Below the pieces are notes generated by a model. The model saw nothing but the letters and a program-made list of their open reading frames with translations. It was not told where the DNA came from and searched no databases. Shown here piece by piece: positions 1 through 64,000 of a stretch of 64,000 nt of DNA. This stretch comes from Candidatus Saccharimonas sp. (GTDB lineage Bacteria > Patescibacteriota > Saccharimonadia > Saccharimonadales > Saccharimonadaceae). The stretch's first letter is position 1. Every line of letters begins with the position of its first letter. The position numbers were made by a program, and so were the translations under genes. The stretch lies in contig DZCW01000002.1 in the NCBI GenBank assembly GCA_022736555.1, positions 25,070 to 89,069 on the forward strand. Reading direction: 5' to 3'.

Positions 1-142
1 GCCGGAAAAAGGTCTACCGAAAATATTGATAGAGCCTGCGCCCAACCATTTTTTTATTAAGTCGATTTTATCGGTATCGTTCATTAGCCTGAGTATAGCT
101 AAACTGACGATTAACGGCAAGCTAACGGCAACGATCAAACCG

Positions 143-169
143 CTGGCACTCGTTGACATGGAGTGCTAG
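143..169 (+). promoter_or_regulatory. CIRCE operator (HrcA site) embedded in the hrcA promoter
   Basis: CTGGCACTC-N9-GAGTGCTAG inverted repeat, close to the CIRCE consensus TTAGCACTC-N9-GAGTGCTAA. The N9 spacer carries TTGACA (153-158). TATAAT lies at 177-182 and the ATG at 189. Confidence 0.8.
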
Positions 170-188
170 GCCAAGATATAATACTGGT

Positions 189-899
189 ATGACAGAACGT
201 CAGATTCAGATTTTGGCCGCCATTATCGAGCAGCATGCCGAGATAGCAGCTCCGATTGGTAGTGTTATGCTGGCCAAGCTTTTTAACGTTTCTAGCGCCA
301 CGATTCGTAGTGAAATGGCTAGGTTAGAGGAAATGGGTTTAATCGCTCAGCCTCATACTAGTGCTGGACGAATCCCAACCGATACTGGTTACCGTTTTTA
401 CGTCAACATGTTGAATAATATACCTGATAGCAACCTACTCCCTGAATTCGATCGCAGTGCGAGAGCGATTGAAGCCAGAGTTAATACTCACAGTAGTCAT
501 GCCGACAGGGCAATACGTAGCGCTGTTGATAGTTTAGTAGAACTAACTCATAATTTAGGCATAGCCACAATTGGTGACGAACTCTATATGAGTGGTATTG
601 GTAATTTGTTTTCTCAGCCCGAATTTGCCAGGGCAAATCATGCTCAATCGTTAGCTAGGTTACTAGATAATCTAGAGCCTTGGCTACGTGAGGCTGCGCC
701 AAACGAGCCATTGAATGTTTACATTGGGGCTGAAAACCCAATCGGTAAAACTAGCGGAGTCAGTCTAATTATTAGTCGTTTCCGTTCACCGTATAGTGAC
801 CGTAGCTATATTGGCGTTTTGGGCTCAACTAGACAAAGCTACGCCAAGGTAATGAAATTAGTGAAACACACAGGTGCGATGTTAGAGGAAATTTTATAA
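189..899 (+). CDS. hrcA: Heat-inducible transcription repressor HrcA (short form, 236 aa)
   Basis: N-terminal wHTH ...ATIRSEMARLEEMGLIAQPHTSAGRIPTDTGYRFYV. It sits upstream of grpE and has a CIRCE in front. The track start at 153 (TTG) lies inside the -35/CIRCE, so the ATG at 189 is preferred. Confidence 0.85.
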   Translation: MTERQIQILAAIIEQHAEIAAPIGSVMLAKLFNVSSATIRSEMARLEEMGLIAQPHTSAGRIPTDTGYRFYVNMLNNIPDSNLLPEFDRSARAIEARVNTHSSHADRAIRSAVDSLVELTHNLGIATIGDELYMSGIGNLFSQPEFARANHAQSLARLLDNLEPWLREAAPNEPLNVYIGAENPIGKTSGVSLIISRFRSPYSDRSYIGVLGSTRQSYAKVMKLVKHTGAMLEEIL

Positions 900-1171
900 T
901 GTCGGATAAGATGAAATTAGGTTTAAAACTTGGAGTTGCGGTAGTATTCTTTTTAGTTGGTTCTAATTTGGTAATATCTAGTTTTTATAAAGAAAGTCTT
1001 AATGCCTTTGGTTTAGTTGTGGGAGTTATTATGTTACTCATTACATACCCTCTTTGCTATTATTTTTATGCGAGGTATAAATCTAATTACCGAACATTAT
1101 CGGACGAAGAAATACTAAATCAAGCTAAAATTGGGTCAAAGTCACTAGGAGAATTAAATGACAAAAAGTAA
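899..1171 (+). CDS. Small two-TM membrane protein, unknown function
   Basis: 90-aa ORF with two hydrophobic helices. It has a TAATG overlap with the hrcA stop and a 14-nt overlap with the grpE start, which suggests translational coupling. Confidence 0.5.
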   Translation: MSDKMKLGLKLGVAVVFFLVGSNLVISSFYKESLNAFGLVVGVIMLLITYPLCYYFYARYKSNYRTLSDEEILNQAKIGSKSLGELNDKK

Positions 1172-1622
1172 AAAACAATTAGAACTGGAGCAGCAGGCTG
1201 TTGATTTAACGGCTGACTTACAACGCACGAGGGCTGATTTCGAAAATTATCGCAAACGTGTTGAGGCCGAGAAAATTATGTCTCGTGATGCTGGACGGAC
1301 GAGTGCTATTCTGAAGCTCTTGCCGGTTATCGATAACATAGAGCGGGCGATAACTTATGTCCCAGAAGATTTAAAGGACAATAAATGGGCGCAAAGTGTG
1401 ATTAGCCTTACTAAAAATCTCGAGAAATCACTCGAGGATTTGAATGTGAAGCGCATTGATGCTAAACCGGGAACTATATTTAACCCAGATCTACACGAAG
1501 CAATCCAATTAGATGAAGATGCCGAAGGTGATCAGGAAATCATTGCCGAGGAAATGCAAGCCGGCTATATATTAGATGGCCACGTAGCTCGTCATGCTAT
1601 GGTAAGAGTTACACGTCAATAG
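1158..1622 (+). CDS. grpE: Nucleotide exchange factor GrpE
   Basis: LQRTRADFENYRKRVEAEK and LLPVIDNIERA motifs typical of GrpE. Confidence 0.9.
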   Translation: MTKSKKQLELEQQAVDLTADLQRTRADFENYRKRVEAEKIMSRDAGRTSAILKLLPVIDNIERAITYVPEDLKDNKWAQSVISLTKNLEKSLEDLNVKRIDAKPGTIFNPDLHEAIQLDEDAEGDQEIIAEEMQAGYILDGHVARHAMVRVTRQ

Positions 1623-1696
1623 TGTGTTAAAATTAATAAATAATACTATAAATAGTAAATAAAAAGTATAAAGTATTTATTTAACGGAGAAATAAT

Positions 1697-2890
1697 ATGA
1701 CAGAGCAGTCATTGATACTTGTTGTCAATCCAGGAAGCACGAGCCGAAAATATGCCCTTTTTGCTGGTGGTGATAAATTAGCCAGTGTTAATTTTGAATT
1801 TGTGGATAATAAAGTTTTTTGTAAAGTCAGTTACGCTGATGGGCAACAGTCCAAGGATTATGATGATGCTGACTTGAGCGGCGTATCACGTTACGTTTTG
1901 CCACTATTACACGAATTTAAAGTAATCAACGAAAATGACAATATTGACGTTATTGGTATCAGGTTAGTTGCACCTAGTAAAATATTTGCCAAAGACGAAC
2001 TAGTTACTGACGAAATCGAACTAGCTCTCGAAGCAGTCGAGCAACGTGCTCCATTGCACGTTAAAACGGTCATGCAGGAAGTTAAACATCTAAGGGATTA
2101 TTTAGTCGGTACTCCGATTGTTATAATTTCCGACAGTGCATTTCATGCTTCGAAACCAGATTACGCTTGGCAATATGGCATCGACCTTGAATTAGCCGAG
2201 AGGATTGATGTCAAACGTTATGGTTATCACGGCATATCAGTTGGTTCGGTTGTGCGATATTTGGATGATCACAAGATATTATCACCAAAAACACTCGTTT
2301 GCCATTTAGGTGGTGGCTGCAGTATTACTGCTTTGAAAAACGGCAAGAGTATTGATAACACTATGGGATATACGCCGCTAGAAGGTGTTATGATGGCCTC
2401 ACGAAGTGGTAATATTGATGTCTCGGCGGCTTTGGCTATCAAACGAGAACTAAAATTATCCGATGATGATCTAGAAAAGTATTTAAATAAACAGAGCGGT
2501 TTACTGGGTGTCAGTGGCAGTTCTAGCGATATTAGACAATTAATAGCCAGCGAAGAACAGGGTGATGATAGGGCAAGGTTAGCATTGAGTCTGTTTGTGT
2601 ATCGAATCCAACAGGCGATAGGTCAGATGGCCGCTAGCCTAGGTGGTGCTGATTGTCTAATTTTTACAGCAACAGTTGGGGAGCGTTCTAGTATTATACG
2701 TAGCCGCATCCTAGAAAAACTTGATTATTTGGGATTTGTCTATGATCAGGATGTAAACAACAATACATTCGAGCCAACCGAAGCGGCTAATATAGCAGTA
2801 GCCTCCAGCAAGCCTGTGTTTGTTATTTCAACCGATGAAGCCGCTGAAATCGCCCGTCGTGCTGAACAATATATGGTCGACCATAATTAA
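1697..2890 (+). CDS. ackA: Acetate kinase
   Basis: LVVNPGSTSRKYALF N-terminus and HLGGGCSITALKNGKSIDNTMGYTPLEGVMMASRSGNID core. GGAG RBS upstream. Confidence 0.9.
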   Translation: MTEQSLILVVNPGSTSRKYALFAGGDKLASVNFEFVDNKVFCKVSYADGQQSKDYDDADLSGVSRYVLPLLHEFKVINENDNIDVIGIRLVAPSKIFAKDELVTDEIELALEAVEQRAPLHVKTVMQEVKHLRDYLVGTPIVIISDSAFHASKPDYAWQYGIDLELAERIDVKRYGYHGISVGSVVRYLDDHKILSPKTLVCHLGGGCSITALKNGKSIDNTMGYTPLEGVMMASRSGNIDVSAALAIKRELKLSDDDLEKYLNKQSGLLGVSGSSSDIRQLIASEEQGDDRARLALSLFVYRIQQAIGQMAASLGGADCLIFTATVGERSSIIRSRILEKLDYLGFVYDQDVNNNTFEPTEAANIAVASSKPVFVISTDEAAEIARRAEQYMVDHN

Positions 2891-2923
2891 AAATCACAAT
2901 CACCTCTTGTGTTAAATTTATTA

Positions 2924-2950
2924 TTAGCACTCTTGACATGAGAGTGCTAA
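2924..2950 (+). promoter_or_regulatory. Consensus CIRCE operator inside the dnaK promoter
   Basis: Exact TTAGCACTC-N9-GAGTGCTAA. The spacer contains TTGACA (2933-2938). TATAAT lies at 2957-2962 (18-nt spacer). Confidence 0.9.
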
Positions 2951-2969
2951 TTTATTTATAATGAATATA

Positions 2970-2996
2970 TTGGCAATCTACATACTAGAGTGCTAA
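2970..2996 (+). promoter_or_regulatory. Second, degenerate CIRCE-like operator downstream of the dnaK -10
   Basis: TTGGCAATC-N9-GAGTGCTAA. The right half is perfect and the left half matches 7/9. Confidence 0.45.
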
Positions 2997-3035
2997 AATT
3001 ATAAGTAATATAGATAAAAATTATAGGAGATATAA

Positions 3036-4922
3036 ATGGGTAAAATTATCGGAATCGACCTAGGTACCACGAATAGCGCCGTAGCTTATATGGTTGCTGG
3101 CAAGCCGGAAGTCATTGCAAACGCCGAAGGTAATCGCACAACACCTAGTGTTGTGGCTATTAACAAAAAAGGCGAGCGTCTAGTCGGCCAAGTGGCTGGT
3201 CGTCAGCGTGTTACTAATGCCAGTAATACGATTTATGGCGTAAAGCGCCTAATCGGTCGTAAGTTTAGCGATCAAGAAATCCAAAAAGACATTGATATTA
3301 TGCCATACGAAATCGTTAAAAAAGGCGATGGTGTAGCAGTTAAAATGGATGGTAAGGATTACTCACCAGAAGAAGTATCGGCTATGATTCTGTCAAAGCT
3401 AAAAGCCGATGCCGAAGCATTTCTTGGCGAAAAGGTAACTGAAGCGGTTATCACTGTCCCCGCCTACTTTAATGATTCTCAGCGCCAAGCAACTAAAGAT
3501 GCTGGTAAAATTGCTGGTCTAGAAGTAAAGCGCATCATTAATGAGCCAACCGCTGCTGCCCTAGCCTATGGCCTGGATAGTAAAAAAGAAGAAAAAATTG
3601 TTGTCTTTGATCTAGGTGGTGGTACATTTGACGTGTCCGTTCTAGAACTAGGTGATGGTGTTTTCGAAGTTAAATCAACCAACGGTGATACTCACCTCGG
3701 CGGTGAAGACTTTGATAATCGTATTGTTAATCACTTCTTGGACGTGTTTAAAAACAACGAAGGTATCGATCTAAAAGGCGATAAAGCAGCTATGCAGCGC
3801 CTCAAGGACGAAGCTGAAAAGGCTAAAAAAGAGCTTTCTTCAACTAACGAAACCGAAATTAATCTACCATTTCTAACAGCTGATGCCGAAGGTCCAAAAC
3901 ACTTCGAATATAAATTGACTCGATCAAAACTCGAGGAATTGGTTTCAGATTTAATTGATCGTGTAGCTGAACCTGTAGAAAAGGCACTTAAGGATGCCGG
4001 CCTAAAGGCTAGCGAGATTGATGAAATTGTATTGGTTGGTGGTATGACTCGTATGCCAGCAGTTGTTGAAAAAGTTAAATCAATTTTTGGCAAAGATCCA
4101 CTCAAAGGCGTGAACCCAGATGAAGTCGTAGCAATTGGTGCTGCTGTTCAGGGCGGTGTTCTGGCTGGTGATGTCAAAGATGTTCTATTGTTAGACGTGA
4201 CTCCCCTTTCATTGGGTATTGAAACTATGGGCGGCGTTGCAACTAAGTTAATCGAACGTAACACGACCGTCCCAACTTCGAAATCAGAAGTATTTAGTAC
4301 TGCTGCTGATAGTCAACCACAGGTTGAAATTCATGTAACCCAAGGTGAACGTGAACTAGCGGCTGATAACAAATCGCTAGGTAGATTTACGCTAGACGGT
4401 ATTGCTCCGGCTCCTCGTGGCGTGCCACAGATCGAAGTTACCTTTAATATTGATGCCAACGGTATCCTGAATGTAACAGCCAAGGATAAGGGTACTGGCA
4501 AAGAGCAAAGTATCACTATCTCGAATAGCGGCAACCTCAGTAAAGACGATATCGCCAAGGCACAAAAAGAAGCCGAAATGCATGCCGATGAGGACAAGAA
4601 AAAGCGTGAAGCGATTGATGCTCGTAACGGTCTAGAAAGTGCAATTTATCAGGCCGAGAAAATGCCAGATGAATTCAAAGACAAGATTAGTGACGAGGAT
4701 AAAAAAATCATCACCGATGCGGTTGCCGAAGCCAAGAAACATCAGTCAAGTAATGATGTTGAGGAATTAACCGCAGCAGGCAAAGCATTGAATGATGCAA
4801 TTATGCTAATCGGTGCCAAGATGTATGAAACTAAGTCCAAGGAATCTACACCAGACGACGAAGTTAAAAAAGACAGCGAACCAGTAGAAGGTGAAGTTGT
4901 CGACGACAAAGATAAAAAATAA
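3036..4922 (+). CDS. dnaK: Chaperone DnaK (Hsp70)
   Basis: [19 protein letters not shown] and [10 protein letters not shown] signatures. AGGAG RBS. Confidence 0.97.
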
Positions 4923-4956
4923 TAGCAAATTGTAACTAGAATTGCTTTTTAAAAAA

Positions 4957-4986
4957 AGATCGCCCTTAATACGGCGGTCTTTTTTC
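4957..4986 (+). terminator. Rho-independent terminator after dnaK
   Basis: AGATCGCC / GGCGGTCT stem (one G-U pair) followed by TTTTT. Confidence 0.6.
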
Positions 4987-5104
4987 ATTAATATAGCTAT
5001 TTTGATAATTATAGTATATAATATTGATTACTACACAGGTGGTGTTGTGTTGCACCTCATTACATCTTTGGCTTGACCCAATCCAAATTCTAGAAAAGGA
5101 GAGG

Positions 5105-5692
5105 ATGACCATGGCTTCGTTTATGCAGGAACTAAAGAAGGACTGGAAGGTGTCTCCTAACTTACTAACGGAGGTACGATTGATTTTTAGTCTTGCTCCC
5201 AGTTTGTTAATAATTGGTCTGGTTATACCGAATTCACCTTATCGTTTAGTAGTGGCTGCTGTAGTTTTCGCTATTGTTGCAGCTACGGATTTGCTCGACG
5301 GATGGTGGGCTAGAAAATTTAATATGGTAACCAGACTAGGTACTATATTAGATCCAGTTGTTGACAAGTTTCTAGTCGGCTTTACTCTCATTGCTTTGTC
5401 TGTCATTGACCCATGTGTAATATTTCCGACGGTAATTATACTGATCCGTGAGATTTACGTGGCGATTATGCAGGCTCATGCCAGAAAACTTAATCATGAC
5501 GTCAGTGTCATAACTAGCGGTAAAATTAAAATGGTCGCTCAATGTGTGGCTATTGCCCTATTGATACTACCGACATTTTATGACTGGCAAATGCAGATAA
5601 CCTGGCTAATTGTTGGTGTTGCTGTTAATTTAACTATCACATCTGGGTTGGACTATCGCAGGGTATTTGCAGAAGCAAAAAAGAGTAAGTAA
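5105..5692 (+). CDS. pgsA: CDP-alcohol phosphatidyltransferase (PgsA-like)
   Basis: DLLDGWWARKFNMVTRLGTILDPVVDK matches D-G-x2-A-R-x8-G-x3-D-x3-D. The ATG at 5105 follows AAAGGAGAGG, so the track start at 5024 is probably too long. Confidence 0.75.
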   Translation: MTMASFMQELKKDWKVSPNLLTEVRLIFSLAPSLLIIGLVIPNSPYRLVVAAVVFAIVAATDLLDGWWARKFNMVTRLGTILDPVVDKFLVGFTLIALSVIDPCVIFPTVIILIREIYVAIMQAHARKLNHDVSVITSGKIKMVAQCVAIALLILPTFYDWQMQITWLIVGVAVNLTITSGLDYRRVFAEAKKSK

Positions 5693-5699
5693 TGAGAAA

Positions 5700-5730
5700 G
5701 CGGCCGTGGCGTAATGCCCGGTCGCATTTT
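5700..5730 (+). terminator. Hairpin plus T-run after pgsA
   Basis: GCGGCCG ... CGGTCGC stem followed by ATTTT. Confidence 0.45.
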
Positions 5731-5749
5731 AATTTATGGATATTGACGG

Positions 5750-5776
5750 CTAGCACTCTTGCAATAAGAGTGCTAA
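5750..5776 (+). promoter_or_regulatory. CIRCE operator inside the dnaJ promoter
   Basis: CTAGCACTC-N9-GAGTGCTAA. The spacer contains TTGCAA (5759-5764). TACAAT lies at 5782-5787 and the ATG at 5796. Confidence 0.85.
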
Positions 5777-5795
5777 TTTATTACAATATTAACAG

Positions 5796-6890
5796 ATGAC
5801 AAAACGTGATTATTATGATGTCTTGGGTGTTGGCAAAAATGCCTCGGACGATGAAATTAAAAAAGCCTACCGCAAGGCCGCTGTTAAATATCATCCCGAC
5901 AAAGAGGGTGGCGATGAGACTAAGTTCAAAGAGGTTAGCGAGGCTTACGAAGTCTTAAAAGACGGTTCGAAACGTCAACGCTACGATCAATTCGGTCATG
6001 CTGGAGTCGGTGGTAATAGTGGTTCTGGTGCTGCCGGTAATCCTTTTGGCGGTTTTAACGGCCAGGATATTCATTTCGATTTTGGTAATGGCGGTTTTGG
6101 TGATATTTTTAATCAATTCTTTGGCGGTGCTGGCGGTAACAGACAGGGCCCAAGGCGGGGGCGTGATGTCGAAGTAACTTTGCAATTATCATTCGAAGAA
6201 GCTGTCTTTGGTGTAGAGGAAAAAATTAAACTAGAAATGGATGACGAATGTTCGCATTGTCATGGCACCACTGTCGAGCCAGGTTACGAAATGGTGACTT
6301 GTCCAACCTGTAAGGGTGCTGGTCAAGTTAATCGAGTTATGAACACGATATTTGGGCCTATCCAACAAGCGACAACTTGTGAAACCTGTGGTGGTCGTGG
6401 CAAGGTTCCAGAGAAAACCTGTACTGTTTGTCGTGGTAAGGGCGTAGAGCGCCGCGAGCGTTCGATTAGCCTAAAAGTCCCAGCTGGTATTGATGACGGG
6501 GCGACAATTCGTCTACGTGAGTATGGCGAGGCTACTAGCAATGGTCAAAAAGGTGATTTATATGTCAACATCAAGGTCAAAGCTCACAAGAAATTCACGC
6601 GTGAAGGCGATATTATTCTATCTGAACAACATATAGGTATGATTGATGCCGTGTTAGGCACTGAAATAGACATCGAGACAGTTGACGGCAAGGTCCGTAT
6701 GAAGATTCCGGCCGGTACTCAGTCTGGTACTGACTTTAAACTATCAAATCACGGTGTGCCGCACATGAAAAGCGATCGTCGTGGACCGCATATCGTTAAC
6801 ATGATTGTCGATACGCCAATTAAAATATCAAAACACCAACGTGAACTACTCGAAGAATTCAGAGACGGCAAAAAACACGGTATATTCTAG
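5796..6890 (+). CDS. dnaJ: Co-chaperone DnaJ
   Basis: J-domain with HPD (KYHPDKE), a G/F-rich linker, and four CxxCxGxG zinc-finger repeats. Confidence 0.95.
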
Positions 6891-6894
6891 GTCT

Positions 6895-8268
6895 TTACGA
6901 TTCTAATTCAGTTAGGTCTTGGTCTGTAATACCCAATTGCTCTAGTATCCATAAATGTCTAGAATTAGTTGGGTCATATTTACCGACATTAAAGCGCAAC
7001 ATTTCTTCGGGGTTATTGCGAACCACATCCCAAATGCCTATATTGCCATTTCGATAAACGATATCTTTGGTAAAACATACCCCTGGCGTTTTACAGTCGG
7101 TACCTCGAAAAGTGCGAATCGAATGGTTCCAGGCTGATGTTTGAGCTTTTTCGTGGGCTTCGAGCAGATCTTTTTTTGATTTAAGATTCTTGAATAGATA
7201 ATATTTTTCTAATACGGTATAAACTTGTCTGAAATCGCGTGGTTGCCCATCAAGGCCTAGTGACAAACCTATGGCTAGTAGTCCATCTATTCCGCGGAAA
7301 TCGTCCATCTTGTTTGCTAGTGCTTGTTCGCGCATAGTAGCAATACCTTCTTCGCCAGCTTCGTATCTATCTAGCCCTAAGCCTAATAATTTTAAACTGC
7401 TTCTCTCGCCGTTTGTACGTCTGGCTACGTGAGTGCCGATCTCGTGTACTATCAAACCAGCTAATTTAGCCCGTGTTACTGTGCGGCTTTGGGGAATATT
7501 AACCTGCATCTGTTCTTGGTCGACACTAACGGCAGTTTTACTAGATTTTTCATCTATTTCGACTCTCCAGCTATTGTCACCGGTGCGACTGAGAGCTGTC
7601 TCGAAAGCTTCTTGTATCTGGCTGGCATCTAATTTGGTTGCTTCGGATGGTATATCTATTAGATCGCCTAACTCTTTTTCGGTTTGCTTATGGGCAAATC
7701 CAATAGTTTCCGCGTTCGGTAGTTCCGGGATCTCGGGCTGATCCATAACTGGTAGTGACTGTAGTAAATCTATGGCTGCTCGGCTAGTATCTGAATTGTC
7801 TGAGCCTGTAAATTGGTTGGCCTCGGATATTATTGAATTAACGGTGTAGGCGAAAACATCAGTTGATGGTTTACCATATATAAACTCCGAATATCGCTTA
7901 AATCGGCGCATGTCATTTGCGGCCGTCGATTTTAACATCCTGATTTCAGCGATTTTTTCATTTAACCGCCAACGGTAAGCCTGTCTAACTACTTCGTTTT
8001 GCTCATTTGAAATAATGTCTTGTTTCATAGATAGCAGAGCTGACTCTGTTTTATCTATCATTTCTGGGTTGATATCTGGATAATCTAATTGGGGGTTGGA
8101 TATTTCACCAGCTAAAAATTGACGTTTTTGTTCATTTCTGAAATCACGATCACCACTTAGGTATTCATATGCCTGTAGTGAGCCATTTTCCAAAAAAGCC
8201 CCGTATAAATGCTCGTCGTAAGCTGGTTGTTCGTTTATTTGATCTGTTGGTTTTATTGTTTCTGACAT
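6895..8268 (-). CDS. DUF1704 / MATCAP-like (QEGLA-motif) putative metallocarboxypeptidase
   Basis: HExxH (VHEIGTHVARR) followed by YEAGEEGIATMREQ (QEGLA-like). Transcribed divergently from the rimB/rimK pair. The ATG at 8268 is preferred because the track TTG start at 8301 lies in a TTGACA -35. Confidence 0.6.
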   Translation of the reverse strand: MSETIKPTDQINEQPAYDEHLYGAFLENGSLQAYEYLSGDRDFRNEQKRQFLAGEISNPQLDYPDINPEMIDKTESALLSMKQDIISNEQNEVVRQAYRWRLNEKIAEIRMLKSTAANDMRRFKRYSEFIYGKPSTDVFAYTVNSIISEANQFTGSDNSDTSRAAIDLLQSLPVMDQPEIPELPNAETIGFAHKQTEKELGDLIDIPSEATKLDASQIQEAFETALSRTGDNSWRVEIDEKSSKTAVSVDQEQMQVNIPQSRTVTRAKLAGLIVHEIGTHVARRTNGERSSLKLLGLGLDRYEAGEEGIATMREQALANKMDDFRGIDGLLAIGLSLGLDGQPRDFRQVYTVLEKYYLFKNLKSKKDLLEAHEKAQTSAWNHSIRTFRGTDCKTPGVCFTKDIVYRNGNIGIWDVVRNNPEEMLRFNVGKYDPTNSRHLWILEQLGITDQDLTELES

Positions 8269-8272
8269 AACA

Positions 8273-8301
8273 TTAATATAATAACACAATATCTTTGTCA
8301 A
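8273..8301 (-). promoter_or_regulatory. Putative sigma-70-type promoter of the MATCAP-like gene
   Basis: Minus strand reads TTGACA (8301-8296), a 17-nt spacer, TATTAA (8278-8273), then 4 nt and the ATG at 8268. Confidence 0.45.
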
Positions 8302-8372
8302 TTAAAACTATTGACTAAATTGACAAAAAGTTATAATATACTACAGATAATATTTACCTTAAGGTGGACGAT

Positions 8373-8831
8373 ATGAATAGTTACAAAGAAATATTCGGAA
8401 TCTTTGAACACGTTAGCATCCCTGAGCTTGCTATCGATAATGTACTAGCCAAAATAGATACCGGTGCTTATTCTGGTGCCTTGCACTGCTCAAAAATCAA
8501 AGAGGTTATTAGGTCTGATGGTAAAAAGGTCCTACGGTTTACGCCATCAGAAAACCATACTAACAAGATCGAGATTACAAAATACGCAAAATCAAACGTT
8601 CGTAGTTCGACGGGTCATCGCGTTAAACGCTATCTATTTGACACGAATATTGTTATAAAAGGTGTAGTATATCCAATACGAATCGGTTTGTCCGACAGGT
8701 CGGATATGAATCATGAAATATTAATTGGCCGCCGATTTTTAAGAGAAAATAATATCATTGTCGATGTACGAATTAACCAAGAATTTGACACCGATGGGGA
8801 GAAAAAAAATGAAGATAGCAATCTTATCTAA
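8373..8831 (+). CDS. RimB-like retropepsin-fold protease (COG4067, 'ATP-dependent zinc protease' family)
   Basis: AKIDTGAYSGALH (D-T-G-A) and ILIGRRFL motifs. Overlaps rimK by 23 nt. AAGGTGG RBS before the ATG at 8373. Confidence 0.6.
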   Translation: MNSYKEIFGIFEHVSIPELAIDNVLAKIDTGAYSGALHCSKIKEVIRSDGKKVLRFTPSENHTNKIEITKYAKSNVRSSTGHRVKRYLFDTNIVIKGVVYPIRIGLSDRSDMNHEILIGRRFLRENNIIVDVRINQEFDTDGEKKNEDSNLI

Positions 8832-9720
8832 TGGTACCGGTAATTATTCAACTAAGCGCCTCAAAGAGGAAGCTATTTTACGTGGTCATGACGTAAAAGT
8901 CATAAAATACAAAGAATGTTACGCTTCGATCGAGCAAAGTAATCCAACTGTCAGTTATAGGGGTAGTGATCTTAGCAAATTTGATGCAATCATCCCCCGT
9001 ATCGCTTCTAGTATGACTAAATACGGCACGGCGATTGTTCGTCAGTTAGAAATGCAAGGAGTTTATACAGTTTCTAGTTCGATCGCTATTAGCCGTTCTC
9101 GCGATAAAATGCGTAGCTTGCAATTATTAGCTAAATCCGGGATTGGTATCCCAAAAACCGTAGTTTCTCGTAATACTACTGATATTGACGATCTTCTCAA
9201 CCAGTTAGGTGATATGCCTGTGATTATTAAATTGGCTCGTGGCACTCATGGTAATGGTGTAGTCTTGGCTGAAACTAAAAAGGCCGCTAAATCAGTACTT
9301 CAGGCTTTTTATCTAACTAATGATGATGGAACGAATATTCTACTACAGGAATTTATCAAGGAATCAGCCGGGACTGATATCCGTGCCTTTGTAGTTGGCA
9401 GCAGGGTTGTCGCTAGTATGAAACGGCAAAGTTTAGACGATGATTTTCGTTCAAACCTACATAAAGGCGGTGAAGGCACAACTATAAAATTAACTGAAGA
9501 GGAAAAAAAGATTGCCATTAAGGCCGCCAAAGCTATGGGGCTTAATGTTGCCGGTGTTGATCTAATGCGCAGTAGCCGTGGACCATTGATTCTAGAGGTA
9601 AATGCTAGTCCTGGATTTGGTATTGAAAAGGTTACCGGACGTAATGTTGCGGCTGAAATTATCGAATATGTCGAGATGAATGCCAAACGCCGCAATAAAA
9701 AAGACAAAGTCGGCGCATAG
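8809..9720 (+). CDS. rimK: RimK-family ATP-grasp alpha-L-glutamate ligase
   Basis: MKIAILS... start, PVIIKLARGTHGNGVVLAE, DIRAFVVG and VAGVDLMRSSRGPLILEVNASPG ATP-grasp motifs. GGGGAG RBS before the ATG at 8809. Confidence 0.85.
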   Translation: MKIAILSNGTGNYSTKRLKEEAILRGHDVKVIKYKECYASIEQSNPTVSYRGSDLSKFDAIIPRIASSMTKYGTAIVRQLEMQGVYTVSSSIAISRSRDKMRSLQLLAKSGIGIPKTVVSRNTTDIDDLLNQLGDMPVIIKLARGTHGNGVVLAETKKAAKSVLQAFYLTNDDGTNILLQEFIKESAGTDIRAFVVGSRVVASMKRQSLDDDFRSNLHKGGEGTTIKLTEEEKKIAIKAAKAMGLNVAGVDLMRSSRGPLILEVNASPGFGIEKVTGRNVAAEIIEYVEMNAKRRNKKDKVGA

Positions 9721-9749
9721 TATAGTTTTATATTATTGATATATACTAT

Positions 9750-10235
9750 ATGTATATGAATACAAAAAGGAATATTGGTACGCCACTAATAGTGTCTTGT
9801 ATTGTGTTGGGCGTGTTGGCAACATTTATGTTTGTAATACCCACCATCTTTAAGCTATCTACTAATTTGCAGCTTGGCGATGGTGCGTTTAAAGCCCAAA
9901 TGGCCTTAAAAAGTAGCGATAGGGACAAGGGGTTATTGGGTACCTCTGGGTTAGACCCAGACCAGGCTTTTTTGTTGGCATTTCCTACCGAAGACAAATG
10001 GGGTGTTTGGCCTAAGAGCACGACATTCTCGATTGATATCGTTTGGTTGAATAAGGATAAAAAAGTCATTTATATAGCCAAAAATATCTCGCCTGGTAAT
10101 TTGACTTCCGCGGTGATTAAACCGAAAACTCCAGCAAAATATATAATTGAATTTCCAGCCGGTACTGTTGATAGTGAATCTATAGATATCAACCAGACGG
10201 CGGTTTTCCAAATTAATACAGACGAAATAAAGTAA
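9750..10235 (+). CDS. DUF192-family protein with N-terminal TM anchor
   Basis: DKGLLG...AFLLAFP...FSIDIVWLNKDKKVIYI...P pattern typical of DUF192 (COG1430). Confidence 0.55.
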   Translation: MYMNTKRNIGTPLIVSCIVLGVLATFMFVIPTIFKLSTNLQLGDGAFKAQMALKSSDRDKGLLGTSGLDPDQAFLLAFPTEDKWGVWPKSTTFSIDIVWLNKDKKVIYIAKNISPGNLTSAVIKPKTPAKYIIEFPAGTVDSESIDINQTAVFQINTDEIK

Positions 10236-10236
10236 T

Positions 10237-10713
10237 ATGGATGTTTTTATAGTTTATATAGTTGTTGCTGCGGTGTTATTTATCGGATCGTTCATGGCCA
10301 AACGAAGGTTTGGTTTATTGGGGCTAGCGATAGCTGCAGGCTCTATACTGAGTGGAATATGGAGTTATGGGGTAGAACTGATGGTCGGTGGCGTAGGCCT
10401 CCCATCTGGGCCATTAACAACGGCCGTGGTTCAATCGACAATTATCATATTACCAGCCGGCGTTTTGCTATTTCATGGATATACCTATAAAACATTATTC
10501 GGCAGAGTAATTGGTGCAGGATTATTTGCCATACTAGCGACGGCTTTTCTAATTGAACCACTAGGGCATGTATTGATGCCTCACGGTTTAGGCGCTAATA
10601 TTTATAGTTGGCTAGTTGATAACCGCGATATGATTATCGGTGTTGGTTTGACTTTGGCTGTGCTCGATTTATTCACCACAAAGCCAATTCAACTAGCTGA
10701 CAAAAAGCGCTAA
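10237..10713 (+). CDS. Polytopic membrane protein, unknown function
   Basis: 158 aa with 4-5 hydrophobic helices. Starts 2 nt after the previous stop. Confidence 0.5.
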   Translation: MDVFIVYIVVAAVLFIGSFMAKRRFGLLGLAIAAGSILSGIWSYGVELMVGGVGLPSGPLTTAVVQSTIIILPAGVLLFHGYTYKTLFGRVIGAGLFAILATAFLIEPLGHVLMPHGLGANIYSWLVDNRDMIIGVGLTLAVLDLFTTKPIQLADKKR

Positions 10714-10755
10714 CATTGACAGATCACCTATAAAAATGGTACATTTTTTAGATAT

Positions 10756-10832
10756 GAGGTCATAGCTCAGCTGGTTAGAGCACCTGCCTTTTAAGCAGGG
10801 TGTCGTGAGTTCAAGTCTCACTGGCCTCACCA
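10756..10832 (+). tRNA. tRNA-Lys(UUU)
   Basis: Hand-folded cloverleaf with acceptor GAGGTCA/TGGCCTC and anticodon loop CTTTTAA. CCA is encoded. Confidence 0.95.
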
Positions 10833-10873
10833 AATTAAAATACCTATCGACCGATAGGTATTTTAATTTGGTG
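10828..10873 (+). terminator. Long hairpin terminator that includes the tRNA-Lys 3' CACCA
   Basis: CACCAAATTAAAATACCTAT ... ATAGGTATTTTAATTTGGTG, a perfect stem of 20 bp or more, followed by TTTTT. Confidence 0.7.
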
Positions 10874-10922
10874 TTTTTATTTTATTGACAGCCATTTTTA
10901 AGCTTTTTGTTATAATAATTTT

Positions 10923-12377
10923 ATGAATCTGTGGGTGTTGAGGCGTAAAGTCCATACCTCGTGGCTAATTGCTATTGGTTGCGGCGGAATATTCATTGGA
11001 GTACTTCTGTCGCAATATATTAGTTGGCCATTTATGCCGTCGATCTTTATTTTTGTATTATCACTTTTGCTAGTAGTATTGGCATTAAAGATGAGATGTA
11101 TTTATATAATACCCTTGTTGGTGATTGGTGGGATATTATTTGGATTATGGCGCGGATCAATGTCTCAGGTTGGGTTGGTGCAATTTAGACTATTTTATAA
11201 CACAACAGTATCGGTTGTTGGTAATGTCAAAGACGATGTCGACACTAATTCTACTAATCAGATAGTTATTAGGCTCGATAGTTTAGTGATTAATGATAAA
11301 CCATTGTCTGGAACTTTATGGGTGACATCAAGTAATGCCTATATTAAAAGAGGTGATGAATTATTGTTGCGGGGTGTTTTAAAAGAGGGGTTTGGTAACT
11401 TTTCGGGTGTTATCTATCGTGCCAGCATCGATCAAATTATTCATCCACAACCCGGTGATATAGCTCGTGTTGTACGTGATTGGTTCGCTGATAGTGTGCG
11501 CCGGGCAGTGCCCGATCCAGAATCTAGCCTCGGGATTGGTTATTTAGTTGGGCAACGTCGGGCCTTGCCCGCCGACTTAGCCTTAGCCTTGCAGATAGCG
11601 GGGCTTACCCATGTGGTGGTTGCTAGTGGTTATAATTTGACGATTTTGGTTCGTCTAGCGAGGCGGCTATTCGTTAAAGTTTCTAAATACCTATCGCTAT
11701 TATCGGCAACGACTATGATCGTGGTGTTTGTGGCAGTTACCGGTGTTAGCCCTAGCATGTCGCGAGCTGGGTTAGTGGCGCTACTTAGTTTGTTGGCCTG
11801 GTATTATGGCCGTCGGTTTCATCCGATTGTATTGCTGATGATTGCCGTTGCTGTGACTGTTATCGTGAACCCAAGTTATGCTTGGGGTGATTTAGGTTGG
11901 CAGTTGTCATTCTCGGCTTTTGCCGGCGTTATGATATTGGCGCCCTTATTACAGCGATACTTATTTGGTGATAAAAAACCAGGGACTATTCAGCAGATTT
12001 TAGGGGAGACTATATCAGCACAAATTGTCACAGCGCCGATATTAATAATGGCATTTGGTCAATTATCGAATGTAGCTATTGTTGCTAATTTATTAGTTTT
12101 GCCTTTAGTACCACTGGCGATGCTTTTGACGTTTATAGCTGGAATAGGTGGTTTGATATTACCGACATTTGCCACTGTTGTAGGGTTGCCGGCTACGTGG
12201 TTATTAGGCTATATGGTTAACGTGACGGAGTATCTCTCTAGCTTACCTTGGGCAACCAGTAAGATTCAATTTTCATGGTGGATGGAGGCTGGGTGCTATG
12301 TAATTATTGCTGCTATATGTTTATATCTTTGGCGAGTTACAAAGTACAATTTAAGGGAGGTTAATTTAGTTGAGTAA
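10923..12377 (+). CDS. comEC: ComEC/Rec2-family DNA-uptake channel (membrane core only)
   Basis: N-terminal OB/DUF4131-like segment followed by a polytopic competence domain (GLTHVVVASGYNLTIL, SMSRAGL). No C-terminal metallo-beta-lactamase domain fits in 484 aa. Confidence 0.75.
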   Translation: MNLWVLRRKVHTSWLIAIGCGGIFIGVLLSQYISWPFMPSIFIFVLSLLLVVLALKMRCIYIIPLLVIGGILFGLWRGSMSQVGLVQFRLFYNTTVSVVGNVKDDVDTNSTNQIVIRLDSLVINDKPLSGTLWVTSSNAYIKRGDELLLRGVLKEGFGNFSGVIYRASIDQIIHPQPGDIARVVRDWFADSVRRAVPDPESSLGIGYLVGQRRALPADLALALQIAGLTHVVVASGYNLTILVRLARRLFVKVSKYLSLLSATTMIVVFVAVTGVSPSMSRAGLVALLSLLAWYYGRRFHPIVLLMIAVAVTVIVNPSYAWGDLGWQLSFSAFAGVMILAPLLQRYLFGDKKPGTIQQILGETISAQIVTAPILIMAFGQLSNVAIVANLLVLPLVPLAMLLTFIAGIGGLILPTFATVVGLPATWLLGYMVNVTEYLSSLPWATSKIQFSWWMEAGCYVIIAAICLYLWRVTKYNLREVNLVE

Positions 12378-12422
12378 TCTGTTATAATAGTGAAAATACC
12401 ATATTGAACATTGGAGGCTTAT

Positions 12423-13148
12423 ATGTCTGGACATAGTAAATGGTCCACTATCAAACGCGAAAAAGGTGCCAAGGATGCCAAGCGCGGTGCTGTTTTCACG
12501 AAAATCGGTAATCAAATTGCAGTCGCTGCTCGTGGCGGTATTGATCCTTTTATGAACTCGACACTTGCTATGGCTATAGAAAAAGCCAAACAGGCTAATA
12601 TGCCAGCGGCTAATATCCAAAGGGCGATTGACCGTGTTTCTGACAAGAATGCTGCTGTATTAGAAGAGACCGCCTATGAAGGTATGGGGCCTGGCGGTGT
12701 TGGTATTATTATCGAGACAGCAACCGATAATAAGAATCGGACCTTTCCGGAGGTTAAATTTGCGTTGACTAAAAATGGCGGTCGAATTGCTGATGCTGGT
12801 AGTGTCGCATTCCAATTTACGCGCAAGGGTGTTATTCGAGTATCCGAGACGGGTGAGGATGCCCTGCTAACTGTTCTCGATGCAGGGGCCGAGGATGCTA
12901 TCGAGGAAGATGGTGAATTAACTGTTTATACTGAACAAAAGGATCTAGCTAAAGTCAGAACTGCGATCATAGCTGCCGGATTAAAGGTGACCGCTGCTGA
13001 ATTACAGTATGTGCCTAATCATCTAGTGGACGTAAGTGACCTAGAGACTGCCCAAAAAACGATCAAGCTACTCGACGCTTTGGATGATTTAGATGATGTC
13101 GTGAATGTTCATAGTAACGCTGACATTACTGCTGATTTACCTGAATAA
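12423..13148 (+). CDS. yebC: YebC/PmpR-family transcriptional regulator
   Basis: MSGHSKWSTIKREKGAKDAKRG N-terminus. GGAGG RBS. Confidence 0.9.
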   Translation: MSGHSKWSTIKREKGAKDAKRGAVFTKIGNQIAVAARGGIDPFMNSTLAMAIEKAKQANMPAANIQRAIDRVSDKNAAVLEETAYEGMGPGGVGIIIETATDNKNRTFPEVKFALTKNGGRIADAGSVAFQFTRKGVIRVSETGEDALLTVLDAGAEDAIEEDGELTVYTEQKDLAKVRTAIIAAGLKVTAAELQYVPNHLVDVSDLETAQKTIKLLDALDDLDDVVNVHSNADITADLPE

Positions 13149-13193
13149 TATTTATAACTTGTAATTAGCTTAAGGGCGACATATTATATTAAT

Positions 13194-14681
13194 ATGCGTA
13201 AGCTGTATACCTGGTCTTTATTAGCTGGTATCGTCTTTATTTTATCTTTATTCAACACCCCCGTTTATGCTAGTAGTGACAGCGTAGTGATTAGTCAAGT
13301 TCGGATGGGATATTCGCCGTACAATAGTGATGAACTCGTAGAGATATATAATAATAGCAATAGTGATATCGAAGTGACCAATTGGTGCTTACGCTATGCT
13401 AAGGGTGACCTAAGTAACCTCGCCAATCCGATGGATGGGTTTAGCAATTTAATTTGTTTTATTCCAGAAAATGTTAGCTACCATATATTTTTACCAGCTC
13501 ATGAAATGGCTTTGGCGGTTTCTAATGAATTATTTGAATCTGTACCTAATTTTGGTGGAGATCTAGTATTTAGGACGCCTCTAGCTAACTCATCTGGCCA
13601 TGTTGATTTGGTTGATAGCGGTGGGGTTGAAATTGATCGGCTAGGATGGGGCACGGCTTCGGTCCCAGAAGGCTTAGCTCAAGCCAAAGTCCCAGATTCT
13701 GGTATGGCTTTGCAGCGAAAGTCGATTAGCCCGAACACGCTTCAAGACACTGACGAAAATAATAATGATTTTGAATCAGTTCCATTTAGAAGTATTTATG
13801 ACTATGGTTTCATATATGAGGTTCAGGACGTCTGTTCGAATTTAGCTGGTCTTCAATCTATTATACCGCTTGGTTACGCAGTTGATACTCATGGCGACTG
13901 CCAGGTTGATTGGTGCTCTAATATTATTGGCATACAGCAAATTATGCCTGATGATATGGAATTGGATGACAGTGGTGATTGTGTGGCGCACGACGAATGT
14001 TCTAATCTACTGGATATTCAAACTGATATCCCCAGTGGTTTCATTCGTGGAGACAATGATAGCTGTGCATTTAACTTGCTCCCGTTACAAGTCACTGAAT
14101 TATTACCGAATGCCGTCGGGAGCGATGATGGTAATGAGTTTATCGAAATATATAACCCCAACGACAGCGATATAAATTTGTTATATTTCTTTTTATATAT
14201 AGGCTCGGATTATACCCATTTTTATAGTTTTCCGGTTGGATCACATATCGGTGCTGGCCAATATCTAGCTTTCTCGAATGACGATATTAAGTTCACACTG
14301 GTGAATACGACCAGTAGTGTGCGACTGAGGGCAATCGATGGCGTGCTTTCTGATACGCTAGCTTATGATAGCCCTAAAGATGGCATAGCCTGGGCTTTAA
14401 TAGATGGTGTCTGGCAATATACTAATCAGCCGACACCTGGCGGCATAAACTTAAAGTCATTATTAAGTGAAGATGATGCTGTGGTGGAGAAAAATCTTGA
14501 GTCTTGTGGGCCTAATCAATATCGCAATCCAGATACGAACCGTTGTCGTTTAATTGCAACATCTAGTTCAGAGCTTACGCCATGCAAAGATGGGCAATAT
14601 CGTAGCGAAGAAACTAATCGATGCCGCAGTATTGCATCAGATGTAAATATATTAGTCCCATGCGCCGAAGGTGAAGAGTGA
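13194..14681 (+). CDS. Secreted surface protein with two lamin-tail domains (LTD), ending at an in-frame TGA
   Basis: Signal peptide ...FNTPVYA|SS. Two LTD-like blocks (ELVEIYNNSNSDIEVTNW; NEFIEIYNPNDSDINL). CSN(L/I)xG(L/I)Q repeats in the middle. The frame continues open after the TGA at 14679-14681. Confidence 0.8.
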   Translation: MRKLYTWSLLAGIVFILSLFNTPVYASSDSVVISQVRMGYSPYNSDELVEIYNNSNSDIEVTNWCLRYAKGDLSNLANPMDGFSNLICFIPENVSYHIFLPAHEMALAVSNELFESVPNFGGDLVFRTPLANSSGHVDLVDSGGVEIDRLGWGTASVPEGLAQAKVPDSGMALQRKSISPNTLQDTDENNNDFESVPFRSIYDYGFIYEVQDVCSNLAGLQSIIPLGYAVDTHGDCQVDWCSNIIGIQQIMPDDMELDDSGDCVAHDECSNLLDIQTDIPSGFIRGDNDSCAFNLLPLQVTELLPNAVGSDDGNEFIEIYNPNDSDINLLYFFLYIGSDYTHFYSFPVGSHIGAGQYLAFSNDDIKFTLVNTTSSVRLRAIDGVLSDTLAYDSPKDGIAWALIDGVWQYTNQPTPGGINLKSLLSEDDAVVEKNLESCGPNQYRNPDTNRCRLIATSSSELTPCKDGQYRSEETNRCRSIASDVNILVPCAEGEE

Positions 14682-14828
14682 AATCCTGGTACAAATCGTT
14701 GCAGGTCAATCACGGCCGTGTTAGGTGCTAGTGATTTAGTACCGTGTAAAACAGGCCAGGAACGTAATCCTGATACAAATCGCTGCCGAAATATAGTTGG
14801 TGCTATGCCCAAGGCCGATTATGCGCCC
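14505..14828 (+). repeat. Four tandem Cys-bracketed modules C-x3-Q-x-R-N-P-D-T-N-R-C-R
   Basis: CGPNQYRNPDTNRCR / CKDGQYRSEETNRCR / CAEGEE*NPGTNRCR / CKTGQERNPDTNRCR. The TGA occupies the conserved Arg position of module 3. Confidence 0.8.
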
Positions 14829-14981
14829 AAGCAGACCGCTAGTAATTCTAATAATTATATTATCTGGCTCTCGTTAGCGGTTGTTGGTATGGTGGCGGTA
14901 GGTTACGGTATTTGGGAATGGCGCCAGGAAATAAATAATGGTAGGCTAAAACTGCTTTCATTCCTGAAACACCGTAAATAA
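14682..14981 (+). CDS. In-frame continuation of the LTD protein: last repeat modules plus C-terminal TM anchor
   Basis: Same frame as 13194..14681. Contains YIIWLSLAVVGMVAVGYGIWEW (TM) followed by a basic tail. The track calls it from the GTG at 14718. Confidence 0.55.
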   Translation, partial: NPGTNRCRSITAVLGASDLVPCKTGQERNPDTNRCRNIVGAMPKADYAPKQTASNSNNYIIWLSLAVVGMVAVGYGIWEWRQEINNGRLKLLSFLKHRK

Positions 14982-14996
14982 CCTATACTAAGTGAT

Positions 14997-15470
14997 ATGA
15001 GAATTATCGGCATTGATCCAGGGACTGGCATATTGGGGTTTGGGGTTATTGATGCAACTCCTGGGAAAATGAAGCTAGTTGACGCTGGGGTTATAAAAAC
15101 ACCAGCGCACACACCAATCGAGATTCGTTTAGAAGATATTTTTGACAGTTTGACTGATATTATTGCCGAAACTAAACCACAGATTATGTCGATTGAGAAG
15201 CTTTTCTTTGCTCAAAATGTGACAACGGCTATGAGCGTTTCTCACGCCAGAGGAGTGGCGATGCTTGCAGGTCAAAAAGGTAAATTGGCAATTACCGAAT
15301 ATACCCCGCTACAGATTAAGCAAACAGTTACGGGTTACGGTCGGGCTAGTAAAAAGCAGGTTCAAGAAATGGTGCGAATCCAATTAGGGTTACTAAAAAT
15401 ACCGGAACCCGACGATTGTGCCGATGCTTTGGCGGCGGCGATTACCCATTATCTGATGACTCGAGTATAA
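14997..15470 (+). CDS. ruvC: Holliday junction resolvase RuvC
   Basis: MRIIGIDPGTGILGFGVID start and a C-terminal DDCADALAAAI. Confidence 0.9.
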   Translation: MRIIGIDPGTGILGFGVIDATPGKMKLVDAGVIKTPAHTPIEIRLEDIFDSLTDIIAETKPQIMSIEKLFFAQNVTTAMSVSHARGVAMLAGQKGKLAITEYTPLQIKQTVTGYGRASKKQVQEMVRIQLGLLKIPEPDDCADALAAAITHYLMTRV

Positions 15471-15477
15471 TATATCT

Positions 15478-16059
15478 ATGATTGCGCATGTTTTTGGGAT
15501 AGTGGTTGAAAAGTTCGGTTCGTCGATTATTGTCGACGTTCATGGTGTTGGCTATGAAGTGCAAGTTGCGGCTAGTGATTTCGATGCAACTCTACTGGAT
15601 TCAAGTGTAAAATTCTATACTTATCATCATATTCGCGAGCAGTCACAGGAATTATTCGGTTTTTCTAGCCTAATGGCTAAAAAATTATTTGAACTATTAA
15701 TTACAGTTCAGGGCGTCGGTCCCAAAGCGGCTCTATCTATCCTGTCGCTCAGTGACAGTGAGACGGTACGCAATGCTATCGCTAATAGCGATTCAGTGTT
15801 TATTACCAAGGCATCTGGTGTTGGCAAAAAAACCGCCGAACGTGTTGTGATTGATTTATCCGATAAGGTCGGTCATGCTGTACGTGCTAGTTCTAGCGGC
15901 ATTGGAGACATTAGGGTTGCTTCGATTAGCGACGAAGCCCTAGAGGCCTTGATGGCGCTTGGGTATAACCTAAATGATGCCACAAAGGCACTCGAGGGTG
16001 TGTCGAATGAACTATCAACTGCCGAACGTGTTACCCAAGCATTACGAGGTAAACCATAA
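15478..16059 (+). CDS. ruvA: Holliday junction branch migration protein RuvA
   Basis: OB domain plus the HhH pair ([26 protein letters not shown]). Confidence 0.9.
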
Positions 16060-17078
16060 TGGCTATCGAAAGAATAATTGATGCTGGTATTCACGATGAC
16101 GATATTGATGAAAAACGCATTGATGTAAGTTTACGACCGAAATCATTCAATGAGTATATTGGTCAGGATCGTTTGAAAAATAACCTAAAGTTAGCAATCG
16201 ATGCGGCTAAAAAACGCAATGAGCCAATCGACCACGTGTTACTATATGGGCCTCCTGGACTTGGTAAAACTACTATGGCGACTGTCATTGCTAATGAAAT
16301 GGGGGCTAATATTCGAGTAACTGCTGGCCCGACGATTGAGCGAGCGGGTGATTTAGCTAGCATTCTAACCAACTTAGCGGATGGCGATATTCTGTTTATT
16401 GACGAGATACATCGTTTAGGGCGAACCGTCGAAGAAGTCCTGTATAGTGCCATGGAGGATTTTAAACTAGACATTATGATCGGCAAGGGCCCAGCAGCAC
16501 GCAGCGTGCGTTTGGATTTACCTAGGTTCACAGTTATTGGGGCGACGACACGGACAGGCGCACTAACTGCGCCACTTAGGGATCGTTTTGGTATCATCCA
16601 TCGTTTGGAGTTCTATACGCCAAACGAAGTTTCGCGAATTATCGAGAGAGCCTCGAATATATTGGATAGTAAAATTGATCCAAAAGCTGCCGCTATATTG
16701 TCGACCAGGGCTCGCCTGACTCCGCGTATTGCTAATCGCCTGCTAAAACGTGTGCGCGATTATGCCGACGTAAATGGTGATGGCATTATCGATGTCCCTA
16801 CGACTAATTCGGCCTTGGCGCTACTCGAGATTGATGAATTAGGGCTGGATCCAGGGGATCGTAATTTATTAACTAGTATTATCGATAACTACGGGTCTAA
16901 TCCAGTCGGTTTGAACACTATAGCGGCATTGACTGGTGATGAAGCGACGACTATCGAAGATTTCTATGAACCATACTTGCTACAAATTGGTTTTATTGAA
17001 CGCACGCCGCGTGGTCGTCGTGTCACTGCCAAGGCTTTTAAGCACATTGGCAGACAATTCGAAGGTAATAAAAACTAA
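16059..17078 (+). CDS. ruvB: Holliday junction helicase RuvB
   Basis: [12 protein letters not shown] Walker [11 protein letters not shown] Walker B, ATGA-type junction with ruvA. Confidence 0.95.
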
Positions 17079-17100
17079 TAAAGGTTGATATAATAAACCC

Positions 17101-17844
17101 ATGAACAATCAAAAACCAGAAACAAATTCCTTGGATTACGATAAACCCGTAGCTTACGATGTTGACGGTAGGCCATTATACGCGCATCCTTATGAGCCAG
17201 ATCCTCAATCTAAAATAGTACACGTGGCGCGACCGATTACACCAGAAAAACCAATTATTAGCGAAGATGTTAAATTAAAACACGAACGATCGAAACAGAT
17301 GTTTCCAGATCTTAACTTGAGCGAAGGTGAATACGTTATTAGTTTTGTCCGTCGCCATCCGATTGGTCTGGTTAGTCCTATTATGGTAGGTGTTGTATTA
17401 ATATTTATTACTTTAGTATTAATGTTCAACTTTAGTTCGATTATTGGTTCGCTTCAAATGACAAGTAAACCGATAGATTCTTCGGCGATTATTCTGCCAT
17501 CGATCGCTTTTATTCTTCTAGTATTAGTCGGTATGTATATCGTCTACACGGTTTATCGTAATAATCGATTTTTCTTGACGAATGAAAGTGTGATCCAGGA
17601 GATCCAGAATAGTATATTTTCCAAGCATGAACAAACGGTAAGTTTGATTAATATCGAGGATGCTAGTTTTACCAAGGTTGGTATTGTTCAACAACTTCTT
17701 GATTATGGTTCAATCAGACTTAGTACCGAAGGTGATGAGACGACTTATCGTTTTTTGTACGTATCAAATCCAAAAAAGCATATAGCTATATTAAATAATG
17801 CCATTGAGGCATTTAAAAATGGCAGACCAATCAACGAAGATTAG
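17101..17844 (+). CDS. Membrane protein with bacterial PH (YdbT/bPH_2-like) domain
   Basis: Two TM helices followed by ...FFLTNESVIQ...IRLSTEGDETTYRFLYVSNPKK, resembling the bPH_2 fold pattern. Confidence 0.5.
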   Translation: MNNQKPETNSLDYDKPVAYDVDGRPLYAHPYEPDPQSKIVHVARPITPEKPIISEDVKLKHERSKQMFPDLNLSEGEYVISFVRRHPIGLVSPIMVGVVLIFITLVLMFNFSSIIGSLQMTSKPIDSSAIILPSIAFILLVLVGMYIVYTVYRNNRFFLTNESVIQEIQNSIFSKHEQTVSLINIEDASFTKVGIVQQLLDYGSIRLSTEGDETTYRFLYVSNPKKHIAILNNAIEAFKNGRPINED

Positions 17845-17847
17845 TTG

Positions 17848-18243
17848 TTATTTATTCTTACTAGTTTTAATGTAGTCGGTTTCGTCTGTTAGGATGGCCC
17901 TTAGGGTGTAACTCTTGCATTTATTATCGGCACAGTTGGTAGGCGAATAAGCATAGGCACTGCCTATTGAACCTAATTTAATGCCACTCGGATCAGTGAA
18001 TAGATTAGGATCAACTGATTTTAGATTATCGCTGCTAATCGTTTGAGGATAATATTGGTTGGTAGGATAGAATACTTCTTCTAGGCCGTAATACATGGCG
18101 TTTATGGATGTCTTTTTAACATCATCCTGAGCAACAACTTCGATATTATGTTTTTGGACGAAGAATATGATACTAGCAACGCTAAGTAAGGCTACAATAA
18201 AGACCAACTCGATAACCGTAAACCCATTTGAACGTTTTGTCAT
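17848..18243 (-). CDS. Type IV pilin-like protein (prepilin)
   Basis: MTKRSNG|FTVIELV class III signal peptide with Glu at +5. Confidence 0.8.
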   Translation of the reverse strand: MTKRSNGFTVIELVFIVALLSVASIIFFVQKHNIEVVAQDDVKKTSINAMYYGLEEVFYPTNQYYPQTISSDNLKSVDPNLFTDPSGIKLGSIGSAYAYSPTNCADNKCKSYTLRAILTDETDYIKTSKNK

Positions 18244-18315
18244 TTCAAGTATATTATAATAGCAAATTACAGGCTGTACAAGTATAATTAGTAGAGAACG
18301 AAAGAAGGGGAGTAT

Positions 18316-19347
18316 ATGACAGCTAAGAAAACCGAAAAGGCAGAAATGGGCGAAAAGCCAATAGCTATCGAGGGAAAACTGAAAGCTTTGGGGTTAGCTC
18401 AGGATCAAATCAACAAACAATTTGGTGATGGTGCAATTCGTCGTTTAGGCGATACTAAAACTGTAGATATAGAATTAACTAGTAGTGGATCGTTATCATT
18501 AGATTTAGCCTTAGGTGGCGGTTACCCAAGGGGTAGGATTATTGAAATTTATGGTCCAGAATCATCTGGAAAAACTACATTAGCGCTTCATGCTATTGCT
18601 GAAATTCAGAAAAATGGCGGAACGGCTGCTTTTATCGATGCTGAACATGCGCTAGACCCATCATATGCACGTAAACTAGGTGTTGATGTTGATAATTTAT
18701 TAGTTTCGCAGCCAGATAATGGCGAACAGGCATTAGACATTGCTGAGACCTTGGTGCGATCAAATGCGGTAGATGTTGTCGTAGTCGACTCGGTAGCTGC
18801 ATTAGTGCCACAGGCTGAAATTGATGGCGACATGGGCGATAGCCACATGGGTTTGCAAGCTAGATTGATGAGTCAGGCTTTACGTAAACTTACTGGTATT
18901 ATCAATAAGAGTAAAACCACAGTTATATTCATTAATCAGATCCGTATGAAAATCGGCGTTATGTTCGGTAATCCCGAGACTACCACTGGCGGTAATGCCT
19001 TGAAATTTTACGCATCAATCCGGTTGGATATTCGACGAACTGGTCAGATCAAGTCCGGTGAGGACATAATGGGCAATCGTACAAAGGTGAAAGTTGTCAA
19101 AAACAAAATTGCTCCACCATTTAGGGTTGCTGAATTCGATATTATGTATAACGAAGGCATCAGTAAAACCGGTGACGTCCTAGACCTGGCAGTGCAACAT
19201 GGTATTGTTGGCAAGGCTGGTGCTTGGTTTGACTATAATGAATCTAAAATCGGGCAAGGTCGCGAGGCTAGCAAGGATTTCCTAAAAGAAAATCCCGAAG
19301 TTCTAGCCGAGATCGATGCCAAAGTTCGCGCCAAGGTTAATGAATAG
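18316..19347 (+). CDS. recA: Recombinase RecA
   Basis: [13 protein letters not shown] Walker A and VVVDSVAAL. Canonical length. Confidence 0.97.
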
Positions 19348-19360
19348 GATATTGTAATTA

Positions 19361-19933
19361 ATGGATCGGGCGATTATTGTTCACGGGCTATTCCCAGAAA
19401 AATATTTCTATATTACTGGGTCAGATAGCCCAAGCAATGCGCACTGGCTGCCGTGGTTGCAACAGCAATTATGCAGACAGGACGTCCTAGCGCAAACACC
19501 CGAGATGCCACGCCCATTTGCGCCTGATTACAATGATTGGAAGGGTGAATTGGAATTACTAAAACCAGACGAAAATACTATTTTGGTTGGGCATAGTTGT
19601 GGTGGTGGTTTTTTGATTCGTTGGCTGAGCGATAATCCTCAGATCAAAGTCCGTAAGGTTGTTCTAGTTGCTCCTTGGTTAGACATCGAGAAAACGCGTA
19701 GTCCCCTGTTTGACTTTAAGCTTAGATCAGATATTGCCGATCAAAGCAAATATGGCATTGATATCCTCTATTCAACTGATGATTTGATGCCGATAAAGAC
19801 AACTATGGAATATTTACATCAAACCCTAGAAAATATACGCTATCACGAGTTTATTGATTATGGCCATTTCACTTTGGAAAGTATGCATACCCGAGAATTC
19901 CCAGAGTTATTGCAAATTTGCTTAGGTAATTAG
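19361..19933 (+). CDS. YdeN/RBBP9-like alpha/beta serine hydrolase
   Basis: GHSCGG nucleophile elbow, later D and H (YGHFT). About 190 aa, typical of this small hydrolase family. Confidence 0.55.
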   Translation: MDRAIIVHGLFPEKYFYITGSDSPSNAHWLPWLQQQLCRQDVLAQTPEMPRPFAPDYNDWKGELELLKPDENTILVGHSCGGGFLIRWLSDNPQIKVRKVVLVAPWLDIEKTRSPLFDFKLRSDIADQSKYGIDILYSTDDLMPIKTTMEYLHQTLENIRYHEFIDYGHFTLESMHTREFPELLQICLGN

Positions 19934-19934
19934 C

Positions 19935-20570
19935 ATGAAAATTACGAGCATAACTCCTGGTCAAAGAAATAAAAATCGTGTGAACATATCAGTCGATGGT
20001 GTTTATCGATTTAGTTTAGATGTTTACCAGTTAGTAGATCTAAAAATCAGAATCGATCAGGACTATAGTGAATCGGAACTCGTCGCTTTAGAGCAAGAAA
20101 GCCAATTTGGCAAAGCTTATGGGCGGGCGTTGGAATATTGCTTGATGCGGCCACATAGCGTACGCGAAATTAAGGATTATTTATATCGTAAAACCAGATC
20201 AAAACTTGATCAAACTGGCAGAACTAAGCCGGGGATCACACCAGAAACAGCAACGCGCGTTCTGAATCGTTTAGTCGAAAAAGGCTATATTGATGATTAT
20301 AAATTTGCGAACTATTGGATAGAAAATCGATCAATGACCAAAGGGGCTAGCAGGCGTAAATTAACCGCCGAACTAAAGTCTAAGGGTGTTAGCTCGGACA
20401 TCATTAATCAATCACTAGATAGCACGAAGCGTAATGATAGTGATGAGATCCAAAAAATAATTGCTAAAAAAAAGGCGCATTATCCAGACGAGCAAAAGCT
20501 TATGCGATATTTAGCGGGCCAAGGCTTTGGCTATGATGTCATTAAACGCGCGCTAGCTAATACCGACTAG
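19935..20570 (+). CDS. recX: Regulatory protein RecX
   Basis: Three-helix-repeat architecture and KGYIDDYKFANYWIENR motif. Lies close to recA. Confidence 0.75.
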   Translation: MKITSITPGQRNKNRVNISVDGVYRFSLDVYQLVDLKIRIDQDYSESELVALEQESQFGKAYGRALEYCLMRPHSVREIKDYLYRKTRSKLDQTGRTKPGITPETATRVLNRLVEKGYIDDYKFANYWIENRSMTKGASRRKLTAELKSKGVSSDIINQSLDSTKRNDSDEIQKIIAKKKAHYPDEQKLMRYLAGQGFGYDVIKRALANTD

Positions 20571-21149
20571 CTATATTTCGGCATTATCTGTCTGAGGAGT
20601 GTTTGATGATCGGAATGGGTTTAAATATGCCATTTTAGGTGCATCCTTGATTGGCTCAAGTTTTTTTGCAGTGTTTCGGACGGTTATTGTAGTGTCATTA
20701 ATTTCTATGATCTGTGATCGATGCACGAGTAGACTGGTTTCGGTTAAGCTTCGCATAACGCTGCGGGCGACATTCAATTGTTGGATCACGAAATCACTTG
20801 AATCTACTGTATAGTCGCTGACTTTACCTAATTTATGTTTGCTTTCATCAACTACGCTCAGGCCAAGCAATTTAAAGCCTAGATCATAAATCTTTTGGAT
20901 TGCTACGACATCTTTGACACCTATAAATTCATCATTACTATCGATAATCATTCCTATATCGCTGAGTTCGCGAACATCGGCGATACGGATGAATGAAGGT
21001 CGTTCAGATAATAATGGTCCGTCAACTTCGTAGGCTACGATCATCAGATTACTTGGATCAATAATTGGAGTTTTAGTCACCGCCAACTTAGTGCCGGTTT
21101 GTAAACCCATTATTGATGTATTGATTAATCTGGACCCTAGTATGAGCAT
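20571..21149 (-). CDS. Tandem PRC-barrel domain protein, last gene of the pilus operon
   Basis: Two PRC-barrel-like blocks: IMGLQTGTKLAVTKTPIIDPSNLMIVAYEV and LLGLSVVDESKHKLGKVSDYTVDSSDFVIQQLNV. Confidence 0.5.
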   Translation of the reverse strand: MLILGSRLINTSIMGLQTGTKLAVTKTPIIDPSNLMIVAYEVDGPLLSERPSFIRIADVRELSDIGMIIDSNDEFIGVKDVVAIQKIYDLGFKLLGLSVVDESKHKLGKVSDYTVDSSDFVIQQLNVARSVMRSLTETSLLVHRSQIIEINDTTITVRNTAKKLEPIKDAPKMAYLNPFRSSNTPQTDNAEI

Positions 21150-21185
21150 GATGTTATTATAATTGTTTTCTGGTATTGTTACTAA

Positions 21186-21458
21186 TTATTCGGCGAATGG
21201 ATTTATTCTACCGGATGGTGTGGATTGATATTTTACATTTTTGTTACTGGTTTGCATTTTACCTAAGCTGCTAATAGTTGTCTGATCAAAGGTCGCCTTG
21301 CTATCAGGGCTATCGCTGTATGGTTGTATTAATATATTACCGAGAATAGTTACGCATAGAATTAGACCACTGGTAATTATGATTATAAAAAATACTACAC
21401 TGAACTTTCTTAGGCTCTTTTTCATAAATAATAGTGGGGTCGTTAGGTTGTTAATCAT
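21186..21458 (-). CDS. Small single-TM protein in the pilus operon
   Basis: 90 aa with one TM (FSVVFFIIIITSGLILCVTILG). Its position is analogous to PilP-type accessory genes. Confidence 0.4.
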   Translation of the reverse strand: MINNLTTPLLFMKKSLRKFSVVFFIIIITSGLILCVTILGNILIQPYSDSPDSKATFDQTTISSLGKMQTSNKNVKYQSTPSGRINPFAE

Positions 21459-21461
21459 GAT

Positions 21462-22028
21462 TTATTTTGTATAAACCTCCAGTATTATTGGGTCGACCTT
21501 GACTAGGCTATTAGAACTTGGGTCGCGACTGATAGTTATATTAGTTGGCTGTATCTTTGGCAGGTTAGTATCTATGGCTTTTAGGAATTTAATGAAATTA
21601 GTGAATGGTATACTTTTGCTGAATGTTATCGAAATAAACTTTGGCTGTATATTATTAATAGGGGCTAGGCTTTTTAGATTAGATGTCGGTGTTTCGACTA
21701 CGGCGTAGGTGATGCCTATACCAGTGCTGGCGGCATATTTATTCAGGTCGTTTATTATTTTTGTTGGAAAATCATGGCTTGATAATGTTATGGCGTTGGC
21801 TTTGTCGGCAGATATCTTGTAGGTGCTGATGTCATTTTGGAGTTTTGTTAGACTTTGCGAGCTGATTACGTTAGAAACTGATCTTAACGAAGCGTTCGGT
21901 TGATTTGCAAAATCTTTTAGATAGTTTTGCATAAAATAGAATCCACCGATTACGGTAAGTGTTGTTAGAAAAACTACAGTAGCCAGTACTACTCGTATTG
22001 TGGTCGCTTCGGTATAGTTTGTTTTCAT
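21462..22028 (-). CDS. PilO-like pilus assembly protein
   Basis: Bitopic protein with an N-terminal TM followed by a periplasm-side domain. ATGA overlap with the upstream pilN-like gene. Confidence 0.5.
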   Translation of the reverse strand: MKTNYTEATTIRVVLATVVFLTTLTVIGGFYFMQNYLKDFANQPNASLRSVSNVISSQSLTKLQNDISTYKISADKANAITLSSHDFPTKIINDLNKYAASTGIGITYAVVETPTSNLKSLAPINNIQPKFISITFSKSIPFTNFIKFLKAIDTNLPKIQPTNITISRDPSSNSLVKVDPIILEVYTK

Positions 22029-22540
22029 TTTAGCGACCTTATTGTTAGACTAATATCGACTTTTATAGGGTATCTGGGCACGGTGTTGGAGTCGGATGTT
22101 ATGGATTGTAGATTGTAATTTGAGAATTGGGCTATTTTTTGTAAGTTTCGCTTTAGTAGTGGCACGCTGTCTTCGTCACTGGCATGGAGTTGTATGTCTA
22201 TTGGGGAATCTAGAGTGGCGTTGCTAAAAGAAAGTTTATCTAATATCATCCCTGTTGGCAGTGCCGATGCAAAATTGGTGATTATGTCGCTGTATGACAC
22301 TTGTTGGTCTATAACACTCTGGGCTGTCGTAAGGCTAGTTTGCATGGTGTTAGCTCGCTGCATAATAGTTGCAGTAGTTGGGCTAGACTTTTCATTCGAT
22401 ATTATAAAGTACGCTGCCGTACAAATTACGATTAAATATATAACCGCACAACCTAGACTTATTATGATTTTGAGTAAAAACACATTAGTACGTGCGGCGC
22501 GAATTTGTTGTTTGGTTTCATCTGGCAATAGATTTATCAT
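22025..22540 (-). CDS. PilN-like fimbrial assembly protein
   Basis: MINLLPDE... conserved PilN N-terminus (INLLP) followed by a TM. ATGA overlap with the pilM stop. Confidence 0.6.
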   Translation of the reverse strand: MINLLPDETKQQIRAARTNVFLLKIIISLGCAVIYLIVICTAAYFIISNEKSSPTTATIMQRANTMQTSLTTAQSVIDQQVSYSDIITNFASALPTGMILDKLSFSNATLDSPIDIQLHASDEDSVPLLKRNLQKIAQFSNYNLQSITSDSNTVPRYPIKVDISLTIRSLK

Positions 22541-23601
22541 TCCCAAATACTCCCAGGTCTTACGCTGGCAAGCCCAGCAACGGCTATGTATCTAGATCGT
22601 AGTTGTTTAGTTGGTTCTGGCAGTTTACCGAAATCGAGTTTTCGCCATGGGCTAGCGACACGAGCGGGCATAATCAATTCATTAGTGAAATATTCGCCAA
22701 TACCAGGTACATTGCTACCGCTGCCTACAATTAATAGTTGTTCCAATTTACGATCATCGCTTATTCGTTCATTATAATAACGGATTACTTTGCGTGTTTC
22801 GGCAATAATTTGTTGTAAGCTGGGTTCGATTGAGTTTTTGATCTTTTGTTGGCGAGGTCCAGCGCTAAGCCCGTCCAATACTTTTAACTGGTAGGCATTT
22901 TCTAGGGTGATAGACAATTTACTAGCTATGTCTAACGTAAAGGTGTTACCACCGACCGCCAGTTCGCCAGTTACCCTAATCGCATCATTATCTAATATTG
23001 CGATATCAGTGCTAGCTGGCCCAATATCTACAATTACACTAGGTAGTTGTCCATATTCGGTGTTAGTTATCAGGCGAGCGACAGCGCTCATGCTAGGTTC
23101 TATCATGCAGACGGTTAGACCGGCATTTTCGGCGGCTAAGACACATTTATCCACTAATGTTCGAGCGACAGCGCTCATTAAAACAGTGACTTCTTTTTTG
23201 TTGCGTTCTACGATTCGGTAATCAATATAGAGGGTTGATGCTGGGATGGGTATGTATTGATCGGCTTCTAACTCTACTGCATCTTTTAAGTTTTTCTTGA
23301 TTTTAACCGGTAGGTTGAATGTCCTAGAATAGCTACGTGACGTGGGAATGCCAATAACAACATGGTCGCTCGGTAGTGACCCGATTATATTATCCTTGAT
23401 AAGCAATTGGATATTGTCAGCTAAATAAGTACTATTGCCCTCGAGTGACTCTTTGACTTTTATGGGGTCTAGGTCGATTGAGCCATAACCAAGTACGAGC
23501 CATCGTTTTATGTCGATAGCCATAATTTTAATACCAGTACTGCTGATATCAAGACCGATAATTGGTTTGTCTGTGTGAAATAACTTTGTCATAATGCCCA
23601 C
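22537..23601 (-). CDS. pilM: Type IV pilus assembly protein PilM (actin-like ATPase fold)
   Basis: IGLDISSTGIKIMAI and VDIGPASTDIAIL phosphate motifs. An alternative ATG lies at 23592. Confidence 0.8.
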   Translation of the reverse strand: MGIMTKLFHTDKPIIGLDISSTGIKIMAIDIKRWLVLGYGSIDLDPIKVKESLEGNSTYLADNIQLLIKDNIIGSLPSDHVVIGIPTSRSYSRTFNLPVKIKKNLKDAVELEADQYIPIPASTLYIDYRIVERNKKEVTVLMSAVARTLVDKCVLAAENAGLTVCMIEPSMSAVARLITNTEYGQLPSVIVDIGPASTDIAILDNDAIRVTGELAVGGNTFTLDIASKLSITLENAYQLKVLDGLSAGPRQQKIKNSIEPSLQQIIAETRKVIRYYNERISDDRKLEQLLIVGSGSNVPGIGEYFTNELIMPARVASPWRKLDFGKLPEPTKQLRSRYIAVAGLASVRPGSIWE

Positions 23602-23648
23602 TGTAATACCGATAATATTATAGCATGAGCTTATTGGGGTGTATATGT

Positions 23649-24878
23649 TTATGATTGGACGTTTTGAGCTAAGCCGGCGATTGGCATCATGACACTAACG
23701 GCTATTAATCCGACCATGGAGCCCATAATTACTATCATGACTGGTTCAATAATTGAACTGATACCTGCGATTGCTGTGTCGACTTCTTCTTCATAAAAAT
23801 CAGCCACTTTGACCAGAACTTTGTCGGTTTGTCCGGTTTCTTCGCCAACCGATAACATTTGTGAAACTATCGGAGGGAATAGAGGATTGGCGGCAATCAC
23901 CGAAGATAGAGTTTTACCATTTTTGACTTCTGCCTCTGCATCCACCAGGGCTTTTTCGTAGACGGTATTACCAACGGCACGCGAAGTCACGTCAATAGCC
24001 TCGAGCACTGCAACGCCTGCTTCGGTTAACGCCGAAAATGTGCGAGCAAAATGAGCTATCGCGACTTTTACTATTATTTTATTGATCAGCGGTGTTTTTA
24101 ATATTATGGTGTGAAATAATAATTTACCTTTTTTGGTTTTTATGTAGAGTAAGATTCCGTAGATACTGGCAAAAGCTACTATCAGTATTATGTACCAGTA
24201 ACTAATTATAAAGTGGCTAATGGCGAGCATGGCTACTGTTATAGCTGGAAGCTTGGCATCAGCACCACCTAAATCAGTAGTTATTTTACCTATTTGTGGA
24301 ATGATAAAAATCATAAGTCCAAAAAAAGCTAGGATAGTTATAAATAATAGAACGATTGGGTAGGCCATGGCGCTTTTAATTTTTTTACGTATTGCCATGC
24401 TTTTTTCTTGTTGTACGGCTAGCCTCTTTAATATTTCATCGATTATTCCAGCCGTTTCACCAGCCTTGACCATATTTATGTAAACGTCGTTAAAGGTTTC
24501 GGGGTGTTTGCCGAGGGCATTACCTAGCATTTCACCAGCTTCAACGTCACGTATGACATCATTAAGTATCCTTTGCATCGCTGGGCTGTCGGTCATATTA
24601 GTAGATAGGGCACTCAGGGCACGTAAAAGTGGGACACCGGCGCCAATCATAGCGCTGAGCTGGCGGGTAAACATCACTAATTGATCGGATTTTACTTTGC
24701 CAACGCCCAATATCCCCCCAAATTTAGTGGCGGTTTTCGGTTTACCCTCTCTAACACTAACTGGTCGGAGGCCTTGTTTGCCTAGGGCACTTATGGCGCT
24801 ACTGCGATCAGGCTGGTCGATCGTGCCATTTACTGGTGAGTCTTTTCCATCAATAGCAACGTAGGTGAATATTGGCAT
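23649..24878 (-). CDS. pilC: Type IV pilus platform protein PilC (GspF family)
   Basis: Duplicated T2SS-F domains with three TM segments (FTRQLSAMIGAGVPLLRAL; FARTFSALTEAGVAVLEAI). Confidence 0.9.
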   Translation of the reverse strand: MPIFTYVAIDGKDSPVNGTIDQPDRSSAISALGKQGLRPVSVREGKPKTATKFGGILGVGKVKSDQLVMFTRQLSAMIGAGVPLLRALSALSTNMTDSPAMQRILNDVIRDVEAGEMLGNALGKHPETFNDVYINMVKAGETAGIIDEILKRLAVQQEKSMAIRKKIKSAMAYPIVLLFITILAFFGLMIFIIPQIGKITTDLGGADAKLPAITVAMLAISHFIISYWYIILIVAFASIYGILLYIKTKKGKLLFHTIILKTPLINKIIVKVAIAHFARTFSALTEAGVAVLEAIDVTSRAVGNTVYEKALVDAEAEVKNGKTLSSVIAANPLFPPIVSQMLSVGEETGQTDKVLVKVADFYEEEVDTAIAGISSIIEPVMIVIMGSMVGLIAVSVMMPIAGLAQNVQS

Positions 24879-24880
24879 AG

Positions 24881-26692
24881 TTATTCCTTGGTTACTCGGA
24901 TAACCTCTTCGATGGTTGTTTCACCACGAAGAGCTTTGATAATTCCGTCAATCTGCATTCGTAACATACCCTCACTAATACCTTGGTCTTGGATTTGATT
25001 GCTCGAGGCATTTGACATTATGAGTTTTTGAACGGCGACTGAATTGTCTAGGACCTCATAGATGCCGATACGCCCTCTGTAGCCGCTTAGTGCGCTGTCT
25101 TCGTTATCGTCGGGATTATTGCGCCATAGAACATTAATACCGTGTTCGTCGGTACTAAGTGGAGTGTCGGCACCGATACCTTCGGCTGCGGCCTTTTTTT
25201 CGAGTTCGTGTATGAAACTAAAATCTTGATCTGGCTTGAGGCCGATCATACTCATAACCATTTGTTTCTCGGCCTCGGTTGGTTGATAACTCTGCCTGGT
25301 TTCATGGTGTAATTTGCGAACCAAGCGCTGTCCAACTACGACTCTGATAGTACTAGCAATTAAGAATGGTTCAATACCCATATCTAGTAGCCGCGGTAGG
25401 CAAGTTGAGGCATCATTAGTATGTAGAGTGCTAAGCACTAGATGCCCTGTTAATGCGGCCTGCACGCCTAGGTCAGCGGTTTCACCATCGCGGATCTCGC
25501 CGACCATGATAATGTTTGGGTCTTGGCGAAGTAGTGCTCTGAGCCCATTCGCAAAGGTTAAGCCAGCTTTTGGATTAGTTTGAGTTTGGTTAACACCTGG
25601 TATTTTATATTCAACTGGGTCTTCGACGGTAGAAATATTAACGCCTGGAGTATTTAAAATAGTCAGGATACTAAATAAACTGGTCGATTTACCGCTACCG
25701 GTTGGTCCAGTCACTAGAATCATCCCGTTAGCCTCGGTCATAGCCGCATTAATAGTTGCTAGGGGTTGTCCCCAATAACCTAATGATTCTAGCGAAACGG
25801 CTTGATTAGATTCATCCAGAATACGCATGACGATCTTTTCACCGTCAGTAACCGGCAGCGTGCTTACGCGCAAAGCATATTGTTTGCCGCCAACTTTAAT
25901 TTTAAAACGTCCGTCTTGTGGCACGCGGCGTTCATCAATTTTGAGGTTACTGAGGATTTTAACGCGGCTAACTAGTGCCATCAAGACATTACGAGGTAGG
26001 CGGTTTACTTCCTTTAACATGCCGTCTATTCGATAGCGTATTTGGACATAACCCTCGCGTGGTTCGATATGGATATCGCTAGCATGGGATCGAATAGCAG
26101 ATTCTAGTAGTAGATTTATTGTCTGAGCTATTGGTGAGTCTTCGGATATTTCTTGTTCTGATATGGTATCGTCATAGATTTCGTTACCGTCGCTATCGTC
26201 GTCATCTGTTTTGTCGGCACGTTGAATATTAATAACTTCATTTAATTCTTGGTTAACATCTCCGCGGTAGACCTCTAGGCTAGTGATTATATTATCGCGT
26301 GGTGCAATGTACACCTTGGTATTAGTTCCAATTTGTTTCTCAATAAAATTAACAGCCTGAACGTCATCAGGGTCATCCATGGCCAAGTGGTTGGTGCCAT
26401 CTTTGTCGATCTTGAATAACACGGCATTATATTGTCGGGCTATCCGTTCGGGTATCTTTTTAATTATATTCTGAGGTATAGTGCGGGGGTTTAACTCAAT
26501 ATATGGTATTTGAGCGTATTCCGAGAATGCCTTGGCCAGAGTTTTGTCAGTGATGAGTTCATTCTGAAAGGCTAAGGCTTGGAGTGACCGCTTTGAACTA
26601 GCCGCCTCTGTTCTTAGGGCGCCGGCCTGCTCTTTAGTGACTACGCCACTATGTACGAGCAAATTTTCCATTGTAACATCTGAAACGCGCAT
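24881..26692 (-). CDS. pilB: Type IV pilus extension ATPase PilB (GspE family)
   Basis: VTGPTGSGKSTSL Walker A, IMVGEIRD Asp box and LVLSTLHTND His box, with a GSPII-type N-domain. Confidence 0.9.
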   Translation of the reverse strand: MRVSDVTMENLLVHSGVVTKEQAGALRTEAASSKRSLQALAFQNELITDKTLAKAFSEYAQIPYIELNPRTIPQNIIKKIPERIARQYNAVLFKIDKDGTNHLAMDDPDDVQAVNFIEKQIGTNTKVYIAPRDNIITSLEVYRGDVNQELNEVINIQRADKTDDDDSDGNEIYDDTISEQEISEDSPIAQTINLLLESAIRSHASDIHIEPREGYVQIRYRIDGMLKEVNRLPRNVLMALVSRVKILSNLKIDERRVPQDGRFKIKVGGKQYALRVSTLPVTDGEKIVMRILDESNQAVSLESLGYWGQPLATINAAMTEANGMILVTGPTGSGKSTSLFSILTILNTPGVNISTVEDPVEYKIPGVNQTQTNPKAGLTFANGLRALLRQDPNIIMVGEIRDGETADLGVQAALTGHLVLSTLHTNDASTCLPRLLDMGIEPFLIASTIRVVVGQRLVRKLHHETRQSYQPTEAEKQMVMSMIGLKPDQDFSFIHELEKKAAAEGIGADTPLSTDEHGINVLWRNNPDDNEDSALSGYRGRIGIYEVLDNSVAVQKLIMSNASSNQIQDQGISEGMLRMQIDGIIKALRGETTIEEVIRVTKE

Positions 26693-26754
26693 ACTGCTTG
26701 TGCTCTATTGTAGTCGACGAGATAAAAAAACGCTAGGTGTTATAATAGATAACA

Positions 26755-27213
26755 ATGCTCAAAGAGATAAACAGCGAAAACGAGATGAAAGATTTTGGCC
26801 GATTGATCGGTTCTTTGCTGCGCGGCAGTGAAATTATCGAATTAGTGGGTGATGTTGGTGTAGGAAAAACAACATTAGTCAAAGGTATTGCGATTGGTTT
26901 AGGAATTGATGAATATGTTCAGAGTCCAAGTTTTACGATCAACCGTGTCTATAGAGGCCGAGACGGTCTAATTCTATCTCATTATGATTTCTACCGATTA
27001 AATAATGCTGGGATCATGACAAATGAATTGCAGGAAACGATTAGCGATCCCAAGACAATTACGATCATCGAATGGGGTGAGATAGTTAATGGGGTATTGC
27101 CAACTGATCGTTTGTCGATTCATATAATATCGCCGACCGAAACCTCGAGGCAAATTGTCGTTACCTCGGATGGTGGTAATAGCCGCAAGATAGCAGACGG
27201 ACTAAATTTATGA
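26755..27213 (+). CDS. tsaE: tRNA t6A ATPase TsaE
   Basis: LVGDVGVGKTTLVKG P-loop and HYDFYRL motif. The TGA stop sits in an ATGA overlap with tsaB. Confidence 0.8.
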   Translation: MLKEINSENEMKDFGRLIGSLLRGSEIIELVGDVGVGKTTLVKGIAIGLGIDEYVQSPSFTINRVYRGRDGLILSHYDFYRLNNAGIMTNELQETISDPKTITIIEWGEIVNGVLPTDRLSIHIISPTETSRQIVVTSDGGNSRKIADGLNL

Positions 27214-27596
27214 TTTTACTATTAGACACTAGTACGGCAATTTGTAGATTAACTTTCATTGATGGTGGATTATATTGGCACAATGAATGGCAGGCCGATC
27301 GAGATTTAGCTAAGGGCCTACTAGGTTATCTAGATGAGAAACTCAAGGATAATGGTAAAAAATGGACAGACGTTATGGCACTCGGTGTATTTGAAGGCCC
27401 TGGTAGTTTTACGGGTCTAAGAATCGGAATAGCTGTCATGAATACTATTGCTTATGCTCAGAACATCCCGATTGTGGGTGGGCGTGGTGAAAATTGGCAG
27501 GACGATATTATTGCTAAATTACACACTGGTGCAGATGAAAAAATCGTTTTGCCGTTTTATGGCAGTGAAGCAAATATTACAATACCTAAAAAATAA
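27210..27596 (+). CDS. tsaB: TsaB-like t6A protein (short, 128 aa)
   Basis: ILLLDTST... and GPGSFTGLRIG motifs. Lacks the usual C-terminal half. Confidence 0.7.
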   Translation: MILLLDTSTAICRLTFIDGGLYWHNEWQADRDLAKGLLGYLDEKLKDNGKKWTDVMALGVFEGPGSFTGLRIGIAVMNTIAYAQNIPIVGGRGENWQDDIIAKLHTGADEKIVLPFYGSEANITIPKK

Positions 27597-27754
27597 CTTG
27601 CGCCTATGGTCTAATAAAGGCTATTATAATATATAGTCCATTAGGACTCTGAATATTTTTTGAAACCGACGCCAAAGGCCGATTGAATTTTTATACAAGC
27701 TTTTTAAACTAGTAATAACATATAGATAAAAGCCCGGCGAGGAAAGGAACCACT

Positions 27755-29245
27755 ATGATAGAGGGAATTATTGCCGTAATTATTGGGGCATTTGCTGGAG
27801 TATCCGGCACTTTCGTGTACGAAAAACGCCGTCAAAACAGCGGTAAAATAAAGTCCGAAAAGGAGCTAGCCGCGGCTAAAACCAAAGCCACCGACATTAT
27901 ATTAAAAGCCAAAGACGAAGTTATAAAACTCGAAAACGAACGACGTCACGAATGGAAGAAAACCGATGATAGATTGGCTGAACGTGAAACTACGCTCGAT
28001 CGCAAGATTGACGAACTAGATAAACGTTCCGAGAAACTACGCGCCGAAGAGCGAAATGTCGAAGATCTCAAAGACGAGATTCGTGAGATTCGCGTTAAAC
28101 AACAAGAGAAATTAGAAAAGGTCGCTAAACTTACTAAGTCTGATGCTGCTGAAAAATTAATGCAGATGACTGAGCGTGATATCAAACAAGACATGGTAGG
28201 TCTAATCAATAAGCTGCAGAATGATGCCAAAGAAGATGCCGAAGAAATAGCCCAGACTATATTAGTTACGGCTATGGAACGAATGTCATCTGAGGTTACG
28301 GCTGAACGTACCGTCACAGCTATTAAATTACCAGATGACGAGATGAAGGGGCGTATTATCGGCAAAGAAGGTCGTAATATCCAGTCATTGCAGCGCGCCA
28401 CCGGTGTTGACATTCTAGTTGATGATACGCCTGGTATGATCGTGCTCAGCTCATTTGATCCCGTTCGTCGTCAAGTTGCTCGTATGAGTTTGGAAATGTT
28501 GATGAAGGATGGTCGTATCCATCCAGGACGAATCGAAGAGGTTGTTGCCAAGGCCGAACAAGAAATCAACAAAGAGATAAATCGTGCCGGCGAAGATGCC
28601 GCCCGTGAAGTCGGTGTTGTTGGTATCCCAAAGGAAATGTTACGTCTACTAGGCGAACTTAAATTCCGTACTAGCTATGGTCAAAATGTATTAATGCATA
28701 GTGTCGAAATGGCACACATGGCTGGACTAATTGCCGAGGAGATTGGGGCAGATGTACGCGTTACTAAAATTGCCACATTACTACACGATACTGGCAAAGC
28801 CGTTACTCACAAGATGGAAGGTAAGCATCATCATATCGCCGCTGAATTAGCTCGTAAATACGGTGTATCTGAGGATATTGCCCACGCTATCGAGGCTCAT
28901 CATGATGATGTAGAAGCTACAACACCAGAGGCATTGATCGTTCGTGTATGTGATGGGCTATCGACAGCTCGTCCAGGTGCTCGTAACATCAGCGCCGAAA
29001 ACTTCGTAGAGCGTATGCGTGATTTAGAAAATATCGCCCTTGGTTTTAAAGGTATCGACAAGGCCTATGCCATTAGTGCTGGTCGTGAAGTCCGTGTGAT
29101 TGTCAGTCCAAAGGATATTGATGATTTGAGCGCGATTAAACTGGCCCGTGATATCGCCGTAAAGATCGAGAGTACTATGCAGTATCCAGGTACTATCAAG
29201 GTAAATGTTATCCGCGAGACACGTGCTGTCGAATTCGCTAAGTAA
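27755..29245 (+). CDS. rny: Ribonuclease Y
   Basis: N-terminal TM, coiled coil, KH (IIGKEGRNIQSL) and HD (LLHDTGKA) domains. Confidence 0.9.
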   Translation: MIEGIIAVIIGAFAGVSGTFVYEKRRQNSGKIKSEKELAAAKTKATDIILKAKDEVIKLENERRHEWKKTDDRLAERETTLDRKIDELDKRSEKLRAEERNVEDLKDEIREIRVKQQEKLEKVAKLTKSDAAEKLMQMTERDIKQDMVGLINKLQNDAKEDAEEIAQTILVTAMERMSSEVTAERTVTAIKLPDDEMKGRIIGKEGRNIQSLQRATGVDILVDDTPGMIVLSSFDPVRRQVARMSLEMLMKDGRIHPGRIEEVVAKAEQEINKEINRAGEDAAREVGVVGIPKEMLRLLGELKFRTSYGQNVLMHSVEMAHMAGLIAEEIGADVRVTKIATLLHDTGKAVTHKMEGKHHHIAAELARKYGVSEDIAHAIEAHHDDVEATTPEALIVRVCDGLSTARPGARNISAENFVERMRDLENIALGFKGIDKAYAISAGREVRVIVSPKDIDDLSAIKLARDIAVKIESTMQYPGTIKVNVIRETRAVEFAK

Positions 29246-29269
29246 CCTAGATAATACTCGTAAAACTAG

Positions 29270-29308
29270 ATAGTCATTTACTGTAATTTTCAGTAAATGA
29301 CTATTTTA
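29270..29308 (+). terminator. Rho-independent terminator after rny
   Basis: ATAGTCATTTACTG / CAGTAAATGACTAT, a 14-bp perfect stem followed by TTTT. Confidence 0.75.
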
Positions 29309-29363
29309 TATGTTACGCCATACTGCTTTTAATATTAAAACTTATGCTTTATGATAGATATCA

Positions 29364-30311
29364 ATGACTAAATCCGAAATTCGCAAAGACTATTTCAAGG
29401 ACGAGTATATTATTTTTGCCCCTAGTCGTTCCGAGAGGCCGCAGACTATCGAAAATCCTGCGGTTGTTGAGACTACTGAAAACTGTCACTTTTGTCCGCA
29501 TAGTTTTCATGGCGAGACTATAACCTATCAGGATGATGGTTATGGCGATGATTGGGAAGTGATTTCGATAGTTAACAAATTTGCAGCATTAACACCAGAC
29601 AACGACAGTGCCTACGGCCAGGCCGAAGTGATCGTTGAAACGCGAAAACACGGCATGGATATAAATGATTTTTCAGTTGACCATATCGTCCGAGTTTTTA
29701 ACGCCTATATTGATAGATTTACGAATCTAAAAAACATGGACGGGATCAAACATGTCATCGTGTTTAAAAACGAAGGTGGTAAAGCAGGTGCCTCGATAGC
29801 ACATACACACTCCCAGGTTATTGCTTTGCCCATATTACCGCCTAAAGTCGAAGCTGAAGCTATGGCTTATAATAAATATTACCTCGAACACGCCATCTGC
29901 CCATATTGTGACATTATAAAATTAGAAACCGACAAGCCTAGGGTTATATGGGAAGATGAAAATCTATTTGTATTGGCACCTTATGCTAGCAACTCGCCAT
30001 ACGGAGCCTGGTTCATTCCTAAGCGCCATATTCGATTGATATCCGAACTTACTCGTAGCGAAAAAGAATCGTTTGCGATTGCCATGAAGATTGTCTTAGG
30101 AAAATTGGATGAGATTGGTGTGTCGTATAATTACTTTGTCGAAAATGCTATTAATCGCGAAGACTATCATATGCATATAAAACTAGCGCCACGTCCAAAT
30201 GTTTGGGCCGGTCTAGAGCTAGGTACTGGCGTAATCATAAATTCTATTTTACCGGAACATGCCGCGGAAATTTATCGTGGGGAGACCAAGGCTAAAACAA
30301 TTAGGTTTTAG
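29364..30311 (+). CDS. GalT-like HIT-superfamily nucleotidyltransferase/phosphorylase
   Basis: CHFCPHS zinc knuckle and AHTHSQ (H-x-H-x-Q) active-site motif. Confidence 0.7.
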   Translation: MTKSEIRKDYFKDEYIIFAPSRSERPQTIENPAVVETTENCHFCPHSFHGETITYQDDGYGDDWEVISIVNKFAALTPDNDSAYGQAEVIVETRKHGMDINDFSVDHIVRVFNAYIDRFTNLKNMDGIKHVIVFKNEGGKAGASIAHTHSQVIALPILPPKVEAEAMAYNKYYLEHAICPYCDIIKLETDKPRVIWEDENLFVLAPYASNSPYGAWFIPKRHIRLISELTRSEKESFAIAMKIVLGKLDEIGVSYNYFVENAINREDYHMHIKLAPRPNVWAGLELGTGVIINSILPEHAAEIYRGETKAKTIRF

Positions 30312-30327
30312 TGGTAGAATAGCTAGC

Positions 30328-32840
30328 ATGAGCAGTGGGCAACTAGAGGGACTTTCGTCGAGAGAGGTTAAAGCTAAACAAAAAAGGTTTGGCTATAATG
30401 AACTCCCTAACCAATCCAAAAAGAACGTTCTAAAGATAGTCTTTGGGCTATTAACCGAGCCAATGATATTTTTGCTGATGGCAACCGTCAGTATTTATTT
30501 CGTTTTAGGTGATAAAAATGAGGCTTTTTTGCTGCTTATATCATTTATCGGTATTATTTCGATCGGACTTTACCAGGAATTGAAAACCGAGAAAACACTG
30601 CAGGCCCTGAAAAATCTATCTAGCCCTATATCTGATGTCATAAGGGATGGCAAGCGAGTAACCATTAATGGTCGCGAAATTGTAGTTGGCGATATCATAA
30701 TACTTAGCTACTTAGCGAAGGTAGCCGTGTGCCAGCTGATGCTAGACTAATTTCAGCGGATAATTTTAGGGTTGATGAATCATTATTAACTGGCGAATCT
30801 GAACTGGTTGAAAAGCGAGTGCGAAACGTAACTAGCCCAAATGACAATTTATTGTTTTCAGGCACGCTAATCGTCAAAGGTCACGGTATTGCCGAGGTAA
30901 CTAGTATTAGCGTTAAGACTGAAATTGGCAAAATAGGTACTTCACTAAAATCAATTGGCGTAGAAAAAACATTGTTGCAAAAGGAAGTTAATTGAGTTGT
31001 TGGTTTTGTGGCTATTTTGGCGATTGGTGCATCGCTACTGTTGACTTTGGTGTATTGGATCGGTCGGGGAGACCTAATTCGAGGGCTTTTGGCTGGCTTA
31101 ACACTAGCGATTGCTATTCTGCCAGAGGAATTCCCAGTTGTTCTAATGATATTTTTAACTTTGGGCGCTTGGAGACTAGCTAAAAGTAATGTTTTAACTC
31201 GTAAAGCTCATACTATCGAGACTTTAGGAAGCACGACGGTTTTATGTGTCGACAAAACTGGTACTCTAACTGAAAACCAAATGCGTATAGAGAGTGTAAT
31301 TAACGCCAAGGGGTCTATTTATAATGATAGTTTTGTTGATGTAGCGGAAATAATAGAATATGGAGTTTTGGCTTCACAAAAGAACCCTTACGATCCGATG
31401 GAAGAAGCTTTTATACTGGCTGGCAAGCAAGTTTTTGGAAATATCGACAAAGTATATAACAACCAGGAGATCGTCAGAGAATACCCCGTAGAAGACGGCT
31501 GCCTGTCGGTTGCACAGGTCTGGGGATATAACGATAAACCCGAGGAAGTCGCCTTAAAAGGGGCGCCAGAGACCGTCTTTGAACTCTGTCATATTCATAA
31601 ATCTCAACGCATCAAACTCGAACGCGAAGTTAAGGGTTTGGCCGAACGTGGGTTGAGGGTGCTCGCGATAGCCCGTGGATCGATCGGCAAAGGGGAATTG
31701 CCAGACGATCGTCATGATTTTGATTTCGAGTTTTTAGGTTTAGTTGGTTTAGCTGATCCAGTTCGCAAAGAAGTACCTGCGGCGGTAAAAATATGTGAAG
31801 AAGCTGGCATCAGGGTGATTATGATAACTGGCGATTATTTAGAAATGGCTATTAATATAGCTAAACAGGCTGGTATAGCGAATCGTGGAGCCATCACTGG
31901 ATTAGAGTTTGAGCAGATGTCTAAATCGGATAGGGCCAACACCATTAAGTCCGTGTCGGTGTTTAGTCGTGTTAATCCATCCCATAAATTATTGATAGTA
32001 AATGCCCTAAAAGAGTCCGGTGAAGTAGTGGCTATGACGGGTGATGGGGTTAACGATGCACCCGCATTAAAGTCGGCGCACGTCGGTATTGCGATGGGTG
32101 GCAGGGGTACGGATGTTGCTCGAGAAGCGGCCAGTATAGTGCTGCTGGACGATAATTTTACTTCAATCGTTCATGGTGTTCGTCTAGGGCGCAAGATTTA
32201 TGATAATTTGCGCAAGGCCATGTCATATATTATTTCAGTCCATATTCCTATTGCCCTATTGTCGCTTTTGCCCGTGCTATTTAAATGGCCAATAGTTTTG
32301 ATACCAGCCCATATTGTGTTTTTAGAATTTGTGATTGACCCAAGTTGCACGATTATTTTCGAGAATGAAAAAGAAAGTCATAACATCATGAGCCGTCCAC
32401 CGCGTAAACTATCTGAGCCAATCTTTAGCAAAAGGATGGTCGTAAGTAGTATTCTGCAGGGCTTATTAGTAGCGATAATCGTCGTAGTTGCTTTTAGGGT
32501 ATTATTAGATATAGGCTGGAGCCCAGATAAAGCTCGCGGTATGACGTTTCTAATACTAGTCATTGCTAATATCTTCCTGATATTAGGTATCTCCGGTAAA
32601 CAGGCTATAGCAAATATTATTCATCGTGAGAATAAAGCCATGATAATAGTTCTATTAGTAACATCCATATCGCTAGTCTTGGTGTTCAATGTGGTGTTTT
32701 TGCGAGAGCTATTCCATTTCGAGCCATTAACTTTTAACGAAGCATCAATAGGAGTGTTGGTAGGCGCTTTGTCGATATTCGGTATTATGCCGCTTAAATA
32801 TTTGATAAATAGGGTGGCTTCTAGGGGTTTAGCGAAGTAG
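30328..32840 (+). pseudogene. Cation-transporting P-type ATPase (type II-like), disrupted
   Basis: Three track ORFs (30259-30750, 30729-30995, 31008-32840) jointly carry TGES, DKTGTLT, TGDGVNDAP and 10 TMs. A frameshift is caused by the 8-bp duplication at 30701-30716, and an in-frame TGA lies at 30993-30995. Confidence 0.85.
30701..30716 (+). repeat. 8-bp perfect tandem duplication TACTTAGC TACTTAGC causing the frameshift
   Basis: Removing one copy restores [36 protein letters not shown], the canonical A-domain sequence. Confidence 0.9.
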
Positions 32841-32871
32841 CATATTATTACGATAGTTCTTATATAACGCT

Positions 32872-32990
32872 AAAGGACTCAGTCACGATAAAATTCATTC
32901 TGAATTTTTCGCGACCCCGCCTCAGTCGGTGACGTTCGTCATCCGGCTTCCGGCCTTGCGAACTGCCGTCGGGCAGTTCTCACCTTCGAC
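32872..32990 (-). other. tRNA-Pro T-arm copy split by a 100-nt GC-rich hairpin-rich insert (candidate structured RNA or att-site scar)
   Basis: 32872-32881 is identical to 33088-33097, and 32982-32990 is identical to 33099-33107 (the tRNA-Pro T-arm). The 100 nt between them contain several stem-loops, e.g. GAACTGCC-GTCG-GGCAGTTC at 32960-32979. The core is about two-thirds G+C by hand count. Confidence 0.3.
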
Positions 32991-33036
32991 TTTTTTTGCT
33001 TTGCAAAAAAGTCGAAGATTCAGGCTTGTCAGCTCT

Positions 33037-33080
33037 ACCAAATAAAAAACCTGACATGAATGCCGGATTTTTTATTTGGT
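33037..33080 (-). terminator. Hairpin directly after tRNA-Pro that includes its ACCA end
   Basis: ACCAAATAAAAAA ... TTTTTTATTTGGT, a 13-bp stem with an 18-nt loop. Confidence 0.55.
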
Positions 33081-33152
33081 CGGGGTGAAAGGACTCAAAC
33101 CTTCGACCTCACGGTCCCAAACCGCGCGCGCTATCAACTGCGCCACACCCCG
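33077..33152 (-). tRNA. tRNA-Pro(UGG)
   Basis: Acceptor CGGGGTG/CACCCCG and anticodon loop TTTGGGA. CCA is encoded. D-loop AGTTGATA and T-loop TTTGAGT imply A19:U56 in place of the usual G19:C56. Confidence 0.9.
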
Positions 33153-33263
33153 ATGGTGTTACCTGGCAGATTATAGCGTATTTTTAACACGATTTCTAGT
33201 GGTGATGGCTAAAATGTCACTTGTCGATCAGGTTAAGGCGGGTTAATATAGAGGTAATTAACT

Positions 33264-34832
33264 ATGTTGAAAAAACTATTCAAGTCTAAACATACTTTTC
33301 TGGGCGTGCAGATTGCCGATTGGATTTTAGTCGCAGCGGCTATTTTTGTGTTTTTTATTGTGACTCTTTGGACGATAACTAAATCATCAATTTGGTTTGA
33401 CGAAGCCTTCGGCGCTTATATAATCCATTTCAATTTTATTGATATTGCGCGTTATACTGCGACTGATGTTCATCCGCCACTTTATTATTGGCTGCTAAAA
33501 CTATGGAGTATGTTGTTTGGCAATACTGAATTAGCGCTTCGTTCAATGAGTGTTTTATTTGGCGGGGTATCGATTGTGCTTGGCTATTTACTGACCAACC
33601 GATTGTTTGGCAAAAAAGCAGCCAGAATTAGCCTGGTGTTTATGATGATTTCACCAATGTTCATACGCTATGGCCAAGAGGCTAGAATGTACACATTAGT
33701 AACCACCATAGCGTTAGCGGCCACTTACGTACTAACATTTGCGATTAATACTAAAAAACGCTTGCCATGGATAATCTACGGCATATTAGTGGGCTTAGGT
33801 ATGTGGACTCATTATTTCTCGGCAATAGTCTGGATCGCTCATTGGATATGGCGAGCCGATAATGTTCGTCGTACTACCAGTAAAGGTAAGTTTGTCAAAA
33901 CTTTCTTTTCTAAACAATGGATTATGACTCATATTGTAGCGATTATCGTGTTTATTCCTTGGTTGCCATTTTGTATTTATCAATTGTCGGTAGTGCAAGC
34001 TTTTGGATTTTGGATACCACCAGTAACACCAGACACGATGATAAATTTCATGACTAATGTAATTTATTACAAAGACGTCGTTGATGTTAATGGCTGGCTG
34101 GCTGCGGCTTTTTTAATTGTTGTTTTAGCGCTTGGTATGTTAGCCTTTCGTGTATACAGATCACAAAATCAAGCTGAACGTCAGTCGTACCGTCTAATTA
34201 TGACCTTGGCATTTATTCCTATGCTATTATTATTTGCGCTATCGATGCCACCGCTGCGTTCATCGTTTATTGATCGTTATCTAATAACTTCGACGGTAGG
34301 TATAGCTTTGTTTATAGGCGTTACTCTGGCGTTAGGTTATAAATTTATAAAACCTAAATGGCGTGTTGTCGTGACAGTATTTATAGCCGGGTTGATGCTA
34401 ATTGGTGTCGCGAGTGTTTGGCAGTTAGGTAACTACAACAAAAACACGCATAGCTCGAATAACACTAGACAAATCATCGAAGCTGTTACTAAAAAGGCTG
34501 GTAATAAACAGCCGATAATCGCCGCCACACCATGGTTGTTTTACGAAGCGGTATTTTATTCAACTAGTAATCATCCAGTTTATTTCATCGAGCCGTCAGA
34601 ATATAAGTTTGGCTCGTTGGATATGTTGAAATATAACGATCAATACAAAATTAAGAGTATATCATCCTTTACTAAACAAAATTCGATTGTCTGGTATGTT
34701 GGTTATTCTAGCGCTGGCACATTAGAATCACCATATTCGAATTGGGAACCGCTACAAGAGGTGTTGGTTAATGATTCTATCAGTGGCAAACCTGCCTATA
34801 AAGCAATTCAATATCAGACAGCTGATAATTAA
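33264..34832 (+). CDS. ArnT/PMT-like (GT39/GT83-type) membrane glycosyltransferase
   Basis: Polytopic protein with an early FDEAF...DVHPPLYYWLLKLW loop motif typical of dolichyl/undecaprenyl-phosphate-sugar transferases. Confidence 0.65.
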   Translation: MLKKLFKSKHTFLGVQIADWILVAAAIFVFFIVTLWTITKSSIWFDEAFGAYIIHFNFIDIARYTATDVHPPLYYWLLKLWSMLFGNTELALRSMSVLFGGVSIVLGYLLTNRLFGKKAARISLVFMMISPMFIRYGQEARMYTLVTTIALAATYVLTFAINTKKRLPWIIYGILVGLGMWTHYFSAIVWIAHWIWRADNVRRTTSKGKFVKTFFSKQWIMTHIVAIIVFIPWLPFCIYQLSVVQAFGFWIPPVTPDTMINFMTNVIYYKDVVDVNGWLAAAFLIVVLALGMLAFRVYRSQNQAERQSYRLIMTLAFIPMLLLFALSMPPLRSSFIDRYLITSTVGIALFIGVTLALGYKFIKPKWRVVVTVFIAGLMLIGVASVWQLGNYNKNTHSSNNTRQIIEAVTKKAGNKQPIIAATPWLFYEAVFYSTSNHPVYFIEPSEYKFGSLDMLKYNDQYKIKSISSFTKQNSIVWYVGYSSAGTLESPYSNWEPLQEVLVNDSISGKPAYKAIQYQTADN

Positions 34833-34867
34833 TACTTCGTCACAGGAAAATCCAGATCGGAGACAGT

Positions 34868-36010
34868 ATGTTGCAAACTAATTATAATCCTCTATCATAC
34901 GTCGAGATTTCTAAGTCTAGATTATTGAGTAATATCGAAAATATCAGATCTTATATTAGCCCGAACACTGAATTGGCTGCCGTAGTAAAAGGGAATGCCT
35001 ATGGTCACGGGCAAAATGAAGTGGCGGCTATCATCGATGATTACGTTGACTATTTTCAGGTAGATGATTTATGTGAACTGCGCTCTTTGAAGAATATCGT
35101 GTCAAAACCGATATTAGTTTTGGGATATATTGCCAGGTCTGAGGTCAAAGAGGCTATTGAATCGAACGCTATTGTTGCAATATATGACAATGAAAGGTTG
35201 AGATTAATCGACCAGATCGCTGGCGAATTAAATATAAAAGCCAAGGTGCATATCAAGATCGATGCCTGCTTGGGTCGGCAGGGTCTATTAATAACTGATA
35301 TTCCTAATTTCATAGGTGAATGCAAAAAATGTGAAAATATTGGCTTTGATGGTATTTATTCTCATTTTGCTAATATCGAAGACACTGATAATCCTAGCCA
35401 TACCCAGGCTCAAATCATGGAATTCAAGAGTGCCGTAGAATTATTCAAAAATGCTGGCTTTGATAACTTAAAAACTCACATATCTGCAACATCCGGTATT
35501 TTAGTTTATGACAAAAACCTTAATGAAAATAATATCGTTAGGTTGGGGATTGGCCTTTATGGTTTGTGGCCGTCGGAAAATCTAAAAAATAATTATCTAA
35601 ATGAGTTGAAGTTAGAACCAGTGATGCGATGGATAACGCACATTGCTCAAGTAAAAGTTCTACCAGCTAATCACACGATTGGTTATGGCCTGACTTATGT
35701 AACCGATAAACCAACTAAAATTGCCGTGATACCTCAGGGTTATAGTGACGGTTATGATCGGGGTTTATCGAATTGCGGTGAAGTGTTAATTCGTGGTGTG
35801 AGATGTAAGGTTCTAGGTAGGGTTGCTATGAATATGTTCGTTGTTGATGTGTCGAAATTAGACCAAGTTGCAGTCGAGGATGAAGTGGTTCTGTTGGGTT
35901 GGCAGGGTGGCGAATCTATAACGGCCGAAGAATTAGCTTTTAAATTAGATACGATAAATTACGAAATAACAACTCGCATTTCTGCACTTTTGCCGCGTAT
36001 CATAGCGTAA
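34868..36010 (+). CDS. alr: Alanine racemase
   Basis: AVVKGNAYGHG PLP-lysine motif and a C-terminal beta domain with INYEITT. Confidence 0.9.
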   Translation: MLQTNYNPLSYVEISKSRLLSNIENIRSYISPNTELAAVVKGNAYGHGQNEVAAIIDDYVDYFQVDDLCELRSLKNIVSKPILVLGYIARSEVKEAIESNAIVAIYDNERLRLIDQIAGELNIKAKVHIKIDACLGRQGLLITDIPNFIGECKKCENIGFDGIYSHFANIEDTDNPSHTQAQIMEFKSAVELFKNAGFDNLKTHISATSGILVYDKNLNENNIVRLGIGLYGLWPSENLKNNYLNELKLEPVMRWITHIAQVKVLPANHTIGYGLTYVTDKPTKIAVIPQGYSDGYDRGLSNCGEVLIRGVRCKVLGRVAMNMFVVDVSKLDQVAVEDEVVLLGWQGGESITAEELAFKLDTINYEITTRISALLPRIIA

Positions 36011-36011
36011 A

Positions 36012-36734
36012 TTATCTAGGTAGTTTCAGGGCAACTTTACGTGCCAGCCTGGTAAGGCCATCATCAATATTGTTAGACACAACTTCGTTATACCTATTTT
36101 TAACGGCTTGTTCAATTAAGAAATCTGCAATATCTGGATTTTTAGGTAACAACGAACCATGTAAATAGCTGCCGATAACGTTTTTGTATCTAGCGCCTTC
36201 ACTAACATCTACTGCATTATTGCCAGCACCTAATCGAACACGCCCTAATGTCTGCACGCCGTTACCTAGGAACGTCTGGCCGCTATGGTTTTCGTAGCCT
36301 ACAATATCGCCGAATTGTTCACTGTGCGTGATAATGTTACCAATTAAGCGTTCGGACTTGCCGTAAGTTTCGATATCCAATAAACCTATTCCCTTAATAA
36401 TTTCGCCGTCAGCAGTTTTAAAAAACTTGCCGAATAATTGATAAAGTCCGCAAATCATCAGCATCGGTACGTTGTTGTCGGCTAACTCGCGTAGTTTTGG
36501 GCCGATTTTCTGTAGGTCAGATTTGATTTTATCCTGTCCGCTATCTTGGCCACCACCACCGACAATAATATCAACATCAGATGGGAATTGATCGCCCTGA
36601 TTGTATTCGATAACTTCTGGAGTATAGCCGCACCATTCTAGACGACACTTTAAACACAGCACGTTGCCACGATCGCCATAAATGTTCATATCATTCGAAT
36701 ATAAATGTAAAATCGTGATAGTTTTATCGCTCAT
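36012..36734 (-). CDS. gatD: Lipid II isoglutaminyl synthase, glutaminase subunit GatD
   Basis: CobQ-type GATase with MLMICGLYQLFG (nucleophile Cys) and YENHSG. 4-nt overlap with murT. Confidence 0.8.
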   Translation of the reverse strand: MSDKTITILHLYSNDMNIYGDRGNVLCLKCRLEWCGYTPEVIEYNQGDQFPSDVDIIVGGGGQDSGQDKIKSDLQKIGPKLRELADNNVPMLMICGLYQLFGKFFKTADGEIIKGIGLLDIETYGKSERLIGNIITHSEQFGDIVGYENHSGQTFLGNGVQTLGRVRLGAGNNAVDVSEGARYKNVIGSYLHGSLLPKNPDIADFLIEQAVKNRYNEVVSNNIDDGLTRLARKVALKLPR

Positions 36735-38002
36735 TTTATAACCTCGACATCTGTGATTTTAGATAATGATCGGCGCAGGGTTAGCATTGCGGTATAAGTA
36801 CAATAAATTCGTTTTGGTTTGTCTGGATTATTTGATATGAAATGTTTTAGAGCTTTCTTTAGATCTAAATCGGTACTAGTTACTGGCACGTTATCATACT
36901 TTAATCGCAGGGATATATCGTATGCTCGACTACCAGATACCTGCTCGACACCGTTCGCCATAAGGCTAGTAAAATCTACATCCCATAACCATGACATATC
37001 GCGCCCATCAGCGTAATTGTCATTAATGGCTATCATTGTCGCGTATTTTATTGGATCGAACGATTTCAGACCAAGTTGAAAACCAGATGGATTTTTGACG
37101 AGGACTAGTTCTAGTGGGTGTCCGTCTACGATTAGTTTTTCGCCTCGACCAAAAGCTGGTTTGGTTTGCGATAAGGCTTTTATAAGTTTAGATTGGTTGG
37201 TTTTTTCACCGATTATTGCCCTGACGAGCGTTAATGCTGCTGCGGCGTTGAAAATATTATAAACACCACTTAACTTTAGGTTAGTGTTTATTTTTTGATT
37301 ATCAATTATGAATGTAGCGGAATTATCGGTGAACTCCGATAAAATTACATCGGCATCGATAGTTGCGTGCTGGTCTGATGAGTGATTATGCAGATTATCG
37401 TCGCTAGGGAATACGGATGAGAGCTTTTTCTCTAATCCAAAGAATTTAACTTTTTGTTTTTCTAACGATTTACTAATATCGGCAATTCTAGGGTCTTCGC
37501 GATTTAAGACGACCGTGTTGGTTGTGGATATCGCAATATGTCGTAGTAGGTTAGTGGTGTAATCGATCTCGCCAAAACGATCCAGCTGATCGCGCATAAC
37601 ATTTAATATTAAACTAAATCTAGGTGGTATTTTATCTACGAAATGTACCGCGTGGGCTTCGTCCAGCTCGAGTACGGCGATGTCGGCATGCAAATGACCT
37701 TTGATGTCGATGTCGCCCAGCAGGGCAGCTGCAACGCCTCTGGTGAAATTACTACCAGTACGGTTAGTAAAAACCCTTAATCCTTGGCTCTCCAGTAACT
37801 CGACAACCATTTTAGTTGTGGTGGTCTTGCCGTTTGTGCCGCTAATAACTACTATCCCTAGTGGTAGGGTTGATAATGTGTTTTTTATAAAATCATGATC
37901 AATACGTTCTACTACTAGACCTGGCAGTGCCGATCCGCCGCCGCGTAATTTGGCGACATTCCTGACCATTTTACCCAGGATTGTGACGAGTGGTTTTGAC
38001 AT
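36731..38002 (-). CDS. murT: Lipid II isoglutaminyl synthase, Mur-ligase subunit MurT
   Basis: ISGTNGKTTTTKM P-loop, Mur ligase middle domain, and a C-terminal DUF1727-like segment (DGRDMSWLWDVDF). Confidence 0.85.
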   Translation of the reverse strand: MSKPLVTILGKMVRNVAKLRGGGSALPGLVVERIDHDFIKNTLSTLPLGIVVISGTNGKTTTTKMVVELLESQGLRVFTNRTGSNFTRGVAAALLGDIDIKGHLHADIAVLELDEAHAVHFVDKIPPRFSLILNVMRDQLDRFGEIDYTTNLLRHIAISTTNTVVLNREDPRIADISKSLEKQKVKFFGLEKKLSSVFPSDDNLHNHSSDQHATIDADVILSEFTDNSATFIIDNQKINTNLKLSGVYNIFNAAAALTLVRAIIGEKTNQSKLIKALSQTKPAFGRGEKLIVDGHPLELVLVKNPSGFQLGLKSFDPIKYATMIAINDNYADGRDMSWLWDVDFTSLMANGVEQVSGSRAYDISLRLKYDNVPVTSTDLDLKKALKHFISNNPDKPKRIYCTYTAMLTLRRSLSKITDVEVIK

Positions 38003-38038
38003 ATGGTCTATTATAACCGAAGCGGTTATAATAGTGAT

Positions 38039-38425
38039 ATGTTTTTAGTGGGCATCTTGTCTTGGTGGTATGGTGACGGTTTTACTAGCCGATTGCGAAT
38101 AATAAAAGAAAGGCTAGTTAGCTGTGTCGATTTTTTCTCGATAAAACTATTACTATCGACATTATTTGCGCCATTCAGACAAATCTCGGCCGGTAGCGTG
38201 TCTGGCCCCATAGGCGATCAAATACATGCTTTTTTCGATAGGCTGATATCGCGTTTTATAGGTATGTTCGTGCGGCTATTTATGATCGTGGCTGGTTTGT
38301 TTGCGATACTAGCACAAGCACTGTTCGGAATTATTCTGTTGTTATCTTGGATAATTATGCCGTTTTTGCCAGTTGTCGGTCTGATTATGATGATAATTGG
38401 CTGGGTACCGCAATGGATGATCTAA
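38039..38425 (+). CDS. Small membrane protein, overlaps the start of the Clp-like gene
   Basis: ILSWWYGDGF N-terminus and two C-terminal TMs. The track start at 38003 abuts the murT start codon, so the ATG at 38039 after a TATAAT-like box is preferred. Confidence 0.45.
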   Translation: MFLVGILSWWYGDGFTSRLRIIKERLVSCVDFFSIKLLLSTLFAPFRQISAGSVSGPIGDQIHAFFDRLISRFIGMFVRLFMIVAGLFAILAQALFGIILLLSWIIMPFLPVVGLIMMIIGWVPQWMI

Positions 38426-40845
38426 AGTTTAACTACAATAGCAGCCGTAGCCAAAAGGCTCGAATTGGTGCTTGGTTTGGCCAATTACAGTTGATATTTT
38501 TGTCGTTTTTAACATTTCTATTATTAGTTCTTGGTGTTGCTGTTGTCGTCTTTGGAGTTTCGTTAGGCTGGGTGCTAATAGGATTTTCAGTAATACCAGC
38601 TATGATTATTGAGTGGTATAGGTGTGAACTATGCCATTTGGCGATCACTAAAGACACTAGCTCAATTGACGGTATCTTGTCTGGTTCGGTTTTAGGTAAA
38701 TTATCCAAACAACCAACACCTGGTGAACTAGCCGCAATTATCAGTCAGTTGCCAGGTGGGCAGTTTATGGCGATTAGATTTGGGATTGGTCCTGGGTTTT
38801 TGCGAGAGTTAACGTCAGGTAATAGTTTTGATATTCAGTCCGTATGGCAAGAAGCTCTAGTCCTACGCAGCCAAATTGGCAGCAAAAATATCTCGGCTGC
38901 TATATTGGCAGTCGCACTTATACGTTGTAATAATAACTACAAAACACTACTTAGCCATTTACAATTAGATTTAGATGATTTGATCTGTGGGGTGCAGTGG
39001 TATGACTACTTGCGAAGTGTGATCGACCAACATAAAACCCCTAAACGAACTGGTGGTTTGGCTAGGGATTGGTCATTTGGTTGGACTCCAATATTGGATC
39101 GTTTTGCGATTAATATTAGCCAACAGGTTGAGGTTGGTGATTCATCGCTCGCGAAACGCACTACGCATACTGAATTAATTGATCAACTACTTAATATATT
39201 TAGTAAAAATGGCCGCCAAAATGCGCTTTTGGTTGGTGGTCCGGGTGTGGGTAAAACCGAAATCGTTCATGCTTTTGCTGGCAGACTGTTGGATGCGGCG
39301 GGCGATATACCAGACAACCTTAGGTTTCGTCAAATCTTTATTCTAGATTCGGCGGCGTTAATTGCAGCAGCACCTAATCGTGGTGAGATTGAACAGTTGG
39401 TGTCACGAGTCTTGAACGAAGCGTATAGCGCCAAAAATATAATCATCTGTTTAGATAATGCGCAGTTATTCTTTGAGAGTGGCATAGGTTCGGTTGATAT
39501 AACTAATATCCTTGCACCGATTTTAGGTGCCGGGAATCTACGTATGATTTTAACAATGGATGAGCAAAAGTTCTTGCAAATTAGCCGCCGTAATCCAGAA
39601 ATAGCTAATTTATTAAATAAAATTATGATACCAGAACCTAGTCGCGAAGAAACGATCGGGATTATGCAATATCAGTCGATTATGCTGGAGTTCCAAAACC
39701 GCGTGACCTATATGTATCAGTCGCTAGTCGAAGCTTACCGATTAGGCGGTCGATATGTGCATGATTTAGTTATGCCAGGGCAAGCTCTGAAATTATTAGA
39801 ATCAGCTGCGCAATACGCAACTGATGGTTTAGTTACGGCCGAATCGGTTCGTCAGGCAGTTGAAAAAACCGTGGGCGTAAAAATTAGCGTAGCGACAGAT
39901 AGTGTGGAGCGCGAGAAACTGCTAAATCTAGAAGACTTAATCCATGAGCGTATGATTAACCAAAAACGAGCCGTTAGTGTCGTTAGTGATGCCCTCAGGC
40001 GGGCTAGATCTGGTGTGCGTAACCAGAATCGACCCATCGGCACATTCCTATTTCTAGGCCCGACTGGTGTTGGCAAAACGGAATTATCCAAAGCCTTAGC
40101 TGATATATATTTTGGAGGTGAGAATCAAATCATACGCCTAGATATGAATGAGTACGCCAATAGCGGCGATATGCAACGTTTGATTGCTGACGGTGCCGAT
40201 AATCCAAATAGCCTTACGGCTAGTGTTATGAAGCAACCGTTTAGCGTAATATTGCTAGATGAAATTGAAAAAGCTCATCCCGATGTTATATCGACATTAC
40301 TACAAATGCTGGACGAGGGGATTATGCGAGATATTAAAAACCGCGAGGTGAGTTTTCGCGATGCGATCATTATCGCTACTAGTAATGCTGGTGCCGATAT
40401 AATTCGTGAATATATTGATCGAGGCTATGACGTTGAGCAGTTTGAGGATAAATTTGTCGACGAGCTAATCAGTAGCAATCAATTTCGCCCCGAATTTTTA
40501 AATCGTTTTGATGAAATCGTAATGTTTAAACCACTGAATGAGAATGAATTGTTACAAGTGGTTGATCTGATGCTAGCGGATGTTAATAAAACCATGTCGT
40601 TACAAAAAATTAGTATTGATGTCGACATCGAAGCTAAAAAATATCTGGTTAGTGCTGGTTACGACCCTCGTCTGGGGGCTAGACCGATGCGCCGAGTTAT
40701 TCAACGAGCGGTCGAAAACACCGTTGCTAAACAGATGCTATCGGGCGCCGTTAACCCTGGCGATACAATTAAGATATCGCTAGATCAAGTAAAGCAATTG
40801 ATTGACTCGAAAAATACTGCTCAACGAATGGTCGATGGTAAATAG
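38413..40845 (+). CDS. Membrane-anchored two-ring Clp/Hsp100-family AAA+ ATPase
   Basis: Two N-terminal TM helices, then LVGGPGVGKTE (Walker A1), IICLDNAQ (D-N in place of D-E in Walker B1), FLGPTGVGKTEL (Walker A2) and VILLDEIEKAH (Walker B2). No long M-domain and no IGF/L loop seen. Confidence 0.8.
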   Translation: MDDLKFNYNSSRSQKARIGAWFGQLQLIFLSFLTFLLLVLGVAVVVFGVSLGWVLIGFSVIPAMIIEWYRCELCHLAITKDTSSIDGILSGSVLGKLSKQPTPGELAAIISQLPGGQFMAIRFGIGPGFLRELTSGNSFDIQSVWQEALVLRSQIGSKNISAAILAVALIRCNNNYKTLLSHLQLDLDDLICGVQWYDYLRSVIDQHKTPKRTGGLARDWSFGWTPILDRFAINISQQVEVGDSSLAKRTTHTELIDQLLNIFSKNGRQNALLVGGPGVGKTEIVHAFAGRLLDAAGDIPDNLRFRQIFILDSAALIAAAPNRGEIEQLVSRVLNEAYSAKNIIICLDNAQLFFESGIGSVDITNILAPILGAGNLRMILTMDEQKFLQISRRNPEIANLLNKIMIPEPSREETIGIMQYQSIMLEFQNRVTYMYQSLVEAYRLGGRYVHDLVMPGQALKLLESAAQYATDGLVTAESVRQAVEKTVGVKISVATDSVEREKLLNLEDLIHERMINQKRAVSVVSDALRRARSGVRNQNRPIGTFLFLGPTGVGKTELSKALADIYFGGENQIIRLDMNEYANSGDMQRLIADGADNPNSLTASVMKQPFSVILLDEIEKAHPDVISTLLQMLDEGIMRDIKNREVSFRDAIIIATSNAGADIIREYIDRGYDVEQFEDKFVDELISSNQFRPEFLNRFDEIVMFKPLNENELLQVVDLMLADVNKTMSLQKISIDVDIEAKKYLVSAGYDPRLGARPMRRVIQRAVENTVAKQMLSGAVNPGDTIKISLDQVKQLIDSKNTAQRMVDGK

Positions 40846-41610
40846 TTAGGGTCTAAGTGTACCTGCAAATACCTGCCAAGCAAGTAGTGATTTGGCGACT
40901 AGACTTAGAATAATGTAGGCTCGTTCGCCGTATATATAATCTTTCCATGGTCCGATTTTTTTGTACTGCAAGACCATATTGATTGCGAAACAGTTAAAGA
41001 ATACAAAGATCGATACGAATATCCAATAAACGAAAGTTGGGGCGGCGCTACCATTTGCGGCACCTAGCCACATATAAAAGGCGATTACTAGCCATGGAAT
41101 TAGACCAGATAAACTGCCGATCCAAAAACTTAACCAACTAGTTTTCTTGGTTGTTTGATTGTGGACTTCCATAACCAATCCCATCAAATTCATGATAGCG
41201 GTCAGTACGAATATCATGGCGAGGCTGGCTAGATCATAAATACCAACTAGTAATGATATAGCTACCATCATTATGCTGGCAGATATCGAATATTCAATCC
41301 AGCGGGCTTTGTTGATGCCGAGTGATAAATTGCGATTATATTTTTTGTTATAAATAGTAGCAATAATCAGATGAGCGGCCGCGCATAGAAAGAAAAATAT
41401 TGCGATTAACATCGGTAACGATAAATCAAACAAGAGTTTAGTTGTCGGCTCCAGACTCTGCGAACTGGCATTAAAAGTTAGATAATTACCGCTAATAGGT
41501 AATGTGAACGCCTTGCTGAGGATTAATATTATTACTCCCTGTGCTAAATGCAAAAAACCCATCGTTAGATTAAATTTGCGTAAACTAGTTGTTGTAATTT
41601 TGTTTGTCAT
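40846..41610 (-). CDS. Heliorhodopsin
   Basis: 7-TM, 254 aa. Carries LRKFNLTMGFLHLAQG, AAAHLII, RWIEYSISASIMMV (counter-ion Glu position), and GERAYIILSLVAKSLLAWQVFAGTL (Schiff-base Lys in TM7). These match the heliorhodopsin 48C12/TaHeR pattern recalled from the literature. Confidence 0.85.
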   Translation of the reverse strand: MTNKITTTSLRKFNLTMGFLHLAQGVIILILSKAFTLPISGNYLTFNASSQSLEPTTKLLFDLSLPMLIAIFFFLCAAAHLIIATIYNKKYNRNLSLGINKARWIEYSISASIMMVAISLLVGIYDLASLAMIFVLTAIMNLMGLVMEVHNQTTKKTSWLSFWIGSLSGLIPWLVIAFYMWLGAANGSAAPTFVYWIFVSIFVFFNCFAINMVLQYKKIGPWKDYIYGERAYIILSLVAKSLLAWQVFAGTLRP

Positions 41611-41713
41611 AGTCGGATTATAACATAAGCGCTAAATAATTTTGAATATTTTAGATACTTAACCTCTGTAATGTGTTATGATTGGACGGAATATAAAACG
41701 ATTGGAGTAAATA

Positions 41714-41791
41714 ATGGCTAAGCACAAGAATTGGCATGGTGCAAATCGTAAGCGCCTTCTCAAGAAAAAACTACTAGCAAAACAGCGATAA
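41714..41791 (+). CDS. Candidate 25-aa highly basic micro-protein
   Basis: MAKHKNWHGANRKRLLKKKLLAKQR, with GGAG 7 nt upstream and a strong hairpin immediately downstream. Not in the ORF track because of its size. Confidence 0.35.
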   Translation: MAKHKNWHGANRKRLLKKKLLAKQR

Positions 41792-41813
41792 GCTGAATTG
41801 ATAAAATCATATC

Positions 41814-41855
41814 AAAATAAAATAAGCCATCCGTAGAGTTGGCTTATTTTATTTT
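41814..41855. terminator. Bidirectional hairpin between the micro-ORF and tRNA-Arg
   Basis: AAAATAAAATAAGCCA / TGGCTTATTTTATTTT, a 16-bp stem abutting the tRNA 3' end. Confidence 0.65.
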
Positions 41856-41930
41856 GGTACCCCGGGTTGGAATTGAACCAACGACCTTAGGCTTAGAAGT
41901 CCTCTGCTCTATCCACTGAGCTACCGGGGC
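41855..41930 (-). tRNA. tRNA-Arg(UCU) with a weak anticodon stem
   Basis: Good acceptor, D and T arms and anticodon loop CTTCTAA. The anticodon stem GAGGA/GCCTA has only 3 Watson-Crick pairs, flanked by G-A and A-G. CCA is encoded. Confidence 0.8.
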
Positions 41931-41975
41931 GTGATTGGATACTTATCGTGTACGTTTACCTTGGGTAGATTTTAT

Positions 41976-41991
41976 CTCAGTGGATAGAGCA
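41976..41991 (+). repeat. Inverted 16-nt copy of the tRNA-Arg(UCU) D-arm segment
   Basis: CTCAGTGGATAGAGCA is the reverse complement of 41905-41920. Confidence 0.85.
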
Positions 41992-42018
41992 AGCTTATTT
42001 TTTATTCGCTTCGCTTGG

Positions 42019-42036
42019 CACTGAGCTACCGGGGCG
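42019..42036 (-). repeat. Direct 18-nt copy of the tRNA-Arg(UCU) 5' end
   Basis: CACTGAGCTACCGGGGCG is identical to 41914-41931. Confidence 0.85.
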
Positions 42037-42130
42037 AATGCAACTTAATTGCATACTGGCTATTATAGCAAATTTAGTCGTATCTTTGTCTGATGATTAA
42101 AGAGTATAATATTAGACATAAGGGGGATTT

Positions 42131-42544
42131 ATGAAGATAGTTGATAATGGACCAGCACCGATAGTAGTTGACATAGAAACGGCTACGATTGAGAATGAAA
42201 ATTATAGGACAACTATGTGGACGGGCAAGAATTTGCAAATCACTCTAATGTCGATCGACACGGGTCATGACATTGGGCTAGAAGTCCATGATACTCATGA
42301 CCAATTTCTACGTATTGAACAAGGTCGGGCAAAGATCTCAATGGGCCCTGACAAGGATAAATTAGAAACTTGGCAGGCTGGTCCTAACTACGCCGTAGTA
42401 GTACCGGCTGGTACGTGGCATAACCTGATAAGTACCGGCGATGTGCCATTAAAAGTCTACTCAATTTACGCACCGCCACAGCACCCGCACGGCACAGTTC
42501 ATGTAACCAAAAAAGAGGCTGATGCCGCCGAAGCGGACGAATAA
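42131..42544 (+). CDS. Cupin-domain protein
   Basis: GLEVHDTHDQFLRIEQG fits G-x5-H-x-H-x3,4-E-x6-G, and PAGTWHN is the second cupin motif. GGGGG RBS. Confidence 0.7.
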   Translation: MKIVDNGPAPIVVDIETATIENENYRTTMWTGKNLQITLMSIDTGHDIGLEVHDTHDQFLRIEQGRAKISMGPDKDKLETWQAGPNYAVVVPAGTWHNLISTGDVPLKVYSIYAPPQHPHGTVHVTKKEADAAEADE

Positions 42545-42624
42545 GTTAATATATAAAATTAAAACAACCCCAGCTCCAAAAAATGGAACTGGGGTTTGTA
42601 GATTAATAGACGAGATGGAATATG

Positions 42625-43329
42625 CTAATACGGGGTGCTGGTGAGGTCGAAACCATCCAATGCGAAATCGACTATCGGGTTAAAAAACCTTCGTAAATCT
42701 GTTTCGGGTAGGTCGGCTATTCTACGACGATTATCTGGCGTTGAATAACATTCAACACTAAACTCGTTGCCTCGGTGTAGTACTGTAATAGCTTCTTCTC
42801 GGCGTAATAAAACTTCCATGGTAATACCTGGATCGATATCTGGTTTGTGATCAAATAAATGTTCACCTTTGGAATACCTTAGATCACGATAATGTTTGTC
42901 GCTGATACCTTTACCCTTTATAAGGGTTGTACCTGGGAATGTTCTATAAACAGCCTCAACGTAATCTTGATCGCCTTGGGGCAGATATAAACCCTCGAAT
43001 CTACCTTGAGGTTGACCATGGTTTTTTGTAAACACACACAGTGCCTTTTTGGAGTTGGTTTTGTTCTGCGGTTTAATTCTCAATTCGTAGTCATATGCTA
43101 GGAATGGTTCGGCGTATAATATTGTGGCATAACCATACTTTATCATTTCCGTGCGTTGCCTTTGGCTTAGTGTAACGGGTATGAAATTTTGTTCACAATC
43201 GATACCTTCTTGGCCGATGATAATTGCCGGAAATGTAGTTTCGGTGCCATCGTATCGGTCCATTAGGGTGATGTTTTTAGCGATCGCGCCTGTTTTTATC
43301 ACTCCATTTTCAATAGTAAAGACTTTCAT
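42625..43329 (-). CDS. Hypothetical soluble protein (234 aa), no recognisable motif
   Basis: Long ORF with a GGAGGAA RBS before the ATG. No TM segment and no family motif recognised by eye. Confidence 0.6.
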   Translation of the reverse strand: MKVFTIENGVIKTGAIAKNITLMDRYDGTETTFPAIIIGQEGIDCEQNFIPVTLSQRQRTEMIKYGYATILYAEPFLAYDYELRIKPQNKTNSKKALCVFTKNHGQPQGRFEGLYLPQGDQDYVEAVYRTFPGTTLIKGKGISDKHYRDLRYSKGEHLFDHKPDIDPGITMEVLLRREEAITVLHRGNEFSVECYSTPDNRRRIADLPETDLRRFFNPIVDFALDGFDLTSTPY

Positions 43330-43610
43330 TGTTATTCCTCCATTTGAGCCGTAGGTTTGTATTTATCGCTTTTGCAATAACCTATGGCTATGTAAATGAT
43401 TGGATATAGAATAGGGCTCTGACGATTTGGGTGATTTGTCTCTCGTCTTGTTAATTTACGAGTTAGATTTTAGTGATAGCTCACTGATTTACAGTAGCGA
43501 TACCGCTAACTCTAACTAATTAAATAATACCACTTTATACTTAATATGTCAATTATCGTTTAATACATAAAAAACAAAACCATATCAATCAAGATACGGT
43601 TTTTACACTT

Positions 43611-43685
43611 TGGTGCGGGCGGCGAGAATCGAACTCGCATCGCTTGCTTGGAAGGCAGGCATATTAGCCATTATACGACGCCCGC
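43611..43685 (-). tRNA. tRNA-Gly(UCC)
   Basis: Acceptor GCGGGCG/CGCCCGC and anticodon loop CTTCCAA. CCA is encoded. A hairpin (AAAACCGTATC/GATATGGTTTT) lies downstream. Confidence 0.9.
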
Positions 43686-43756
43686 GTGCTAGCTCATTAT
43701 AACATATTTTCATATCGATCTTTATCTGTTACAATAACTAACGTTCACCTATATAT

Positions 43757-43834
43757 GGCGGATGTAGCTCATCTGGTTAGAGCGTCGGGTTGTGGTTCCG
43801 AAGGTAGTGGGTTCAATCCCCATCATTCGCCCCA
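43757..43834 (+). tRNA. tRNA-His(GUG) with encoded G-1
   Basis: An extra 5' G pairs with C73. Anticodon loop TTGTGGT. CCA is encoded. Confidence 0.95.
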
Positions 43835-43875
43835 AATATTAAAGATGGTATTTATACCATCTTTAATATTTGGGG
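43830..43875 (+). terminator. 21-bp perfect hairpin that includes the tRNA-His CCCCA tail
   Basis: CCCCAAATATTAAAGATGGTA-TTTA-TACCATCTTTAATATTTGGGG. Confidence 0.75.
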
Positions 43876-43907
43876 TGTACGGTTGGATAGAACCCACGAA
43901 GTAGTGG

Positions 43908-44288
43908 GTGAGAACTGGTATACTAGTTATAGTTATGGATTTAAATAAATATATCGTTAGTGATAATACAGGCAAGCCGTTTCATAGTAGCGGAATTGCC
44001 AGAATTAACAGAGGCGATAGGTTGGGCGTAGATACTAATGTATCATTTAATCAACGGCAACAAATCAACGGCAATCGACAATTAATTAATGATTATCACA
44101 GTTCTGTAATAGGTAATACTCGTAGTGTTTTGGCCGCCAGGCCAGTTAGCCCGGAAGCGATAGATAGTCGTTTAAGGGTGCCAGCTAGACAGCCAATCCA
44201 AAATCCTCGTAATACTACGCAGGGTATAACTATACCGCCACGTAGTTTTAACGAGCCTAATGCCAGAGGCTATAACCCTTACTCCTAG
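43908..44288 (+). CDS. Hypothetical small Arg/Asn/Gln-rich protein
   Basis: 126-aa ORF from a GTG start (an alternative ATG lies at 43935). No motif recognised. Its stop overlaps the murA stop in CTAG. Confidence 0.4.
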   Translation: MRTGILVIVMDLNKYIVSDNTGKPFHSSGIARINRGDRLGVDTNVSFNQRQQINGNRQLINDYHSSVIGNTRSVLAARPVSPEAIDSRLRVPARQPIQNPRNTTQGITIPPRSFNEPNARGYNPYS

Positions 44289-45814
44289 ATCTCGCGGAAT
44301 GTTTCAATATCAGCGCCTAAAGTATTTAGACGATTAGCGAAATCTTCATACCCACGGTTTATCGAATAAACATTTCGTAGTATCGAATGACCAGGTGCGG
44401 CCAGCATCGCTAGCATTATAACAACAGATGGGCGTAGGGCTGGAGGTGTTACTATATCGGCCGGTTTCCATTTGGTTGGTCCGGTAATATAAACACGATG
44501 TGGGTCGACTAGCTCGATATTAGCGTTCAATTTACTAAGTTCGGTGAAATAAATAGCTCGGTTTTCGTATGACCAGTCGTGAACCATGGTTCGGCCATTA
44601 GCCACAGTGGCAATCAATCCTAGGAAGGGCAAGTTGTCCATATTTACGCCCGGGAATGGCATACTGTGTAATTTGTCCTTGGGCGCATTTAGCTTTGAAT
44701 GGAGCACGGTGATGTCTACTAGGCGCGTTTCATTATTACGAGCCTTATATTCGTCGCTTATATTATATTGCAAACCCATGCTACTGAGGATGGATAATTC
44801 TATTTCGATGAATTCAATCGGCGCACGTTTGACGGTAATTTCAGAATTAGTGACTATACCGGCTGCGATTAAGCTCATGGCCTCGATCGGGTCTTCGCTA
44901 ATATAATATTCGACATTTTTATTAATACTACGAACACCACGGATGACTAGGGTGGTTGTTCCAATACCATCGATCTTGACACCTAATTTTTGTAAATAAA
45001 AACACAAATCTTGAACCATGTAATTTGGACTGGCATTACGGATAGTAATTGTGCCGTCGTAAAGGGCAGCGGCCATTAGAACATTTTCGGTAGCGGTATC
45101 GCTACGTTCAGTTAGTAATATGGTATGGTCGACGGTTTTTTTGGTGACAGTAGCGTTATAATACTCTGATTTGGTCTCGATACTTAAACCGAACGGTGCC
45201 AAACCAGCTAGATGGGGTTCGACAGTTCTAACGCCCAGGTTACACCCGCCAGCGAACGGTAATTTAAATTCTCGGTACTGGTGTAATAGAGGGCCAAGCA
45301 GCATGATGATCGTTCGTGTGCGTTTAGCTGAATCGATATTCATATCGTTCAGTTTTAATCTGGCTGGCGGGATAATTTCTAGATCGTTTTTATCATTTAA
45401 CCAGCGAATTTTAACGCCAATACTCTGCAGGACTTCGATAATTCGATTAACCTCTTCGATCCTAGCGACACGTCGTAGGGTTGTTGTGCCGTGGTTCAAT
45501 AAGCTAGCACAAAGTAGTCCAACCGCAGCATTTTTGCTGGTTTTTACTTCGATTTCACCGGATAGTTTTTTGCCACCATTAATACGAAAGTCGATTTTAC
45601 CTGATTGGTTCAAACTAACAAGTTCACTTGACAAAACGTCGCTAATACGGGCCAGCATCTCAAGGCTGATATTTTGTCCACCTTTTTCAATACGATTTAT
45701 AGCACTTTGGCTAGTGCTAAGCGCTTCGGCTAGCTGGGCCTGAGTTAGCCCACGTGATTGTCTGTTCTCTTGAATTAATGTACCGATTTTAACTTTGTAA
45801 TCATCATTCGTCAT
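44285..45814 (-). CDS. murA: XRE-type HTH domain fused to UDP-N-acetylglucosamine 1-carboxyvinyltransferase (MurA)
   Basis: Residues 1-65 read IQENRQSRGLTQAQLAEALSTSQSAINRIEKGGQNISLEMLARI (HTH_3-like). The MurA body follows from KIDFRINGGKKLSGEIEVKTSKNAA, with the active-site loop FAGGCNLGVRTVEPH. No internal start codon at the junction. Confidence 0.85.
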   Translation of the reverse strand: MTNDDYKVKIGTLIQENRQSRGLTQAQLAEALSTSQSAINRIEKGGQNISLEMLARISDVLSSELVSLNQSGKIDFRINGGKKLSGEIEVKTSKNAAVGLLCASLLNHGTTTLRRVARIEEVNRIIEVLQSIGVKIRWLNDKNDLEIIPPARLKLNDMNIDSAKRTRTIIMLLGPLLHQYREFKLPFAGGCNLGVRTVEPHLAGLAPFGLSIETKSEYYNATVTKKTVDHTILLTERSDTATENVLMAAALYDGTITIRNASPNYMVQDLCFYLQKLGVKIDGIGTTTLVIRGVRSINKNVEYYISEDPIEAMSLIAAGIVTNSEITVKRAPIEFIEIELSILSSMGLQYNISDEYKARNNETRLVDITVLHSKLNAPKDKLHSMPFPGVNMDNLPFLGLIATVANGRTMVHDWSYENRAIYFTELSKLNANIELVDPHRVYITGPTKWKPADIVTPPALRPSVVIMLAMLAAPGHSILRNVYSINRGYEDFANRLNTLGADIETFREI

Positions 45815-45949
45815 CTCTCGATCCTATATCATCCATGATATAAAGTCAATAAATAACATAACCTTATTTAGATGTTGAATTTACTATATAAAGCGTTTGG
45901 TTCTTCGACTGGTGTATAATTAATACAAATTATTAAGGGGGTATTAGCT

Positions 45950-47227
45950 ATGAAGGATGAGAAAATAGCAGTGCTAATTGCTAGCGAAGAAGCTAGGCAG
46001 CGTGACGGTCTAGAATTGATACCTAGTGAAAATTATGTCAGTCGAGATGTTTTGACAGCGCTAGGTAGTGTTTTTACTAATAAATATTCCGAAGGATACC
46101 CCGGAAAGCGTTATTATGGTGGCCAAGATTACACCGATCAGGTAGAACAACTGGCAATCGATCGTGCTAAGCAATTATTTGGAGCTGATCATGCTAATGT
46201 CCAACCACATTCTGGAGCACCAGCTAATGAAGCAGTTTATCATGCATGGCTAGAACCCGGTGACACTGTTCTGGCGATGGATTTGGGCCATGGTGGTCAT
46301 TTGACCCATGGAGCGCCGGTAACTCGCAGTGCTCATTTATATAACTTCATACGTTATAAAATGAAGGACGTCGCGACTGGTGAAATCGATTATGACGAAT
46401 TGCGCGCCTTAGCTCTAAAACATAAACCAAAAATTGTTTTGGCTGGATTTAGTGCTTATCCTAGAGAATTAGATTATGCCAAGTTTGCTGCAATCGGCAA
46501 TGAAGTCGGAGCGCTGCTGATGGCTGATATGGCACATATCGCTGGATTGATTGCTGCCGGAGTGGTCAAGAACCCGTTCGATTATGGGTTTCATGTCATA
46601 ACTACGACTACACATAAAACTTTGCGCGGGCCACGTGGCGGTATGATTTTGTCGAAGGGCATCGTCAGTAACCCATTAAAAGCTCCTGAAAAAACACTCG
46701 AGAATATCCCAACTTTGATTGATCGAGCGGTCTTTCCTGGCACCCAAGGTGGTCCACATATGCATTCAATTGCAGCCAAGGCGGTTGCTTTTTACGAAGC
46801 CTTGCAGCCCGAGTTTAAGCAATATGCTCAGCAGATCCTGGACAACACTTCCACTTTGGCTGACGAATTAAAAAAGCGCGGTTTTCAGCTAGTGACGGGT
46901 GGGACTAGTAACCACCTGATATTAGTCGATATCTATAAGAGTTTTGGAGTTGATGGCAAGGTGGCTCAAACCACTCTGGATGCGGTTGGGTTGAATGTTA
47001 ATGCCAACGCTATGCCTGATGACACTTTACCTCCATTTAGGCCTGGTGGTATCAGATTAGGTACCCCAGCTATAACGACCCGAGGTTTTAAGACCAAGGA
47101 TATGGAGCAGATTGCCGAATGGATGAAACTAGCCATCGATAATCGCGATAATCCTAAGGAATTAGCTAAACTCAGAGAACAGGTTATTGCAATCGCCAGA
47201 CAATTTCCACTACCTAGCGATAAATAG
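45950..47227 (+). CDS. glyA: Serine hydroxymethyltransferase
   Basis: TTTTHKTLRGPRGG PLP-lysine motif. Full length. Confidence 0.95.
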   Translation: MKDEKIAVLIASEEARQRDGLELIPSENYVSRDVLTALGSVFTNKYSEGYPGKRYYGGQDYTDQVEQLAIDRAKQLFGADHANVQPHSGAPANEAVYHAWLEPGDTVLAMDLGHGGHLTHGAPVTRSAHLYNFIRYKMKDVATGEIDYDELRALALKHKPKIVLAGFSAYPRELDYAKFAAIGNEVGALLMADMAHIAGLIAAGVVKNPFDYGFHVITTTTHKTLRGPRGGMILSKGIVSNPLKAPEKTLENIPTLIDRAVFPGTQGGPHMHSIAAKAVAFYEALQPEFKQYAQQILDNTSTLADELKKRGFQLVTGGTSNHLILVDIYKSFGVDGKVAQTTLDAVGLNVNANAMPDDTLPPFRPGGIRLGTPAITTRGFKTKDMEQIAEWMKLAIDNRDNPKELAKLREQVIAIARQFPLPSDK

Positions 47228-47243
47228 GTTGTTGCACTAGTTA

Positions 47244-47276
47244 GTAAAATACCCACTCAACGAGTGGGTATTTTAC
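47244..47276 (+). terminator. Hairpin after glyA
   Basis: GTAAAATACCCACTC-AAC-GAGTGGGTATTTTAC, a 15-bp stem. Confidence 0.55.
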
Positions 47277-47322
47277 TGAGAGTTGTTATATTTAGGCCGT
47301 GCGTTCTAATAAGAATAAAATC

Positions 47323-47353
47323 AAAATACCGCCATTGCTGGCGGTATTTTTTT
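47323..47353. terminator. Bidirectional terminator between glyA and the pilin gene
   Basis: AAAATACCGCCA-TTGC-TGGCGGTATTTT flanked by A/T runs. Confidence 0.75.
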
Positions 47354-47368
47354 ATCTAAGGTTTAAGA

Positions 47369-47896
47369 CTAGCTAGCTGGAGCTGCGAAGTCTGATGATG
47401 AACTTGCTGTACCTACGTATACGTAGTTAGTCGATTGCAAGCCTGTAGAGAAGTCGTAGTAAGTGATCCTACCGCCGGTTGGGCTAGTACATGTTGGAGA
47501 ACAGGTCCAGGTAACTGTGCTTGGGAAGTTAGCTGAAGTGATTGTTGTACCCCATAGTGTTGCAACTGAAACTGGAGCGCCAGTGAATGCGCCAGCCGTT
47601 CCACCTATGCCTGGTACGACAAACATATTTGATGGTAATTTAGTCGTTAAGCCAGCGTCGGAAAATGTAGCTGCAGTTGGAGGATATGATCCGTTATCTG
47701 CATTATATATATCAGCAACGTTTCGTGCGCTCTGAGCGTTAGTCTGTGCTTGAGTGGTCTTTGCACGGGCCGTTACGCCTGTGTATGAGATTATCGTGAT
47801 AGCTGCCAAGATGCCGATAACGACAATAACAACCAAAAGTTCAACGATCGTGAAACCGCTATCCTTTTTTATGCCTTTAATATCTTTTGAGATCAT
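47369..47896 (-). CDS. Type IV pilin (probable major pilin)
   Basis: ...KKDSG|FTIVELLVVIVVIGILAAI with Glu+5. Strong AGGGGG RBS, its own terminator, and a Thr/Ser/Gly-rich C-terminal half with Cys pairs. Confidence 0.85.
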   Translation of the reverse strand: MISKDIKGIKKDSGFTIVELLVVIVVIGILAAITIISYTGVTARAKTTQAQTNAQSARNVADIYNADNGSYPPTAATFSDAGLTTKLPSNMFVVPGIGGTAGAFTGAPVSVATLWGTTITSANFPSTVTWTCSPTCTSPTGGRITYYDFSTGLQSTNYVYVGTASSSSDFAAPAS

Positions 47897-47998
47897 TTAT
47901 TTGCCCCCTATTTTTTTGATTATAATTACAATATACTATAACGTTTATGTTAACACAATCATATTAAAATAGATATTTACTTTTAGACTCTATTTATT

Positions 47999-48826
47999 CT
48001 ATTCATTTAATGCACTGACACGGATTGTGCCAGTCTGAGTCACATCGTGTCCGGCAATAGTATTAGTGGCGGTTATTGTTACTCCTATAGTACTAATAGC
48101 CTGTAGTGTAGTCTGACGATCACTGTCGGACTTAGTATTATCGCTAGATACAGAATCTGCTGTAGTTGACGATGGACTACTATAATAACTAATATTAAAA
48201 CCACTCGAACCCACGCCATCAACTAGGCGAACATCCTGAGCTTTGCAAAATACTCCAGATATGCCAGGGTAACAACTGGGGCGCTGCCATGGTACGCTAC
48301 AACCTGCCGTAGCGTAATTAGCGGGTGCAACCACGCGCCGCCATAGGGTATTATCTTTTACAAAATATACGATGTTCAGAGTTATGGGTTGGTTTAAGTT
48401 AACTAAATTACTACCACACGGGTTGGGACCATTGCTGTATATAATATTTCTAGTTGAAGTGATTGGGTTACTGGTTGTCGCATAGGTATTCAGGATCAAC
48501 ATTGTGCCAGTTGTCGTACTAACGTTATGAAAGTTCGAAGTGCCGTCGTTATTATATCCCTGAGGTGATGTTAATGATACGCTATTGGTTGCCAGATAAT
48601 TACTACTAGATTTTACGTCTTCCTCGATGCGATTTAGGGCATCTTGGATATTGTAAACAAGGGCGTTAGCGCCACGGCTAACTAATACTCCACCGGTTAT
48701 ATAAACAATTACATTTATGAAAATGCCTATCGCGAGGATAATGATTGGCATTACAACCAGCATTTCAACTAATGTGAAACCTCTTTTTGTGTCGATTCCT
48801 GAATTATAGTGTGACGTATGTCGCAT
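47999..48826 (-). CDS. Pilin-like protein (minor pilin candidate)
   Basis: ...TKRG|FTLVEMLVV prepilin motif. 23-nt overlap with the upstream gene. Confidence 0.75.
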   Translation of the reverse strand: MRHTSHYNSGIDTKRGFTLVEMLVVMPIIILAIGIFINVIVYITGGVLVSRGANALVYNIQDALNRIEEDVKSSSNYLATNSVSLTSPQGYNNDGTSNFHNVSTTTGTMLILNTYATTSNPITSTRNIIYSNGPNPCGSNLVNLNQPITLNIVYFVKDNTLWRRVVAPANYATAGCSVPWQRPSCYPGISGVFCKAQDVRLVDGVGSSGFNISYYSSPSSTTADSVSSDNTKSDSDRQTTLQAISTIGVTITATNTIAGHDVTQTGTIRVSALNE

Positions 48827-49187
48827 TGGTGACTACCTGCTGAGGTGTATTATATTTAACCGTTGCGGTGACTTTAGATATAGAATTAGTTGAACTATAT
48901 GGGCAGGTTATTGCTACGGTCACGGTGGCATTCGATATATTGAGCACGGTTATGGGCTGGTCTGATAAAGGGGTTTGAACTACGCATGGGTTGGTGGCGG
49001 TTGATTTGTAACGCTGTAAGTAATCGTAAGCTACGTTACTAGCGTTAGCTTTGGCACGCGTTTCGCCACTATCTTTGACTACTATTGTATATAGTTGATA
49101 GCCAGCAACTAGAAAGATAGCGGCAATGAATAGTGTGACTAGTAATTCGACTGTAGTAAAACCTGATTGGTATGAGTTTTTTTTCAT
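48804..49187 (-). CDS. Pilin-like protein (minor pilin candidate)
   Basis: MKKNSYQSG|FTTVELLV prepilin motif. 4-nt overlap with the upstream gene. Confidence 0.75.
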   Translation of the reverse strand: MKKNSYQSGFTTVELLVTLFIAAIFLVAGYQLYTIVVKDSGETRAKANASNVAYDYLQRYKSTATNPCVVQTPLSDQPITVLNISNATVTVAITCPYSSTNSISKVTATVKYNTPQQVVTNATYVTL

Positions 49188-49711
49188 TGATTTTTACTCG
49201 TTGTTGTATGGATAGTGTTATCAGACTCAGTTGTATAATACAGATTAAATTTACGGCATTCTTGGGAATCCTGAGTGCACAAGGTTCCATCGCCCTGGAT
49301 TGGTTGATAAATATATTGATTAATATTTGGTGACGGAATATTGGTGTTGCTAGCTGATATAAAAGTTTGGGTTGGATCCGTTATGCCAGGTGCGATCAAT
49401 GATTGGGCCTTTATGTCGCGTAGAAACTGTTTCATAGATAAAGATGTGGCAGTGAGGGTTGTTGGTGGGTAATCGCCAGTAGCCGCGGAACTGTCGGTAC
49501 CCGAAGTATAGTAAGTTTCTAGCTGTGTTGCGATAGATTCTATGTCGGCTTTACGTTCGGCATCTCGAGCGCCGATCTGTGATCCACGCAGGTTTATAAC
49601 CCCCAAGGTTAACAGCATACCCATAATCACTATGACGATAAGCAGTTCCACTATAGTAAACCCACGACGATTCATACCTATAATCATAAGCGTATAAGGG
49701 TTAAACCGCAA
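49184..49711 (-). CDS. Pilin-like protein (minor pilin candidate)
   Basis: ...MNRRG|FTIVELLIV prepilin motif. Confidence 0.75.
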   Translation of the reverse strand: MRFNPYTLMIIGMNRRGFTIVELLIVIVIMGMLLTLGVINLRGSQIGARDAERKADIESIATQLETYYTSGTDSSAATGDYPPTTLTATSLSMKQFLRDIKAQSLIAPGITDPTQTFISASNTNIPSPNINQYIYQPIQGDGTLCTQDSQECRKFNLYYTTESDNTIHTTTSKNQ

Positions 49712-49715
49712 GTTT

Positions 49716-50735
49716 CTATATTTCTAATGGCTCTTGTTGTATCTGTACTTGAAAAGTATCGTGGACGGTTTTGATTATCTCGTCGCGAGCTTTTGCTAGA
49801 TCGTTATACGATTTCGCCGATTCGTTCACTAGGACTAGAGCGTTTTTATCATAGATACGTATGCCGTGTATAAGTTTGCCTTTTAATCCAGCGTGTTCGA
49901 TTAGCCAACCGCTAGGTATTTTGTAACTTCCATCATTCATTTCAAAAACTGGTATGTCGTTGTCAATTGCGCGTAGCCCATCCATTTGTTGTTTTCCAAC
50001 TACGGCATTCTTGAAAAATGAGCCAGTATTAGGCAAGATGATGGGGTCGGGGAGTTTATTCTTCCTGATCTCGATTATGGCATCACGGATTGTTTTTACA
50101 TCGAATGCCGTTATATTATGCTTGTCTAGATAATTTTGCAGTGCGCTGTAAAATGGTGGTTCTGGCTGTTTTTTTGATAATTTTAGTGTGATATCAGTAA
50201 TAATATATCGTCCAGTTGAAACGCCTCGAAAAATACTGTATCTGTATGTGAATTCGCAGTCGGTGTTTGTTAATTCTACAAAAGTTTTTGTCTTAGTGTC
50301 ATAGGCGGTCAATGATTGCATAGTGTCGGCGATTTCTTGGCCATAAGCACCGACATTTTGAACTGGAGTGGCACCAGCTGTGCCCGGTATGGCTGACATA
50401 GCTTCGATACCGCTAAGTTTCATATTTATGGTGCGTTCAACGACTGAATCCCAATTCTCACCAGCGCCGATCTTTATAGTTGTGTAATTTACATCATCAT
50501 CTATAACTTCGAAGCCTGGGATATGAATATGGACTATAATTCCATTAAATCCCTCGTCCCTAGCAATAATATTGCTACCACCACCTAACACGAATATAGG
50601 TAGTTTCTGTGACGAAGCGCTATTGCAGGCCTCAACGACATCGTCCTTGGTATAAACTTCTGCGATAAAACTAGCATTACCACCGAGTTTCATAGTAGTA
50701 AGATCTTTGAGTGAAATATTTGTTAGGGTTTTCAT
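49716..50735 (-). CDS. murB: UDP-N-acetylenolpyruvoylglucosamine reductase MurB
   Basis: FAD-binding N-domain (LGGGSNII) and a MurB C-terminal domain (AGWLIE-like SGWLIEHAGLKG). Confidence 0.9.
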   Translation of the reverse strand: MKTLTNISLKDLTTMKLGGNASFIAEVYTKDDVVEACNSASSQKLPIFVLGGGSNIIARDEGFNGIIVHIHIPGFEVIDDDVNYTTIKIGAGENWDSVVERTINMKLSGIEAMSAIPGTAGATPVQNVGAYGQEIADTMQSLTAYDTKTKTFVELTNTDCEFTYRYSIFRGVSTGRYIITDITLKLSKKQPEPPFYSALQNYLDKHNITAFDVKTIRDAIIEIRKNKLPDPIILPNTGSFFKNAVVGKQQMDGLRAIDNDIPVFEMNDGSYKIPSGWLIEHAGLKGKLIHGIRIYDKNALVLVNESAKSYNDLAKARDEIIKTVHDTFQVQIQQEPLEI

Positions 50736-50805
50736 GATATTGATATTATAGCCTATATTACCAAATAGCTAGATTAGAACATGCTGCGTATGTTACAATC
50801 CAGCT

Positions 50806-51153
50806 ATGGCGTATAAGAGTATAGAAGATCAACGTGCAGCAAGTAAGCGACATTATATAGCTAATAAGTGTCTATATATGGAGAGAAATAAAAAATACAG
50901 AAAATCTATCCAAAATTTTATTAAAGATATCAAAGAAAACACCCCTTGTGTTGACTGTCTAGTAAAATACCCGTACTATGTAATGGACTTTGATCATATA
51001 TGCGACAAAGAATTTAATGTAAATTTTCTATCATCCACTGGGCGTATCGGTGCTTTGAAAAAGGAGATAGAAAAATGCGAAATTGTTTGTTCTAATTGTC
51101 ATCGTCGTAGAACGTATGAACGTTCTTTATGCACCCGTAGCTCAGCGGATTAG
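50806..51153 (+). CDS. Small HNH endonuclease
   Basis: CVDC...FDHICDK...N...CSNCHRRRT (CxxC...DH...N...CxxCH). AT-rich. The last 8 codons lie inside the downstream tRNA gene. Confidence 0.7.
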   Translation: MAYKSIEDQRAASKRHYIANKCLYMERNKKYRKSIQNFIKDIKENTPCVDCLVKYPYYVMDFDHICDKEFNVNFLSSTGRIGALKKEIEKCEIVCSNCHRRRTYERSLCTRSSAD

Positions 51154-51207
51154 AGCATCTGTCTTCGGAACAGAGGGTCGGCGGTTCGAATCCGTCCGGG
51201 TGTACCA
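51131..51207 (+). tRNA. tRNA-Arg(UCG)
   Basis: Acceptor GCACCCG/CGGGTGT and anticodon loop CTTCGGA. CCA is encoded. Confidence 0.95.
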
Positions 51208-51275
51208 AGTATAGACATAATAAAGAGACTTCTTAGGGAGTCTTTTTTAGTTGACTAACAGTTTTGAGTTGTGAT

Positions 51276-51301
51276 AACATATCAACAATGATTGATATGT
51301 T
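51276..51301. promoter_or_regulatory. Perfect 10-bp inverted repeat (candidate operator) upstream of the glutaredoxin-like gene
   Basis: AACATATCAA-N6-TTGATATGTT. A TTGACT lies at 51251-51256 just upstream. Confidence 0.3.
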
Positions 51302-51402
51302 GAAAGCTATTGCGGAGGAAAATCGTTTTCATATTATTAGTAGGCCTAGGAATTATATTCACAGGTTACTTGTTCAATATATTAATAAGATAAGGAGTAA
51401 AT

Positions 51403-51657
51403 ATGAAAATAACAGTTTATAGTACAAAAACGTGTGTATATTGCATCATGCTAAAGCGTTGGTTGGATGAAAAGAAAATTGATTACACGGCATATAATGT
51501 TGACGAGAATCCCATTGCCGCACAAAACATGGTTAGGCTTAGCGGCCAAATGGGCGTGCCATTCAGTACGGTAGAACGTGATGATGGTAAGGTGGTGAAT
51601 ATATCTGGATTTGATAGAATGAAGTTTAACGAGGCTTTGGGCATAAAGAACTTTTAA
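51403..51657 (+). CDS. NrdH/glutaredoxin-like small redoxin
   Basis: MKITVYSTKTCVYC (CxxC) and GVPFS motif. 84 aa. AAGGAG RBS. Confidence 0.7.
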   Translation: MKITVYSTKTCVYCIMLKRWLDEKKIDYTAYNVDENPIAAQNMVRLSGQMGVPFSTVERDDGKVVNISGFDRMKFNEALGIKNF

Positions 51658-51745
51658 GTTAATGGGCCTACGATTTAATTAGCAATAGGTTTGATTGAAG
51701 TGTTGCGCCAACAGAGGTGATGGTGTACAATCAGTTTCTGTAAAT

Positions 51746-51822
51746 GGGCCAGTAGCTCAGCTGGTTAGAGCGTCTGCCTCTTAAGTAGAATGTCATGGGT
51801 TCAAGTCCCATCTGGCCCTCCA
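51746..51822 (+). tRNA. tRNA-Lys(CUU)
   Basis: Acceptor GGGCCAG/CTGGCCC and anticodon loop CTCTTAA. CCA is encoded. Confidence 0.95.
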
Positions 51823-51863
51823 AATAATAAAGTCCTATCTACGGTAGGACTTTATTATTTGGA
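51819..51863 (+). terminator. 19-bp perfect hairpin that includes the tRNA-Lys(CUU) TCCA tail
   Basis: TCCAAATAATAAAGTCCTA-TCTACGG-TAGGACTTTATTATTTGGA. Confidence 0.75.
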
Positions 51864-51899
51864 CTGTTGCGGGTGATAACTTAATATATAATCTAGCTT

Positions 51900-52514
51900 A
51901 TGGACAAAATTGATTATAAAAAGAAATTAATTGAATTTTACGCAGCGAAAATAAATAAACCGGTTACGATAACTGTGCCTAAGATGAATTATATTATGGT
52001 CGATGGTCATGGTGATCCCAATACCTCGCAAGATTACATTGATGCGATACAGGCGCTATATCCGGTGGCCTACGGTATAAAATTCTTTTGTAAAAAGGAG
52101 CTGGATGTCGATTTTGGAGTTATGCCGCTCGAAGGTTTGTGGTGGATGAAAGATATGGATAGTTTTAGTGCAGATAAAAAAGATGATTGGCTATGGACAG
52201 CTATGATTATGCAGCCGGATATCGTTAGCAAAGACATTTTCGAGAAAATCGTCAAACAAGTTACTGGAAAAAAGAATCCAAAATCCATAAGTAAAATTCG
52301 TTTTTCATCTTATGACGAAGGCCGATCTGCCCAAGTAATGTATGTCGGGCCATATGCCGATGAAGGCCCTACGATTCAGAATCTTCATTCATACATAAAA
52401 GAGCAGGGCGGAACGCTAAACTCTAACAATAAACATCACCACGAAATATATTTCAGCGATCCACGTAGAACCGCTCCGGATAAATTAAAAACTATCATTC
52501 GCCAGCCTTATTAA
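51900..52514 (+). CDS. GyrI-like small-molecule-binding domain protein
   Basis: Size and pattern (MNYIMVDGHGDP..., GLWW..., HHEIYFSDPRRT) are typical of the GyrI-like/SOUL family. Confidence 0.6.
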   Translation: MDKIDYKKKLIEFYAAKINKPVTITVPKMNYIMVDGHGDPNTSQDYIDAIQALYPVAYGIKFFCKKELDVDFGVMPLEGLWWMKDMDSFSADKKDDWLWTAMIMQPDIVSKDIFEKIVKQVTGKKNPKSISKIRFSSYDEGRSAQVMYVGPYADEGPTIQNLHSYIKEQGGTLNSNNKHHHEIYFSDPRRTAPDKLKTIIRQPY

Positions 52515-52587
52515 CTGATAGGCCATTGTGCCGCTATGTGGATTAAGATATGATTATGCTTAATAAGTTATTAAATAGGAGAATCCT

Positions 52588-53100
52588 GTGAAATCACGTA
52601 ATCCATTAGCTGTGTTAATATTACCGTTTATTACTTTTGGTCTTTATAGTTTATATTGGCAGGTCATCACCAAGGGTGAAATGAATCGTTTAGGAGCTAA
52701 AATTCCAACAGCATGGTTGATAGTTATTCCATTCGTTAACATTTACTGGCTATGGAAATATTCAGAGGGTGTCGAACAAATTACTGATGGCAAAACTACC
52801 GCTCCTGTAGCTTTTATGTTAGAAATGTTACTGAGCGTTATTGGTATGGTTATACTGCAGATTGAATTTAACAAAGTCGGTGGTGCGGCTATAGAATTAT
52901 CAGTTGCCAGTACTAACGTCGCGACAACGACACCTAGCACGACAAATCAAGTTGAAAGCCAAAATCAATTCACTGCGTTCAACCCAACTGCCGAATCGAC
53001 TTTTACGCCATCAGCTCCGATTGAGGACATCCCATCGATGCCAGCGTTAGCGACTTCATCGGACGACGGTCAATCTACGCCTGAAATATCTAACTTATAG
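52588..53100 (+). CDS. DUF4234-like membrane protein with Thr/Ser/Pro-rich tail
   Basis: LYSLYWQV...EMN and IYWLWKY motifs in short TM hairpins. Low-complexity C-terminus. Confidence 0.4.
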   Translation: MKSRNPLAVLILPFITFGLYSLYWQVITKGEMNRLGAKIPTAWLIVIPFVNIYWLWKYSEGVEQITDGKTTAPVAFMLEMLLSVIGMVILQIEFNKVGGAAIELSVASTNVATTTPSTTNQVESQNQFTAFNPTAESTFTPSAPIEDIPSMPALATSSDDGQSTPEISNL

Positions 53101-53213
53101 ATTATTTATGACGCAAATGCCCAGATAAGGATTACGGTTTTTGTCTGGGTATTAAATTTAGCATCGTAACATCAAAGGTGATATTATTGAATCCAGATTA
53201 ATGAATAAAATAT

Positions 53214-54821
53214 GTGTGGATAAAGGCTAGAAATCTAATTTATATGACTACAAATAAGCAATTAAATACTAACGGTCATCAGTTATGGGCTAGACTGGCA
53301 GCGATCAAGGCAGAGAAGGCTAAAAAGGCCGATGAGCCTACCGGTAGGTTGATCAATGTTGCTGGTGTTGGGCGCATGGTCTCGACGGCGTATGAGCAGC
53401 TTCGTAACGCAGCCGAATATGCCCAGGATCACCTGTTGGCGCAAAATGCAATTCGTCGTTTTTTTGTGCGTAATCTATTTTTACAGAATACTACTCTAGT
53501 CGACAAGACGATTGCCGAAGAATTGGTCATCGAGCTAACTCAGTCCGGTTATATAAAAAATAACACACAACCGATTGAGGTAATTGATAGGTTGGGTGAA
53601 ATTATACAGCGGCACTACGGTAATTATCGAAGGTTAAAAGCTTCTGGTGTGATCGAAAAGACCGCTCAGGGCTGGACACTCGACCTATTATCTATCGAGA
53701 GTGAAAAGATATTATTCGAAGATGAAATTCAGAGCGCGTACGTTCAATTTGCGTACAGACACTATCAGACTGTATTACATAAAAAATCATTCATATTTAA
53801 TGCAAATGACGAGGCGAATTTCGAAGCTAGTATATACATGGCGGTCCATCGCTCGTTATTTAAATCCGACATAACGGTTGTTCGGGCTGATATGCAGCAA
53901 CTATATAATATGTCTGACGAAAATATTAATGATTATGCCAATTTCCATAAAAATATTGATGAAATATTTTCTTCGGATATGACTAACAAGATAGCTCGTT
54001 ATATCAATAAATACGGTGCGCCGCTGAGGGTCCTACGTAGCATGGTTCAGAATAACGATCGGGTTAGTGAACTGTTGCCCGAGAGTGACAAATTTGAGCA
54101 TGCTTATTTTACGCAAATCAAAGAGGAATATAGGTCATCGAAAGCTAAATTGAACAAAGGTTTAGCAAAAAGTATCGTGTTCCTATTAATAACTAAAACC
54201 CTCATCGGTGTAGCTATTGAGGTCCCATTTGATATTGCAACTACCGGTATGGTATTGGTACTGCCATTGGCGGTGAATCTACTTACGCCAGTTGTCTATT
54301 TAATTATATTAAGGCTTGGTTTTAAATTACCAGGTGACACCAATAGTAAGGCTATGCAAGTTTATATAAACGATACGCTATATGGTGAGCATAACCAAGT
54401 GGATTTATACCCTGCGGTCAAAGACAAGAGCTATCCTATTGGCTTTACGATTGCCTATGCTTTGATGTTTATTGTTATATTTGGTTTTGTGTCTAATCTG
54501 CTAGCTAGATTAGGCTTCACTATTGTCCAAGGCTTGATATTCTTTGTATTCCTAGCGTTCGCTAGTTTCTTGGGCCTCAGATTACTAAGAATCGTCCAGG
54601 ATTTGGAACTAGTCGCAACTAGGCTGGGGACTATTTCTACGATTCGAGAGTTTCTGTTTATGCCGTTTACTTTCCTAGGTAAATGGCTGTCTGATAAATA
54701 TCAAAAAATTAATATAGTTGCATTGATCTTAGATACATTAATCGAGCTTCCTCTTAAGACCGTCCTACGTCTAGTTAGACAATGGACTGGTTTCATCGAC
54801 GAGAAAAAAGAAGAGATCTAA
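53214..54821 (+). CDS. Hypothetical protein: soluble helical domain of about 320 aa plus a C-terminal polytopic membrane domain
   Basis: Long ORF with no family motif recognised. An alternative ATG lies at 53244. Confidence 0.5.
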   Translation: MWIKARNLIYMTTNKQLNTNGHQLWARLAAIKAEKAKKADEPTGRLINVAGVGRMVSTAYEQLRNAAEYAQDHLLAQNAIRRFFVRNLFLQNTTLVDKTIAEELVIELTQSGYIKNNTQPIEVIDRLGEIIQRHYGNYRRLKASGVIEKTAQGWTLDLLSIESEKILFEDEIQSAYVQFAYRHYQTVLHKKSFIFNANDEANFEASIYMAVHRSLFKSDITVVRADMQQLYNMSDENINDYANFHKNIDEIFSSDMTNKIARYINKYGAPLRVLRSMVQNNDRVSELLPESDKFEHAYFTQIKEEYRSSKAKLNKGLAKSIVFLLITKTLIGVAIEVPFDIATTGMVLVLPLAVNLLTPVVYLIILRLGFKLPGDTNSKAMQVYINDTLYGEHNQVDLYPAVKDKSYPIGFTIAYALMFIVIFGFVSNLLARLGFTIVQGLIFFVFLAFASFLGLRLLRIVQDLELVATRLGTISTIREFLFMPFTFLGKWLSDKYQKINIVALILDTLIELPLKTVLRLVRQWTGFIDEKKEEI

Positions 54822-54823
54822 TT

Positions 54824-54860
54824 AATAATACCAATTCGAGATTGTCGAATTGGTATTATT
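54824..54860. terminator. Bidirectional terminator between convergent genes
   Basis: AATAATACCAATTCG-AGATTGT-CGAATTGGTATTATT, a 15-bp perfect stem. Confidence 0.75.
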
Positions 54861-54890
54861 GGTAGTCTATATACTCGGTAGCTGCGCTAT

Positions 54891-57287
54891 TCATGCATCA
54901 ATTACGGATTGAGTGAACTTGACATCGTCAGTAGCCGTCAAATCACTGTTCCAAGTCCAAGCGTTAATCTCGGGCATGTCGGCGCCGTGAGCTTTGGCAA
55001 ACTCGGTGTTGTCGGTAATCTTTTTTTGATATTTCATTATTATATCGCGAGCTGTTTCCTCAGGAATTCTACCAGCTGCGGACAGTTTTTCGAAAATCGC
55101 AATGAGCAAATGGTAACGACTAGTTAGATTGCGAGCTTGCATATCAAATGGCGTTGTCGTACTGCCGTGTTCGATATAACCGCGGACGTCGAAACGTCGT
55201 GGGTCGACCGAGTAATTGAATAGGATTGCTTTGATAGTCTCGGGATAGCCATGGAAGTTGACTATTACTGGTTTGTCACTAGTAAAGTGGTTATTAAACT
55301 CTTGATCGCTAATGTGATTACCGCTACGACCAATACCGTGCCCATGTCGGCCACTGGATAGCGAACTGATATTCACAAAGCGCAATCGTGCATCTGGCCA
55401 TTCTTTTTTGGTTAGGTCAATAGCAGCCAGGGCTTCTTTGGTTGGGTAGTCACCAATACCGGTCAGAACAACATCTGGGTTTTGGTCGCTGGCGAAGTCC
55501 CAAGTTGCAATACAATTCTCGACTTGTTCGCGGGCTAACTCTGCAGTTAACCAGCGTGGTTCAAGGGTTTTACCGGCACAAACGACGTTTATTTTCCTAG
55601 TTGATTGCAACATATTTTCCATCACAGCTAATGTTGTGTTGGCATCGGCAGGGAAGAATACGTTGGCAAAGTCACCCTGTCGTCGCAAAACATCGTCAAT
55701 AAATCCAGGGTTTTGGTGGCTAAAGCCATTGTGGTCTTGGCGCCAACCAGAACTGGTCAAGATATAGTTTAATGATGGGAATGCCCCATGCCACTCATAA
55801 TGGTCCATGTGTCGCAGGAATTTAGCGTATTGGTCAACCATGCTACAGATTACTTGGATAAAGGCTTCGTAGCTAGCAAATATAGCGTGTCGCCCGGTCA
55901 GGACGTAACCTTGCATTAAGCCTTGCATATTATGTTCGCTCAACATCTCCATGACACGACCATCGGGTGTAATATCGATATCCCATGGTTCATGTGGCCA
56001 TACCCAGGCACGCGAGGTGGCACCAAAGATAGCATCGAGCTTATTGGAATATGTTTCATCTGGTGACATGAATCGGAAATTTTTATGGTTAGCGTTTAGC
56101 CTAAATACTTCTTTTAGATATAAGCCAGTACGTATCATGCTGCTGGAACCAATCGTGCCTGGAATGTCGGCATCCTCGGTGAAATCTTTGATATCGGGCA
56201 AAATTAATGGTTTATAGACAGCATTCCCGCCGCGAGCATGAGAAGTCATACCTATACGTTGATCGCCAGTTGGTATTATTGCCTTAACGAAATCGCCAAA
56301 ACCCGTTTCGCGGTCAAATAATTCATTAAATTTGTATGATTTCAACCAATCTTCCAACATTTTCAATTGTTCTGGATTTGTCTTGGCATCCGTCAGGACA
56401 ACTTGGTGCGACAAACAGTTACCTTCGATTTTCTTGCCGTCTAATTCTTTGACACCAGTCCAGCCCTTAAGTGTACGCATGATAATCATTGGCATACGAG
56501 GTGCTACGATGTTTTCTTCGGACTTTTTAATGCTCCAAATCATCTGATGAGCCCATTCCAAAGCATCTTCCATTTGTTGGTCTAGATTATCGCCGCTGAC
56601 TAGGCGTGGTTCATAACCGTAACCCCAGAATAACGCTTTTAATTCATCATCACTCATTCGTCCAAAGACGGTTGGTGCGGAAATCTTGTAACCATTTAAA
56701 TGCAAGATAGGTAGTACGGTACCGTTGGTTTTTGGATTAACTAATTTATTAATATGCCACGCACTAGCTGCTGGACCGGTTTCGGCTTCGCCATCACCAA
56801 CCAAACAAGCGACGATCATATTGGGATTATCTAGGGCAGCACCATAAGAAGTCGATAGGGAATAGCCTAACTCGCCACCCTCAAGGATAACGCCAGGTGT
56901 GCCTGGGTTGCTGTGGCTAGGGAATCCATAAGGCCAACTGAAGTTTCGACAAATATATTCAACACCCTCGTAAGTATGAGTAGCTTGAGGGTAAAATTCA
57001 CCCAAAGTACCCTCTAAAAACAGGTTAGCTTGTAATGCAGGGAAAGCGTGGCCTGGCCCTAATACGAACATCATTTCTTGACCGTATTTTTTGACAAGTT
57101 TATTTAAATGAGAATAGATTAAATTAACGCCCGGGCCTGATCCCCAGTGACCGAGTAATCGAGGTTTTATATCGTCAGCTGTTAGCGGTCGCTCGAGCAG
57201 GAAGTTATCCTGTAGGAAAATTTGTGCAGCTGTTAAATAATTTGTGGCTCGCCTAAAACGTTCAAAATCTAATATATCTTCATTCAT
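54891..57287 (-). CDS. xfp: Xylulose-5-phosphate/fructose-6-phosphate phosphoketolase
   Basis: 798 aa with EGGELGYSLS and GDGEAETGP ThDP motifs. Confidence 0.95.
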   Translation of the reverse strand: MNEDILDFERFRRATNYLTAAQIFLQDNFLLERPLTADDIKPRLLGHWGSGPGVNLIYSHLNKLVKKYGQEMMFVLGPGHAFPALQANLFLEGTLGEFYPQATHTYEGVEYICRNFSWPYGFPSHSNPGTPGVILEGGELGYSLSTSYGAALDNPNMIVACLVGDGEAETGPAASAWHINKLVNPKTNGTVLPILHLNGYKISAPTVFGRMSDDELKALFWGYGYEPRLVSGDNLDQQMEDALEWAHQMIWSIKKSEENIVAPRMPMIIMRTLKGWTGVKELDGKKIEGNCLSHQVVLTDAKTNPEQLKMLEDWLKSYKFNELFDRETGFGDFVKAIIPTGDQRIGMTSHARGGNAVYKPLILPDIKDFTEDADIPGTIGSSSMIRTGLYLKEVFRLNANHKNFRFMSPDETYSNKLDAIFGATSRAWVWPHEPWDIDITPDGRVMEMLSEHNMQGLMQGYVLTGRHAIFASYEAFIQVICSMVDQYAKFLRHMDHYEWHGAFPSLNYILTSSGWRQDHNGFSHQNPGFIDDVLRRQGDFANVFFPADANTTLAVMENMLQSTRKINVVCAGKTLEPRWLTAELAREQVENCIATWDFASDQNPDVVLTGIGDYPTKEALAAIDLTKKEWPDARLRFVNISSLSSGRHGHGIGRSGNHISDQEFNNHFTSDKPVIVNFHGYPETIKAILFNYSVDPRRFDVRGYIEHGSTTTPFDMQARNLTSRYHLLIAIFEKLSAAGRIPEETARDIIMKYQKKITDNTEFAKAHGADMPEINAWTWNSDLTATDDVKFTQSVIDA

Positions 57288-57370
57288 ACTTATGCTTATT
57301 GTATAGGAGTAGATATCATTTGTAAAACCGTTATTTTACTGATAGGCCATTATCTGTTAAGCTGGTGATT

Positions 57371-58201
57371 ATGAAAATTTTAAACGGATCAGAATTATCT
57401 GGTTATATCAAGGAACGCCAAGCCAGACAGGTTAGGGCTCTTCGTCAGTCATGGCACGTGATTCCACGACTAGCGATTGTGCGTACCGGTGATAATCCAG
57501 TGATTGATACTTATATCCGTTTAAAAAATATCTATGGTAGTGATATAGGTGTTGAAGTGGATGTTTACACTCCGTCAGATACTGAGTTATTGAATCAAAT
57601 CGAATCACTTAACCGTGATAATAATGCCCACGGAATTATTATTCAATTACCACTATCCGATAATTCCCAGACGGATGCTGCAGTAAGTGCTGTTAACCCT
57701 GCAAAGGACGTCGATGGGTTGGGCGGTAATTCGGTATTTACACCAGCAACGGCTATGGCGATTGACTGGTTATTGGCGGGCTATAATGTAGCACTTTTTG
57801 AAAAAAAGATCGTGATCGTAGGTAATGGCCGTCTAGTTGGTGCACCGCTATCTAAATTATGGAAAAGTTCGGGGTTAGATGTTGTGGTGTGCGATAGCAA
57901 GACATTAGATTTGACAGGGGCACTAAAAGAGGCCGATATAATAGTCACTGCTACCGGTGTTCCAGGCATAGTCAAAAGTGACATGATTCATTCAGGAGCA
58001 GTCGTGGTTGATGCTGGGACTGCCTCGGAATACGGTAAAATCGTAGGTGATTTGGCAGCTGATGTTCGTGAACGTCAAGATCTGACGATCACTCCTCTAA
58101 AAGGCGGCGTTGGGCCGTTAACGGTTGCGGCGCTATTCGATAATGTTATAAATGCTGCTCGAAAAATAGCTGACGAAAACGGTCAACAAGATATTCGTTA
58201 G
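57371..58201 (+). CDS. folD: Bifunctional methylene-THF dehydrogenase/methenyl-THF cyclohydrolase FolD
   Basis: MKILNGSELSGYIKE..., GIIIQLPL, VVGNGRLVGAPL and TPLKGGVGPLT motifs. Confidence 0.9.
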   Translation: MKILNGSELSGYIKERQARQVRALRQSWHVIPRLAIVRTGDNPVIDTYIRLKNIYGSDIGVEVDVYTPSDTELLNQIESLNRDNNAHGIIIQLPLSDNSQTDAAVSAVNPAKDVDGLGGNSVFTPATAMAIDWLLAGYNVALFEKKIVIVGNGRLVGAPLSKLWKSSGLDVVVCDSKTLDLTGALKEADIIVTATGVPGIVKSDMIHSGAVVVDAGTASEYGKIVGDLAADVRERQDLTITPLKGGVGPLTVAALFDNVINAARKIADENGQQDIR

Positions 58202-58208
58202 TTATTTT

Positions 58209-58580
58209 CTAAGTAATATTTAAGGCTTTTTTAACTTGTTCTAGAACCTGATTTGGTGTTAGGTTGGCTTTGACGATGTAGCTATGGATGTTTAGGGCTT
58301 TTAGTTCTTTTGGTGATTCTTCTTCGCCAAGGTTAGTTAAAATAATGACCGGGACACTTTTACCCCAGTCATTTTTGCGTATAATTTCGAGTGCTTCAGT
58401 GCCGTTCATTTCTGGCATCTGTAGATCGAGTAGTATTATGTCAGGCGAGAAGGCTTCGACCAATTCCACACCACGTTTACCGTTGTCTGCTATCTGTACG
58501 TCAAAGCCGGCGGCCTCGAATTTCATGCGATACATTTGACTAATTACTGAGTCGTCTTCGATAATAGCTATCTTTGTCAT
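58209..58580 (-). CDS. Stand-alone response-regulator receiver domain (CheY-like)
   Basis: IIEDD acidic pocket, phospho-acceptor D in ILLDLQMPEMNG, and the conserved T and K (LTN...KA). Confidence 0.8.
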   Translation of the reverse strand: MTKIAIIEDDSVISQMYRMKFEAAGFDVQIADNGKRGVELVEAFSPDIILLDLQMPEMNGTEALEIIRKNDWGKSVPVIILTNLGEEESPKELKALNIHSYIVKANLTPNQVLEQVKKALNIT

Positions 58581-58664
58581 ACTTTGATGGTATAATAAAC
58601 CTCAATTAATTACCATAGAAGTTGTATTAATTAGATTTTAACTTAACGATTAGATGAGGCAAGA

Positions 58665-59690
58665 ATGTCAAACACGAATCTAAAAGAAAAATTAATTGAA
58701 CTTAGTGAATTGGTCGATCCTGTGATTAAGCAGTTGCTTACGCAGGATGTTGAAAGGATGAACGCTGATCTAGCTTTTTACCAATGTAGTGTTGGTGGTA
58801 AAAAGATTAGGCCGGCGCTAGTTATCTTGAGCGGACAGGTGTTTGGTGGTGATGTCAAAGATTTAGTTTATCCGGCTGCCTCAGCCGAGATACTCCACAA
58901 CTCAACCTTAATTATCGATGACATTATAGATCATTCAGAATTTAGGCGAGATGAGCCGACTTGTTGGAACAAATTCGGAACGTCAATTGCGGAATGTAAT
59001 TCTTTTACATATGTCGCATCTGTTTTTGCTGGTTTGACGCATGTCAATAATAGTTCAAAATTAGTTGACCTATATAGCACTACATTGAAAATAATTGTTG
59101 ATGGTGAAATCAAAGACATATTATTTGAACGTTCTGGCCGAGAAGATGAAAAATATGTCGTCGAGCATAGGTATAAAAACATTACCAAAGACGATTATTT
59201 TGAAATGATCAGTAAAAAAACAGCGATATTATTGCAGACATGTTGCCAGGCCGGTGCTATATGTGCCGATGCTAGTCACGAGCAGGTTGAATTAATCGGT
59301 AATTTTGGTTTTGATTTGGGTATGGCTTTCCAGATACGAGATGACATATTAGACATATTTGGTGATGAAAAAGAGTTTGGTAAAAAAATCGGTAAGGACA
59401 TCATAGAAAAAAAGATGGGTAATTTTGTTATCCTATCGGCAATTGACCAACTTGATGAAAAAGGTAAAGGTACGCTACGTAATATACTAGAATCTTCTAA
59501 CGAAGTTTCGGATGAAGATATTGCAACCGTAACGTCGTTAATCGAGACGACTAACGCTAAAAAAGATGCCGAAGATGTTGCTAATTTATATATTCAGGAT
59601 GCTTCATGGTTATTGGCCAAGTTACCACAAAACGAGTATAGTGAGCAACTTGGAGCGATCGCAAAATATATTGTCGATAGAGAAAAATAA
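58665..59690 (+). CDS. trans-Polyprenyl diphosphate synthase (chain length unresolved)
   Basis: FARM LIIDDIIDH and SARM FQIRDDILD. Residues -4/-5 before the FARM are Thr/Ser, not aromatic. Confidence 0.85.
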   Translation: MSNTNLKEKLIELSELVDPVIKQLLTQDVERMNADLAFYQCSVGGKKIRPALVILSGQVFGGDVKDLVYPAASAEILHNSTLIIDDIIDHSEFRRDEPTCWNKFGTSIAECNSFTYVASVFAGLTHVNNSSKLVDLYSTTLKIIVDGEIKDILFERSGREDEKYVVEHRYKNITKDDYFEMISKKTAILLQTCCQAGAICADASHEQVELIGNFGFDLGMAFQIRDDILDIFGDEKEFGKKIGKDIIEKKMGNFVILSAIDQLDEKGKGTLRNILESSNEVSDEDIATVTSLIETTNAKKDAEDVANLYIQDASWLLAKLPQNEYSEQLGAIAKYIVDREK

Positions 59691-60218
59691 ATGGCAGAAG
59701 TAGTATTAGTTGATAATCAAGATAATGAAGTCGGTACAAAAGACAAGATCCAGGCGCACTTAGGCGAAGGTGATCTTCATCGTGCATTTACGGTATTAGT
59801 GTTTAATGAAAAAGGTGAAACCTTGGTCGCTCAGAGAAGCGCTGATAAAATGTTATGGCCTTCGTTTTGGGATAATACCTGTGCTAGCCATCCATTGCCA
59901 GGCGAAGGTTATGTCGAGGCGGGTGAGCGCAGACTAATGGAAGAATTAGGCTTTACTTGTGATCTAGCTGTGGTTGACTGTTTTCAATACAAAGAGCGAT
60001 TTGGGGATGTGGGTTCGGAAAATGAGCTATGTACAACACTAACAGGCGATTATAATGGGGAAGTTCAGCCCGTAGCTAGCGAAGTTTCGGACTATAAATG
60101 GATGGGTATTGGCGAATTGAAAAGCGACATGATCAAAAACCCAGATATATACACAATATGGTTTAAAATAGCGCTGGACAGGCTGATCGAGCAAGGCAAA
60201 ATAATACAGAAGGACTAG
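59691..60218 (+). CDS. idi: Isopentenyl-diphosphate delta-isomerase, type 1 (Nudix fold)
   Basis: LHRAFTVLVFN, WDNTCASHP (catalytic Cys) and RRLMEELG. Starts on the nucleotide after the synthase stop. Confidence 0.85.
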   Translation: MAEVVLVDNQDNEVGTKDKIQAHLGEGDLHRAFTVLVFNEKGETLVAQRSADKMLWPSFWDNTCASHPLPGEGYVEAGERRLMEELGFTCDLAVVDCFQYKERFGDVGSENELCTTLTGDYNGEVQPVASEVSDYKWMGIGELKSDMIKNPDIYTIWFKIALDRLIEQGKIIQKD

Positions 60219-60220
60219 TC

Positions 60221-60667
60221 ATGATTATAAAAAATAAGACTTTGGAATATAAAACAAAAGGCGAGTATGAATTCGAGGATATAACCGAAGCGGTTTTTGA
60301 ATTCGTAAAAGATTCAGGTATTAAGAATGGTTTAGTCAATGTTCAGACATTACATACGACTGCGGCTGTGATCGTCAACGAAAATGAGCCACTTCTAATC
60401 GAAGATATGAAAAACAATTTTCGTGAGATTGCCAAGAAAGATATTTATTATGGCCATAACGATTTCGAGGTCAGAACCGTAAATATGTGCGGTCTGGATG
60501 AATGTAAAAATGGGCATTCCCATTGTTTGTCGGCTTATTTGCCAGTAAGCGTTACGTTGAATATTATTGATGACAAAGTCTCTTTTGGTGAATGGCAGAG
60601 GATATTTTTTATTGAATTAGATCATTCTCGCACTAGAAAAGTTCAGATTCAAGTATTAGGGGAGTAA
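60221..60667 (+). CDS. YjbQ/UPF0047-family protein
   Basis: LHTTAAVIVNENEP and GHSH motifs typical of the YjbQ family. Confidence 0.75.
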   Translation: MIIKNKTLEYKTKGEYEFEDITEAVFEFVKDSGIKNGLVNVQTLHTTAAVIVNENEPLLIEDMKNNFREIAKKDIYYGHNDFEVRTVNMCGLDECKNGHSHCLSAYLPVSVTLNIIDDKVSFGEWQRIFFIELDHSRTRKVQIQVLGE

Positions 60668-60679
60668 TTACAATTACCG

Positions 60680-61057
60680 ATGGATTTCGTTAATCAGATA
60701 ATCAAACTTGTTATGGATTTCGCGGCTAAGTCCGAGGCGACTTATCATGTTAATCCTTGGATTTTCTGTGTTTTATTTTTTGGCAGTGCGCTACCACTTT
60801 ATTATGGTTATTATCGAATCGGTCGATCGGTTATCAAGATCGAAGAAGGTAAGATTACTAGAAAACACCTAAATAAAAAAGAATTGAAAATTGGTGTAAT
60901 GATATCTTCGGCGGCCTGGATATTACCATATTCGTACGTGTTAATATTCGGTAAGCTGCCTATGGATATAATTTTGATTTTTATAGCTATAGTTTTTGTG
61001 TTGGGCTTGTTTTTTGTTAAAACATTAATTAGTAAAATTTCTACAATAATTAAATAA
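60680..61057 (+). CDS. Small membrane protein, unknown function
   Basis: 125 aa with 3-4 hydrophobic helices. Same strand and tightly spaced after yjbQ. Confidence 0.45.
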   Translation: MDFVNQIIKLVMDFAAKSEATYHVNPWIFCVLFFGSALPLYYGYYRIGRSVIKIEEGKITRKHLNKKELKIGVMISSAAWILPYSYVLIFGKLPMDIILIFIAIVFVLGLFFVKTLISKISTIIK

Positions 61058-61080
61058 TGTTATAAACTATACTATTTAAT

Positions 61081-62028
61081 ATGATGTATACATATCTACT
61101 TCAAAAAGACGTTAGTGATTACTCTTGGAATGTTGCGCATCTTTATGAGCACTCTTTTTGCCATGCTTTTTTTGATCATATGTCGCAACACGATATTGAT
61201 TTCGGGGTGTATGGCTTTTTAAATGCAGAAACATTCGAACATACTATCTTTATTTATGCTGGTTTTTATAATAAAAATATTGCTGATTTATTCGAAATAT
61301 TTTTTAAAGTCAATAATATACCAGAAAACTTTATCGATAAATCTTTGTCTGAAATTGGTATTGAAGATAACTTAACATATGTAGTGGCTGACCCTATTAA
61401 ATTGCGCGAACAGTTTCGTGCTATCAATCAAACGGCCTGGGTCGACGTAAGTTCATTAGAGGCCGGTCGCTACTTTAGGAATAGGCCATCCATAATATCG
61501 CCTTTAATTGCTAAACGTTCGTCTATGCAATATCGTGATATTGTTATTTATTACTATATTGAAAACGGTACGATAGACGAAAATATATTAATGTTGCGCT
61601 GGAGCGTAATACTGGATGATATTATTAGAACGCATCTAAATAATAATTTGGCATGTTATTCAATTTATTCATCGCCAGTTTATGCTATAAAAGATAATAC
61701 AATCGGCCGCACTCAAATAGTCCGATTCTCGAGAAGCGCTAAAATTAAAGACATAAAAGATAAAGTAGAAAATATAGTAAAGACATTTGATATTAAGAAA
61801 AATTTCCTATACATAAATGATCATTTTGTTGAATACGATAATAAACTGACTTGGCGTGATGATCCAATTATGTATTATAAACATACGGATATTATTACTA
61901 GTAATTCTTACGTAGCTTCTCTTGCTACGATAGATAATTTGTTAAATCTTATGGATAAGACTAAAATATCTGTTCAAAGTTATTCACAACCTTCTTTTGA
62001 CTATCTGCAGAAGCGGCTAAATAAATAG
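61081..62028 (+). CDS. Hypothetical protein with an M16-like inverted zinc motif (HxxEH)
   Basis: NVAHLYEHSFCH near the N-terminus resembles the pitrilysin-family G-x-A-H-x-x-E-H-x-x-F. Very AT-rich. 315 aa, roughly one M16 half-domain. Confidence 0.4.
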   Translation: MMYTYLLQKDVSDYSWNVAHLYEHSFCHAFFDHMSQHDIDFGVYGFLNAETFEHTIFIYAGFYNKNIADLFEIFFKVNNIPENFIDKSLSEIGIEDNLTYVVADPIKLREQFRAINQTAWVDVSSLEAGRYFRNRPSIISPLIAKRSSMQYRDIVIYYYIENGTIDENILMLRWSVILDDIIRTHLNNNLACYSIYSSPVYAIKDNTIGRTQIVRFSRSAKIKDIKDKVENIVKTFDIKKNFLYINDHFVEYDNKLTWRDDPIMYYKHTDIITSNSYVASLATIDNLLNLMDKTKISVQSYSQPSFDYLQKRLNK

Positions 62029-62072
62029 CCCATGTGAATATCATTAAGAATTAAGAATGGTGCTGTTTTTAG

Positions 62073-62492
62073 CTACTGAATATTAGCTAAAACATATGAT
62101 TTAAGTGCGGGTGTGCACTGTTCGATATCAATAGATTTTAGGTCTACCCAAAACACTTCGGGCGTTTCTTCTGATGTCGCAGGAATTTCATTACCCGTCA
62201 CGGAACATTTAAAAAATAGATATAATTTTGCTTTATCTTTAGCAATAGAACTCGATTCTAGCCAGCTATCTACTAAAATATCAACATCAGTCTCCTCTTT
62301 AAGTTCGCGGATCAGGGCTGCTTCGATGGTATCTTGTATGAGACCACTGTTCTCTTCAACTTCAACCGTCCCACCAGGTATAGCTAGCATACCGGGAAAT
62401 GTCTCTTCATCGTCTGCGCGACGGATAACTAGAAGCTCGTTCTTGGAATTAAATACAAACCCGCTGACAATAACCTTAAACTGATTGATCAT
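62073..62492 (-). CDS. Nudix hydrolase
   Basis: Nudix box GGTVEVEENSGLIQDTIEAALIRELKEETDV. Confidence 0.8.
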   Translation of the reverse strand: MINQFKVIVSGFVFNSKNELLVIRRADDEETFPGMLAIPGGTVEVEENSGLIQDTIEAALIRELKEETDVDILVDSWLESSSIAKDKAKLYLFFKCSVTGNEIPATSEETPEVFWVDLKSIDIEQCTPALKSYVLANIQ

Positions 62493-63201
62493 CGATTAAT
62501 ATATCCTTTCGATTTAATATGTTTCGCTTAATTATAGCATCTATGACGATTTTCTCGATTGACCTAGGGTCCTGAGCGCCATTAATACTAATAAGATTAT
62601 CATTTCGTTTACTTAAGACCTCAAAGGCCTCTTCGTAATATCCGTTCGAACTAAGAATATTATTATGGCGAAACTCATATTTTGGATCGTTAATATTAAG
62701 CCGATTTATTAGTGTGTCTATTGGTGTATTTAGATATATCGTTAGATCAGGCTCGAGTGAATATATAGCATTCGTTTCAAGTGAATCACCTTCGATATTT
62801 CGATACATGTTATTAAATTTTGGTTCTAAACCCTCTTTTAATGTCATCTGAGCACGGCTAATATGGAAGCGATCAAACAATATGACCGCCTCTGGATCTG
62901 ATGATATATTTGTGCGTTTTATAGCAGCTTCCGCTAAAAGTCTACGGGCCCCAATTCGCCAAGCATCAAATTCATTTTCAAAGCCTTTGGTGTAAGTTCT
63001 AAAGTTATTCCACCATTCCGATTCTGGGTCACAGCCATAGCTATTTGTTCCTGGGCGAGAACCATCCCCCCTGAGTACGTGTGGGTGTAGCCCGTTTCGT
63101 AGAAGATTCGACTCTAGTAATTCAATCTGGGTATTCTTGCCGGAGCGATGGTTACCGTCAAATGCGATTATAGGGATGTGTTCTAGTGTCTGATTTATAG
63201 T
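62476..63201 (-). CDS. dTMP-kinase-like P-loop kinase: open frame with no canonical start before the P-loop
   Basis: My manual translation upstream of the track ORF gives ...IIAFDGNHRSGKNTQIELLE...LRGDGSRPGT...FDRFHISRAQ (TMPK-like P-loop, DR(Y/F) and lid). No ATG/GTG/TTG lies between the upstream stop (63202-63204) and the TTG at 62880. Confidence 0.5.
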   Translation of the reverse strand, partial: TINQTLEHIPIIAFDGNHRSGKNTQIELLESNLLRNGLHPHVLRGDGSRPGTNSYGCDPESEWWNNFRTYTKGFENEFDAWRIGARRLLAEAAIKRTNISSDPEAVILFDRFHISRAQMTLKEGLEPKFNNMYRNIEGDSLETNAIYSLEPDLTIYLNTPIDTLINRLNINDPKYEFRHNNILSSNGYYEEAFEVLSKRNDNLISINGAQDPRSIEKIVIDAIIKRNILNRKDILIDDQSV

Positions 63202-64000
63202 TTAAAATTTCCCGATACTTGCTCATTAGTACTAATACTTTCTGCGATACCAGCCAATAGGATGTTAGTACGAATATGCGATTTAATACCAGATCCCGAT
63301 GGTATATCATTAAGAAAATCGTCGACAAGTTGGTAACGAGCATTTTCATTTTGACCGACTGTAATACTTTTAGACTTTTCGATATCTTGAAGCCTGACTA
63401 ATTCATATGTTTTACCACCGATCAAGTCGCTGTTTCTATAAATATGGATATCAAAATGTTCCAATCCACCAGTGTCGTGTGGGTTAATCGTTTGTTTGCC
63501 TTTAACTTCGGTCGATTGGTATGAGTGGACTTGGATATTTATTAAAGGCCCAATCTGGATATTTACGCGCTCATGGCGCAAACGCCCGTTCCCTTTATAT
63601 GTGTCTTTTTTAGCCACACCCCAAGCACGACGCGAGAAACCTGTGTGTAGAAGATTCATAGATACTGTAGTAGTAACGCGGCAGTCTTTTTTTAATTGGA
63701 TTAATGAGTAGCTATCTATTTCGCCAAAAACATTGTCTGGAAATATATATCGGTTATCGATATTAAACATCTTTTTATAGAATTTATCTGGTATCTGTGC
63801 TTTGAAATCATTAATACTATTTTTATACGAGAACAGCTCGAATTGATCATAGTCTAATGTATCAGTGAGATAGCTAAGTAGATCGACGAAATGATAACCA
63901 GAATGGAGTAGCTTACCATAACCGAAAGCATAGGGATGGTTTGTGAGGTTTGGTATTTCATCTGGAAAATCCCAACGTCCATCTGAGTGATAGATGTCAA
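63195..64000 (-). CDS. Partial ORF running off the window, Gfo/Idh/MocA-like C-terminal domain (tentative)
   Basis: My manual extension shows the frame is open to position 64000. GYGKLLHSGYHFVDLLSYL and ...RVTTTVSMN...RVNIQIGPLINIQVH resemble the oxidoreductase C-domain pattern. Confidence 0.35.
   Translation of the reverse strand, partial: DIYHSDGRWDFPDEIPNLTNHPYAFGYGKLLHSGYHFVDLLSYLTDTLDYDQFELFSYKNSINDFKAQIPDKFYKKMFNIDNRYIFPDNVFGEIDSYSLIQLKKDCRVTTTVSMNLLHTGFSRRAWGVAKKDTYKGNGRLRHERVNIQIGPLINIQVHSYQSTEVKGKQTINPHDTGGLEHFDIHIYRNSDLIGGKTYELVRLQDIEKSKSITVGQNENARYQLVDDFLNDIPSGSGIKSHIRTNILLAGIAESISTNEQVSGNFKL

Follow-up and report, generated by a model that had tools for sequence, protein, structure and literature searches.

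A MATCAP-family metallopeptidase gene next to rimB and rimK in a Saccharibacterium: a possible third enzyme of glutamate-tail turnover

Gene arrangement at the locus

The 64,000-nucleotide stretch of a Saccharibacterium genome analysed in this work (hereafter the window) contains, side by side, genes for a MATCAP/DUF1704-family zinc metallopeptidase, a RimB-like retropepsin-fold aspartic peptidase and a RimK α-L-glutamate ligase (Table 1). The three open reading frames lie where the initial annotation had placed them, and the 23-nt overlap of rimB and rimK (8809-8831) was also given correctly; the same overlap is present in the public gene calls for contigs of 99% identity. Because the ORFs are long and their profile matches highly significant, the observation of these three genes is well beyond chance. 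The MATCAP-like gene is transcribed divergently from rimBK, an orientation that has to be counted against a functional pairing. A longer ORF with a TTG start at 8301 was also considered for this gene, and it was supported neither by homologues nor by public gene calls.

The genes for a DUF192 protein and a 158-aa membrane protein (TM158), which follow rimK, are syntenic 3' of rimK throughout the Saccharibacteria and are probably co-transcribed with it. The hairpin downstream is likely the terminator of the rimB-rimK-DUF192-membrane protein unit. TM158 gave no match in Pfam or NCBIfam. No RimA (EAL) gene was found near the window rimBK and no RloB-like 7TM gene in the window, and rpsF, the bS6 gene, was found neither in the 64-kb window nor in any of the 165 fetched loci.

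Table 1. Coordinates of genes, motifs and candidate signals at the locus (positions in the window)
Feature	Position	Strand	Remarks
MATCAP/DUF1704-family zinc metallopeptidase, 'type A', 457 aa	6895-8268	-	ATG at 8268; PF08014
EEGIA, residues 306-310 (E306-E307-G308), predicted third zinc ligand	7339-7353	-	aligned with EEGLA of MATCAP
HEIGTH, predicted HExxxH zinc-binding/catalytic motif (H275, E276, H280)	7429-7446	-	aligned with HEIGTH of human MATCAP
Divergent intergenic region, 104 bp	8269-8372		between MATCAP-like gene and rimB
Perfect 10-nt inverted repeat TTTGTCAATT/AATTGACAAA	8294-8303 + 8318-8327		reads as back-to-back TTGACA -35 boxes; consensus match only
rimB promoter-like site, TTGACT(8311)-N16-TATAAT(8333)	8311 / 8333		consensus match only
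Shine-Dalgarno sequence AAGGTGG of rimB	8361-8367		consensus match only
RimB-like retropepsin-fold aspartic peptidase, 152 aa	8373-8831	+	PF05618; Shine-Dalgarno AAGGTGG in front
DTGA, predicted catalytic motif of the RimB-like protein (D29-T-G-A)	8457-8468	+	D29 is the counterpart of D31 in P. fluorescens RimB
RimK α-L-glutamate ligase, 303 aa, pre-ATP-grasp + ATP-grasp	8809-9720	+	NF007764, PF08443, PF18030
DUF192 protein	9750-10235	+	downstream of rimK
158-aa membrane protein (TM158)	10237-10713	+	after DUF192 gene
Hairpin, 20-bp stem followed by T-run	10828-10873	+	candidate terminator

The RimB-like and RimK proteins

All three family assignments proposed in the initial annotation (MATCAP/DUF1704, RimB-like retropepsin and RimK) were confirmed by significant profile searches. 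For the RimB-like protein the match to PF05618 (63.5 bits, E=2.5e-17) was above the gathering threshold of 27, and the solved PF05618 proteins 9g59, 9g58 and 2pma were matched as well. The name RimB-like holds in part: the protein is a member of PF05618 with a DTGA motif, whereas its score with the RimB model NF052261, 64.8 bits, is far under the equivalog cutoff of 200, even if this model is still the top-scoring one, above RloA1-3. The catalytic residue of P. fluorescens RimB is D31 (PMC11957791). In contrast to the secreted RloA, the N-terminus of the RimB-like protein (MNSYKEIFGIFEHVSIPE), as read from the sequence, has no hydrophobic signal region.

The assignment of RimK is at equivalog level, with 344.7 bits for the S6-glutamate-ligase model of NCBI, NF007764 (cutoff 331), and the scores obtained with the same model at related loci range from 343.8 to 384.2 bits. 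Both domains were recognized (PF08443, E=2e-61; PF18030, E=2e-35), and the protein is similar over its full length to the solved RimK proteins of Pseudomonas and E. coli (E=2.7e-95 with 7qyr and 7e-90 with 4iwx).

The MATCAP-family protein

The 457-aa protein matched the MATCAP profile PF08014 with 99.1 bits (E=3.4e-28; Pfam gathering cutoff 27). TIGR02421 also gave a significant match (E=6.4e-24), and since its score of 84.9 bits is below the equivalog cutoff of 338.65, the protein belongs to a related subfamily and is not a QEGLA equivalog. More than 500 homologues were found, for the most part in Patescibacteria; the bacterial DUF1704/MATCAP-family proteins are a sizeable group, the profile built for the window's type, designated type A, retrieving about 2,700 clusters (50% identity level). 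Neither a signal peptide nor a transmembrane segment is present, so the protein is presumably cytoplasmic.

HEIGTH, which had been read as HExxH on annotation, corresponds in fact to the atypical HExxxH by which MATCAP proteins are marked. In an alignment of 14 homologues E276 and H280 were invariant and H275 was nearly so. In this family the third metal ligand is contributed by an EEG/QEGLA motif located some 25-30 residues C-terminal to HExxxH, and EEGIA, the counterpart of proteobacterial QEGLA and of the EEG of MATCAP, occupies this position. The EEG motif has been described for TMCP1 (PMC10499314).

When the AF2 model of the protein (pLDDT 82.7, pTM 0.83) was compared with the PDB using Foldseek, the best four fold matches were all human MATCAP (7z5g/7z6s; E=7e-6 to 2e-5, probability 1.00), followed by metallocarboxypeptidases of the M32 and M2 types. 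Superposition of the model on MATCAP was moderate, with TM-scores of 0.33-0.52, and this has to be counted against a role in tail trimming. The literature searched contains no activity data and no demonstrated function for any bacterial DUF1704/MATCAP-family protein.

Conservation of the gene neighbourhood

The initial annotation had made its reading depend on conservation of the neighbourhood in related genomes, and such conservation was found, in several independent architectures and, in Proteobacteria, with another ATP-grasp partner. In a sample of 77 Patescibacteria species loci with a MATCAP-like gene, the 4 kb upstream of this gene contained 75 of the 100 ATP-grasp ORFs and 29 of the 38 retropepsin domains. 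Counted in 2-kb bins, ATP-grasp ORFs numbered three at most in every bin beyond 4 kb upstream, and in the downstream bins they fell from 9 to 0. Fifty loci were fully flanked, i.e. had at least 5 kb on either side of the MATCAP-like gene. A ligase was near the gene in 35 of these, 28 times together with a retropepsin and seven times alone; the other 15 (about 30%) had neither nearby, with no ligase within 5 kb, and the nearest Saccharibacteria relatives (L006 and L007) belong to this group. These three kinds of context are dispersed across the tree of MATCAP-like proteins. The raw counts are inflated by shared descent in Saccharibacteria and Moraniibacteria. RimK (357-384 bits with NF007764) and RimB adjoin the MATCAP-like gene divergently in two loci (L004 and L005) and co-directionally in three (L038, L054 and L072), and the genes of L054 are a mere 28 and 8 nt apart. 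Linkage between MATCAP-like genes and ligases is non-random yet facultative.

The reverse comparison covered 80 loci from Saccharibacteria in which RimK shares 83-93% identity with the window RimK. The order dnaJ-[variable]-rimB-rimK-DUF192-TM-comEC is kept in them, and in essentially all 80 rimB is directly upstream of rimK. The dnaJ-rimB interval is variable and holds Mur-ligase, membrane-protein or other genes in some relatives. Where at least 3 kb of upstream sequence was available (53 loci), a second MATCAP-family gene, designated type B, occupied the dnaJ-rimB slot on the rimBK strand in 20 cases, and 33 loci (about 60%) had no MATCAP-like gene. Type B proteins match PF08014, keep HExxxH and EEG, and are full-length homologues of type A (hhalign probability 100, E=6e-51, 24% identity).

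Possible function of the three genes

The locus may well encode, and here our confidence is middling, a three-enzyme system that makes and removes α-linked glutamate tails, with the MATCAP-like enzyme as an exo-acting trimmer. RimK, the ATP-grasp ligase, would be the writer that adds the tails, with bS6 as its presumed substrate. The RimB-like retropepsin, translationally coupled to RimK through the 23-nt overlap, would be endo-acting eraser and activator at the same time, cutting runs of at least about 5-6 Glu. The MATCAP-family enzyme, a predicted cytoplasmic zinc carboxypeptidase with the HExxxH...EEG signature, would proceed residue by residue from the free C-terminus and trim tails that are too short for RimB; alternatively, it would degrade oligo- or poly-glutamate, whether set free by RimB or synthesized by RimK, to glutamate. 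The idea of one writer and two erasers, put forward on annotation, is well motivated, and the published biochemistry of MATCAP/TMCP and RimB makes it chemically plausible. The MATCAP-like peptidase is probably the third enzyme of the tail system, trimming single residues, and such a three-enzyme form of the known RimK/RimB system would be new.

It is rather unlikely that the MATCAP-like protein is instead a general partner of ATP-grasp peptide ligases (RimK-, RloC- and GshB-like), not restricted to bS6. It would then hydrolyse products of these ligases, be they small peptides or metabolites or envelope components decorated with peptides, e.g. free poly-α-glutamate or an amino-acid conjugate, and its position in the window would follow from this wider role. 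Such a role is consistent with the Rlo-like operons of Moraniibacteria, in which type A orthologues, 43-50% identical to the window protein, are found in the order 7TM_transglut (RloB-like), TIGR02291 ATP-grasp/retropepsin fusion, one to three ATP-grasps, YdjC/GT4/GNAT, MATCAP-like, PBP1a. The MATCAP-like genes are linked there to ligases other than RimK orthologues, RloB-like 7TM genes occur only at loci of this type, and the RloC/RloA-like fusions, YdjC, GT4 and PBP1a point to non-bS6 substrates, at least in these lineages. It is also consistent with the arrangement on rhizobial plasmids, where a 617-aa QEGLA/DUF1704 protein is encoded between a formylglutamate amidohydrolase and a 'glutathione synthetase' (GshB-like) ATP-grasp protein. 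Moreover, RimK makes free poly-α-Glu, whose production is stimulated by RimB (PMC11957791), and Rlo affects envelope phenotypes (PMC12239564). Against a general role, the sole ligase that adjoins the gene in the window and in its Saccharibacteria relatives is an equivalog-level RimK, and the window has no RloB-like gene, TM158 being without Pfam match. Wherever the substrate is poly-α-Glu, this explanation overlaps with the three-enzyme tail system.

A priming function, in which the enzyme acts before the writer and is not an eraser, appears improbable. By analogy with tubulin detyrosination, it would remove one or a few encoded non-Glu residues from the C-terminus of bS6 or another target and so expose Glu for RimK. 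MATCAP/TMCP enzymes do remove C-terminal Tyr and further residues besides Glu (PMC10499314), the linkage data apply equally to such a function, and a gene that is only facultatively present would suit lineage-specific bS6 C-termini; on the other hand, RimK loci without a MATCAP-like gene are common (33/53), and the ligases linked to family members in Moraniibacteria are not orthologous to RimK. It appears just as improbable that the gene is a neighbour by descent only, an unrelated housekeeping peptidase in the variable dnaJ-rimB slot with a meaningless adjacency: divergent transcription in the window, the other genes present in this interval in some relatives and the many MATCAP-like loci without ligase would fit, but the slot is filled by two diverged lineages (24% identical) and in either orientation, ligases are sharply enriched within 4 kb in comparison with the farther bins of the same loci, independent architectures exist in Moraniibacteria and Proteobacteria, and the probability of chance adjacency within 4 kb is estimated at less than 1%, assuming that the gene occurs about once per genome of about 1 Mb, a size typical of CPR.

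The recurrent linkage to RimK-superfamily ligases in multiple architectures suggests a concrete hypothesis for DUF1704, namely trimming of C-terminal amino-acid tails, probably of glutamate. If the three-enzyme tail system exists as proposed, ultra-small CPR bacteria possess a third, so far undescribed component of ribosome modification by Rim, and the retention of a regulatory circuit in spite of genome reduction would be notable. More tentatively, and with considerable doubt, MATCAP-family carboxypeptidases might be regarded as ancient bacterial 'erasers' for RimK-, RloC- and GshB-like tail ligases; the pair TTL/TTLL and MATCAP/TMCP would descend from such a cassette or recapitulate it, and Saccharibacteria would tune the Glu tail of a ribosomal protein with endo- and exo-acting erasers. 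The parallel with TTL/TTLL versus MATCAP/TMCP offers a prokaryotic model, and possibly an evolutionary antecedent, of the logic of the tubulin code.

Comparison with known systems

The closest known system is the RimK-RimB(-RimA) polyglutamylation of ribosomal protein S6 in Pseudomonas (PMC4741518, PMC7343187, PMC11957791), where the endopeptidase RimB requires a run of no fewer than 5-6 contiguous Glu and also stimulates RimK (PMC11957791). The window shares with it a RimK at equivalog level that matches solved RimK over the full length, and a PF05618 retropepsin with DTG and without signal peptide, encoded directly upstream of rimK and overlapping it. It differs in having no RimA nearby, in the score of the RimB-like protein far under the RimB equivalog cutoff, in the reduced genome of the saccharibacterial host and in the extra MATCAP-family metallopeptidase, an enzyme not mentioned in the Rim papers of the literature searched.

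With RloABC of Pseudomonas aeruginosa (PMC12239564) the window has in common the cassette of retropepsin peptidase and ATP-grasp ligase, and type A orthologues are found within the Rlo-like operons of Moraniibacteria. Unlike Rlo, the window has neither an RloB-like 7TM protein (7TM plus inactive transglutaminase) nor a signal peptide on its retropepsin; the Moraniibacteria operons carry the RloC-like ligase as a fusion with a retropepsin domain. No MATCAP-like component has been described for Rlo (PMC12239564). The proteobacterial QEGLA proteins belong to the same superfamily, with HExxxH and (Q/E)EG(L/I)A, and are likewise encoded in an operon with an ATP-grasp ligase, but their partners are a GshB-like ligase and formylglutamate amidohydrolase, as opposed to RimK and RimB in the window. 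Low salinity induces the QEGLA protein of Photobacterium together with the neighbouring 'GshB' and RimK (PMC10308900).

The fold and catalytic motif of the M14 enzymes CCP/Nna1 are unrelated to those of the MATCAP-like protein, and the likeness would be functional only. These enzymes remove C-terminal α-linked Glu from the polyglutamate tails of tubulin in exo fashion (PMC10499314), and the chemistry proposed here would be alike.

TMCP1/2 (MATCAP1/2) strip C-terminal Tyr, Glu and other residues and shorten polyglutamate chains, reversing in eukaryotes the work of the ATP-grasp TTL/TTLL ligases (PMC10499314). Identity of the window protein to MATCAP is only about 16-18% and the TM-scores are moderate, and its N-terminal helical region of about 215 aa fits the QEGLA model but fits the MATCAP crystal construct poorly. 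As the bacterial host has no tubulin and there is no sign of microtubule-binding regions, the substrate must differ from that of MATCAP. In contrast, PF08014, the identical HEIGTH, EEG and the RGTD...F(T/S)KD...Y block are shared with MATCAP1/TMCP1 (KIAA0895L) and MATCAP2/TMCP2 (KIAA0895), and the eukaryotic pairing of an eraser with ATP-grasp ligases parallels the pairing with RimK proposed here.

The MATCAP-like protein and the RimB-RimK pair

Three genes had been described here by the initial annotation: one for a MATCAP/DUF1704-like peptidase and, on the opposite strand, overlapping genes for a RimB-like retropepsin and a RimK ligase. Long open reading frames are present at all three places, the HEIGTH, EEGIA and DTGA motifs lie where they had been reported (see the table below), and the overlap of rimB and rimK recurs in the genes called on JGI and Logan contigs of 99% identity. 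HEIGTH, which had been read as HExxH, is really HExxxH, the atypical motif characteristic of MATCAP/TMCP (PMC10499314). The start of the MATCAP-like protein (MSETIKP) is backed by homologues and by public gene calls; the longest open reading frame reaches a TTG at 8301. Direct reading of the sequences revealed no signal peptide in the MATCAP-like or the RimB-like protein. The nearest contigs and homologues belong to Candidatus Saccharibacteria and other Patescibacteria.

Features of the window (window positions) and the comparable operon in fetched loci (prefix L)
Feature	Position	Strand	Remarks
MATCAP-like gene, 457 aa	6895-8268	-	ATG at 8268, stop at 6895
EEGIA motif	7339-7353	-	MATCAP-like protein
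HEIGTH motif	7429-7446	-	MATCAP-like protein, HExxxH
Divergent intergenic region, 104 bp	8269-8372		back-to-back -35-like boxes
RimB-like gene, 152 aa	8373-8831	+	Shine-Dalgarno AAGGTGG upstream
DTGA motif	8457-8468	+	RimB-like protein
RimK gene, 303 aa	8809-9720	+	23-nt overlap with RimB-like gene
Perfect hairpin, 20-bp stem, 4-6 nt loop, then T-run	10828-10873	+	3' of 158-aa membrane-protein gene
Moraniibacteria-type operon	L046:5300-13600		also in L016, L024, L027, L040, L042, L048, L056, L062, L067, L078 and others

Membership of the MATCAP-like protein in the DUF1704/MATCAP family was borne out by profile search: it matched Pfam PF08014 (MATCAP, formerly DUF1704) far over the threshold (E=3.4e-28), and the proteobacterial QEGLA model TIGR02421 with E=6e-24, far under the equivalog cutoff. 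A profile built on 14 MATCAP-like homologues retrieved human MATCAP from all PDB sequences, and the alignment has HEIGTH/HEIGTH, EEG/EEG and an RGTD...F(T/S)KD...Y block in common. The best four PDB matches of the AlphaFold2 model (pLDDT 82.7, pTM 0.83) were likewise human MATCAP (probability 1.00, E ~1e-5, TM-scores 0.33-0.52), followed by DUF885, M32- and M2-type carboxypeptidases. The conserved arginine of HExxxHxxR was considered as a clue to specificity and rejected, because it is family-wide and hence uninformative. One Saccharibacteria homologue of the window protein (P0049) has EEIATH in place of HEIGTH and therefore lacks the first zinc-binding His; it may be an inactive variant.

RimK scored 344.7 bits against the cutoff of 331 for the NCBI S6-glutamate ligase equivalog and aligned from end to end with RimK structures solved from Pseudomonas and E. 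coli (E ~1e-90 to 1e-95). The RimB-like identity stood in part: the protein is a member of PF05618, matches solved PF05618 proteins and has RimB as its best NCBIfam model, with D29 in the DTG motif comparable to the catalytic D31 of RimB, but its 64.8 bits fall short of the cutoff of 200. The genes 3' of rimK, encoding DUF192 and a 158-aa membrane protein, keep their synteny across Saccharibacteria. As parts of the system they were set aside, since DUF192 is missing from loci of the L038, L054 and L072 type and neither protein is informatively annotated. The hairpin that follows them is likely to be the terminator of a rimB-rimK-DUF192-membrane protein unit.

In the window, the MATCAP-like gene is transcribed divergently from rimBK. 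The region between them contains a perfect 10-nt inverted repeat (TTTGTCAATT/AATTGACAAA), which shows only partial conservation in two related loci (L004 and L005) and could equally well represent an operator or two back-to-back -35 boxes. No Shine-Dalgarno sequence precedes the ATG of the MATCAP-like gene, and a -10-like TATTAA is found only about 5 nt 5' of it, so that the mRNA may be leaderless.

Elsewhere in the window, a heliorhodopsin gene was found at 40846-41610 (-) (254 aa, PF18761, E=4e-98). At 44285-45814 (-), a 509-aa protein combines an XRE-type helix-turn-helix (PF01381, residues 14-62) with a full EPSP-synthase/MurA-family domain (PF00275, residues 79-496), an uncommon domain pairing.

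Linkage of MATCAP-like genes to ATP-grasp ligases and retropepsins

Bacterial MATCAP/DUF1704 proteins are numerous: a profile of the lineage of the window protein (type A) retrieves some 2,700 of their clusters (50% identity). Eighty loci encoding relatives of the MATCAP-like protein, one genome per species, were searched with profiles seeded from the window RimK and RimB. Within 4 kb upstream of the MATCAP-like gene lay 75 of 100 ATP-grasp open reading frames and 29 of 38 retropepsin domains, counts that shared descent inflates. Further upstream, no 2-kb bin held more than three ATP-grasp frames, and the downstream bins dropped from nine to zero. Of the 50 loci whose flanks both reached 5 kb or more, ligase and retropepsin occurred together in 28, the ligase alone in 7, and neither in 15; linkage of the MATCAP-like gene to a ligase is thus facultative.

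Two main architectures occur, and the contexts are scattered over the neighbour-joining tree of the MATCAP-like proteins. In the Saccharibacteria architecture, an equivalog-level RimK is accompanied by a separate or hybrid RimB, and the arrangement is divergent as in the window (L004, L005) or co-directional (L038, L054, L072), the genes of L054 being only 28 and 8 nt apart. In L038 and L072, the MATCAP-like gene is separated from rimB by Mur-ligase and membrane genes, which were taken as variability of the slot, not as components.

The reverse sample consisted of 80 metagenomic loci with a RimK 83-93% identical to that of the window. A retropepsin gene lies directly 5' of rimK wherever the sequence extends, and the common order is dnaJ, a variable slot, rimB, rimK, DUF192, membrane protein and comEC. 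Upstream sequence of 3 kb or more is available for 53 loci; in 20 of these, the slot is filled by a gene of a second MATCAP-family lineage (type B), which is on the rimBK strand and often trailed by an extra ATP-grasp gene. Type B proteins are 24-31% identical to the window protein, pass Pfam PF08014, retain HExxxH and EEG, and are homologous to type A over the full length (hhalign probability 100, E=6e-51, 405 columns). Taking both types and both orientations together, two diverged lineages therefore share the position beside rimBK.

Some Saccharibacteria rimK loci have, in place of a separate rimB, a gene for a ~760-aa protein (L093:5716-8004, L105:5723-7999) with an N-terminal RimK-like ATP-grasp domain, a weak DUF3541 middle and a C-terminal retropepsin (DSGA), preceded by an unannotated gene of 363-374 aa. 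RimB-ATP-grasp hybrids of 449-460 aa adjoin a separate full RimK at L005:8471-9853 (-) and L149:6652-8001 (+); these Saccharibacteria loci fit a class that Little et al. 2025 report as rare, 'rimBK plus an extra rimK'.

A related operon in Moraniibacteria and pairings in Proteobacteria

A second architecture is a conserved operon of Moraniibacteria and related Patescibacteria. It starts with a 7TM_transglut RloB-like protein (7TM part only) and a TIGR02291/ATPgrasp_ST ligase with a C-terminal retropepsin (an RloC-RloA fusion), continues with one to three RimK-like ligases and then YdjC, GT4 or GNAT, and goes on to the MATCAP-like gene and PBP1a. Since RloB is reported to be 96% proteobacterial (mBio 2025 Rlo paper), the operon extends Rlo-like cassettes to CPR and adds a metallopeptidase to them. 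Its ~318-aa ATP-grasp ligases (L046:7451-8404 and 16 homologues) matched Pfam RimK in 17 of 17 cases, and 14 of them also matched TTL PF03133 (best E=7e-11) and YheC/D models. An assignment to the TTL family was rejected as too weak, RimK always scoring better; beside a MATCAP-like gene, such matches are suggestive.

Rhizobial plasmids have an operon of N-formylglutamate amidohydrolase, QEGLA/DUF1704 and 'glutathione synthetase' ATP-grasp genes, and in Photobacterium damselae low salinity induces the QEGLA gene, the 'GshB' gene next to it, and also RimK (PMC10308900). DUF1704 peptidases are thus paired with ATP-grasp amide ligases beyond Patescibacteria too.

Possible function of the three enzymes

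RimK adds alpha-linked Glu to the C-terminus of bS6 and also produces poly-alpha-Glu; RimB, a retropepsin-like endopeptidase that stimulates RimK, takes Glu off polyglutamylated RpsF and requires an unbroken run of about 5-6 Glu (PMC11957791). Eukaryotic MATCAP/TMCP are carboxypeptidases that strip C-terminal Tyr and also Glu, and shorten polyglutamate chains built by TTLL ATP-grasp ligases (PMC10499314). One writer and two erasers had been proposed for the locus; of this interpretation the families and the gene neighbourhood hold, and the function is what we infer. On the reading with the strongest support, RimK would be the writer, the RimB-like protein an endo-acting eraser and activator, and the MATCAP-like protein an exo-acting carboxypeptidase, which would trim tails under the length threshold of RimB or recycle released oligo- or poly-glutamate. 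This three-enzyme reading, in which the activity and substrate of the MATCAP-like protein are surmised, we consider about equally likely to be right or wrong. The window and the 165 fetched loci yielded no rpsF to tblastn and HMM searches with bS6 of E. coli, B. subtilis and T. thermophilus. No window open reading frame of at least 90 aa ends in a hexapeptide with at least four acidic residues, so no alternative substrate is evident locally.

A broader role of the MATCAP-like enzyme, acting on products of various ATP-grasp ligases and not bound to bS6, is favoured by the Moraniibacteria and proteobacterial contexts and seems unlikely overall. It is quite doubtful that the enzyme primes the reaction by exposing a terminal Glu for RimK. 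Mere synteny with rimBK is improbable: the way ligases are enriched near the gene, the existence of two lineages and the occurrence of independent architectures all speak against it.

Comparison with known systems

A literature search returned no paper tying RimK to MATCAP/KIAA0895 or to Saccharibacteria, and a single incidental mention of DUF1704. The general association of DUF1704 with ATP-grasp enzymes may already have been described, for example in the Iyer/Aravind 2009 comparative genomics of amidoligases. With a third enzyme beside RimK and the RimB-like protein, the locus makes a new variant of this known system, and it is the clearest available lead to the function of bacterial MATCAP/DUF1704 proteins.

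Follow-up and report, generated by a model that had tools for sequence, protein, structure and literature searches.

A probable young CGA-to-TGA nonsense allele in a conserved lamin-tail-domain surface protein gene of Saccharibacteria

Gene organization and protein architecture

The 64,000-nucleotide stretch of Candidatus Saccharimonas DNA described here (the window) carries on its plus strand a gene for a lamin-tail-domain (LTD) surface protein whose reading frame is interrupted by a TGA. Read from the sequence, a 495-codon ORF extends from the ATG at 13194 to the TGA at 14679–14681, and the same frame then stays open for 99 more codons, up to a TAA at 14979–14981, exactly as the initial annotation of this DNA had stated. 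Taken by itself, a frame that stays open for 99 codons past a stop is not rare—the run-on frame after 40 plus-strand gene ends has a median length of 10 codons and exceeds 99 codons in 2 of the 40—and it is homology that decides the matter. The read-through product (595 aa) has 1051 homologues, nearly all of them 550–650 aa long and aligned at a query coverage of ~100%, which originate from Saccharibacteria/Saccharimonadales and carry PF00932 (LTD); the best match in GTDB representatives shares 59% amino acid identity. The gene for the LTD protein lies directly upstream of ruvC in reference genomes, and between yebC and ruvCAB in the window and its close relatives. The gene at 13194–14981 is an orthologue of a conserved Saccharibacteria type-I membrane surface protein of ~600 aa.

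In the Pfam search, PF00932 was recovered in two stretches of the protein (E 4.5e-18; 66 bits against a cut-off of 34.3). An AF2 model of the homologue P0005 (mean pLDDT 78.7) consists of a signal helix, a first LTD (LTD1), Cys repeats, a second LTD (LTD2), four hairpins, and a long C-terminal transmembrane (TM) helix. The top Foldseek matches of the sandwich domains were the tail domains of lamins A/C, B1, and B2 (TMt 0.63–0.73), with LTD1 matching those of lamins A/C and B1 (TMt 0.65–0.73). The protein therefore resembles known lamin tail domain proteins in its two PF00932 domains and in the superposition of the model on the Ig-like tails of lamins, but differs from them in that it is a type-I membrane protein of bacteria, with an extracytoplasmic location, Cys repeats, and a stalk of four hairpins. 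The Cys-bounded repeats between the two LTDs occur in 3–5 copies in relatives. The stalk hairpins, which fall at residues 440–451, 466–477, 492–503, and 520–531 of the P0005 model, are predicted at low pLDDT (50–69); four stalk modules are present in 115 of 120 homologues, and the TM segment with its [WF]EW[RH] end is kept in 119 of the 120. The codons beyond the TGA had been described as finishing a four-module repeat and ending in a TM anchor, and both elements could be located, the anchor as a hydrophobic 19-mer (Table 1). The stalk modules have no model in Pfam or NCBIfam, and a literature search combining "lamin tail domain" with Saccharibacteria returned tangential papers only.

Table 1. 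Features of the interrupted LTD protein gene and of the ATPase pseudogene; positions are those of the window.
Feature	Position	Strand	Evidence
Truncated LTD surface protein ORF (495 aa with signal peptide), closed by the premature TGA	13194..14681	+	Same product encoded on Logan contigs SRR1560064 and SRR404261 and on JGI 3300000232
Signal peptide MRKLYTWSLLAGIVFILSLFNTPVYA, putative cleavage site	13194..13271	+	Hydrophobic 15-mer, mean Kyte-Doolittle 2.1; helix 2–20 in AF2 model of P0005; homologue N-terminus conserved
LTD1, first lamin-tail domain, hypervariable between strains	13272..13811	+	PF00932 best stretch, residues 27–153; AF2 beta-sandwich 31–206, pLDDT ~90
Three Cys-bounded CxN(L/I)xG(I/L)Q...P.G...C repeats, between the LTDs	13833..14066	+	Translation; Cys 214, 236, 241, 263, 269, 291
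LTD2, second lamin-tail domain, conserved	14079..14423	+	Second PF00932 stretch; AF2 strands 296–408, pLDDT ~88–90; 80–95% nt identity to L080
Stalk, four C-x3-[QE]-x-R-x3-T-N-R-C-R modules, each a predicted beta-hairpin closed by its own two Cys	14505..14789	+	Sequence, homologues, AF2
Stalk module 1, C-GPN-QYR-NPDTNRCR	14505–14549	+	
Stalk module 2, C-KDG-QYR-SEETNRCR	14583–14627	+	
Stalk module 3, C-AEG-EE(TGA)-NPGTNRCR	14661–14705	+	
Stalk module 4, C-KTG-QER-NPDTNRCR	14745–14789	+	
Premature TGA, codon 496, derived from CGA (Arg), between both Cys of module 3	14679..14681	+	T in window, X1, X2, L083; C in X5, L080, L085, L087
Orphaned tail: second half of module 3, module 4, linker, TM helix, cytoplasmic tail with WEWRQE, original TAA (14979–81)	14682..14981	+	
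TM helix, hydrophobic 19-mer IIWLSLAVVGMVAVGYGIW, followed by WEWRQE	14859–14915	+	Mean Kyte-Doolittle 2.0
P-type cation ATPase pseudogene	30259..32840	+	Cation_ATPase_N, E1-E2_ATPase, Hydrolase, Cation_ATPase_C (Pfam) colinear across both lesions
8-bp tandem duplication ACTTAGCT, frameshifting the ATPase	30702..30709	+	Absent in X5, X9, X10 (8 left out at 30701); present in X1, X2
Second premature TGA, from CGA	30993..30995	+	T>C at 30993 in X5, X9, X10

The two LTDs differ in how they vary between strains. When the window is compared with the relative L080 in 100-nt bins, the flanking genes are 87–100% identical, whereas LTD1 (13300–13899) retains 29–54% nucleotide identity; the relative X5 likewise diverges sharply from the window upstream of 14580. 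Even where the neighbouring genes of strains are 94–98% identical, LTD1 is hypervariable, and this divergence has the pattern of a strain-variable, putatively exposed surface domain.

The ancestral codon and the age of the stop

Codon 496, where the frame is interrupted, specifies Arg throughout the family. Opposite the TGA, 120/120 homologues have Arg, and across all stalk modules of these proteins the equivalent position is Arg in 479 of 480 instances; within the gene itself, the codons aligned with the TGA in modules 1, 2, and 4 read CGC, CGT, and CGT, in agreement with the first reading of the sequence. All 28 GTDB species-representative loci have an Arg codon at this site (CGT 9, CGA 8, CGC 6, AGA 5) and none has TGA. 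Four close relatives (X5, L087, L080, and L085), at 1.5–12% nucleotide divergence in this region, have CGA. One of them, X5 (a 90.8-kb contig), reads C at 14679 and differs from the window at 8 of 521 bases between 14580 and 15100 (~1.5%), while L080, L085, and L087 encode a RuvC protein identical to that of the window; the tail sequence is near-identical to those of L080 and L087. Every sequence that carries the TGA allele is 100% identical to the window (Logan SRR404261 and SRR1560064; JGI 3300000232), and no relative stops at the site.

Because CGA stands in four close relatives, the CGA-to-TGA origin is demonstrated directly, with CGA as the ancestral and TGA as the derived state. Codon 496 changed from CGA (Arg) to TGA by one C>T transition, which took place in the lineage of the window after its split from X5. 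The initial proposal that such a change at a conserved Arg had split an anchored protein from its anchor is thus borne out by the four relatives and by the invariance of the residue, and the survey of orthologue codons at 14679 that it had called for gave Arg codons throughout. L085, for which an 87-aa gene call had hinted at a second TGA-bearing population, was rejected as such, as it reads CGA. A degenerate 42-mer placed over the stop site had 0 matches among metagenome contigs, a search that also missed the known JGI contig.

In relatives with an intact gene, the 99-codon tail evolves under strong purifying selection (omega 0.015–0.11 at dS 0.2–0.45), and the anchor therefore matters to these organisms. 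In the window lineage the tail has acquired one derived non-synonymous change (14689, D>G in NPDTNRCR) and two synonymous ones, too few to reveal relaxed selection, and it contains no frameshift and no further stop. Since the 99 codons are still intact, the lesion would be very young; the intact tail fits equally well with a tail that is still in use. The substitutions derived in the window (14639, 14679, 14689, 14717, and possibly 14693) all lie within 79 nt, and the other ~440 nt of the X5 comparison (14580–15100) contain one more difference, at 15065, which is unpolarised. Such clustering around the stop is not accounted for by a plain single-hit model; import of a short tract, or several hits in one local event, are possible causes. 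Gene conversion from another stalk module was considered as the source of the cluster and found to be unsupported, with only 14693 matching module 4.

TGA as a terminator and the second in-frame TGA

This organism uses TGA as a regular stop codon (code 11). In a greedy gene set of the window (66 ORFs, each 90 aa or longer), the stops are TAA (34), TAG (25), and TGA (7, including the premature stop of the LTD gene). Four of the six genuine TGA-ended genes have their TGA in an ATGA stop/start overlap (22025–28, 27210–13, 36731–34, and 49184–87), and one of the six stops forms a TGA-TAA tandem. The TGA of PilN and its stop/start overlap are conserved in L080; gene calls had hinted that PilN is broken in L080 and L081, which was rejected, the gene being intact. 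The window encodes 7 tRNAs, all with anticodons other than UCA, and prfB is not located within these 64 kb. The predicted RNA fold after the premature TGA (14670–14790) is not significant (z = -1.65), and an Rfam search retrieved tRNAs only, with no other family and no SECIS-like signal.

The only other in-frame TGA of the window (30993–30995) lies in a P-type cation ATPase gene. It had been noted at the outset that Arg is plausible at this position as well, and the corresponding codon is indeed CGA in X5, X9, and X10. The same gene carries an 8-bp tandem duplication, a point missed in the initial annotation. With two strain-specific lesions—the TGA and the frameshifting duplication—the ATPase is a pseudogene. 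That both in-frame TGAs coincide with Arg follows from CGA being one transition away from TGA, and does not call for a special code.

Interpretation of the truncated allele

We consider it very probable that the locus carries an ordinary, young CGA>TGA nonsense allele, entailing loss of function or loss of anchoring, of a conserved surface-protein gene. A sense codon in the orthologues, homology in the same frame downstream, and a stop codon that functions as a terminator are all found at this site. Of the explanations offered initially, a recent nonsense mutation is accordingly the best supported, given CGA in the relatives, an invariant Arg, and a TGA that is restricted to one lineage. The sequence of events may be pictured as follows. 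In one Saccharibacteria strain of a Frasassi sulfidic-cave biofilm, a C>T transition converted codon 496 from CGA to TGA, and, because TGA is a normal terminator here, translation would end inside stalk module 3. The truncated product would keep the signal peptide and both LTDs, and would lose the TM anchor along with module 4 and the partner of C490. Its Cys count is 13, an odd number; with the TGA separating the two Cys of hairpin 3, C490 is left without its presumed partner, C503. Having a signal peptide and lacking a TM anchor, the product would be exported and not tethered, so that it may be released, or its C-terminal end may well be misfolded, or it may be degraded; its architecture suggests a secreted, unanchored protein. 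The second CGA>TGA change and the 8-bp duplication in the ATPase of the same genome reflect ordinary ongoing gene decay. For the organism, the loss may be neutral, deleterious, or adaptive.

In these respects the allele resembles an ordinary bacterial pseudogene arising through CGA>TGA: the stop stands at a sense site of all orthologues, homology continues in frame downstream, TGA is a normal terminator, and a second decaying gene lies nearby. Nothing essential distinguishes it from such pseudogenes, except that the lesion is unusually young, is free of secondary damage, and is known from one population only. Premature-stop alleles are also known to release anchored surface proteins, an example being the truncated internalin A of Listeria monocytogenes, in which a nonsense mutation upstream of the anchor likewise yields an exported, unanchored protein. 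The anchor lost in that case is an LPXTG sortase signal, whereas here it is a predicted C-terminal TM helix.

A more elaborate reading is that selection favoured the TGA allele because it switches off or releases a fast-evolving surface protein used for host contact or as a phage receptor. The intact tail, together with a trace of read-through at the UGA, would then preserve a small pool of anchored protein and an easy one-step return (TGA>CGA). We regard this as unlikely.

Functional leaky termination is distinctly unlikely too. Here, a low but useful level of UGA read-through by near-cognate tRNA-Trp or another tRNA would supply released protein for the most part, along with some of the anchored form, and for this reason the allele would persist. 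The wholly intact tail is consistent with such an arrangement, as is the base after the stop, an A (UGA-A), a context that favoured read-through by tRNA-Trp in early E. coli work. A tail without damage is, however, expected anyway for a lesion younger than ~1% divergence, and read-through would insert a non-Arg residue at an invariant Arg position. All relatives have Arg codons at the site and none keeps a stop, so that neither the stop nor its context is conserved as a read-through feature; the absence of significant RNA structure downstream and of any Rfam family other than tRNAs also argues against it. A general precedent does exist in Salmonella, where proteogenomics detected low-level translation through many pseudogene lesions (PMC9122581), and an in-frame stop in an otherwise intact gene, as in these "pseudo-pseudogenes", could likewise permit trace amounts of full-length protein. 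The Salmonella cases, however, mainly involve UAG, and the adjacent base is most often C (PMC9122581), unlike the UGA followed by A at this locus.

It is very improbable that the true genome has CGA and that the T arose as a library or consensus error. The TGA allele is identical, with zero differences, in two Logan assemblies (X1 and X2), a JGI assembly (3300000232), and the window, at a word depth of ~15x, where a consensus substitution error in Illumina data would be very unlikely; the same contigs also bear the TGA and the 8-bp duplication of the ATPase, and an artefact would therefore need to have occurred three times. In favour of an error, every TGA-bearing assembly derives from one sample, probably from one HiSeq library deposited twice: X1, X2, and JGI 3300000232 all represent the Frasassi cave biofilm sample PC08-64 (the code appears in the name of the JGI record), and X1 and X2 have a common longest contig (75,033 bp) and common contig coordinates. 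The independence of the TGA-bearing runs was for this reason rejected, and the agreement of contigs from one sample bears on assembly error, not on allele frequency. One of the runs, SRR1560064, belongs to a study of Frasassi/Acquasanta cave biofilms (PMC4288042). A 2025 cave run (X3) contains fragments >99% identical to the window, in contigs that leave 14605–14726 and the ATPase lesions uncovered. The option of an assembly or sequencing error, which the initial annotation had kept, is thus largely excluded by four agreeing sequences, all from a single sample.

A split gene, in which the 87-codon ORF from GTG 14718 would be translated separately and a secreted ectodomain would cooperate with a small membrane protein, is scarcely credible. 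Gene callers do predict this 87-aa ORF (14718–14981) on the Logan and JGI contigs, but it is merely the old reading frame, and it has no clear ribosome-binding site, the sole purine-rich stretch upstream being an AGG at 14703–05, 12 nt from the GTG. The fragment would be without a signal peptide to export its 50-residue N-terminal part, and such an arrangement is absent from all relatives compared.

Some other candidate-phyla lineages read TGA as Gly, and the present case resembles the TGA-reassigned codes (table 25 of Absconditabacteria/Gracilibacteria, and table 4) in that the organism is a bacterium of the candidate phyla radiation and has in-frame TGAs in conserved genes; it differs in that TGA ends genes here and that the two in-frame TGAs are strain-specific and derived from CGA. 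Recoding, with TGA as a sense codon for Arg, for Gly or Trp (as in codes 25 and 4), or for selenocysteine, and with translation through both in-frame TGAs, has a negligible probability: the alignment of both TGAs with Arg and with CGA in relatives, and the rank of TGA as the rarest stop in the window, are outweighed by six genes that end in TGA (four through ATGA overlaps, one with a stop conserved in L080), by an in-frame count of just 2 in ~66 genes (one of them in a frameshifted gene), by the tRNA set of the window, by an aligned residue that is invariant Arg and not Cys/Sec and has no SECIS hairpin beside it, and by CGA in close relatives with near-identical neighbouring genes.

Implications and outlook

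Taken alone, the TGA lesion is of minor importance: a classic nonsense mutation, sampled at an early stage in a single environmental population. For annotation, the gene at 13194–14981 and the ATPase at 30259–32840 should both be flagged as disrupted, the 87-aa ORF should not be counted as a gene, and neither in-frame TGA should be read as a sign that Saccharibacteria use an alternative code. The gene family, on the other hand, may merit attention, as it is widely conserved (>1000 homologues), occupies a fixed locus, and combines a hypervariable LTD1 with an uncharacterised stalk. The LTD surface protein could plausibly act in host attachment or phage recognition of these episymbionts, a role that natural truncation alleles like the one described here could help to probe.

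Sequence variation within the LTD gene

The lamin-tail-domain (LTD) surface-protein gene was compared pairwise with its counterpart on L080, the contig of a close relative. Nucleotide identity across LTD1 (13300-13899 in the window, 8250-8950 in L080) is only 29-54%, vs. 80-100% in the flanking genes, signal peptide, LTD2, stalk and anchor, and the L080 gene carries one additional Cys repeat (30 aa). LTD1 is thus hypervariable, a pattern suggestive of an exposed surface domain that has undergone diversifying selection or been replaced by another allele. Around the premature stop, four or five window-derived substitutions, the nonsense change among them, fall within 79 nt (14639-14717); outside this cluster, the approximately 440 nt compared with the relative X5 hold just one more difference, at 15065, which is not polarised. 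Such clustering could possibly stem from recombination over a short tract or from several hits in a single event.

Other genes and stop-codon usage in the window

The remaining features are collected in the table below. The LTD gene lies amid type IV pilus and competence machinery, with the pseudopilin genes and Pil cluster lying near both it and ComEC. Joining an XRE-type helix-turn-helix domain to a MurA/EPSP-synthase-family enzyme is an unusual fusion. The heliorhodopsin is carried by a Saccharibacteria genome whose source was a dark sulfidic cave biofilm.

Features of the window
Feature	Position	Strand	Remarks
ComEC	10923-12377		
Three pseudopilin genes (N_methyl motif) and PilB/PilC/PilM/PilN cluster	47369-49711 and 21462-26692	-	
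P-type cation ATPase pseudogene	30259-32840		Two strain-specific lesions
8-bp tandem duplication in ATPase	30702-30709		
CGA>TGA in ATPase	30993		
Heliorhodopsin, full-length	40846-41610	-	PF18761, E 4e-98
MurA/EPSP-synthase-family enzyme with N-terminal XRE-type helix-turn-helix domain	44285-45814	-	HTH_3, E 3e-13
Thymidylate-kinase-like ORF	62476-63201	-	

Neither ATPase lesion is present in the relatives X5, X9 and X10. Across 66 window ORFs, TGA is a rare stop (7, mostly in ATGA overlaps) and TAG a common one (25, beside 34 TAA), an unusual pattern given the genome's GC content of 40.7%. In the thymidylate-kinase-like ORF, the P-loop (FDGNHRSGKNT) precedes any ATG, GTG or TTG, and an ATA at 63198-63196 shares bases with the TAA of the upstream gene. 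The resulting ATAA has the look of an ATGA stop/start overlap altered by G>A, so the gene may be impaired or may start non-canonically.

Anchor loss elsewhere in the LTD family

Among 120 homologues of the LTD protein, a single one, P0097 (612 aa), lacks the TM/WEWR end. Its tail resembles a frameshifted version of that end, and anchor-loss lesions therefore arise now and then elsewhere in the LTD family.

Follow-up and report, generated by a model that had tools for sequence, protein, structure and literature searches.

A conserved three-hairpin module within a partial tRNA-Pro copy of Candidatus Saccharimonas, and its relatives beside other tRNA genes

The segment that interrupts a partial copy of tRNA-Pro(UGG) in the window (the whole 64,000-nucleotide stretch of DNA that was analysed) is a member of a conserved, covarying and strand-specific module family with exact ends. 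The module is a dispersed, non-coding, three-hairpin unit that is present in many copies in Saccharibacteria and in some other Patescibacteria, and its family A, to which the window copy belongs, nearly always lies within a partial tRNA copy adjoining the intact gene. The insert is probably, though far from certainly, a non-autonomous and structure-dependent insertion module that has settled in a spare tRNA-Pro fragment and is mobilised from elsewhere. Its setting in the window is as follows.

33170-33198, minus strand: putative promoter-like site, TAGAAA-17-TATAAT, ahead of tRNA-Pro (consensus scan, 10 of 12 positions)
33077-33152, minus strand: tRNA-Pro(UGG) gene, intact and with its CCA end encoded (ARAGORN; Rfam tRNA model, 60.9 bits)
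33038-33079, no strand assigned: A/U-rich hairpin CCAAATAAAAAA...TTTTTTATTTGG, which begins inside the tRNA-Pro CCA end (read from the sequence)
33011-33041, plus strand: degenerate inverted copy of tRNA-Pro nt 46-76, 21 of 31 positions identical (local alignment)
32984-33017, no strand assigned: 13-bp hairpin CTTCGACTTTTTT / AAAAAAGTCGAAG (sequence; whole-unit minimum-free-energy fold)
32983-32990, minus strand: direct copy of tRNA-Pro nt 46-53, GTCGAAGG (exact match)
32882-32982, minus strand: family-A module, 101 nt, 5'-UGAGAAC...CGUGAC-3', which replaces U54-U55 of the tRNA-Pro copy (model R1)
32957-32982, minus strand: hairpin Ha of the module (covariation)
32919-32954, minus strand: hairpin Hb of the module (covariation)
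32882-32915, minus strand: hairpin Hc of the module (covariation)
32872-32881, minus strand: direct copy of tRNA-Pro nt 56-65, TGAGTCCTTT (exact match)

On the tRNA strand, tRNA-Pro is followed by the A/U-rich hairpin, by an inverted copy of nt 76-46 and by a loop, after which come the direct copy of nt 46-53, the module and nt 56-65; the 3' third of tRNA-Pro is present as a sense-antisense-sense triplication. The unit starts 36 nt behind the gene when the terminator hairpin is taken as a spacer, and the module lies 92 nt behind it on the same strand. The adjacent 13-bp hairpin at 32984-33017, proposed in the sequence-only reading, is borne out by the sequence and by the fold of the whole unit, and it is formed by pairing of the direct copy of tRNA-Pro nt 46-52 with the beginning of the inverted copy. 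The A/U-rich hairpin at 33038-33079 was missed by a simple terminator scan; judging from its sequence, it presumably terminates transcription in both directions and is the axis about which the inverted tRNA-Pro copy is mirrored. An A/U-rich hairpin is arranged in the same way behind tRNA-Pro in most relatives, and inverted tRNA copies are clearer in relatives and behind other tRNAs of the same genome.

The tRNA-Pro(UGG) gene itself has an atypical T-loop (UUUGAGU, with U and not C at position 56) and a D-loop without the usual GG pair, although the Rfam tRNA model still scores it at 60.9 bits. No recombinase or integrase gene was found near the unit, which is surrounded by the ORFs of a P-type ATPase pseudogene and of a membrane glycosyltransferase-like gene. 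The P-type ATPase (30259-32840), whose stop codon is 31 nt from the tRNA-fragment unit, is broken into three ORFs, and because the longest encodes 614 aa, compared with approximately 830 aa in relatives, it is considered a pseudogene. GC skew is positive across the whole window (1-64000), which makes the plus strand the probable leading strand, in which case tRNA-Pro, tRNA-Arg(UCU) and tRNA-Gly are transcribed head-on to replication.

The partial copy was recognised by two short matches, both of which stand as originally described. Positions 32872-32881 (AAAGGACTCA) are identical to 33088-33097, the reverse complement of tRNA-Pro nt 56-65, and 32982-32990 (ACCTTCGAC) are identical to 33099-33107, which correspond to tRNA-Pro nt 46-54. 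Both matches have the minus-strand orientation of tRNA-Pro and are co-linear with it, and the gap between them consists of nt 55 alone in the gene and of 100 nt in the copy. Base 32982, counted above with the module, is readable also as T54 of the tRNA-Pro copy. Matches of just 10 and 9 nt could in principle be chance similarity, but two co-linear 9-mers occur in 0.015% of shuffles (20,000 shuffles of the 236-nt spacer; P ~1.5e-4), and orthologous and paralogous copies are split in the same way with up to 21 nt of tRNA sequence, which makes the probability of coincidence practically negligible. The window copy stops short of the acceptor strand, as does an orthologous copy (in genome G063) that ends at the same CCTTT; in another genome (G014), the same junction is followed by the full 21-nt 3' end of tRNA-Pro.

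Covariance model R1 matches the window copy over its full length on the minus strand (123 bits, E = 2e-29). The G+C content of the insert, first put at two-thirds, is 55% when measured, compared with 40.7% for the window. Relative to shuffles, both strands of the insert fold well, with z = -4.3 (minus) and -5.3 (plus). In an alignment of 32 distinct family-A copies (A1), the module forms three hairpins comprising 33 pairs, of which 21 vary on both sides; pairing is kept in 98.5% of cells. The covariation values were reached by none of 500 shuffles, and slid controls were all far off. Three of the four hairpins originally proposed for the insert are backed by this covariation: GAACTGCC/GGCAGTTC is Ha, TGAC/GTCA is the tip of Hb, and TCACGATAAAATTC/GAATTTTTCGCGA is Hc. 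The fourth, CCGG-CTT-CCGG, was rejected for want of covariation support; its bases instead belong to the central hairpin, Hb, where they make up the base and a conserved internal loop, GGA/GA. This internal loop has a 1-nt bulge, compared with 3 nt in a kink-turn. In A1, G.U combinations outnumber A.C combinations by 55 to 3, or by 23 to 3 without one G.U that is invariant in 32 of 32 copies, and the fold can therefore be assigned to the tRNA-sense strand, which is the minus strand of the window.

Beyond its stems, the module is characterised by invariant unpaired bases, namely GCAAGG, the GGA/GA internal loop and GAGGCGGGG. The family signature, to which the window copy conforms, consists of three hairpins with GCAAGG...GCCGGA...GAGGCGGGGUCGC...GUGAC, within a partial tRNA copy beside an intact gene. 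On the tRNA strand, similarity between copies ends sharply at TGAG and at GTGAC, outside which the flanks vary from copy to copy; the two ends (TGAG.../...GTGAC) share a GTGA that is direct and not inverted. The apical loop of Hc is GGA in more than half of the 32 aligned copies and a GGA triloop in short-Hc variants, and is AGAAU in the window copy; the GGA loops may resemble CsrA-type binding loops. An early suggestion that the T-stem closes a structured RNA domain holds locally, but the module folds alone, its flanks are non-complementary at sites other than the T-loop, and when the whole unit is folded, the partner of GUCGAAG is the inverted copy next to it and not CCUUU. Rfam 15, searched at the gathering threshold and at E up to 10, returned the tRNA and chance microRNA-type matches only, and thus no known RNA family for the insert. 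The literature searched likewise yielded no description of the module family, and the family-A module is, in these sources, uncatalogued.

The modules follow tRNA genes closely. Of 28 copies, 27 have a co-oriented tRNA at a distance of 24-260 nt, the module being approximately 60-92 nt downstream or approximately 24-74 nt upstream of it. The tRNA-derived flanks are frequently exact: nt 56-76 (21/21) flank modules behind Arg, Glu and His tRNAs, nt 1-23 (23/23) flank those before Gln and Phe tRNAs, and nt 9-37 (29/29) flank a module before tRNA-Leu(CAG). Exactly two nucleotides are replaced in all 11 copies in which this can be resolved (TT in seven, CA in two and TG in two), the bases preceding the module in resolvable copies are RG, and microhomology at its 5' junction amounts to 1-4 nt (G, GT, GGTG). 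The window copy, flanked by tRNA-Pro nt 46-53 and 56-65, has U54-U55 replaced. In tRNA numbering, modules are inserted at nt 5/8, 23/26, 30/33, 37/40 and 53/56, positions that lie in loops or at helix junctions. More elaborate cases occur. In one genome (G299), a pseudo-tRNA-Pro upstream of the intact gene has three inserts, at 12/13, 22/26 and 38/40, and the copy downstream of the same tRNA-Pro appears to contain two modules, one nested inside the other. Two copies run antisense to the tRNA fragment around them.

Two other accounts of these patterns were rejected. The modules of the minus-strand tRNA-Pro and the plus-strand tRNA-His both follow their tRNA, although the skew is positive throughout the window, and their orientation is therefore not set by replication. 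A TCAC target in the style of IS200/IS605 elements was discarded because the left TCAC pairs in Hc, and hence is part of the module, and because the flanks before it vary.

The source genome (692 kb, 37 tRNAs) contains further copies. The insert recurs, with 86% identity, behind tRNA-Leu(CAG), and a third, variant copy is located behind tRNA-Val. The Pro and Leu(CAG) copies are identical over a 52-nt centre, and their outer hairpins differ by compensatory changes. The tRNA-Leu(CAG) copy falls within a stretch of 298 bp that has the tRNA-Leu 3' end as a 23-nt direct repeat at its borders. An orphan 23-nt copy of that 3' end lies 277 nt behind tRNA-Leu(CAG) (L004 3083-3105, C1 of the same genome), and beside it is a reversed family-B-like module (L004 3106-3184), such that two different modules are stacked in the 298-bp unit. 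Direct or inverted partial copies are found at approximately 20 of the 37 tRNAs, and at least three module families occur within them: A, as at tRNA-Pro; B, which has a AAAATGTGTTTACATATTTT hairpin at nt 57/58; and C, a hairpin of 34 nt. At tRNA-Val and tRNA-Gly, the unit behind the gene finishes with the full tRNA 3' end and a second terminator.

Two other sites in the window are of related construction. Behind tRNA-His (43758-43834) there is a truncated family-A remnant (43898-43918, plus strand), in which GAAGTAGTGGGT, a direct copy of nt 47-55, is continued by GAGAACTGG before the sequence breaks off, and which is preceded by an inverted T-arm piece; a full module is present at the matching junction in genome G031. 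Upstream of tRNA-Arg(UCU) (41855-41930), a minus-strand unit at 41976-42035 comprises a 5' pseudo-copy of nt 1-17, a 30-nt insert and inverted nt 11-26, and is a mirror image of the tRNA-Pro unit architecture with a different small insert.

Copies are present in 37 of 61 relatives, with up to 15 matching stretches per genome (whole and partial together), often at contig ends. Model R1 matches 62 of 301 sampled genomes of the class, representing 46 of 160 genera and mostly within the order, as well as seven genomes of other Patescibacteria classes, in which a tRNA lies beside four of the six loci checked. Genomes with a single copy also hold it beside a tRNA, often in the tRNA-Gln leader, and some module positions, this leader among them, are common to several genera. 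At the tRNA-Gln leader loci the duplicated segment takes in approximately 16 nt of the leader, which indicates that the duplications are not confined to mature tRNA sequence. A comparison of 30 tRNA-Pro(UGG) loci of the genus found two with a family-A module and four with variants that share Ha and the ends with family A; the rest have no module. Empty sites were also sought by synteny. The ATPase gene is found in five relatives only and never adjoins tRNA-Pro there, and flanking DNA showed no synteny at the tRNA-Leu copy; as these comparisons produced no strain-level pair of filled and empty sites, the case for mobility is drawn from distribution.

Candidate mobilisers were searched for in 41 genomes, the source genome included.

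RVT_1: 11 of 41 genomes; none in the source genome
Y1_Tnp (PF01797), mostly RAYT-like proteins of approximately 210 aa: 20 of 41 genomes; none in the source genome
IS110 (PF01548): 1 of 41 genomes; none in the source genome
TnpB (PF07282): 1 of 41 genomes; none in the source genome
RtcB: 0 of 41 genomes above the curated cut-off; none in the source genome

The presence of RVT_1, Y1_Tnp, IS110 or TnpB in relatives bears no relation to module copy number, and Y1_Tnp was not found in three genomes (G010, G014 and G019) although each has 8-14 module copies. Absent from the source genome and uncorrelated with copy number elsewhere, these candidate mobilisers, including the RAYT type of Y1_Tnp, were rejected. 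About half of the genus genomes have one to four RAYT-like genes. In one case (G023:C8, L103 1465-2028), a 187-aa RAYT-like Y1 (HUH) gene is located directly behind tRNA-Ala, tRNA-Ile and a family-A module, 200 nt from the module; the other two of the three RAYT-like loci checked have no module nearby.

Several known systems resemble the module in part. The tRNA-linked repeats (TLRs) of E. coli, which include the RtT and RrA/B/F sRNAs, are non-coding, multi-copy sequences behind tRNA or rRNA genes and co-oriented with them, with functions that are mostly unknown; they copy only the last 18-19 nt of the upstream gene, and TLR sRNAs sit between dual terminators (PMC8144298). Module units, that of the window included, are similarly located directly downstream of a tRNA in the same orientation, and units close with a repeat of the 3' end of their gene and often lie between two terminators. 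However, the window copy retains only tRNA-Pro nt 46-54 and 56-65, without acceptor strand or CCA, and other family-A copies carry nt 56-76, or 21 nt as opposed to the 18-19 nt of TLRs. There is no relation in sequence or in Rfam, and RtT (RF00391) was not matched. Finally, T-arm splitting, an upstream location in 5' fragments, nesting and the replacement of two nucleotides, all of which are seen in the module family, are not described for TLRs.

Duplications of attL/attR type, produced by tRNA-integrating islands and prophages, have a sublocation in the T-loop. They share with the tRNA-Pro unit an intact tRNA beside a displaced partial copy and a break in the T-loop. The module differs in that it is 101 nt long and gene-less, with no recombinase inside it or integrase nearby, in that an inverted tRNA copy accompanies it, and in that it is found at many tRNA positions instead of one fixed crossover sublocation. 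Mobile non-canonical tRNA introns of archaea (Thermoproteales) are short and structured, and occupy many exact positions in tRNA sequence, always in sense and with up to three in one tRNA. The module, too, is a short structured insert at D-arm, anticodon-arm and T-loop positions, but its hosts are broken spare copies, with an intact tRNA-Pro next door, its junctions have no evident bulge-helix-bulge, two host nucleotides are lost, and RtcB is absent (41/41).

In the plastids of Euglena, group III introns and twintrons are approximately 100 nt long, form nested units and have a 3' hairpin with a bulged A near the 3' end. The module is of similar length, can be nested and has a 3' hairpin with a bulged A; however, there is no evidence of splicing for it, and its hosts are non-functional fragments. 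It begins with GUGAG and finishes with AC, and the bulged A is 7 nt from the 3' end, except in short-Hc variants, which are without it. Suggestive as GUGAG...AC and the bulged A at -7 are, a group II/III intron reading was rejected, since the features of a domain V are lacking and not every copy has the bulged A. In place of the AGC triad and 2-nt bulge of such a domain, the central hairpin shows a 1-nt bulge in its 5' strand and a variable AGC (column 40: G 20, A 9, C 3), and the module has no Rfam intron match.

Among small mobile elements, REP/BIME-RAYT and the palindrome-associated elements of the IS200/IS605 type are, like the module, small, hairpin-rich and gene-less, without terminal inverted repeats or target duplications, and the strand-specific fold of the module suggests a single-stranded substrate, as for these elements. 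Unlike REP/RAYT systems, the source genome and the high-copy relatives have no Y1/RAYT genes, and unlike REP/BIME sequences, the module has three hairpins with a conserved non-palindromic core and targets tRNA-derived sequence only. It also differs from MITEs and other IS-derived elements, having neither terminal inverted repeats nor a target-site duplication and replacing two nucleotides, and from the IS110 bridge-RNA and TnpB omega-RNA scaffolds, whose cognate genes are absent from the source genome and occur in 1 of 41 genomes each.

If the insert is a non-autonomous insertion module, it would land in spare tRNA-like sequence at RG^YN sites, substituting two nucleotides. A folded, single-stranded nucleic acid of the tRNA-sense strand would be recognised by a factor encoded elsewhere, with single-stranded DNA somewhat likelier than RNA as the recognised form, and this factor would be none of the usual small-element transposases. 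Any transcription of the module would be read-through from the tRNA-Pro promoter. The window copy would be old and eroded, with its tRNA 3' arm down to 10 nt. Against the insertion-element reading, compensatory differences around an identical 52-nt centre look like long-term selection for function and not like a recent selfish burst, positions such as the tRNA-Gln leader are common to several genera, and no moving enzyme was found among the families searched in the 41 genomes.

Four rival explanations each fit part of the data and fail elsewhere. It may be that the module is a functional small RNA of the tRNA operon, a counterpart of the E. coli tRNA-linked repeats, made by terminator read-through, with the copied tRNA 3' end as a processing signal, and spread by recombination at tRNA loci rather than by transposition. 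A strand-specific fold with strong covariation and invariant unpaired bases, the phylum-wide conservation of the module, and compensatory changes that keep the copies in one genome foldable would all be expected of such an RNA, and the tRNA-Val and tRNA-Gly units end, like E. coli TLR sRNAs, with the tRNA 3' end and a second terminator (PMC8144298). This model is nevertheless rather unlikely, given a presence so patchy that it differs even between species of one genus, truncated remnants such as that behind tRNA-His in the window, nested and stacked modules, and two copies antisense to their tRNA fragment; moreover, a hairpin terminator precedes the window copy, which no longer has the tRNA 3' end and for which a consensus scan found no minus-strand promoter of its own. 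Site-specific integration, as proposed in the sequence-only reading, would mean that an element crossed over in the tRNA-Pro T-loop and was later deleted, leaving T-arm pieces as att remnants and the 100 nt as arm residue. T-loops are known crossover sites, as Williams is said to have described in 2002, the second copy falls inside 298 bp bounded by the 23-nt repeat of the tRNA-Leu 3' end, and an intact tRNA is preserved beside displaced fragments. The part of the proposal that survives is that the split T-arm copy is genuine and derived from tRNA-Pro, as the full 3' end in G014 attests. As the remnant of one element, however, the insert is improbable: the module is discrete and conserved with fixed ends, no integrase gene flanks the tRNA-Pro unit, and the identical-ended 101-nt unit occurs in other partial tRNA copies at positions in the D-arm, anticodon arm and acceptor, as well as upstream of tRNAs, stacked or nested, with several in one pseudo-copy. 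Two nucleotides are replaced with no duplicated core alongside, and the att model leaves the inverted tRNA copy unexplained.

The two remaining explanations invoke RNA and replication, respectively. Insertion at the RNA level, in which the module enters exposed loops of a tRNA transcript (as an intron or by ligation) and the chimera is copied back into DNA beside the gene, would account for an association exclusively with tRNA sequence, for a polarity that is nearly always that of the tRNA, for insertion sites in loops or helix junctions and for fold-back copies that resemble snap-back products; the GUGAG start, the AC end and the bulged A 7 nt from the 3' end are also in keeping with it. It is made quite improbable by the absence of RtcB from 41 of 41 genomes and of reverse transcriptase from the source genome and from 30 of 41, by the two antisense copies, by a duplicated segment that includes a non-tRNA leader of approximately 16 nt, by hosts that are fragments and hence do not need splicing, and by short-Hc variants in which the bulged A is missing. 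Template switching during replication of tRNA genes, through fold-back or microhomology copying and with no dedicated element or enzyme, is consistent with the sense-antisense-sense triplication of the tRNA 3' third, with the short microhomology (1-4 nt: G, GT, GGTG) of the 5' junction and with partial duplications that take in leader sequence. Because it explains neither the invariant ends and exact two-nucleotide replacement (11/11) nor the phylum-wide conservation and covariation of the module, it is very improbable.

The module family is a large structured family that is missing from Rfam 15 and from the searchable literature, and its members occupy the surroundings of about half of the tRNA genes in genomes of approximately 0.7 Mb, where non-coding DNA is scarce. 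Its behaviour (exact ends, a substitution of exactly two nucleotides, tRNA-derived targets only and, nearly always, the orientation of the tRNA) matches no known mechanism. The window copy adds one eroded example, with an orientation that tracks the tRNA and not the direction of replication. In practical terms, the occurrence of many copies at contig ends implies that modules break metagenome assemblies, and they can mislead the annotation of tRNAs and pseudogenes. The family also provides a way to approach the E. coli tRNA-linked repeats, which have so far lacked an explanation. A bolder and, on balance, unlikely possibility is that the modules form a class of bacterial mobile element not seen before, which would home to single strands of tRNA shape by means of a CPR host factor, without a transposase of a known family. 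The three-hairpin fold may then be the substrate of a conserved CPR host factor, or part of its machinery; that factor may put the module in the place of two nucleotides in a loop or junction of tRNA-like form, and the sense and antisense tRNA copies around the module may be products of the same reaction. If this were true, the E. coli tRNA-linked repeats and these modules would belong to one widespread process that remodels the surroundings of tRNA genes.

Follow-up and report, generated by a model that had tools for sequence, protein, structure and literature searches.

The window, by which we mean the whole 64-kb stretch of DNA that was analysed, carries a heliorhodopsin gene (HeR, a name we also use for its product) between a ClpB/ClpA-like ATPase gene and a tRNA-Arg. 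The features referred to below are:

38413-40845, plus strand: membrane-anchored ClpB/ClpA-like double AAA+ ATPase (Pfam AAA_2, ClpB_D2-small and AAA)
40846-41610, minus strand: heliorhodopsin gene HeR, 254 aa, ATG start, TAA stop at 40846-40848; product with 7 TM helices and an A-B loop beta-hairpin (profile, PDB, AF2 and Foldseek matches)
40891-40893, minus strand: codon of K240, the predicted retinal Schiff-base lysine, in SLVAK of TM7 (Lys in 120/120 relatives)
41293-41295, minus strand: codon of E106, the predicted Schiff-base counter-ion, in RWIEYS of TM3 (Glu in 120/120 relatives)
41617-41646, minus strand: promoter-like site TTCAAA-18-TGtTATAAT (consensus scan)
41714-41791, plus strand: 25-aa micro-ORF (MAKHKNWHGANRKRLLKKKLLAKQR) divergent from HeR; Shine-Dalgarno sequence GGAG
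41810-41859, no strand: AT-rich hairpin with a 20-nt stem, abutting the tRNA-Arg 3' end at the slot junction (inverted repeat I1)
41855-41930, minus strand: tRNA-Arg(TCT), the slot anchor, its 3' end toward HeR (ARAGORN; Rfam tRNA, 64 bits)
41973-42036, no strand: tRNA-Arg fragment copies (repeats D2 and I2)
42131-42544, plus strand: Cupin_2 protein, conserved backbone beyond the slot (Pfam; synteny)
58665-59690, plus strand: polyprenyl diphosphate synthase (Pfam polyprenyl_synt, 189 bits; under every equivalog cut-off)
59691-60218, plus strand: type-1 IPP isomerase idi (NUDIX; NF002995, 139 bits, cut-off 127)

The 254-aa protein is a bona fide, well-conserved heliorhodopsin in sequence, fold and active site alike. 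It matches Pfam PF18761 over the whole profile (328 bits, cut-off 26.7, positions 1-242/242, E=4e-98), as it does the NCBIfam equivalog NF038020 (334 bits, cut-off 100, positions 1-244/244, E=4e-100), and it aligns with TaHeR of Thermoplasmatales archaeon SG8-52-1 at 53% identity over 246 residues (PDB 6is6, E=6e-80). An earlier note on this DNA had called the ORF a heliorhodopsin and quoted four motifs. These matches, the active-site residues and the predicted fold and topology bear this out, and all four motifs are present at positions that match functional residues of solved heliorhodopsins. The motif LRKFNLTMGFLHLAQG holds H21 (TaHeR H23), AAAHLII holds H80 (TaHeR H82, 48C12 H80), RWIEYSISAS holds the counter-ion E106 (TaHeR E108, 48C12 E107) and SLVAKSLLAWQ holds S236 and K240 (TaHeR S234/K238, 48C12 S237/K241). 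The alignment with 48C12 and the Thermoplasmatales protein that the note had proposed as a check therefore finds both the TM7 lysine and the counter-ion glutamate in place. H21, H80, E106, S236, K240, N100, Y107, E148 and W245 are each identical in 120/120 relatives. N14, Q24, R103, S110 and E229 are invariant in alignment A1 and, by our own reading of the sequence and a pairwise alignment, correspond to 48C12 N16, Q26, R104, S111 and E230, which form a hydrogen-bond network (PMC9726877).

The same amino-acid sequence can already be found in NCBI, JGI and Logan, and a 96% relative is named 'heliorhodopsin HeR [Candidatus Saccharibacteria bacterium]' in NCBI, whose pipeline assigns the heliorhodopsin name automatically.

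Structure prediction, another of the proposed checks, gave an AF2 model (pLDDT 85.3) that superposes on solved heliorhodopsins. Its helices span residues 7-31, 65-84, 101-121, 127-154, 159-185, 192-217 and 225-248, its strands 36-47 and 52-64 form a beta-hairpin (residues 36-64), and a B-C loop helix lies at 88-96. Foldseek returned TM scores of 0.88-0.92 against TaHeR (7u55/6is6) and 0.83 against 48C12, but no higher than 0.61 against type-1 rhodopsins. The A-B loop, which dimerisation requires, and a structured B-C loop helix set heliorhodopsins apart (PMC9385722), and the model predicts the seven-TM fold with both an A-B hairpin and a helical B-C loop. The charge distribution predicts a cytoplasmic N-terminus, i.e., the inverted topology: the N-terminus together with the B-C, D-E and F-G loops has 8 Lys and Arg residues, or 12 if helix ends are counted, versus 3 on the opposite side.

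TaHeR (6is6, 7u55, 7clj) resembles HeR in its H/H/E/S/K set, its SLVAK motif and its fenestration, and both have Met where 48C12 has Q213. The two differ in host, which here is a CPR bacterium rather than an archaeon, in an E-F loop that is 4 residues longer in HeR, and in three substitutions (C76 for S78, F162 for Y164 and S166 for C168). The actinobacterial 48C12 (6su3, 6uh3) shares the fold, the counter-ion, the histidines, the Ser-x3-Lys arrangement and the hydrogen-bond network with HeR, but identity is lower, at ~41% measured on 9ljj and 37-38% by Foldseek for 6su3/6su4/6uh3. The entry 9ljj is a nanobody-bound heliorhodopsin, which was taken as 48C12 or a near-identical variant on the basis of its matching E-value and aligned range. 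Relative to 48C12, HeR has A111 for S112, M212 for Q213 and C76 for S76. The last of these replaces a serine that hydrogen-bonds to the counter-ion in both 48C12 and TaHeR with a cysteine found in 9/120 relatives, so spectral or kinetic details may differ. Ser76 contributes -9 nm in 48C12 (PMC9726877), and a C76S change in HeR is predicted to shift the absorption by a few nm.

The source genome is that of a freshwater-lake member of the Saccharibacteria (Saccharimonadia, CPR), and HeR is native to it. The nearest genome is the lake MAG 'Candidatus Saccharibacteria bacterium ELA327', and synteny of the backbone extends down to the oral Nanogingivalis; the earlier description of the genome as CPR-like is thus upheld. 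Recent horizontal acquisition of HeR is unsupported: the gene has a GC content of 0.383 versus a window mean of 0.407, the GC of each homologue follows its own host genome, and the promoter is of a native style.

At the locus itself, HeR is the cargo of a hypervariable slot bounded on one side by the gene for a core ClpB-like ATPase and on the other by tRNA-Arg(TCT), at its 3' end. The ATPase gene is core to the Saccharibacteria, occurring in at least 15 genomes with or without HeR. On the other side, tRNA-Arg(TCT) is found at the equivalent point of the backbone in L004, L005, L008-L010, L012, L013 and L019, and the Cupin_2 gene beyond it is syntenic in L004, L005, L009, L010, L013, L019, L029 and L031. 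What lies between varies: HeR in the window, L007 (ELA327), L004, L005, L029 and L031, unrelated cargo in L008, L009, L010, L012 and L019, and a mere 32 nt in L013, where the slot is empty. The tRNA end bears marks of rearrangement, as the earlier note had observed in pointing to a micro-ORF and to a tRNA-Arg with rearrangement scars beyond HeR. The D-arm region of the tRNA has a 19-nt inverted copy at 41973-41991 and its 5' end an exact 18-nt direct copy at 42019-42036. The flanking hairpin is single-copy in the window, where further copies were sought and not found. In the 95%-related ELA327 it is duplicated around a ~0.8-kb two-gene insertion, so that the two genomes differ by insertion or deletion of a cassette with hairpin repeats on both sides. 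The placement of HeR in such a slot accounts for the scars around the tRNA as well as for the stop codons that abut at its other end.

These stop codons raise the question of a tie between HeR and the ATPase. The TAG of the ATPase (40843-40845) abuts the TAA of HeR, giving the convergent arrangement with a Clp-like gene ending at 40845 that had been noted earlier, with a gap of 0 nt. The longest ATPase ORF begins at a TTG at 38347, but translation probably starts from the ATG at 38413, as in an 810-aa gene call; NCBIfam ClpB/ClpA matches fall far under their equivalog cut-offs. A light-controlled unfoldase, or antisense transcriptional interference between the two genes, could be imagined from the fact that both products are membrane proteins, that the junction has no terminator-like site, and that the convergent layout recurs in the window, L007, L004, L005 and L031 with spacings of -4 to +8 nt. 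We consider such coupling very improbable. The same backbone carries the ATPase without HeR in L008-L020, with the adjoining slot empty in L013, an extra ORF intervenes between the two genes in L029, and in L003, L006, L028, L030 and the P0082 contig HeRs from this clade (75-85% identical) are found in unrelated surroundings. A functional link was therefore rejected, the ATPase being core and HeR optional at that site, and their adjacency is attributed to the slot.

Geometry shows the HeR gene to be monocistronic, in agreement with the earlier note, as both flanking genes lie on the opposite strand; for the same reason the window offers no co-oriented adjacent partner gene in an operon with HeR. 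The -10 element of the HeR promoter ends 6 nt upstream of the ATG and no Shine-Dalgarno sequence precedes that ATG, from which it follows that the mRNA is probably leaderless. An extended -10 with the identical 6-nt spacing is present in 6/6 HeR loci examined, including different genomic contexts, and the layout recurs at 12 or more further genes of the window. We propose that HeR would be transcribed from this extended -10 promoter of its own, which would travel along with the gene. No intrinsic terminators were found at the convergent junction with the ATPase, and an Rfam search at permissive thresholds near HeR returned tRNAs and sub-threshold noise, with no structured RNA or riboswitch.

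The gene is under strong purifying selection. Its dN/dS is 0.027 against the nearest relative (L007, ELA327), and against more distant copies pN is 0.08-0.16 while pS is saturated. A position in a hypervariable slot near tRNA fragments, and a chromophore pathway that is absent from view in the 64-kb window, might suggest a decaying or non-functional passenger whose apoprotein is never loaded with retinal, all the more as the window does hold one decaying gene, a P-type ATPase with two frameshifts. Yet the HeR ORF is unbroken at 254 aa in each relative inspected, its catalytic residues are invariant in 120/120 relatives, its promoter geometry is kept, and pN does not exceed 0.16 even where synonymous sites are saturated. 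The passenger reading is scarcely credible in the face of this: a pseudogene or apoprotein was rejected on the dN/dS and the residue invariance, and the selection analysis effectively refutes the reading.

If HeR is a maintained photoreceptor, its retinal has to come from somewhere. A Pfam search of window ORFs of at least 90 aa did not find SQS_PSY, Amino_oxidase, lycopene cyclase, BCD/Blh or bac_rhodopsin; the search took in almost all such ORFs, apart from a handful already recognisable by eye or from existing gene calls (DnaK, DnaJ, RuvA/B/C, RecA, PilB, RNase Y-like and alanine racemase). Isoprenoid genes are limited in the window to the polyprenyl synthase and idi, 17 kb from HeR. On this point the earlier note, which had reported blh, crtB, crtI and crtY as missing from the window and these two genes 17 kb away, agrees with Pfam and NCBIfam. 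Nor do blh or crt genes occur within 4.5-7 kb on either side of HeR at 10 related loci. In published rhodopsin-bearing Saccharibacteria MAGs, 79-98% complete, blh was not found and host-supplied retinal was proposed (Jaffe et al. 2022, PMC9296517); these MAGs carry HeRs as well (PMC9166423).

The residue alignment suggests that HeR has kept a way in for such a chromophore. F162, S166, G169, F205, N206 and A209 align with the fenestration residues Y164, C168, G171, F203, N204 and A207 of TaHeR, the set agrees with the sites named for TaHeR and 48C12 in bioRxiv 10.1101/2025.11.27.691015, and G169 and F205 are invariant. We judge the lateral fenestration to be retained on this basis, with its opening predicted. 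In heliorhodopsins this opening is thought to let in exogenous retinal or carotenoid (PMC9385722; bioRxiv 10.1101/2025.11.27.691015). Given a window without the pathway, published genomes without blh and a conserved fenestration, the most likely source of retinal is the host or the surroundings, e.g., retinal-producing Actinobacteria. The suggestion in the earlier note that the chromophore may have to come from a host or partner gains support from the window and the fenestration residues. The paper on the TaHeR structure is said to have already proposed an externally supplied retinal. The host of TaHeR has been reported to lack retinal synthesis (PMC9385722).

The alternative is that retinal is synthesised by the organism itself, with genes beyond the 64 kb, the missing pathway being a sampling artefact of a window that takes in only 64 kb out of some 0.8-1 Mb. 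It could draw on idi and on a polyprenyl synthase whose product is of unspecified chain length, and blh does neighbour some HeRs in other phyla (PMC9385722). However, the polyprenyl synthase scores 93 bits against CrtE, where the cut-off is 460, and Saccharibacteria require polyprenyl carriers for peptidoglycan, for which MurT/GatD, MurA and MurB lie in the window. With neither the flanks of the 10 related loci nor the published MAGs (PMC9296517, PMC9166423) yielding blh, we regard synthesis by the organism itself as quite unlikely and retain external supply as the preferred reading.

Much of this picture has precedent. Chiriac et al. 2022 (PMC9166423) described 80 HeRs in Saccharimonadia from freshwater lakes with SLVAK as the commonest motif, and HeR shares clade, motif and habitat with these CPR proteins without essential difference. 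The SacRs, type-1 rhodopsins of Saccharibacteria that are DTS proton pumps (PMC9296517), have the same host group, habitat and inferred external retinal, and quickly take up retinal via a lateral opening, reaching saturation within 30 s; heliorhodopsin binds retinal at a comparably rapid pace (PMC9296517). They differ from HeR in rhodopsin family, in their opposite membrane topology and in proton pumping, and the window has no SacR gene. Both HeR in Saccharimonadia and the use of exogenous, host-derived retinal were thus published in 2022 (PMC9166423, PMC9296517), and the novelty implied by the earlier note was overstated. What is added here, and was not found in the cited papers, is the analysis of the genomic slot, the conserved and probably leaderless promoter, and the analysis of selection.

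The physiological role of heliorhodopsins is unsettled, and the retinal binding, absorption, photocycle and absent ion transport of HeR rest on extrapolation from homologues with 41-53% identity to it. By analogy with TaHeR and 48C12, the latter of which absorbs at 551 nm (PMC9726877), all-trans-retinal would be bound covalently by K240, E106 would serve as the counter-ion, and the photocycle would be slow, on the scale of seconds. In the light, the Schiff-base proton would pass to the cluster of E106, H80 and H21 without release to the bulk, and a long-lived photoproduct would signal conformationally to another protein instead of pumping ions. The best explanation overall, and one that we hold to be probable, is a native heliorhodopsin of lake Saccharibacteria, borne as self-promoted cargo in a slot and acting as a light sensor with external retinal.

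A light harvester or transporter with two chromophores, carrying in the fenestration an exogenous xanthophyll antenna of the kind put forward for HeRs at large and/or conducting protons like the viral V2HeR3, is in our estimation unlikely. The aromatic residue at 162 and G169, F205, N206 and A209 are conserved in the pattern of bioRxiv 10.1101/2025.11.27.691015, but the carotenoid-antenna idea in that preprint rests on docking and bioinformatics, and an antenna alone defines no output. Saccharibacteria are monoderm-like and touch carotenoid-producing hosts. TaHeR reportedly gives no light-induced pH change, which counts against transport. The same holds for the 48C12 heliorhodopsin, according to the passage of PMC9726877 that cites the original report; one viral HeR has been demonstrated to transport protons (PMC9448325), but the viral transporter clade is distant.

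For the preferred sensor, a partner protein would have to be sought. Regulatory heliorhodopsins with known partners, OcHeR with the OmrDE ABC exporter (PMC11109279), AbHeR with glutamine synthetase (PMC9529153) and TfHeR with photolyase (PMC9769723), bind to another protein and modulate it in a light-dependent way, and HeR probably acts in this mode too. Unlike these, the monocistronic HeR of the window has no such partner adjacent to it, and the 64 kb contain no histidine kinase, glutamine synthetase, photolyase or ABC pair; the sole response-regulator gene in the window (58209-58580) is 17 kb away. Conserved neighbours among HeR-bearing relatives, which the earlier note had suggested looking for, do not include any universally conserved partner gene. 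In L030, co-oriented SDR, DUF2177 and TerC genes adjoin HeR. A heterodimeric ABC exporter pair adjoins same-clade HeRs in L003 and the P0082 contig, as such a pair does OcHeR, and this pair, found in two other lineages and absent from the window, is the only recurrent partner candidate in the clade. An accessory cassette without a fixed partner speaks against one transducer encoded in an operon with HeR across the Saccharibacteria, and directs attention to candidates like the ABC exporter pair of these sister lineages.

Saccharibacteria are an attractive test case for heliorhodopsin function, with tiny genomes, dependence on a host and an apparent inability to make the chromophore. To this the locus adds context: HeR is an accessory but strongly conserved cassette that would carry its own promoter, in a recombination-prone slot and with no fixed partner. 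As a long shot, in Saccharibacteria unable to make retinal, HeR would become photoactive only once retinal from the host membrane had entered through its fenestration, and could then act as a coincidence detector borne on a slot-spread cassette. It would then sense 'attached to pigment-producing host AND in light', with host-derived retinal and perhaps xanthophyll, and relay this to membrane machinery, e.g., a heterodimeric ABC exporter or the neighbouring AAA+ unfoldase. Movement of a leaderless cassette through a tRNA-Arg-linked slot would, if so, be a route of gain and loss among lake Saccharibacteria.

Beside HeR in the slot, the 25-aa micro-ORF, like a 140-aa TM protein and a 234-aa protein, matched no Pfam or NCBIfam family. 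It is a JGI gene call in L002, is 96% identical in L007 and has a 64% identical full-length counterpart in L017.

The earlier note had read a 254-aa open reading frame on the minus strand as a heliorhodopsin (HeR), quoting four motifs, each of which is present in it. The gene and its surroundings are laid out as follows.

38003..38425, plus strand: multi-transmembrane protein of no known family, preceding and overlapping the ATPase gene
38347/38413..40845, plus strand: ClpB/ClpA-like double AAA+ ATPase, two alternative starts
40846..41610, minus strand: HeR open reading frame, ATG start, 254 aa
Ending 6 nt before the HeR ATG, minus strand: promoter-like TTCAAA-18-TGtTATAAT, from a consensus scan
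41714..41791, plus strand: micro-ORF, 25 aa, GGAG upstream
41810-41859: AT-rich hairpin (inverted repeat)
41855..41930, minus strand: tRNA-Arg(TCT), from tRNA prediction, 3' end towards the ATPase gene

By prediction and alignment, the family, fold, topology and active-site set of the protein are those of a HeR. It matches Pfam PF18761 (Heliorhodopsin) at 328 bits over the entire profile, and the NCBIfam equivalog NF038020 ('heliorhodopsin HeR'), which names such proteins automatically, at 334 bits (cut-off 100). The closest solved structure is TaHeR from Thermoplasmatales archaeon SG8-52-1 (6is6; E=6e-80, 53% identity), and the actinobacterial HeR 48C12 (6su3) is matched at E=1.6e-52. An AlphaFold2 model built from 43 relatives (pLDDT 85.3, pTM 0.81) was compared with known structures using Foldseek, giving TM-scores of 0.88-0.92 against TaHeR, 0.83 against 48C12 and at most 0.61 against all type-1 rhodopsins, with 37-38% identity for the 48C12 entries. 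Aligned to the 9ljj heliorhodopsin chain, the protein is approximately 41% identical. In addition to seven helices, the model contains a beta-hairpin (36-64) and a short helix (88-96), matching two features by which PMC9385722 distinguishes HeRs, the A-B loop and a structured helix in the B-C loop. Lys and Arg residues number 8-12 on the N-terminal side versus 3 on the opposite side, a charge distribution that predicts a cytoplasmic N-terminus and hence the inverted HeR topology.

Alignment to TaHeR and 48C12 puts both the TM7 Lys and the counter-ion Glu in place. H21 corresponds to TaHeR H23, H80 to H82 in TaHeR and H80 in 48C12, E106 to the counter-ion E108 (TaHeR) or E107 (48C12), and S236/K240 to S234/K238 in TaHeR and S237/K241 in 48C12; these five residues are unchanged in all 120 of the closest database relatives. 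The hydrogen-bond network implicated in proton relay and signalling in 48C12 (N16, Q26, R104, S111, E230, E149 and W246; PMC9726877) is also retained, as N14, Q24, R103, S110 and E229 (read by eye from the sequence and pairwise alignment) and E148 and W245 (residue mapping), all seven being invariant in the relatives' alignment. A lineage-specific difference lies at position 76, which is Cys here and in 9 of the 120 relatives but Ser in 48C12 and TaHeR. That Ser hydrogen-bonds to the counter-ion, and its contribution to the absorption maximum is about -9 nm (PMC9726877). We expect the Cys to alter spectrum or kinetics slightly at most. The fenestration residues F162, S166, G169, F205, N206 and A209, at sites defined in bioRxiv 10.1101/2025.11.27.691015, are kept.

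By analogy with characterised homologues, all-trans-retinal would be bound covalently at K240 with E106 as counter-ion. Light would then shift the proton within the E106/H80/H21 cluster without release, and a slow photocycle would pass a conformational signal to a partner protein. We rank this sensor or regulator role well above ion transport, which has been demonstrated for one viral HeR (PMC9448325); for heliorhodopsin, PMC9726877 describes a lack of light-induced pH change. A role purely as a light-harvesting antenna, for which docking in a preprint has been offered, likewise ranks well below it. The question raised is one of generic HeR function rather than of the existence of this gene.

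A third possibility, coupling of HeR to the adjacent ATPase, was assessed by comparing related loci. As the earlier note had it, the two genes abut: the ATPase ends with TAG at 40843-40845 and the convergent HeR with TAA at 40846-40848, at zero spacing. Across these loci tRNA-Arg(TCT) belongs to the conserved backbone; the interval between it and the ATPase varies widely, as listed here.

L013: empty, 32 nt
L008, L009, L010, L012, L019: 1.1-3.6 kb of unrelated cargo
Window, L007, L004, L005, L029, L031: HeR plus one variable neighbour

Cargo in the HeR-free loci, labelled by eye from translations, includes an HD-domain protein like that of L004, a putative winged-helix/PadR-like regulator, putative Nudix, HAD-type and histidine-phosphatase-type hydrolases, ABC transporter components, a transmembrane protein and an ATCase-like protein. 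Because HeR sits in a variable slot, its adjacency to the ATPase is argued to be positional, not functional; coupling is rejected on the distribution of the two genes and likewise ranks well below the sensor or regulator reading. The slot also accounts for the abutting stop codons and for the tRNA debris, the 'rearrangement scars' of the earlier note, which are real: the tRNA 5' end has an exact 18-nt copy at 42019-42036, and its D-arm region a 19-nt inverted copy at 41973-41991. Between the window and the lake MAG ELA327 (L007), 95% identical at the ATPase, a two-gene cassette of about 0.8 kb (genes for a PadR-like regulator and a small DUF protein) is present in one and absent from the other. 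In ELA327 the 45-nt AT-rich hairpin next to the tRNA occurs as two direct copies, one at each end of the cassette (8462-8506 and 9313-9357); the window has no second copy besides that at 41810-41859. The difference is a clean insertion or deletion of a cassette between near-identical genomes, and it suggests that recombination at the slot takes place at the hairpin. The micro-ORF, also noted earlier, is likely a real small protein. Its very basic 25-aa product (MAKHKNWHGANRKRLLKKKLLAKQR) follows a GGAG Shine-Dalgarno sequence, has no Pfam or NCBIfam family, and has counterparts in L007 (8362..8436) and in Saccharibacterium L017 (11143..11217), the latter 64% identical over its full length, although the L017 ATPase is only 56% identical.

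HeR is monocistronic, as proposed, since the flanking genes on both sides lie on the other strand. No Shine-Dalgarno sequence precedes its ATG, and an extended -10 (TGnTATAAT or TATAGT) recurs at the identical 6-nt spacing in all six HeR loci examined, two of them in unrelated contexts; the predicted promoter travels with the gene. Together, the spacing, the missing Shine-Dalgarno sequence and this conservation indicate that the mRNA is probably leaderless. At least 12 other window genes share the layout, which is therefore the native style of this genome. More broadly, a TATAAT-like hexamer that ends 6-8 nt upstream of the start codon, without a Shine-Dalgarno sequence, is found at many window genes (for example at 10923, 15478, 17101, 21149(-), 38002(-), 50806 and 51900), and others have clear GGAG/GAGG sites. 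A TAnnnT hexamer occupies that position at 26 of 69 starts and a Shine-Dalgarno-like motif occurs at 23, so leaderless mRNAs appear common in this Saccharibacteria genome.

The gene is maintained by selection and is not newly arrived: dN/dS is 0.027 against its nearest relative (L007, 96% amino-acid identity), pN is only 0.08-0.16 against nine further copies, with synonymous sites saturated (pS 0.75-0.91), and the GC of each copy (0.31-0.45) tracks its own genome. Copies of the same clade, 75-85% identical, also occur outside the slot. A heterodimeric ABC exporter pair (two half-size genes, each ABC_membrane plus ABC_tran) adjoins HeR in L003 (7001-11491; HeR 85% identical) and on the P0082 contig (76%), with HeR upstream in one and downstream in the other. 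This echoes the experimentally shown actinobacterial OcHeR-OmrDE pairing, in which HeR up-regulates the exporter light-dependently (Cho et al. 2024, PMC11109279). L030 has HeR with SDR, DUF2177, DUF1295 and TerC genes; ABC, SDR, DUF2177 and TerC are among the recurrent neighbour classes listed by the same authors. The context in L006 is unrelated, and in L028 a serine recombinase is next to HeR. Large serine recombinase genes lie 1.3-5 kb from HeR in L028 (1505-3214) and L005 (12641-14386), consistent with mobile segments around HeR.

The reported absence of blh and crt genes was borne out. A Pfam scan of almost all window ORFs 90 aa or longer (apart from a few already identifiable on inspection or from gene calls) detected no phytoene synthase, phytoene desaturase, lycopene cyclase, Blh/BCD or type-1 rhodopsin family in the 64 kb, and no blh or crt gene lies beside any of ten related HeR loci (4.5-7 kb of flank each side). 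The two isoprenoid genes placed 17 kb away were recovered.

58665..59690: polyprenyl synthase, under all NCBIfam equivalog cut-offs (93 bits against CrtE, cut-off 460)
59691..60218: bona fide type-1 idi (139 bits, cut-off 127)

For genome-wide absence we rely on the literature, our own search covering the 64 kb and ten flanks. Jaffe et al. 2022 (PMC9296517) had already treated the missing pathway, describing rhodopsin-bearing Saccharibacteria MAGs, 79-98% complete, without blh and proposing Actinobacteria hosts as retinal suppliers; those MAGs carry HeRs too (Chiriac et al. 2022, PMC9166423). The TaHeR host is likewise reported, in a summary in PMC9385722, to lack retinal synthesis, with a lateral fenestration proposed as the entry route. 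From this context and literature, retinal would come from outside, plausibly from a host. The earlier observation and its interpretation are correct, and the finding is already known: Chiriac et al. screened 1,326 CPR genomes and obtained 98 HeRs, of which Saccharimonadia account for 80, and SLVAK is one of the most frequent TM7 motifs. The papers searched contain no experimental characterisation of a Saccharibacteria HeR. The slot and leaderless-cassette details are an incremental addition.

An identical protein is present in NCBI, JGI and Logan, the locus recurring on contigs from Logan (SRR1560064) and JGI (TB_PC08_64DRAFT), and relatives of 74-98% identity are named 'heliorhodopsin HeR [Candidatus Saccharibacteria / Saccharimonadales bacterium]'. 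The description of the genome as CPR-like is correct, given its ATPase matches, backbone synteny and gene content. Nearly all ATPase matches among GTDB species representatives are Saccharibacteria, ELA327 being the closest, and most such loci (L007-L017, L019) share the order GatD-MurT-140-aa transmembrane protein-ATPase. The window's type IV pilus genes, phosphoketolase, acetate kinase, ComEC, MurT/GatD and HTH-MurA fusion fit Saccharibacteria. One HeR 77% identical to ours (P0087) lies on a 10.9-kb contig labelled Thiobacillus sp. MAG in NCBI. Thiobacillus is a diderm, and published surveys report HeRs to be absent from diderms, so this contig is probably mis-binned Saccharibacteria.

The ATPase has an N-terminal transmembrane region and scores far under every Clp equivalog cut-off. 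A 128-140-aa multi-transmembrane protein always precedes and overlaps it, and this pair is conserved, with the HTH-MurA gene, from lake Saccharibacteria to oral Candidatus Nanogingivalis; the stretch fetched from the latter yielded no GatD or MurT. A P-type cation ATPase is split over three plus-strand frames, comprising an N-terminal domain (30259..30750), an actuator segment (30729..30995; PADARLISADNFRVDESLLTGESE) and a hydrolase/C-terminal part (31008..32840); this reflects either two frameshifts in a pseudogene or an assembly error. Finally, the HTH-MurA gene (44285..45814, minus strand; 509 aa) fuses an HTH_3 (XRE-type) DNA-binding domain to a full-length MurA/EPSP-synthase-fold enzyme, and is 63-87% identical across the Saccharibacteria loci examined.
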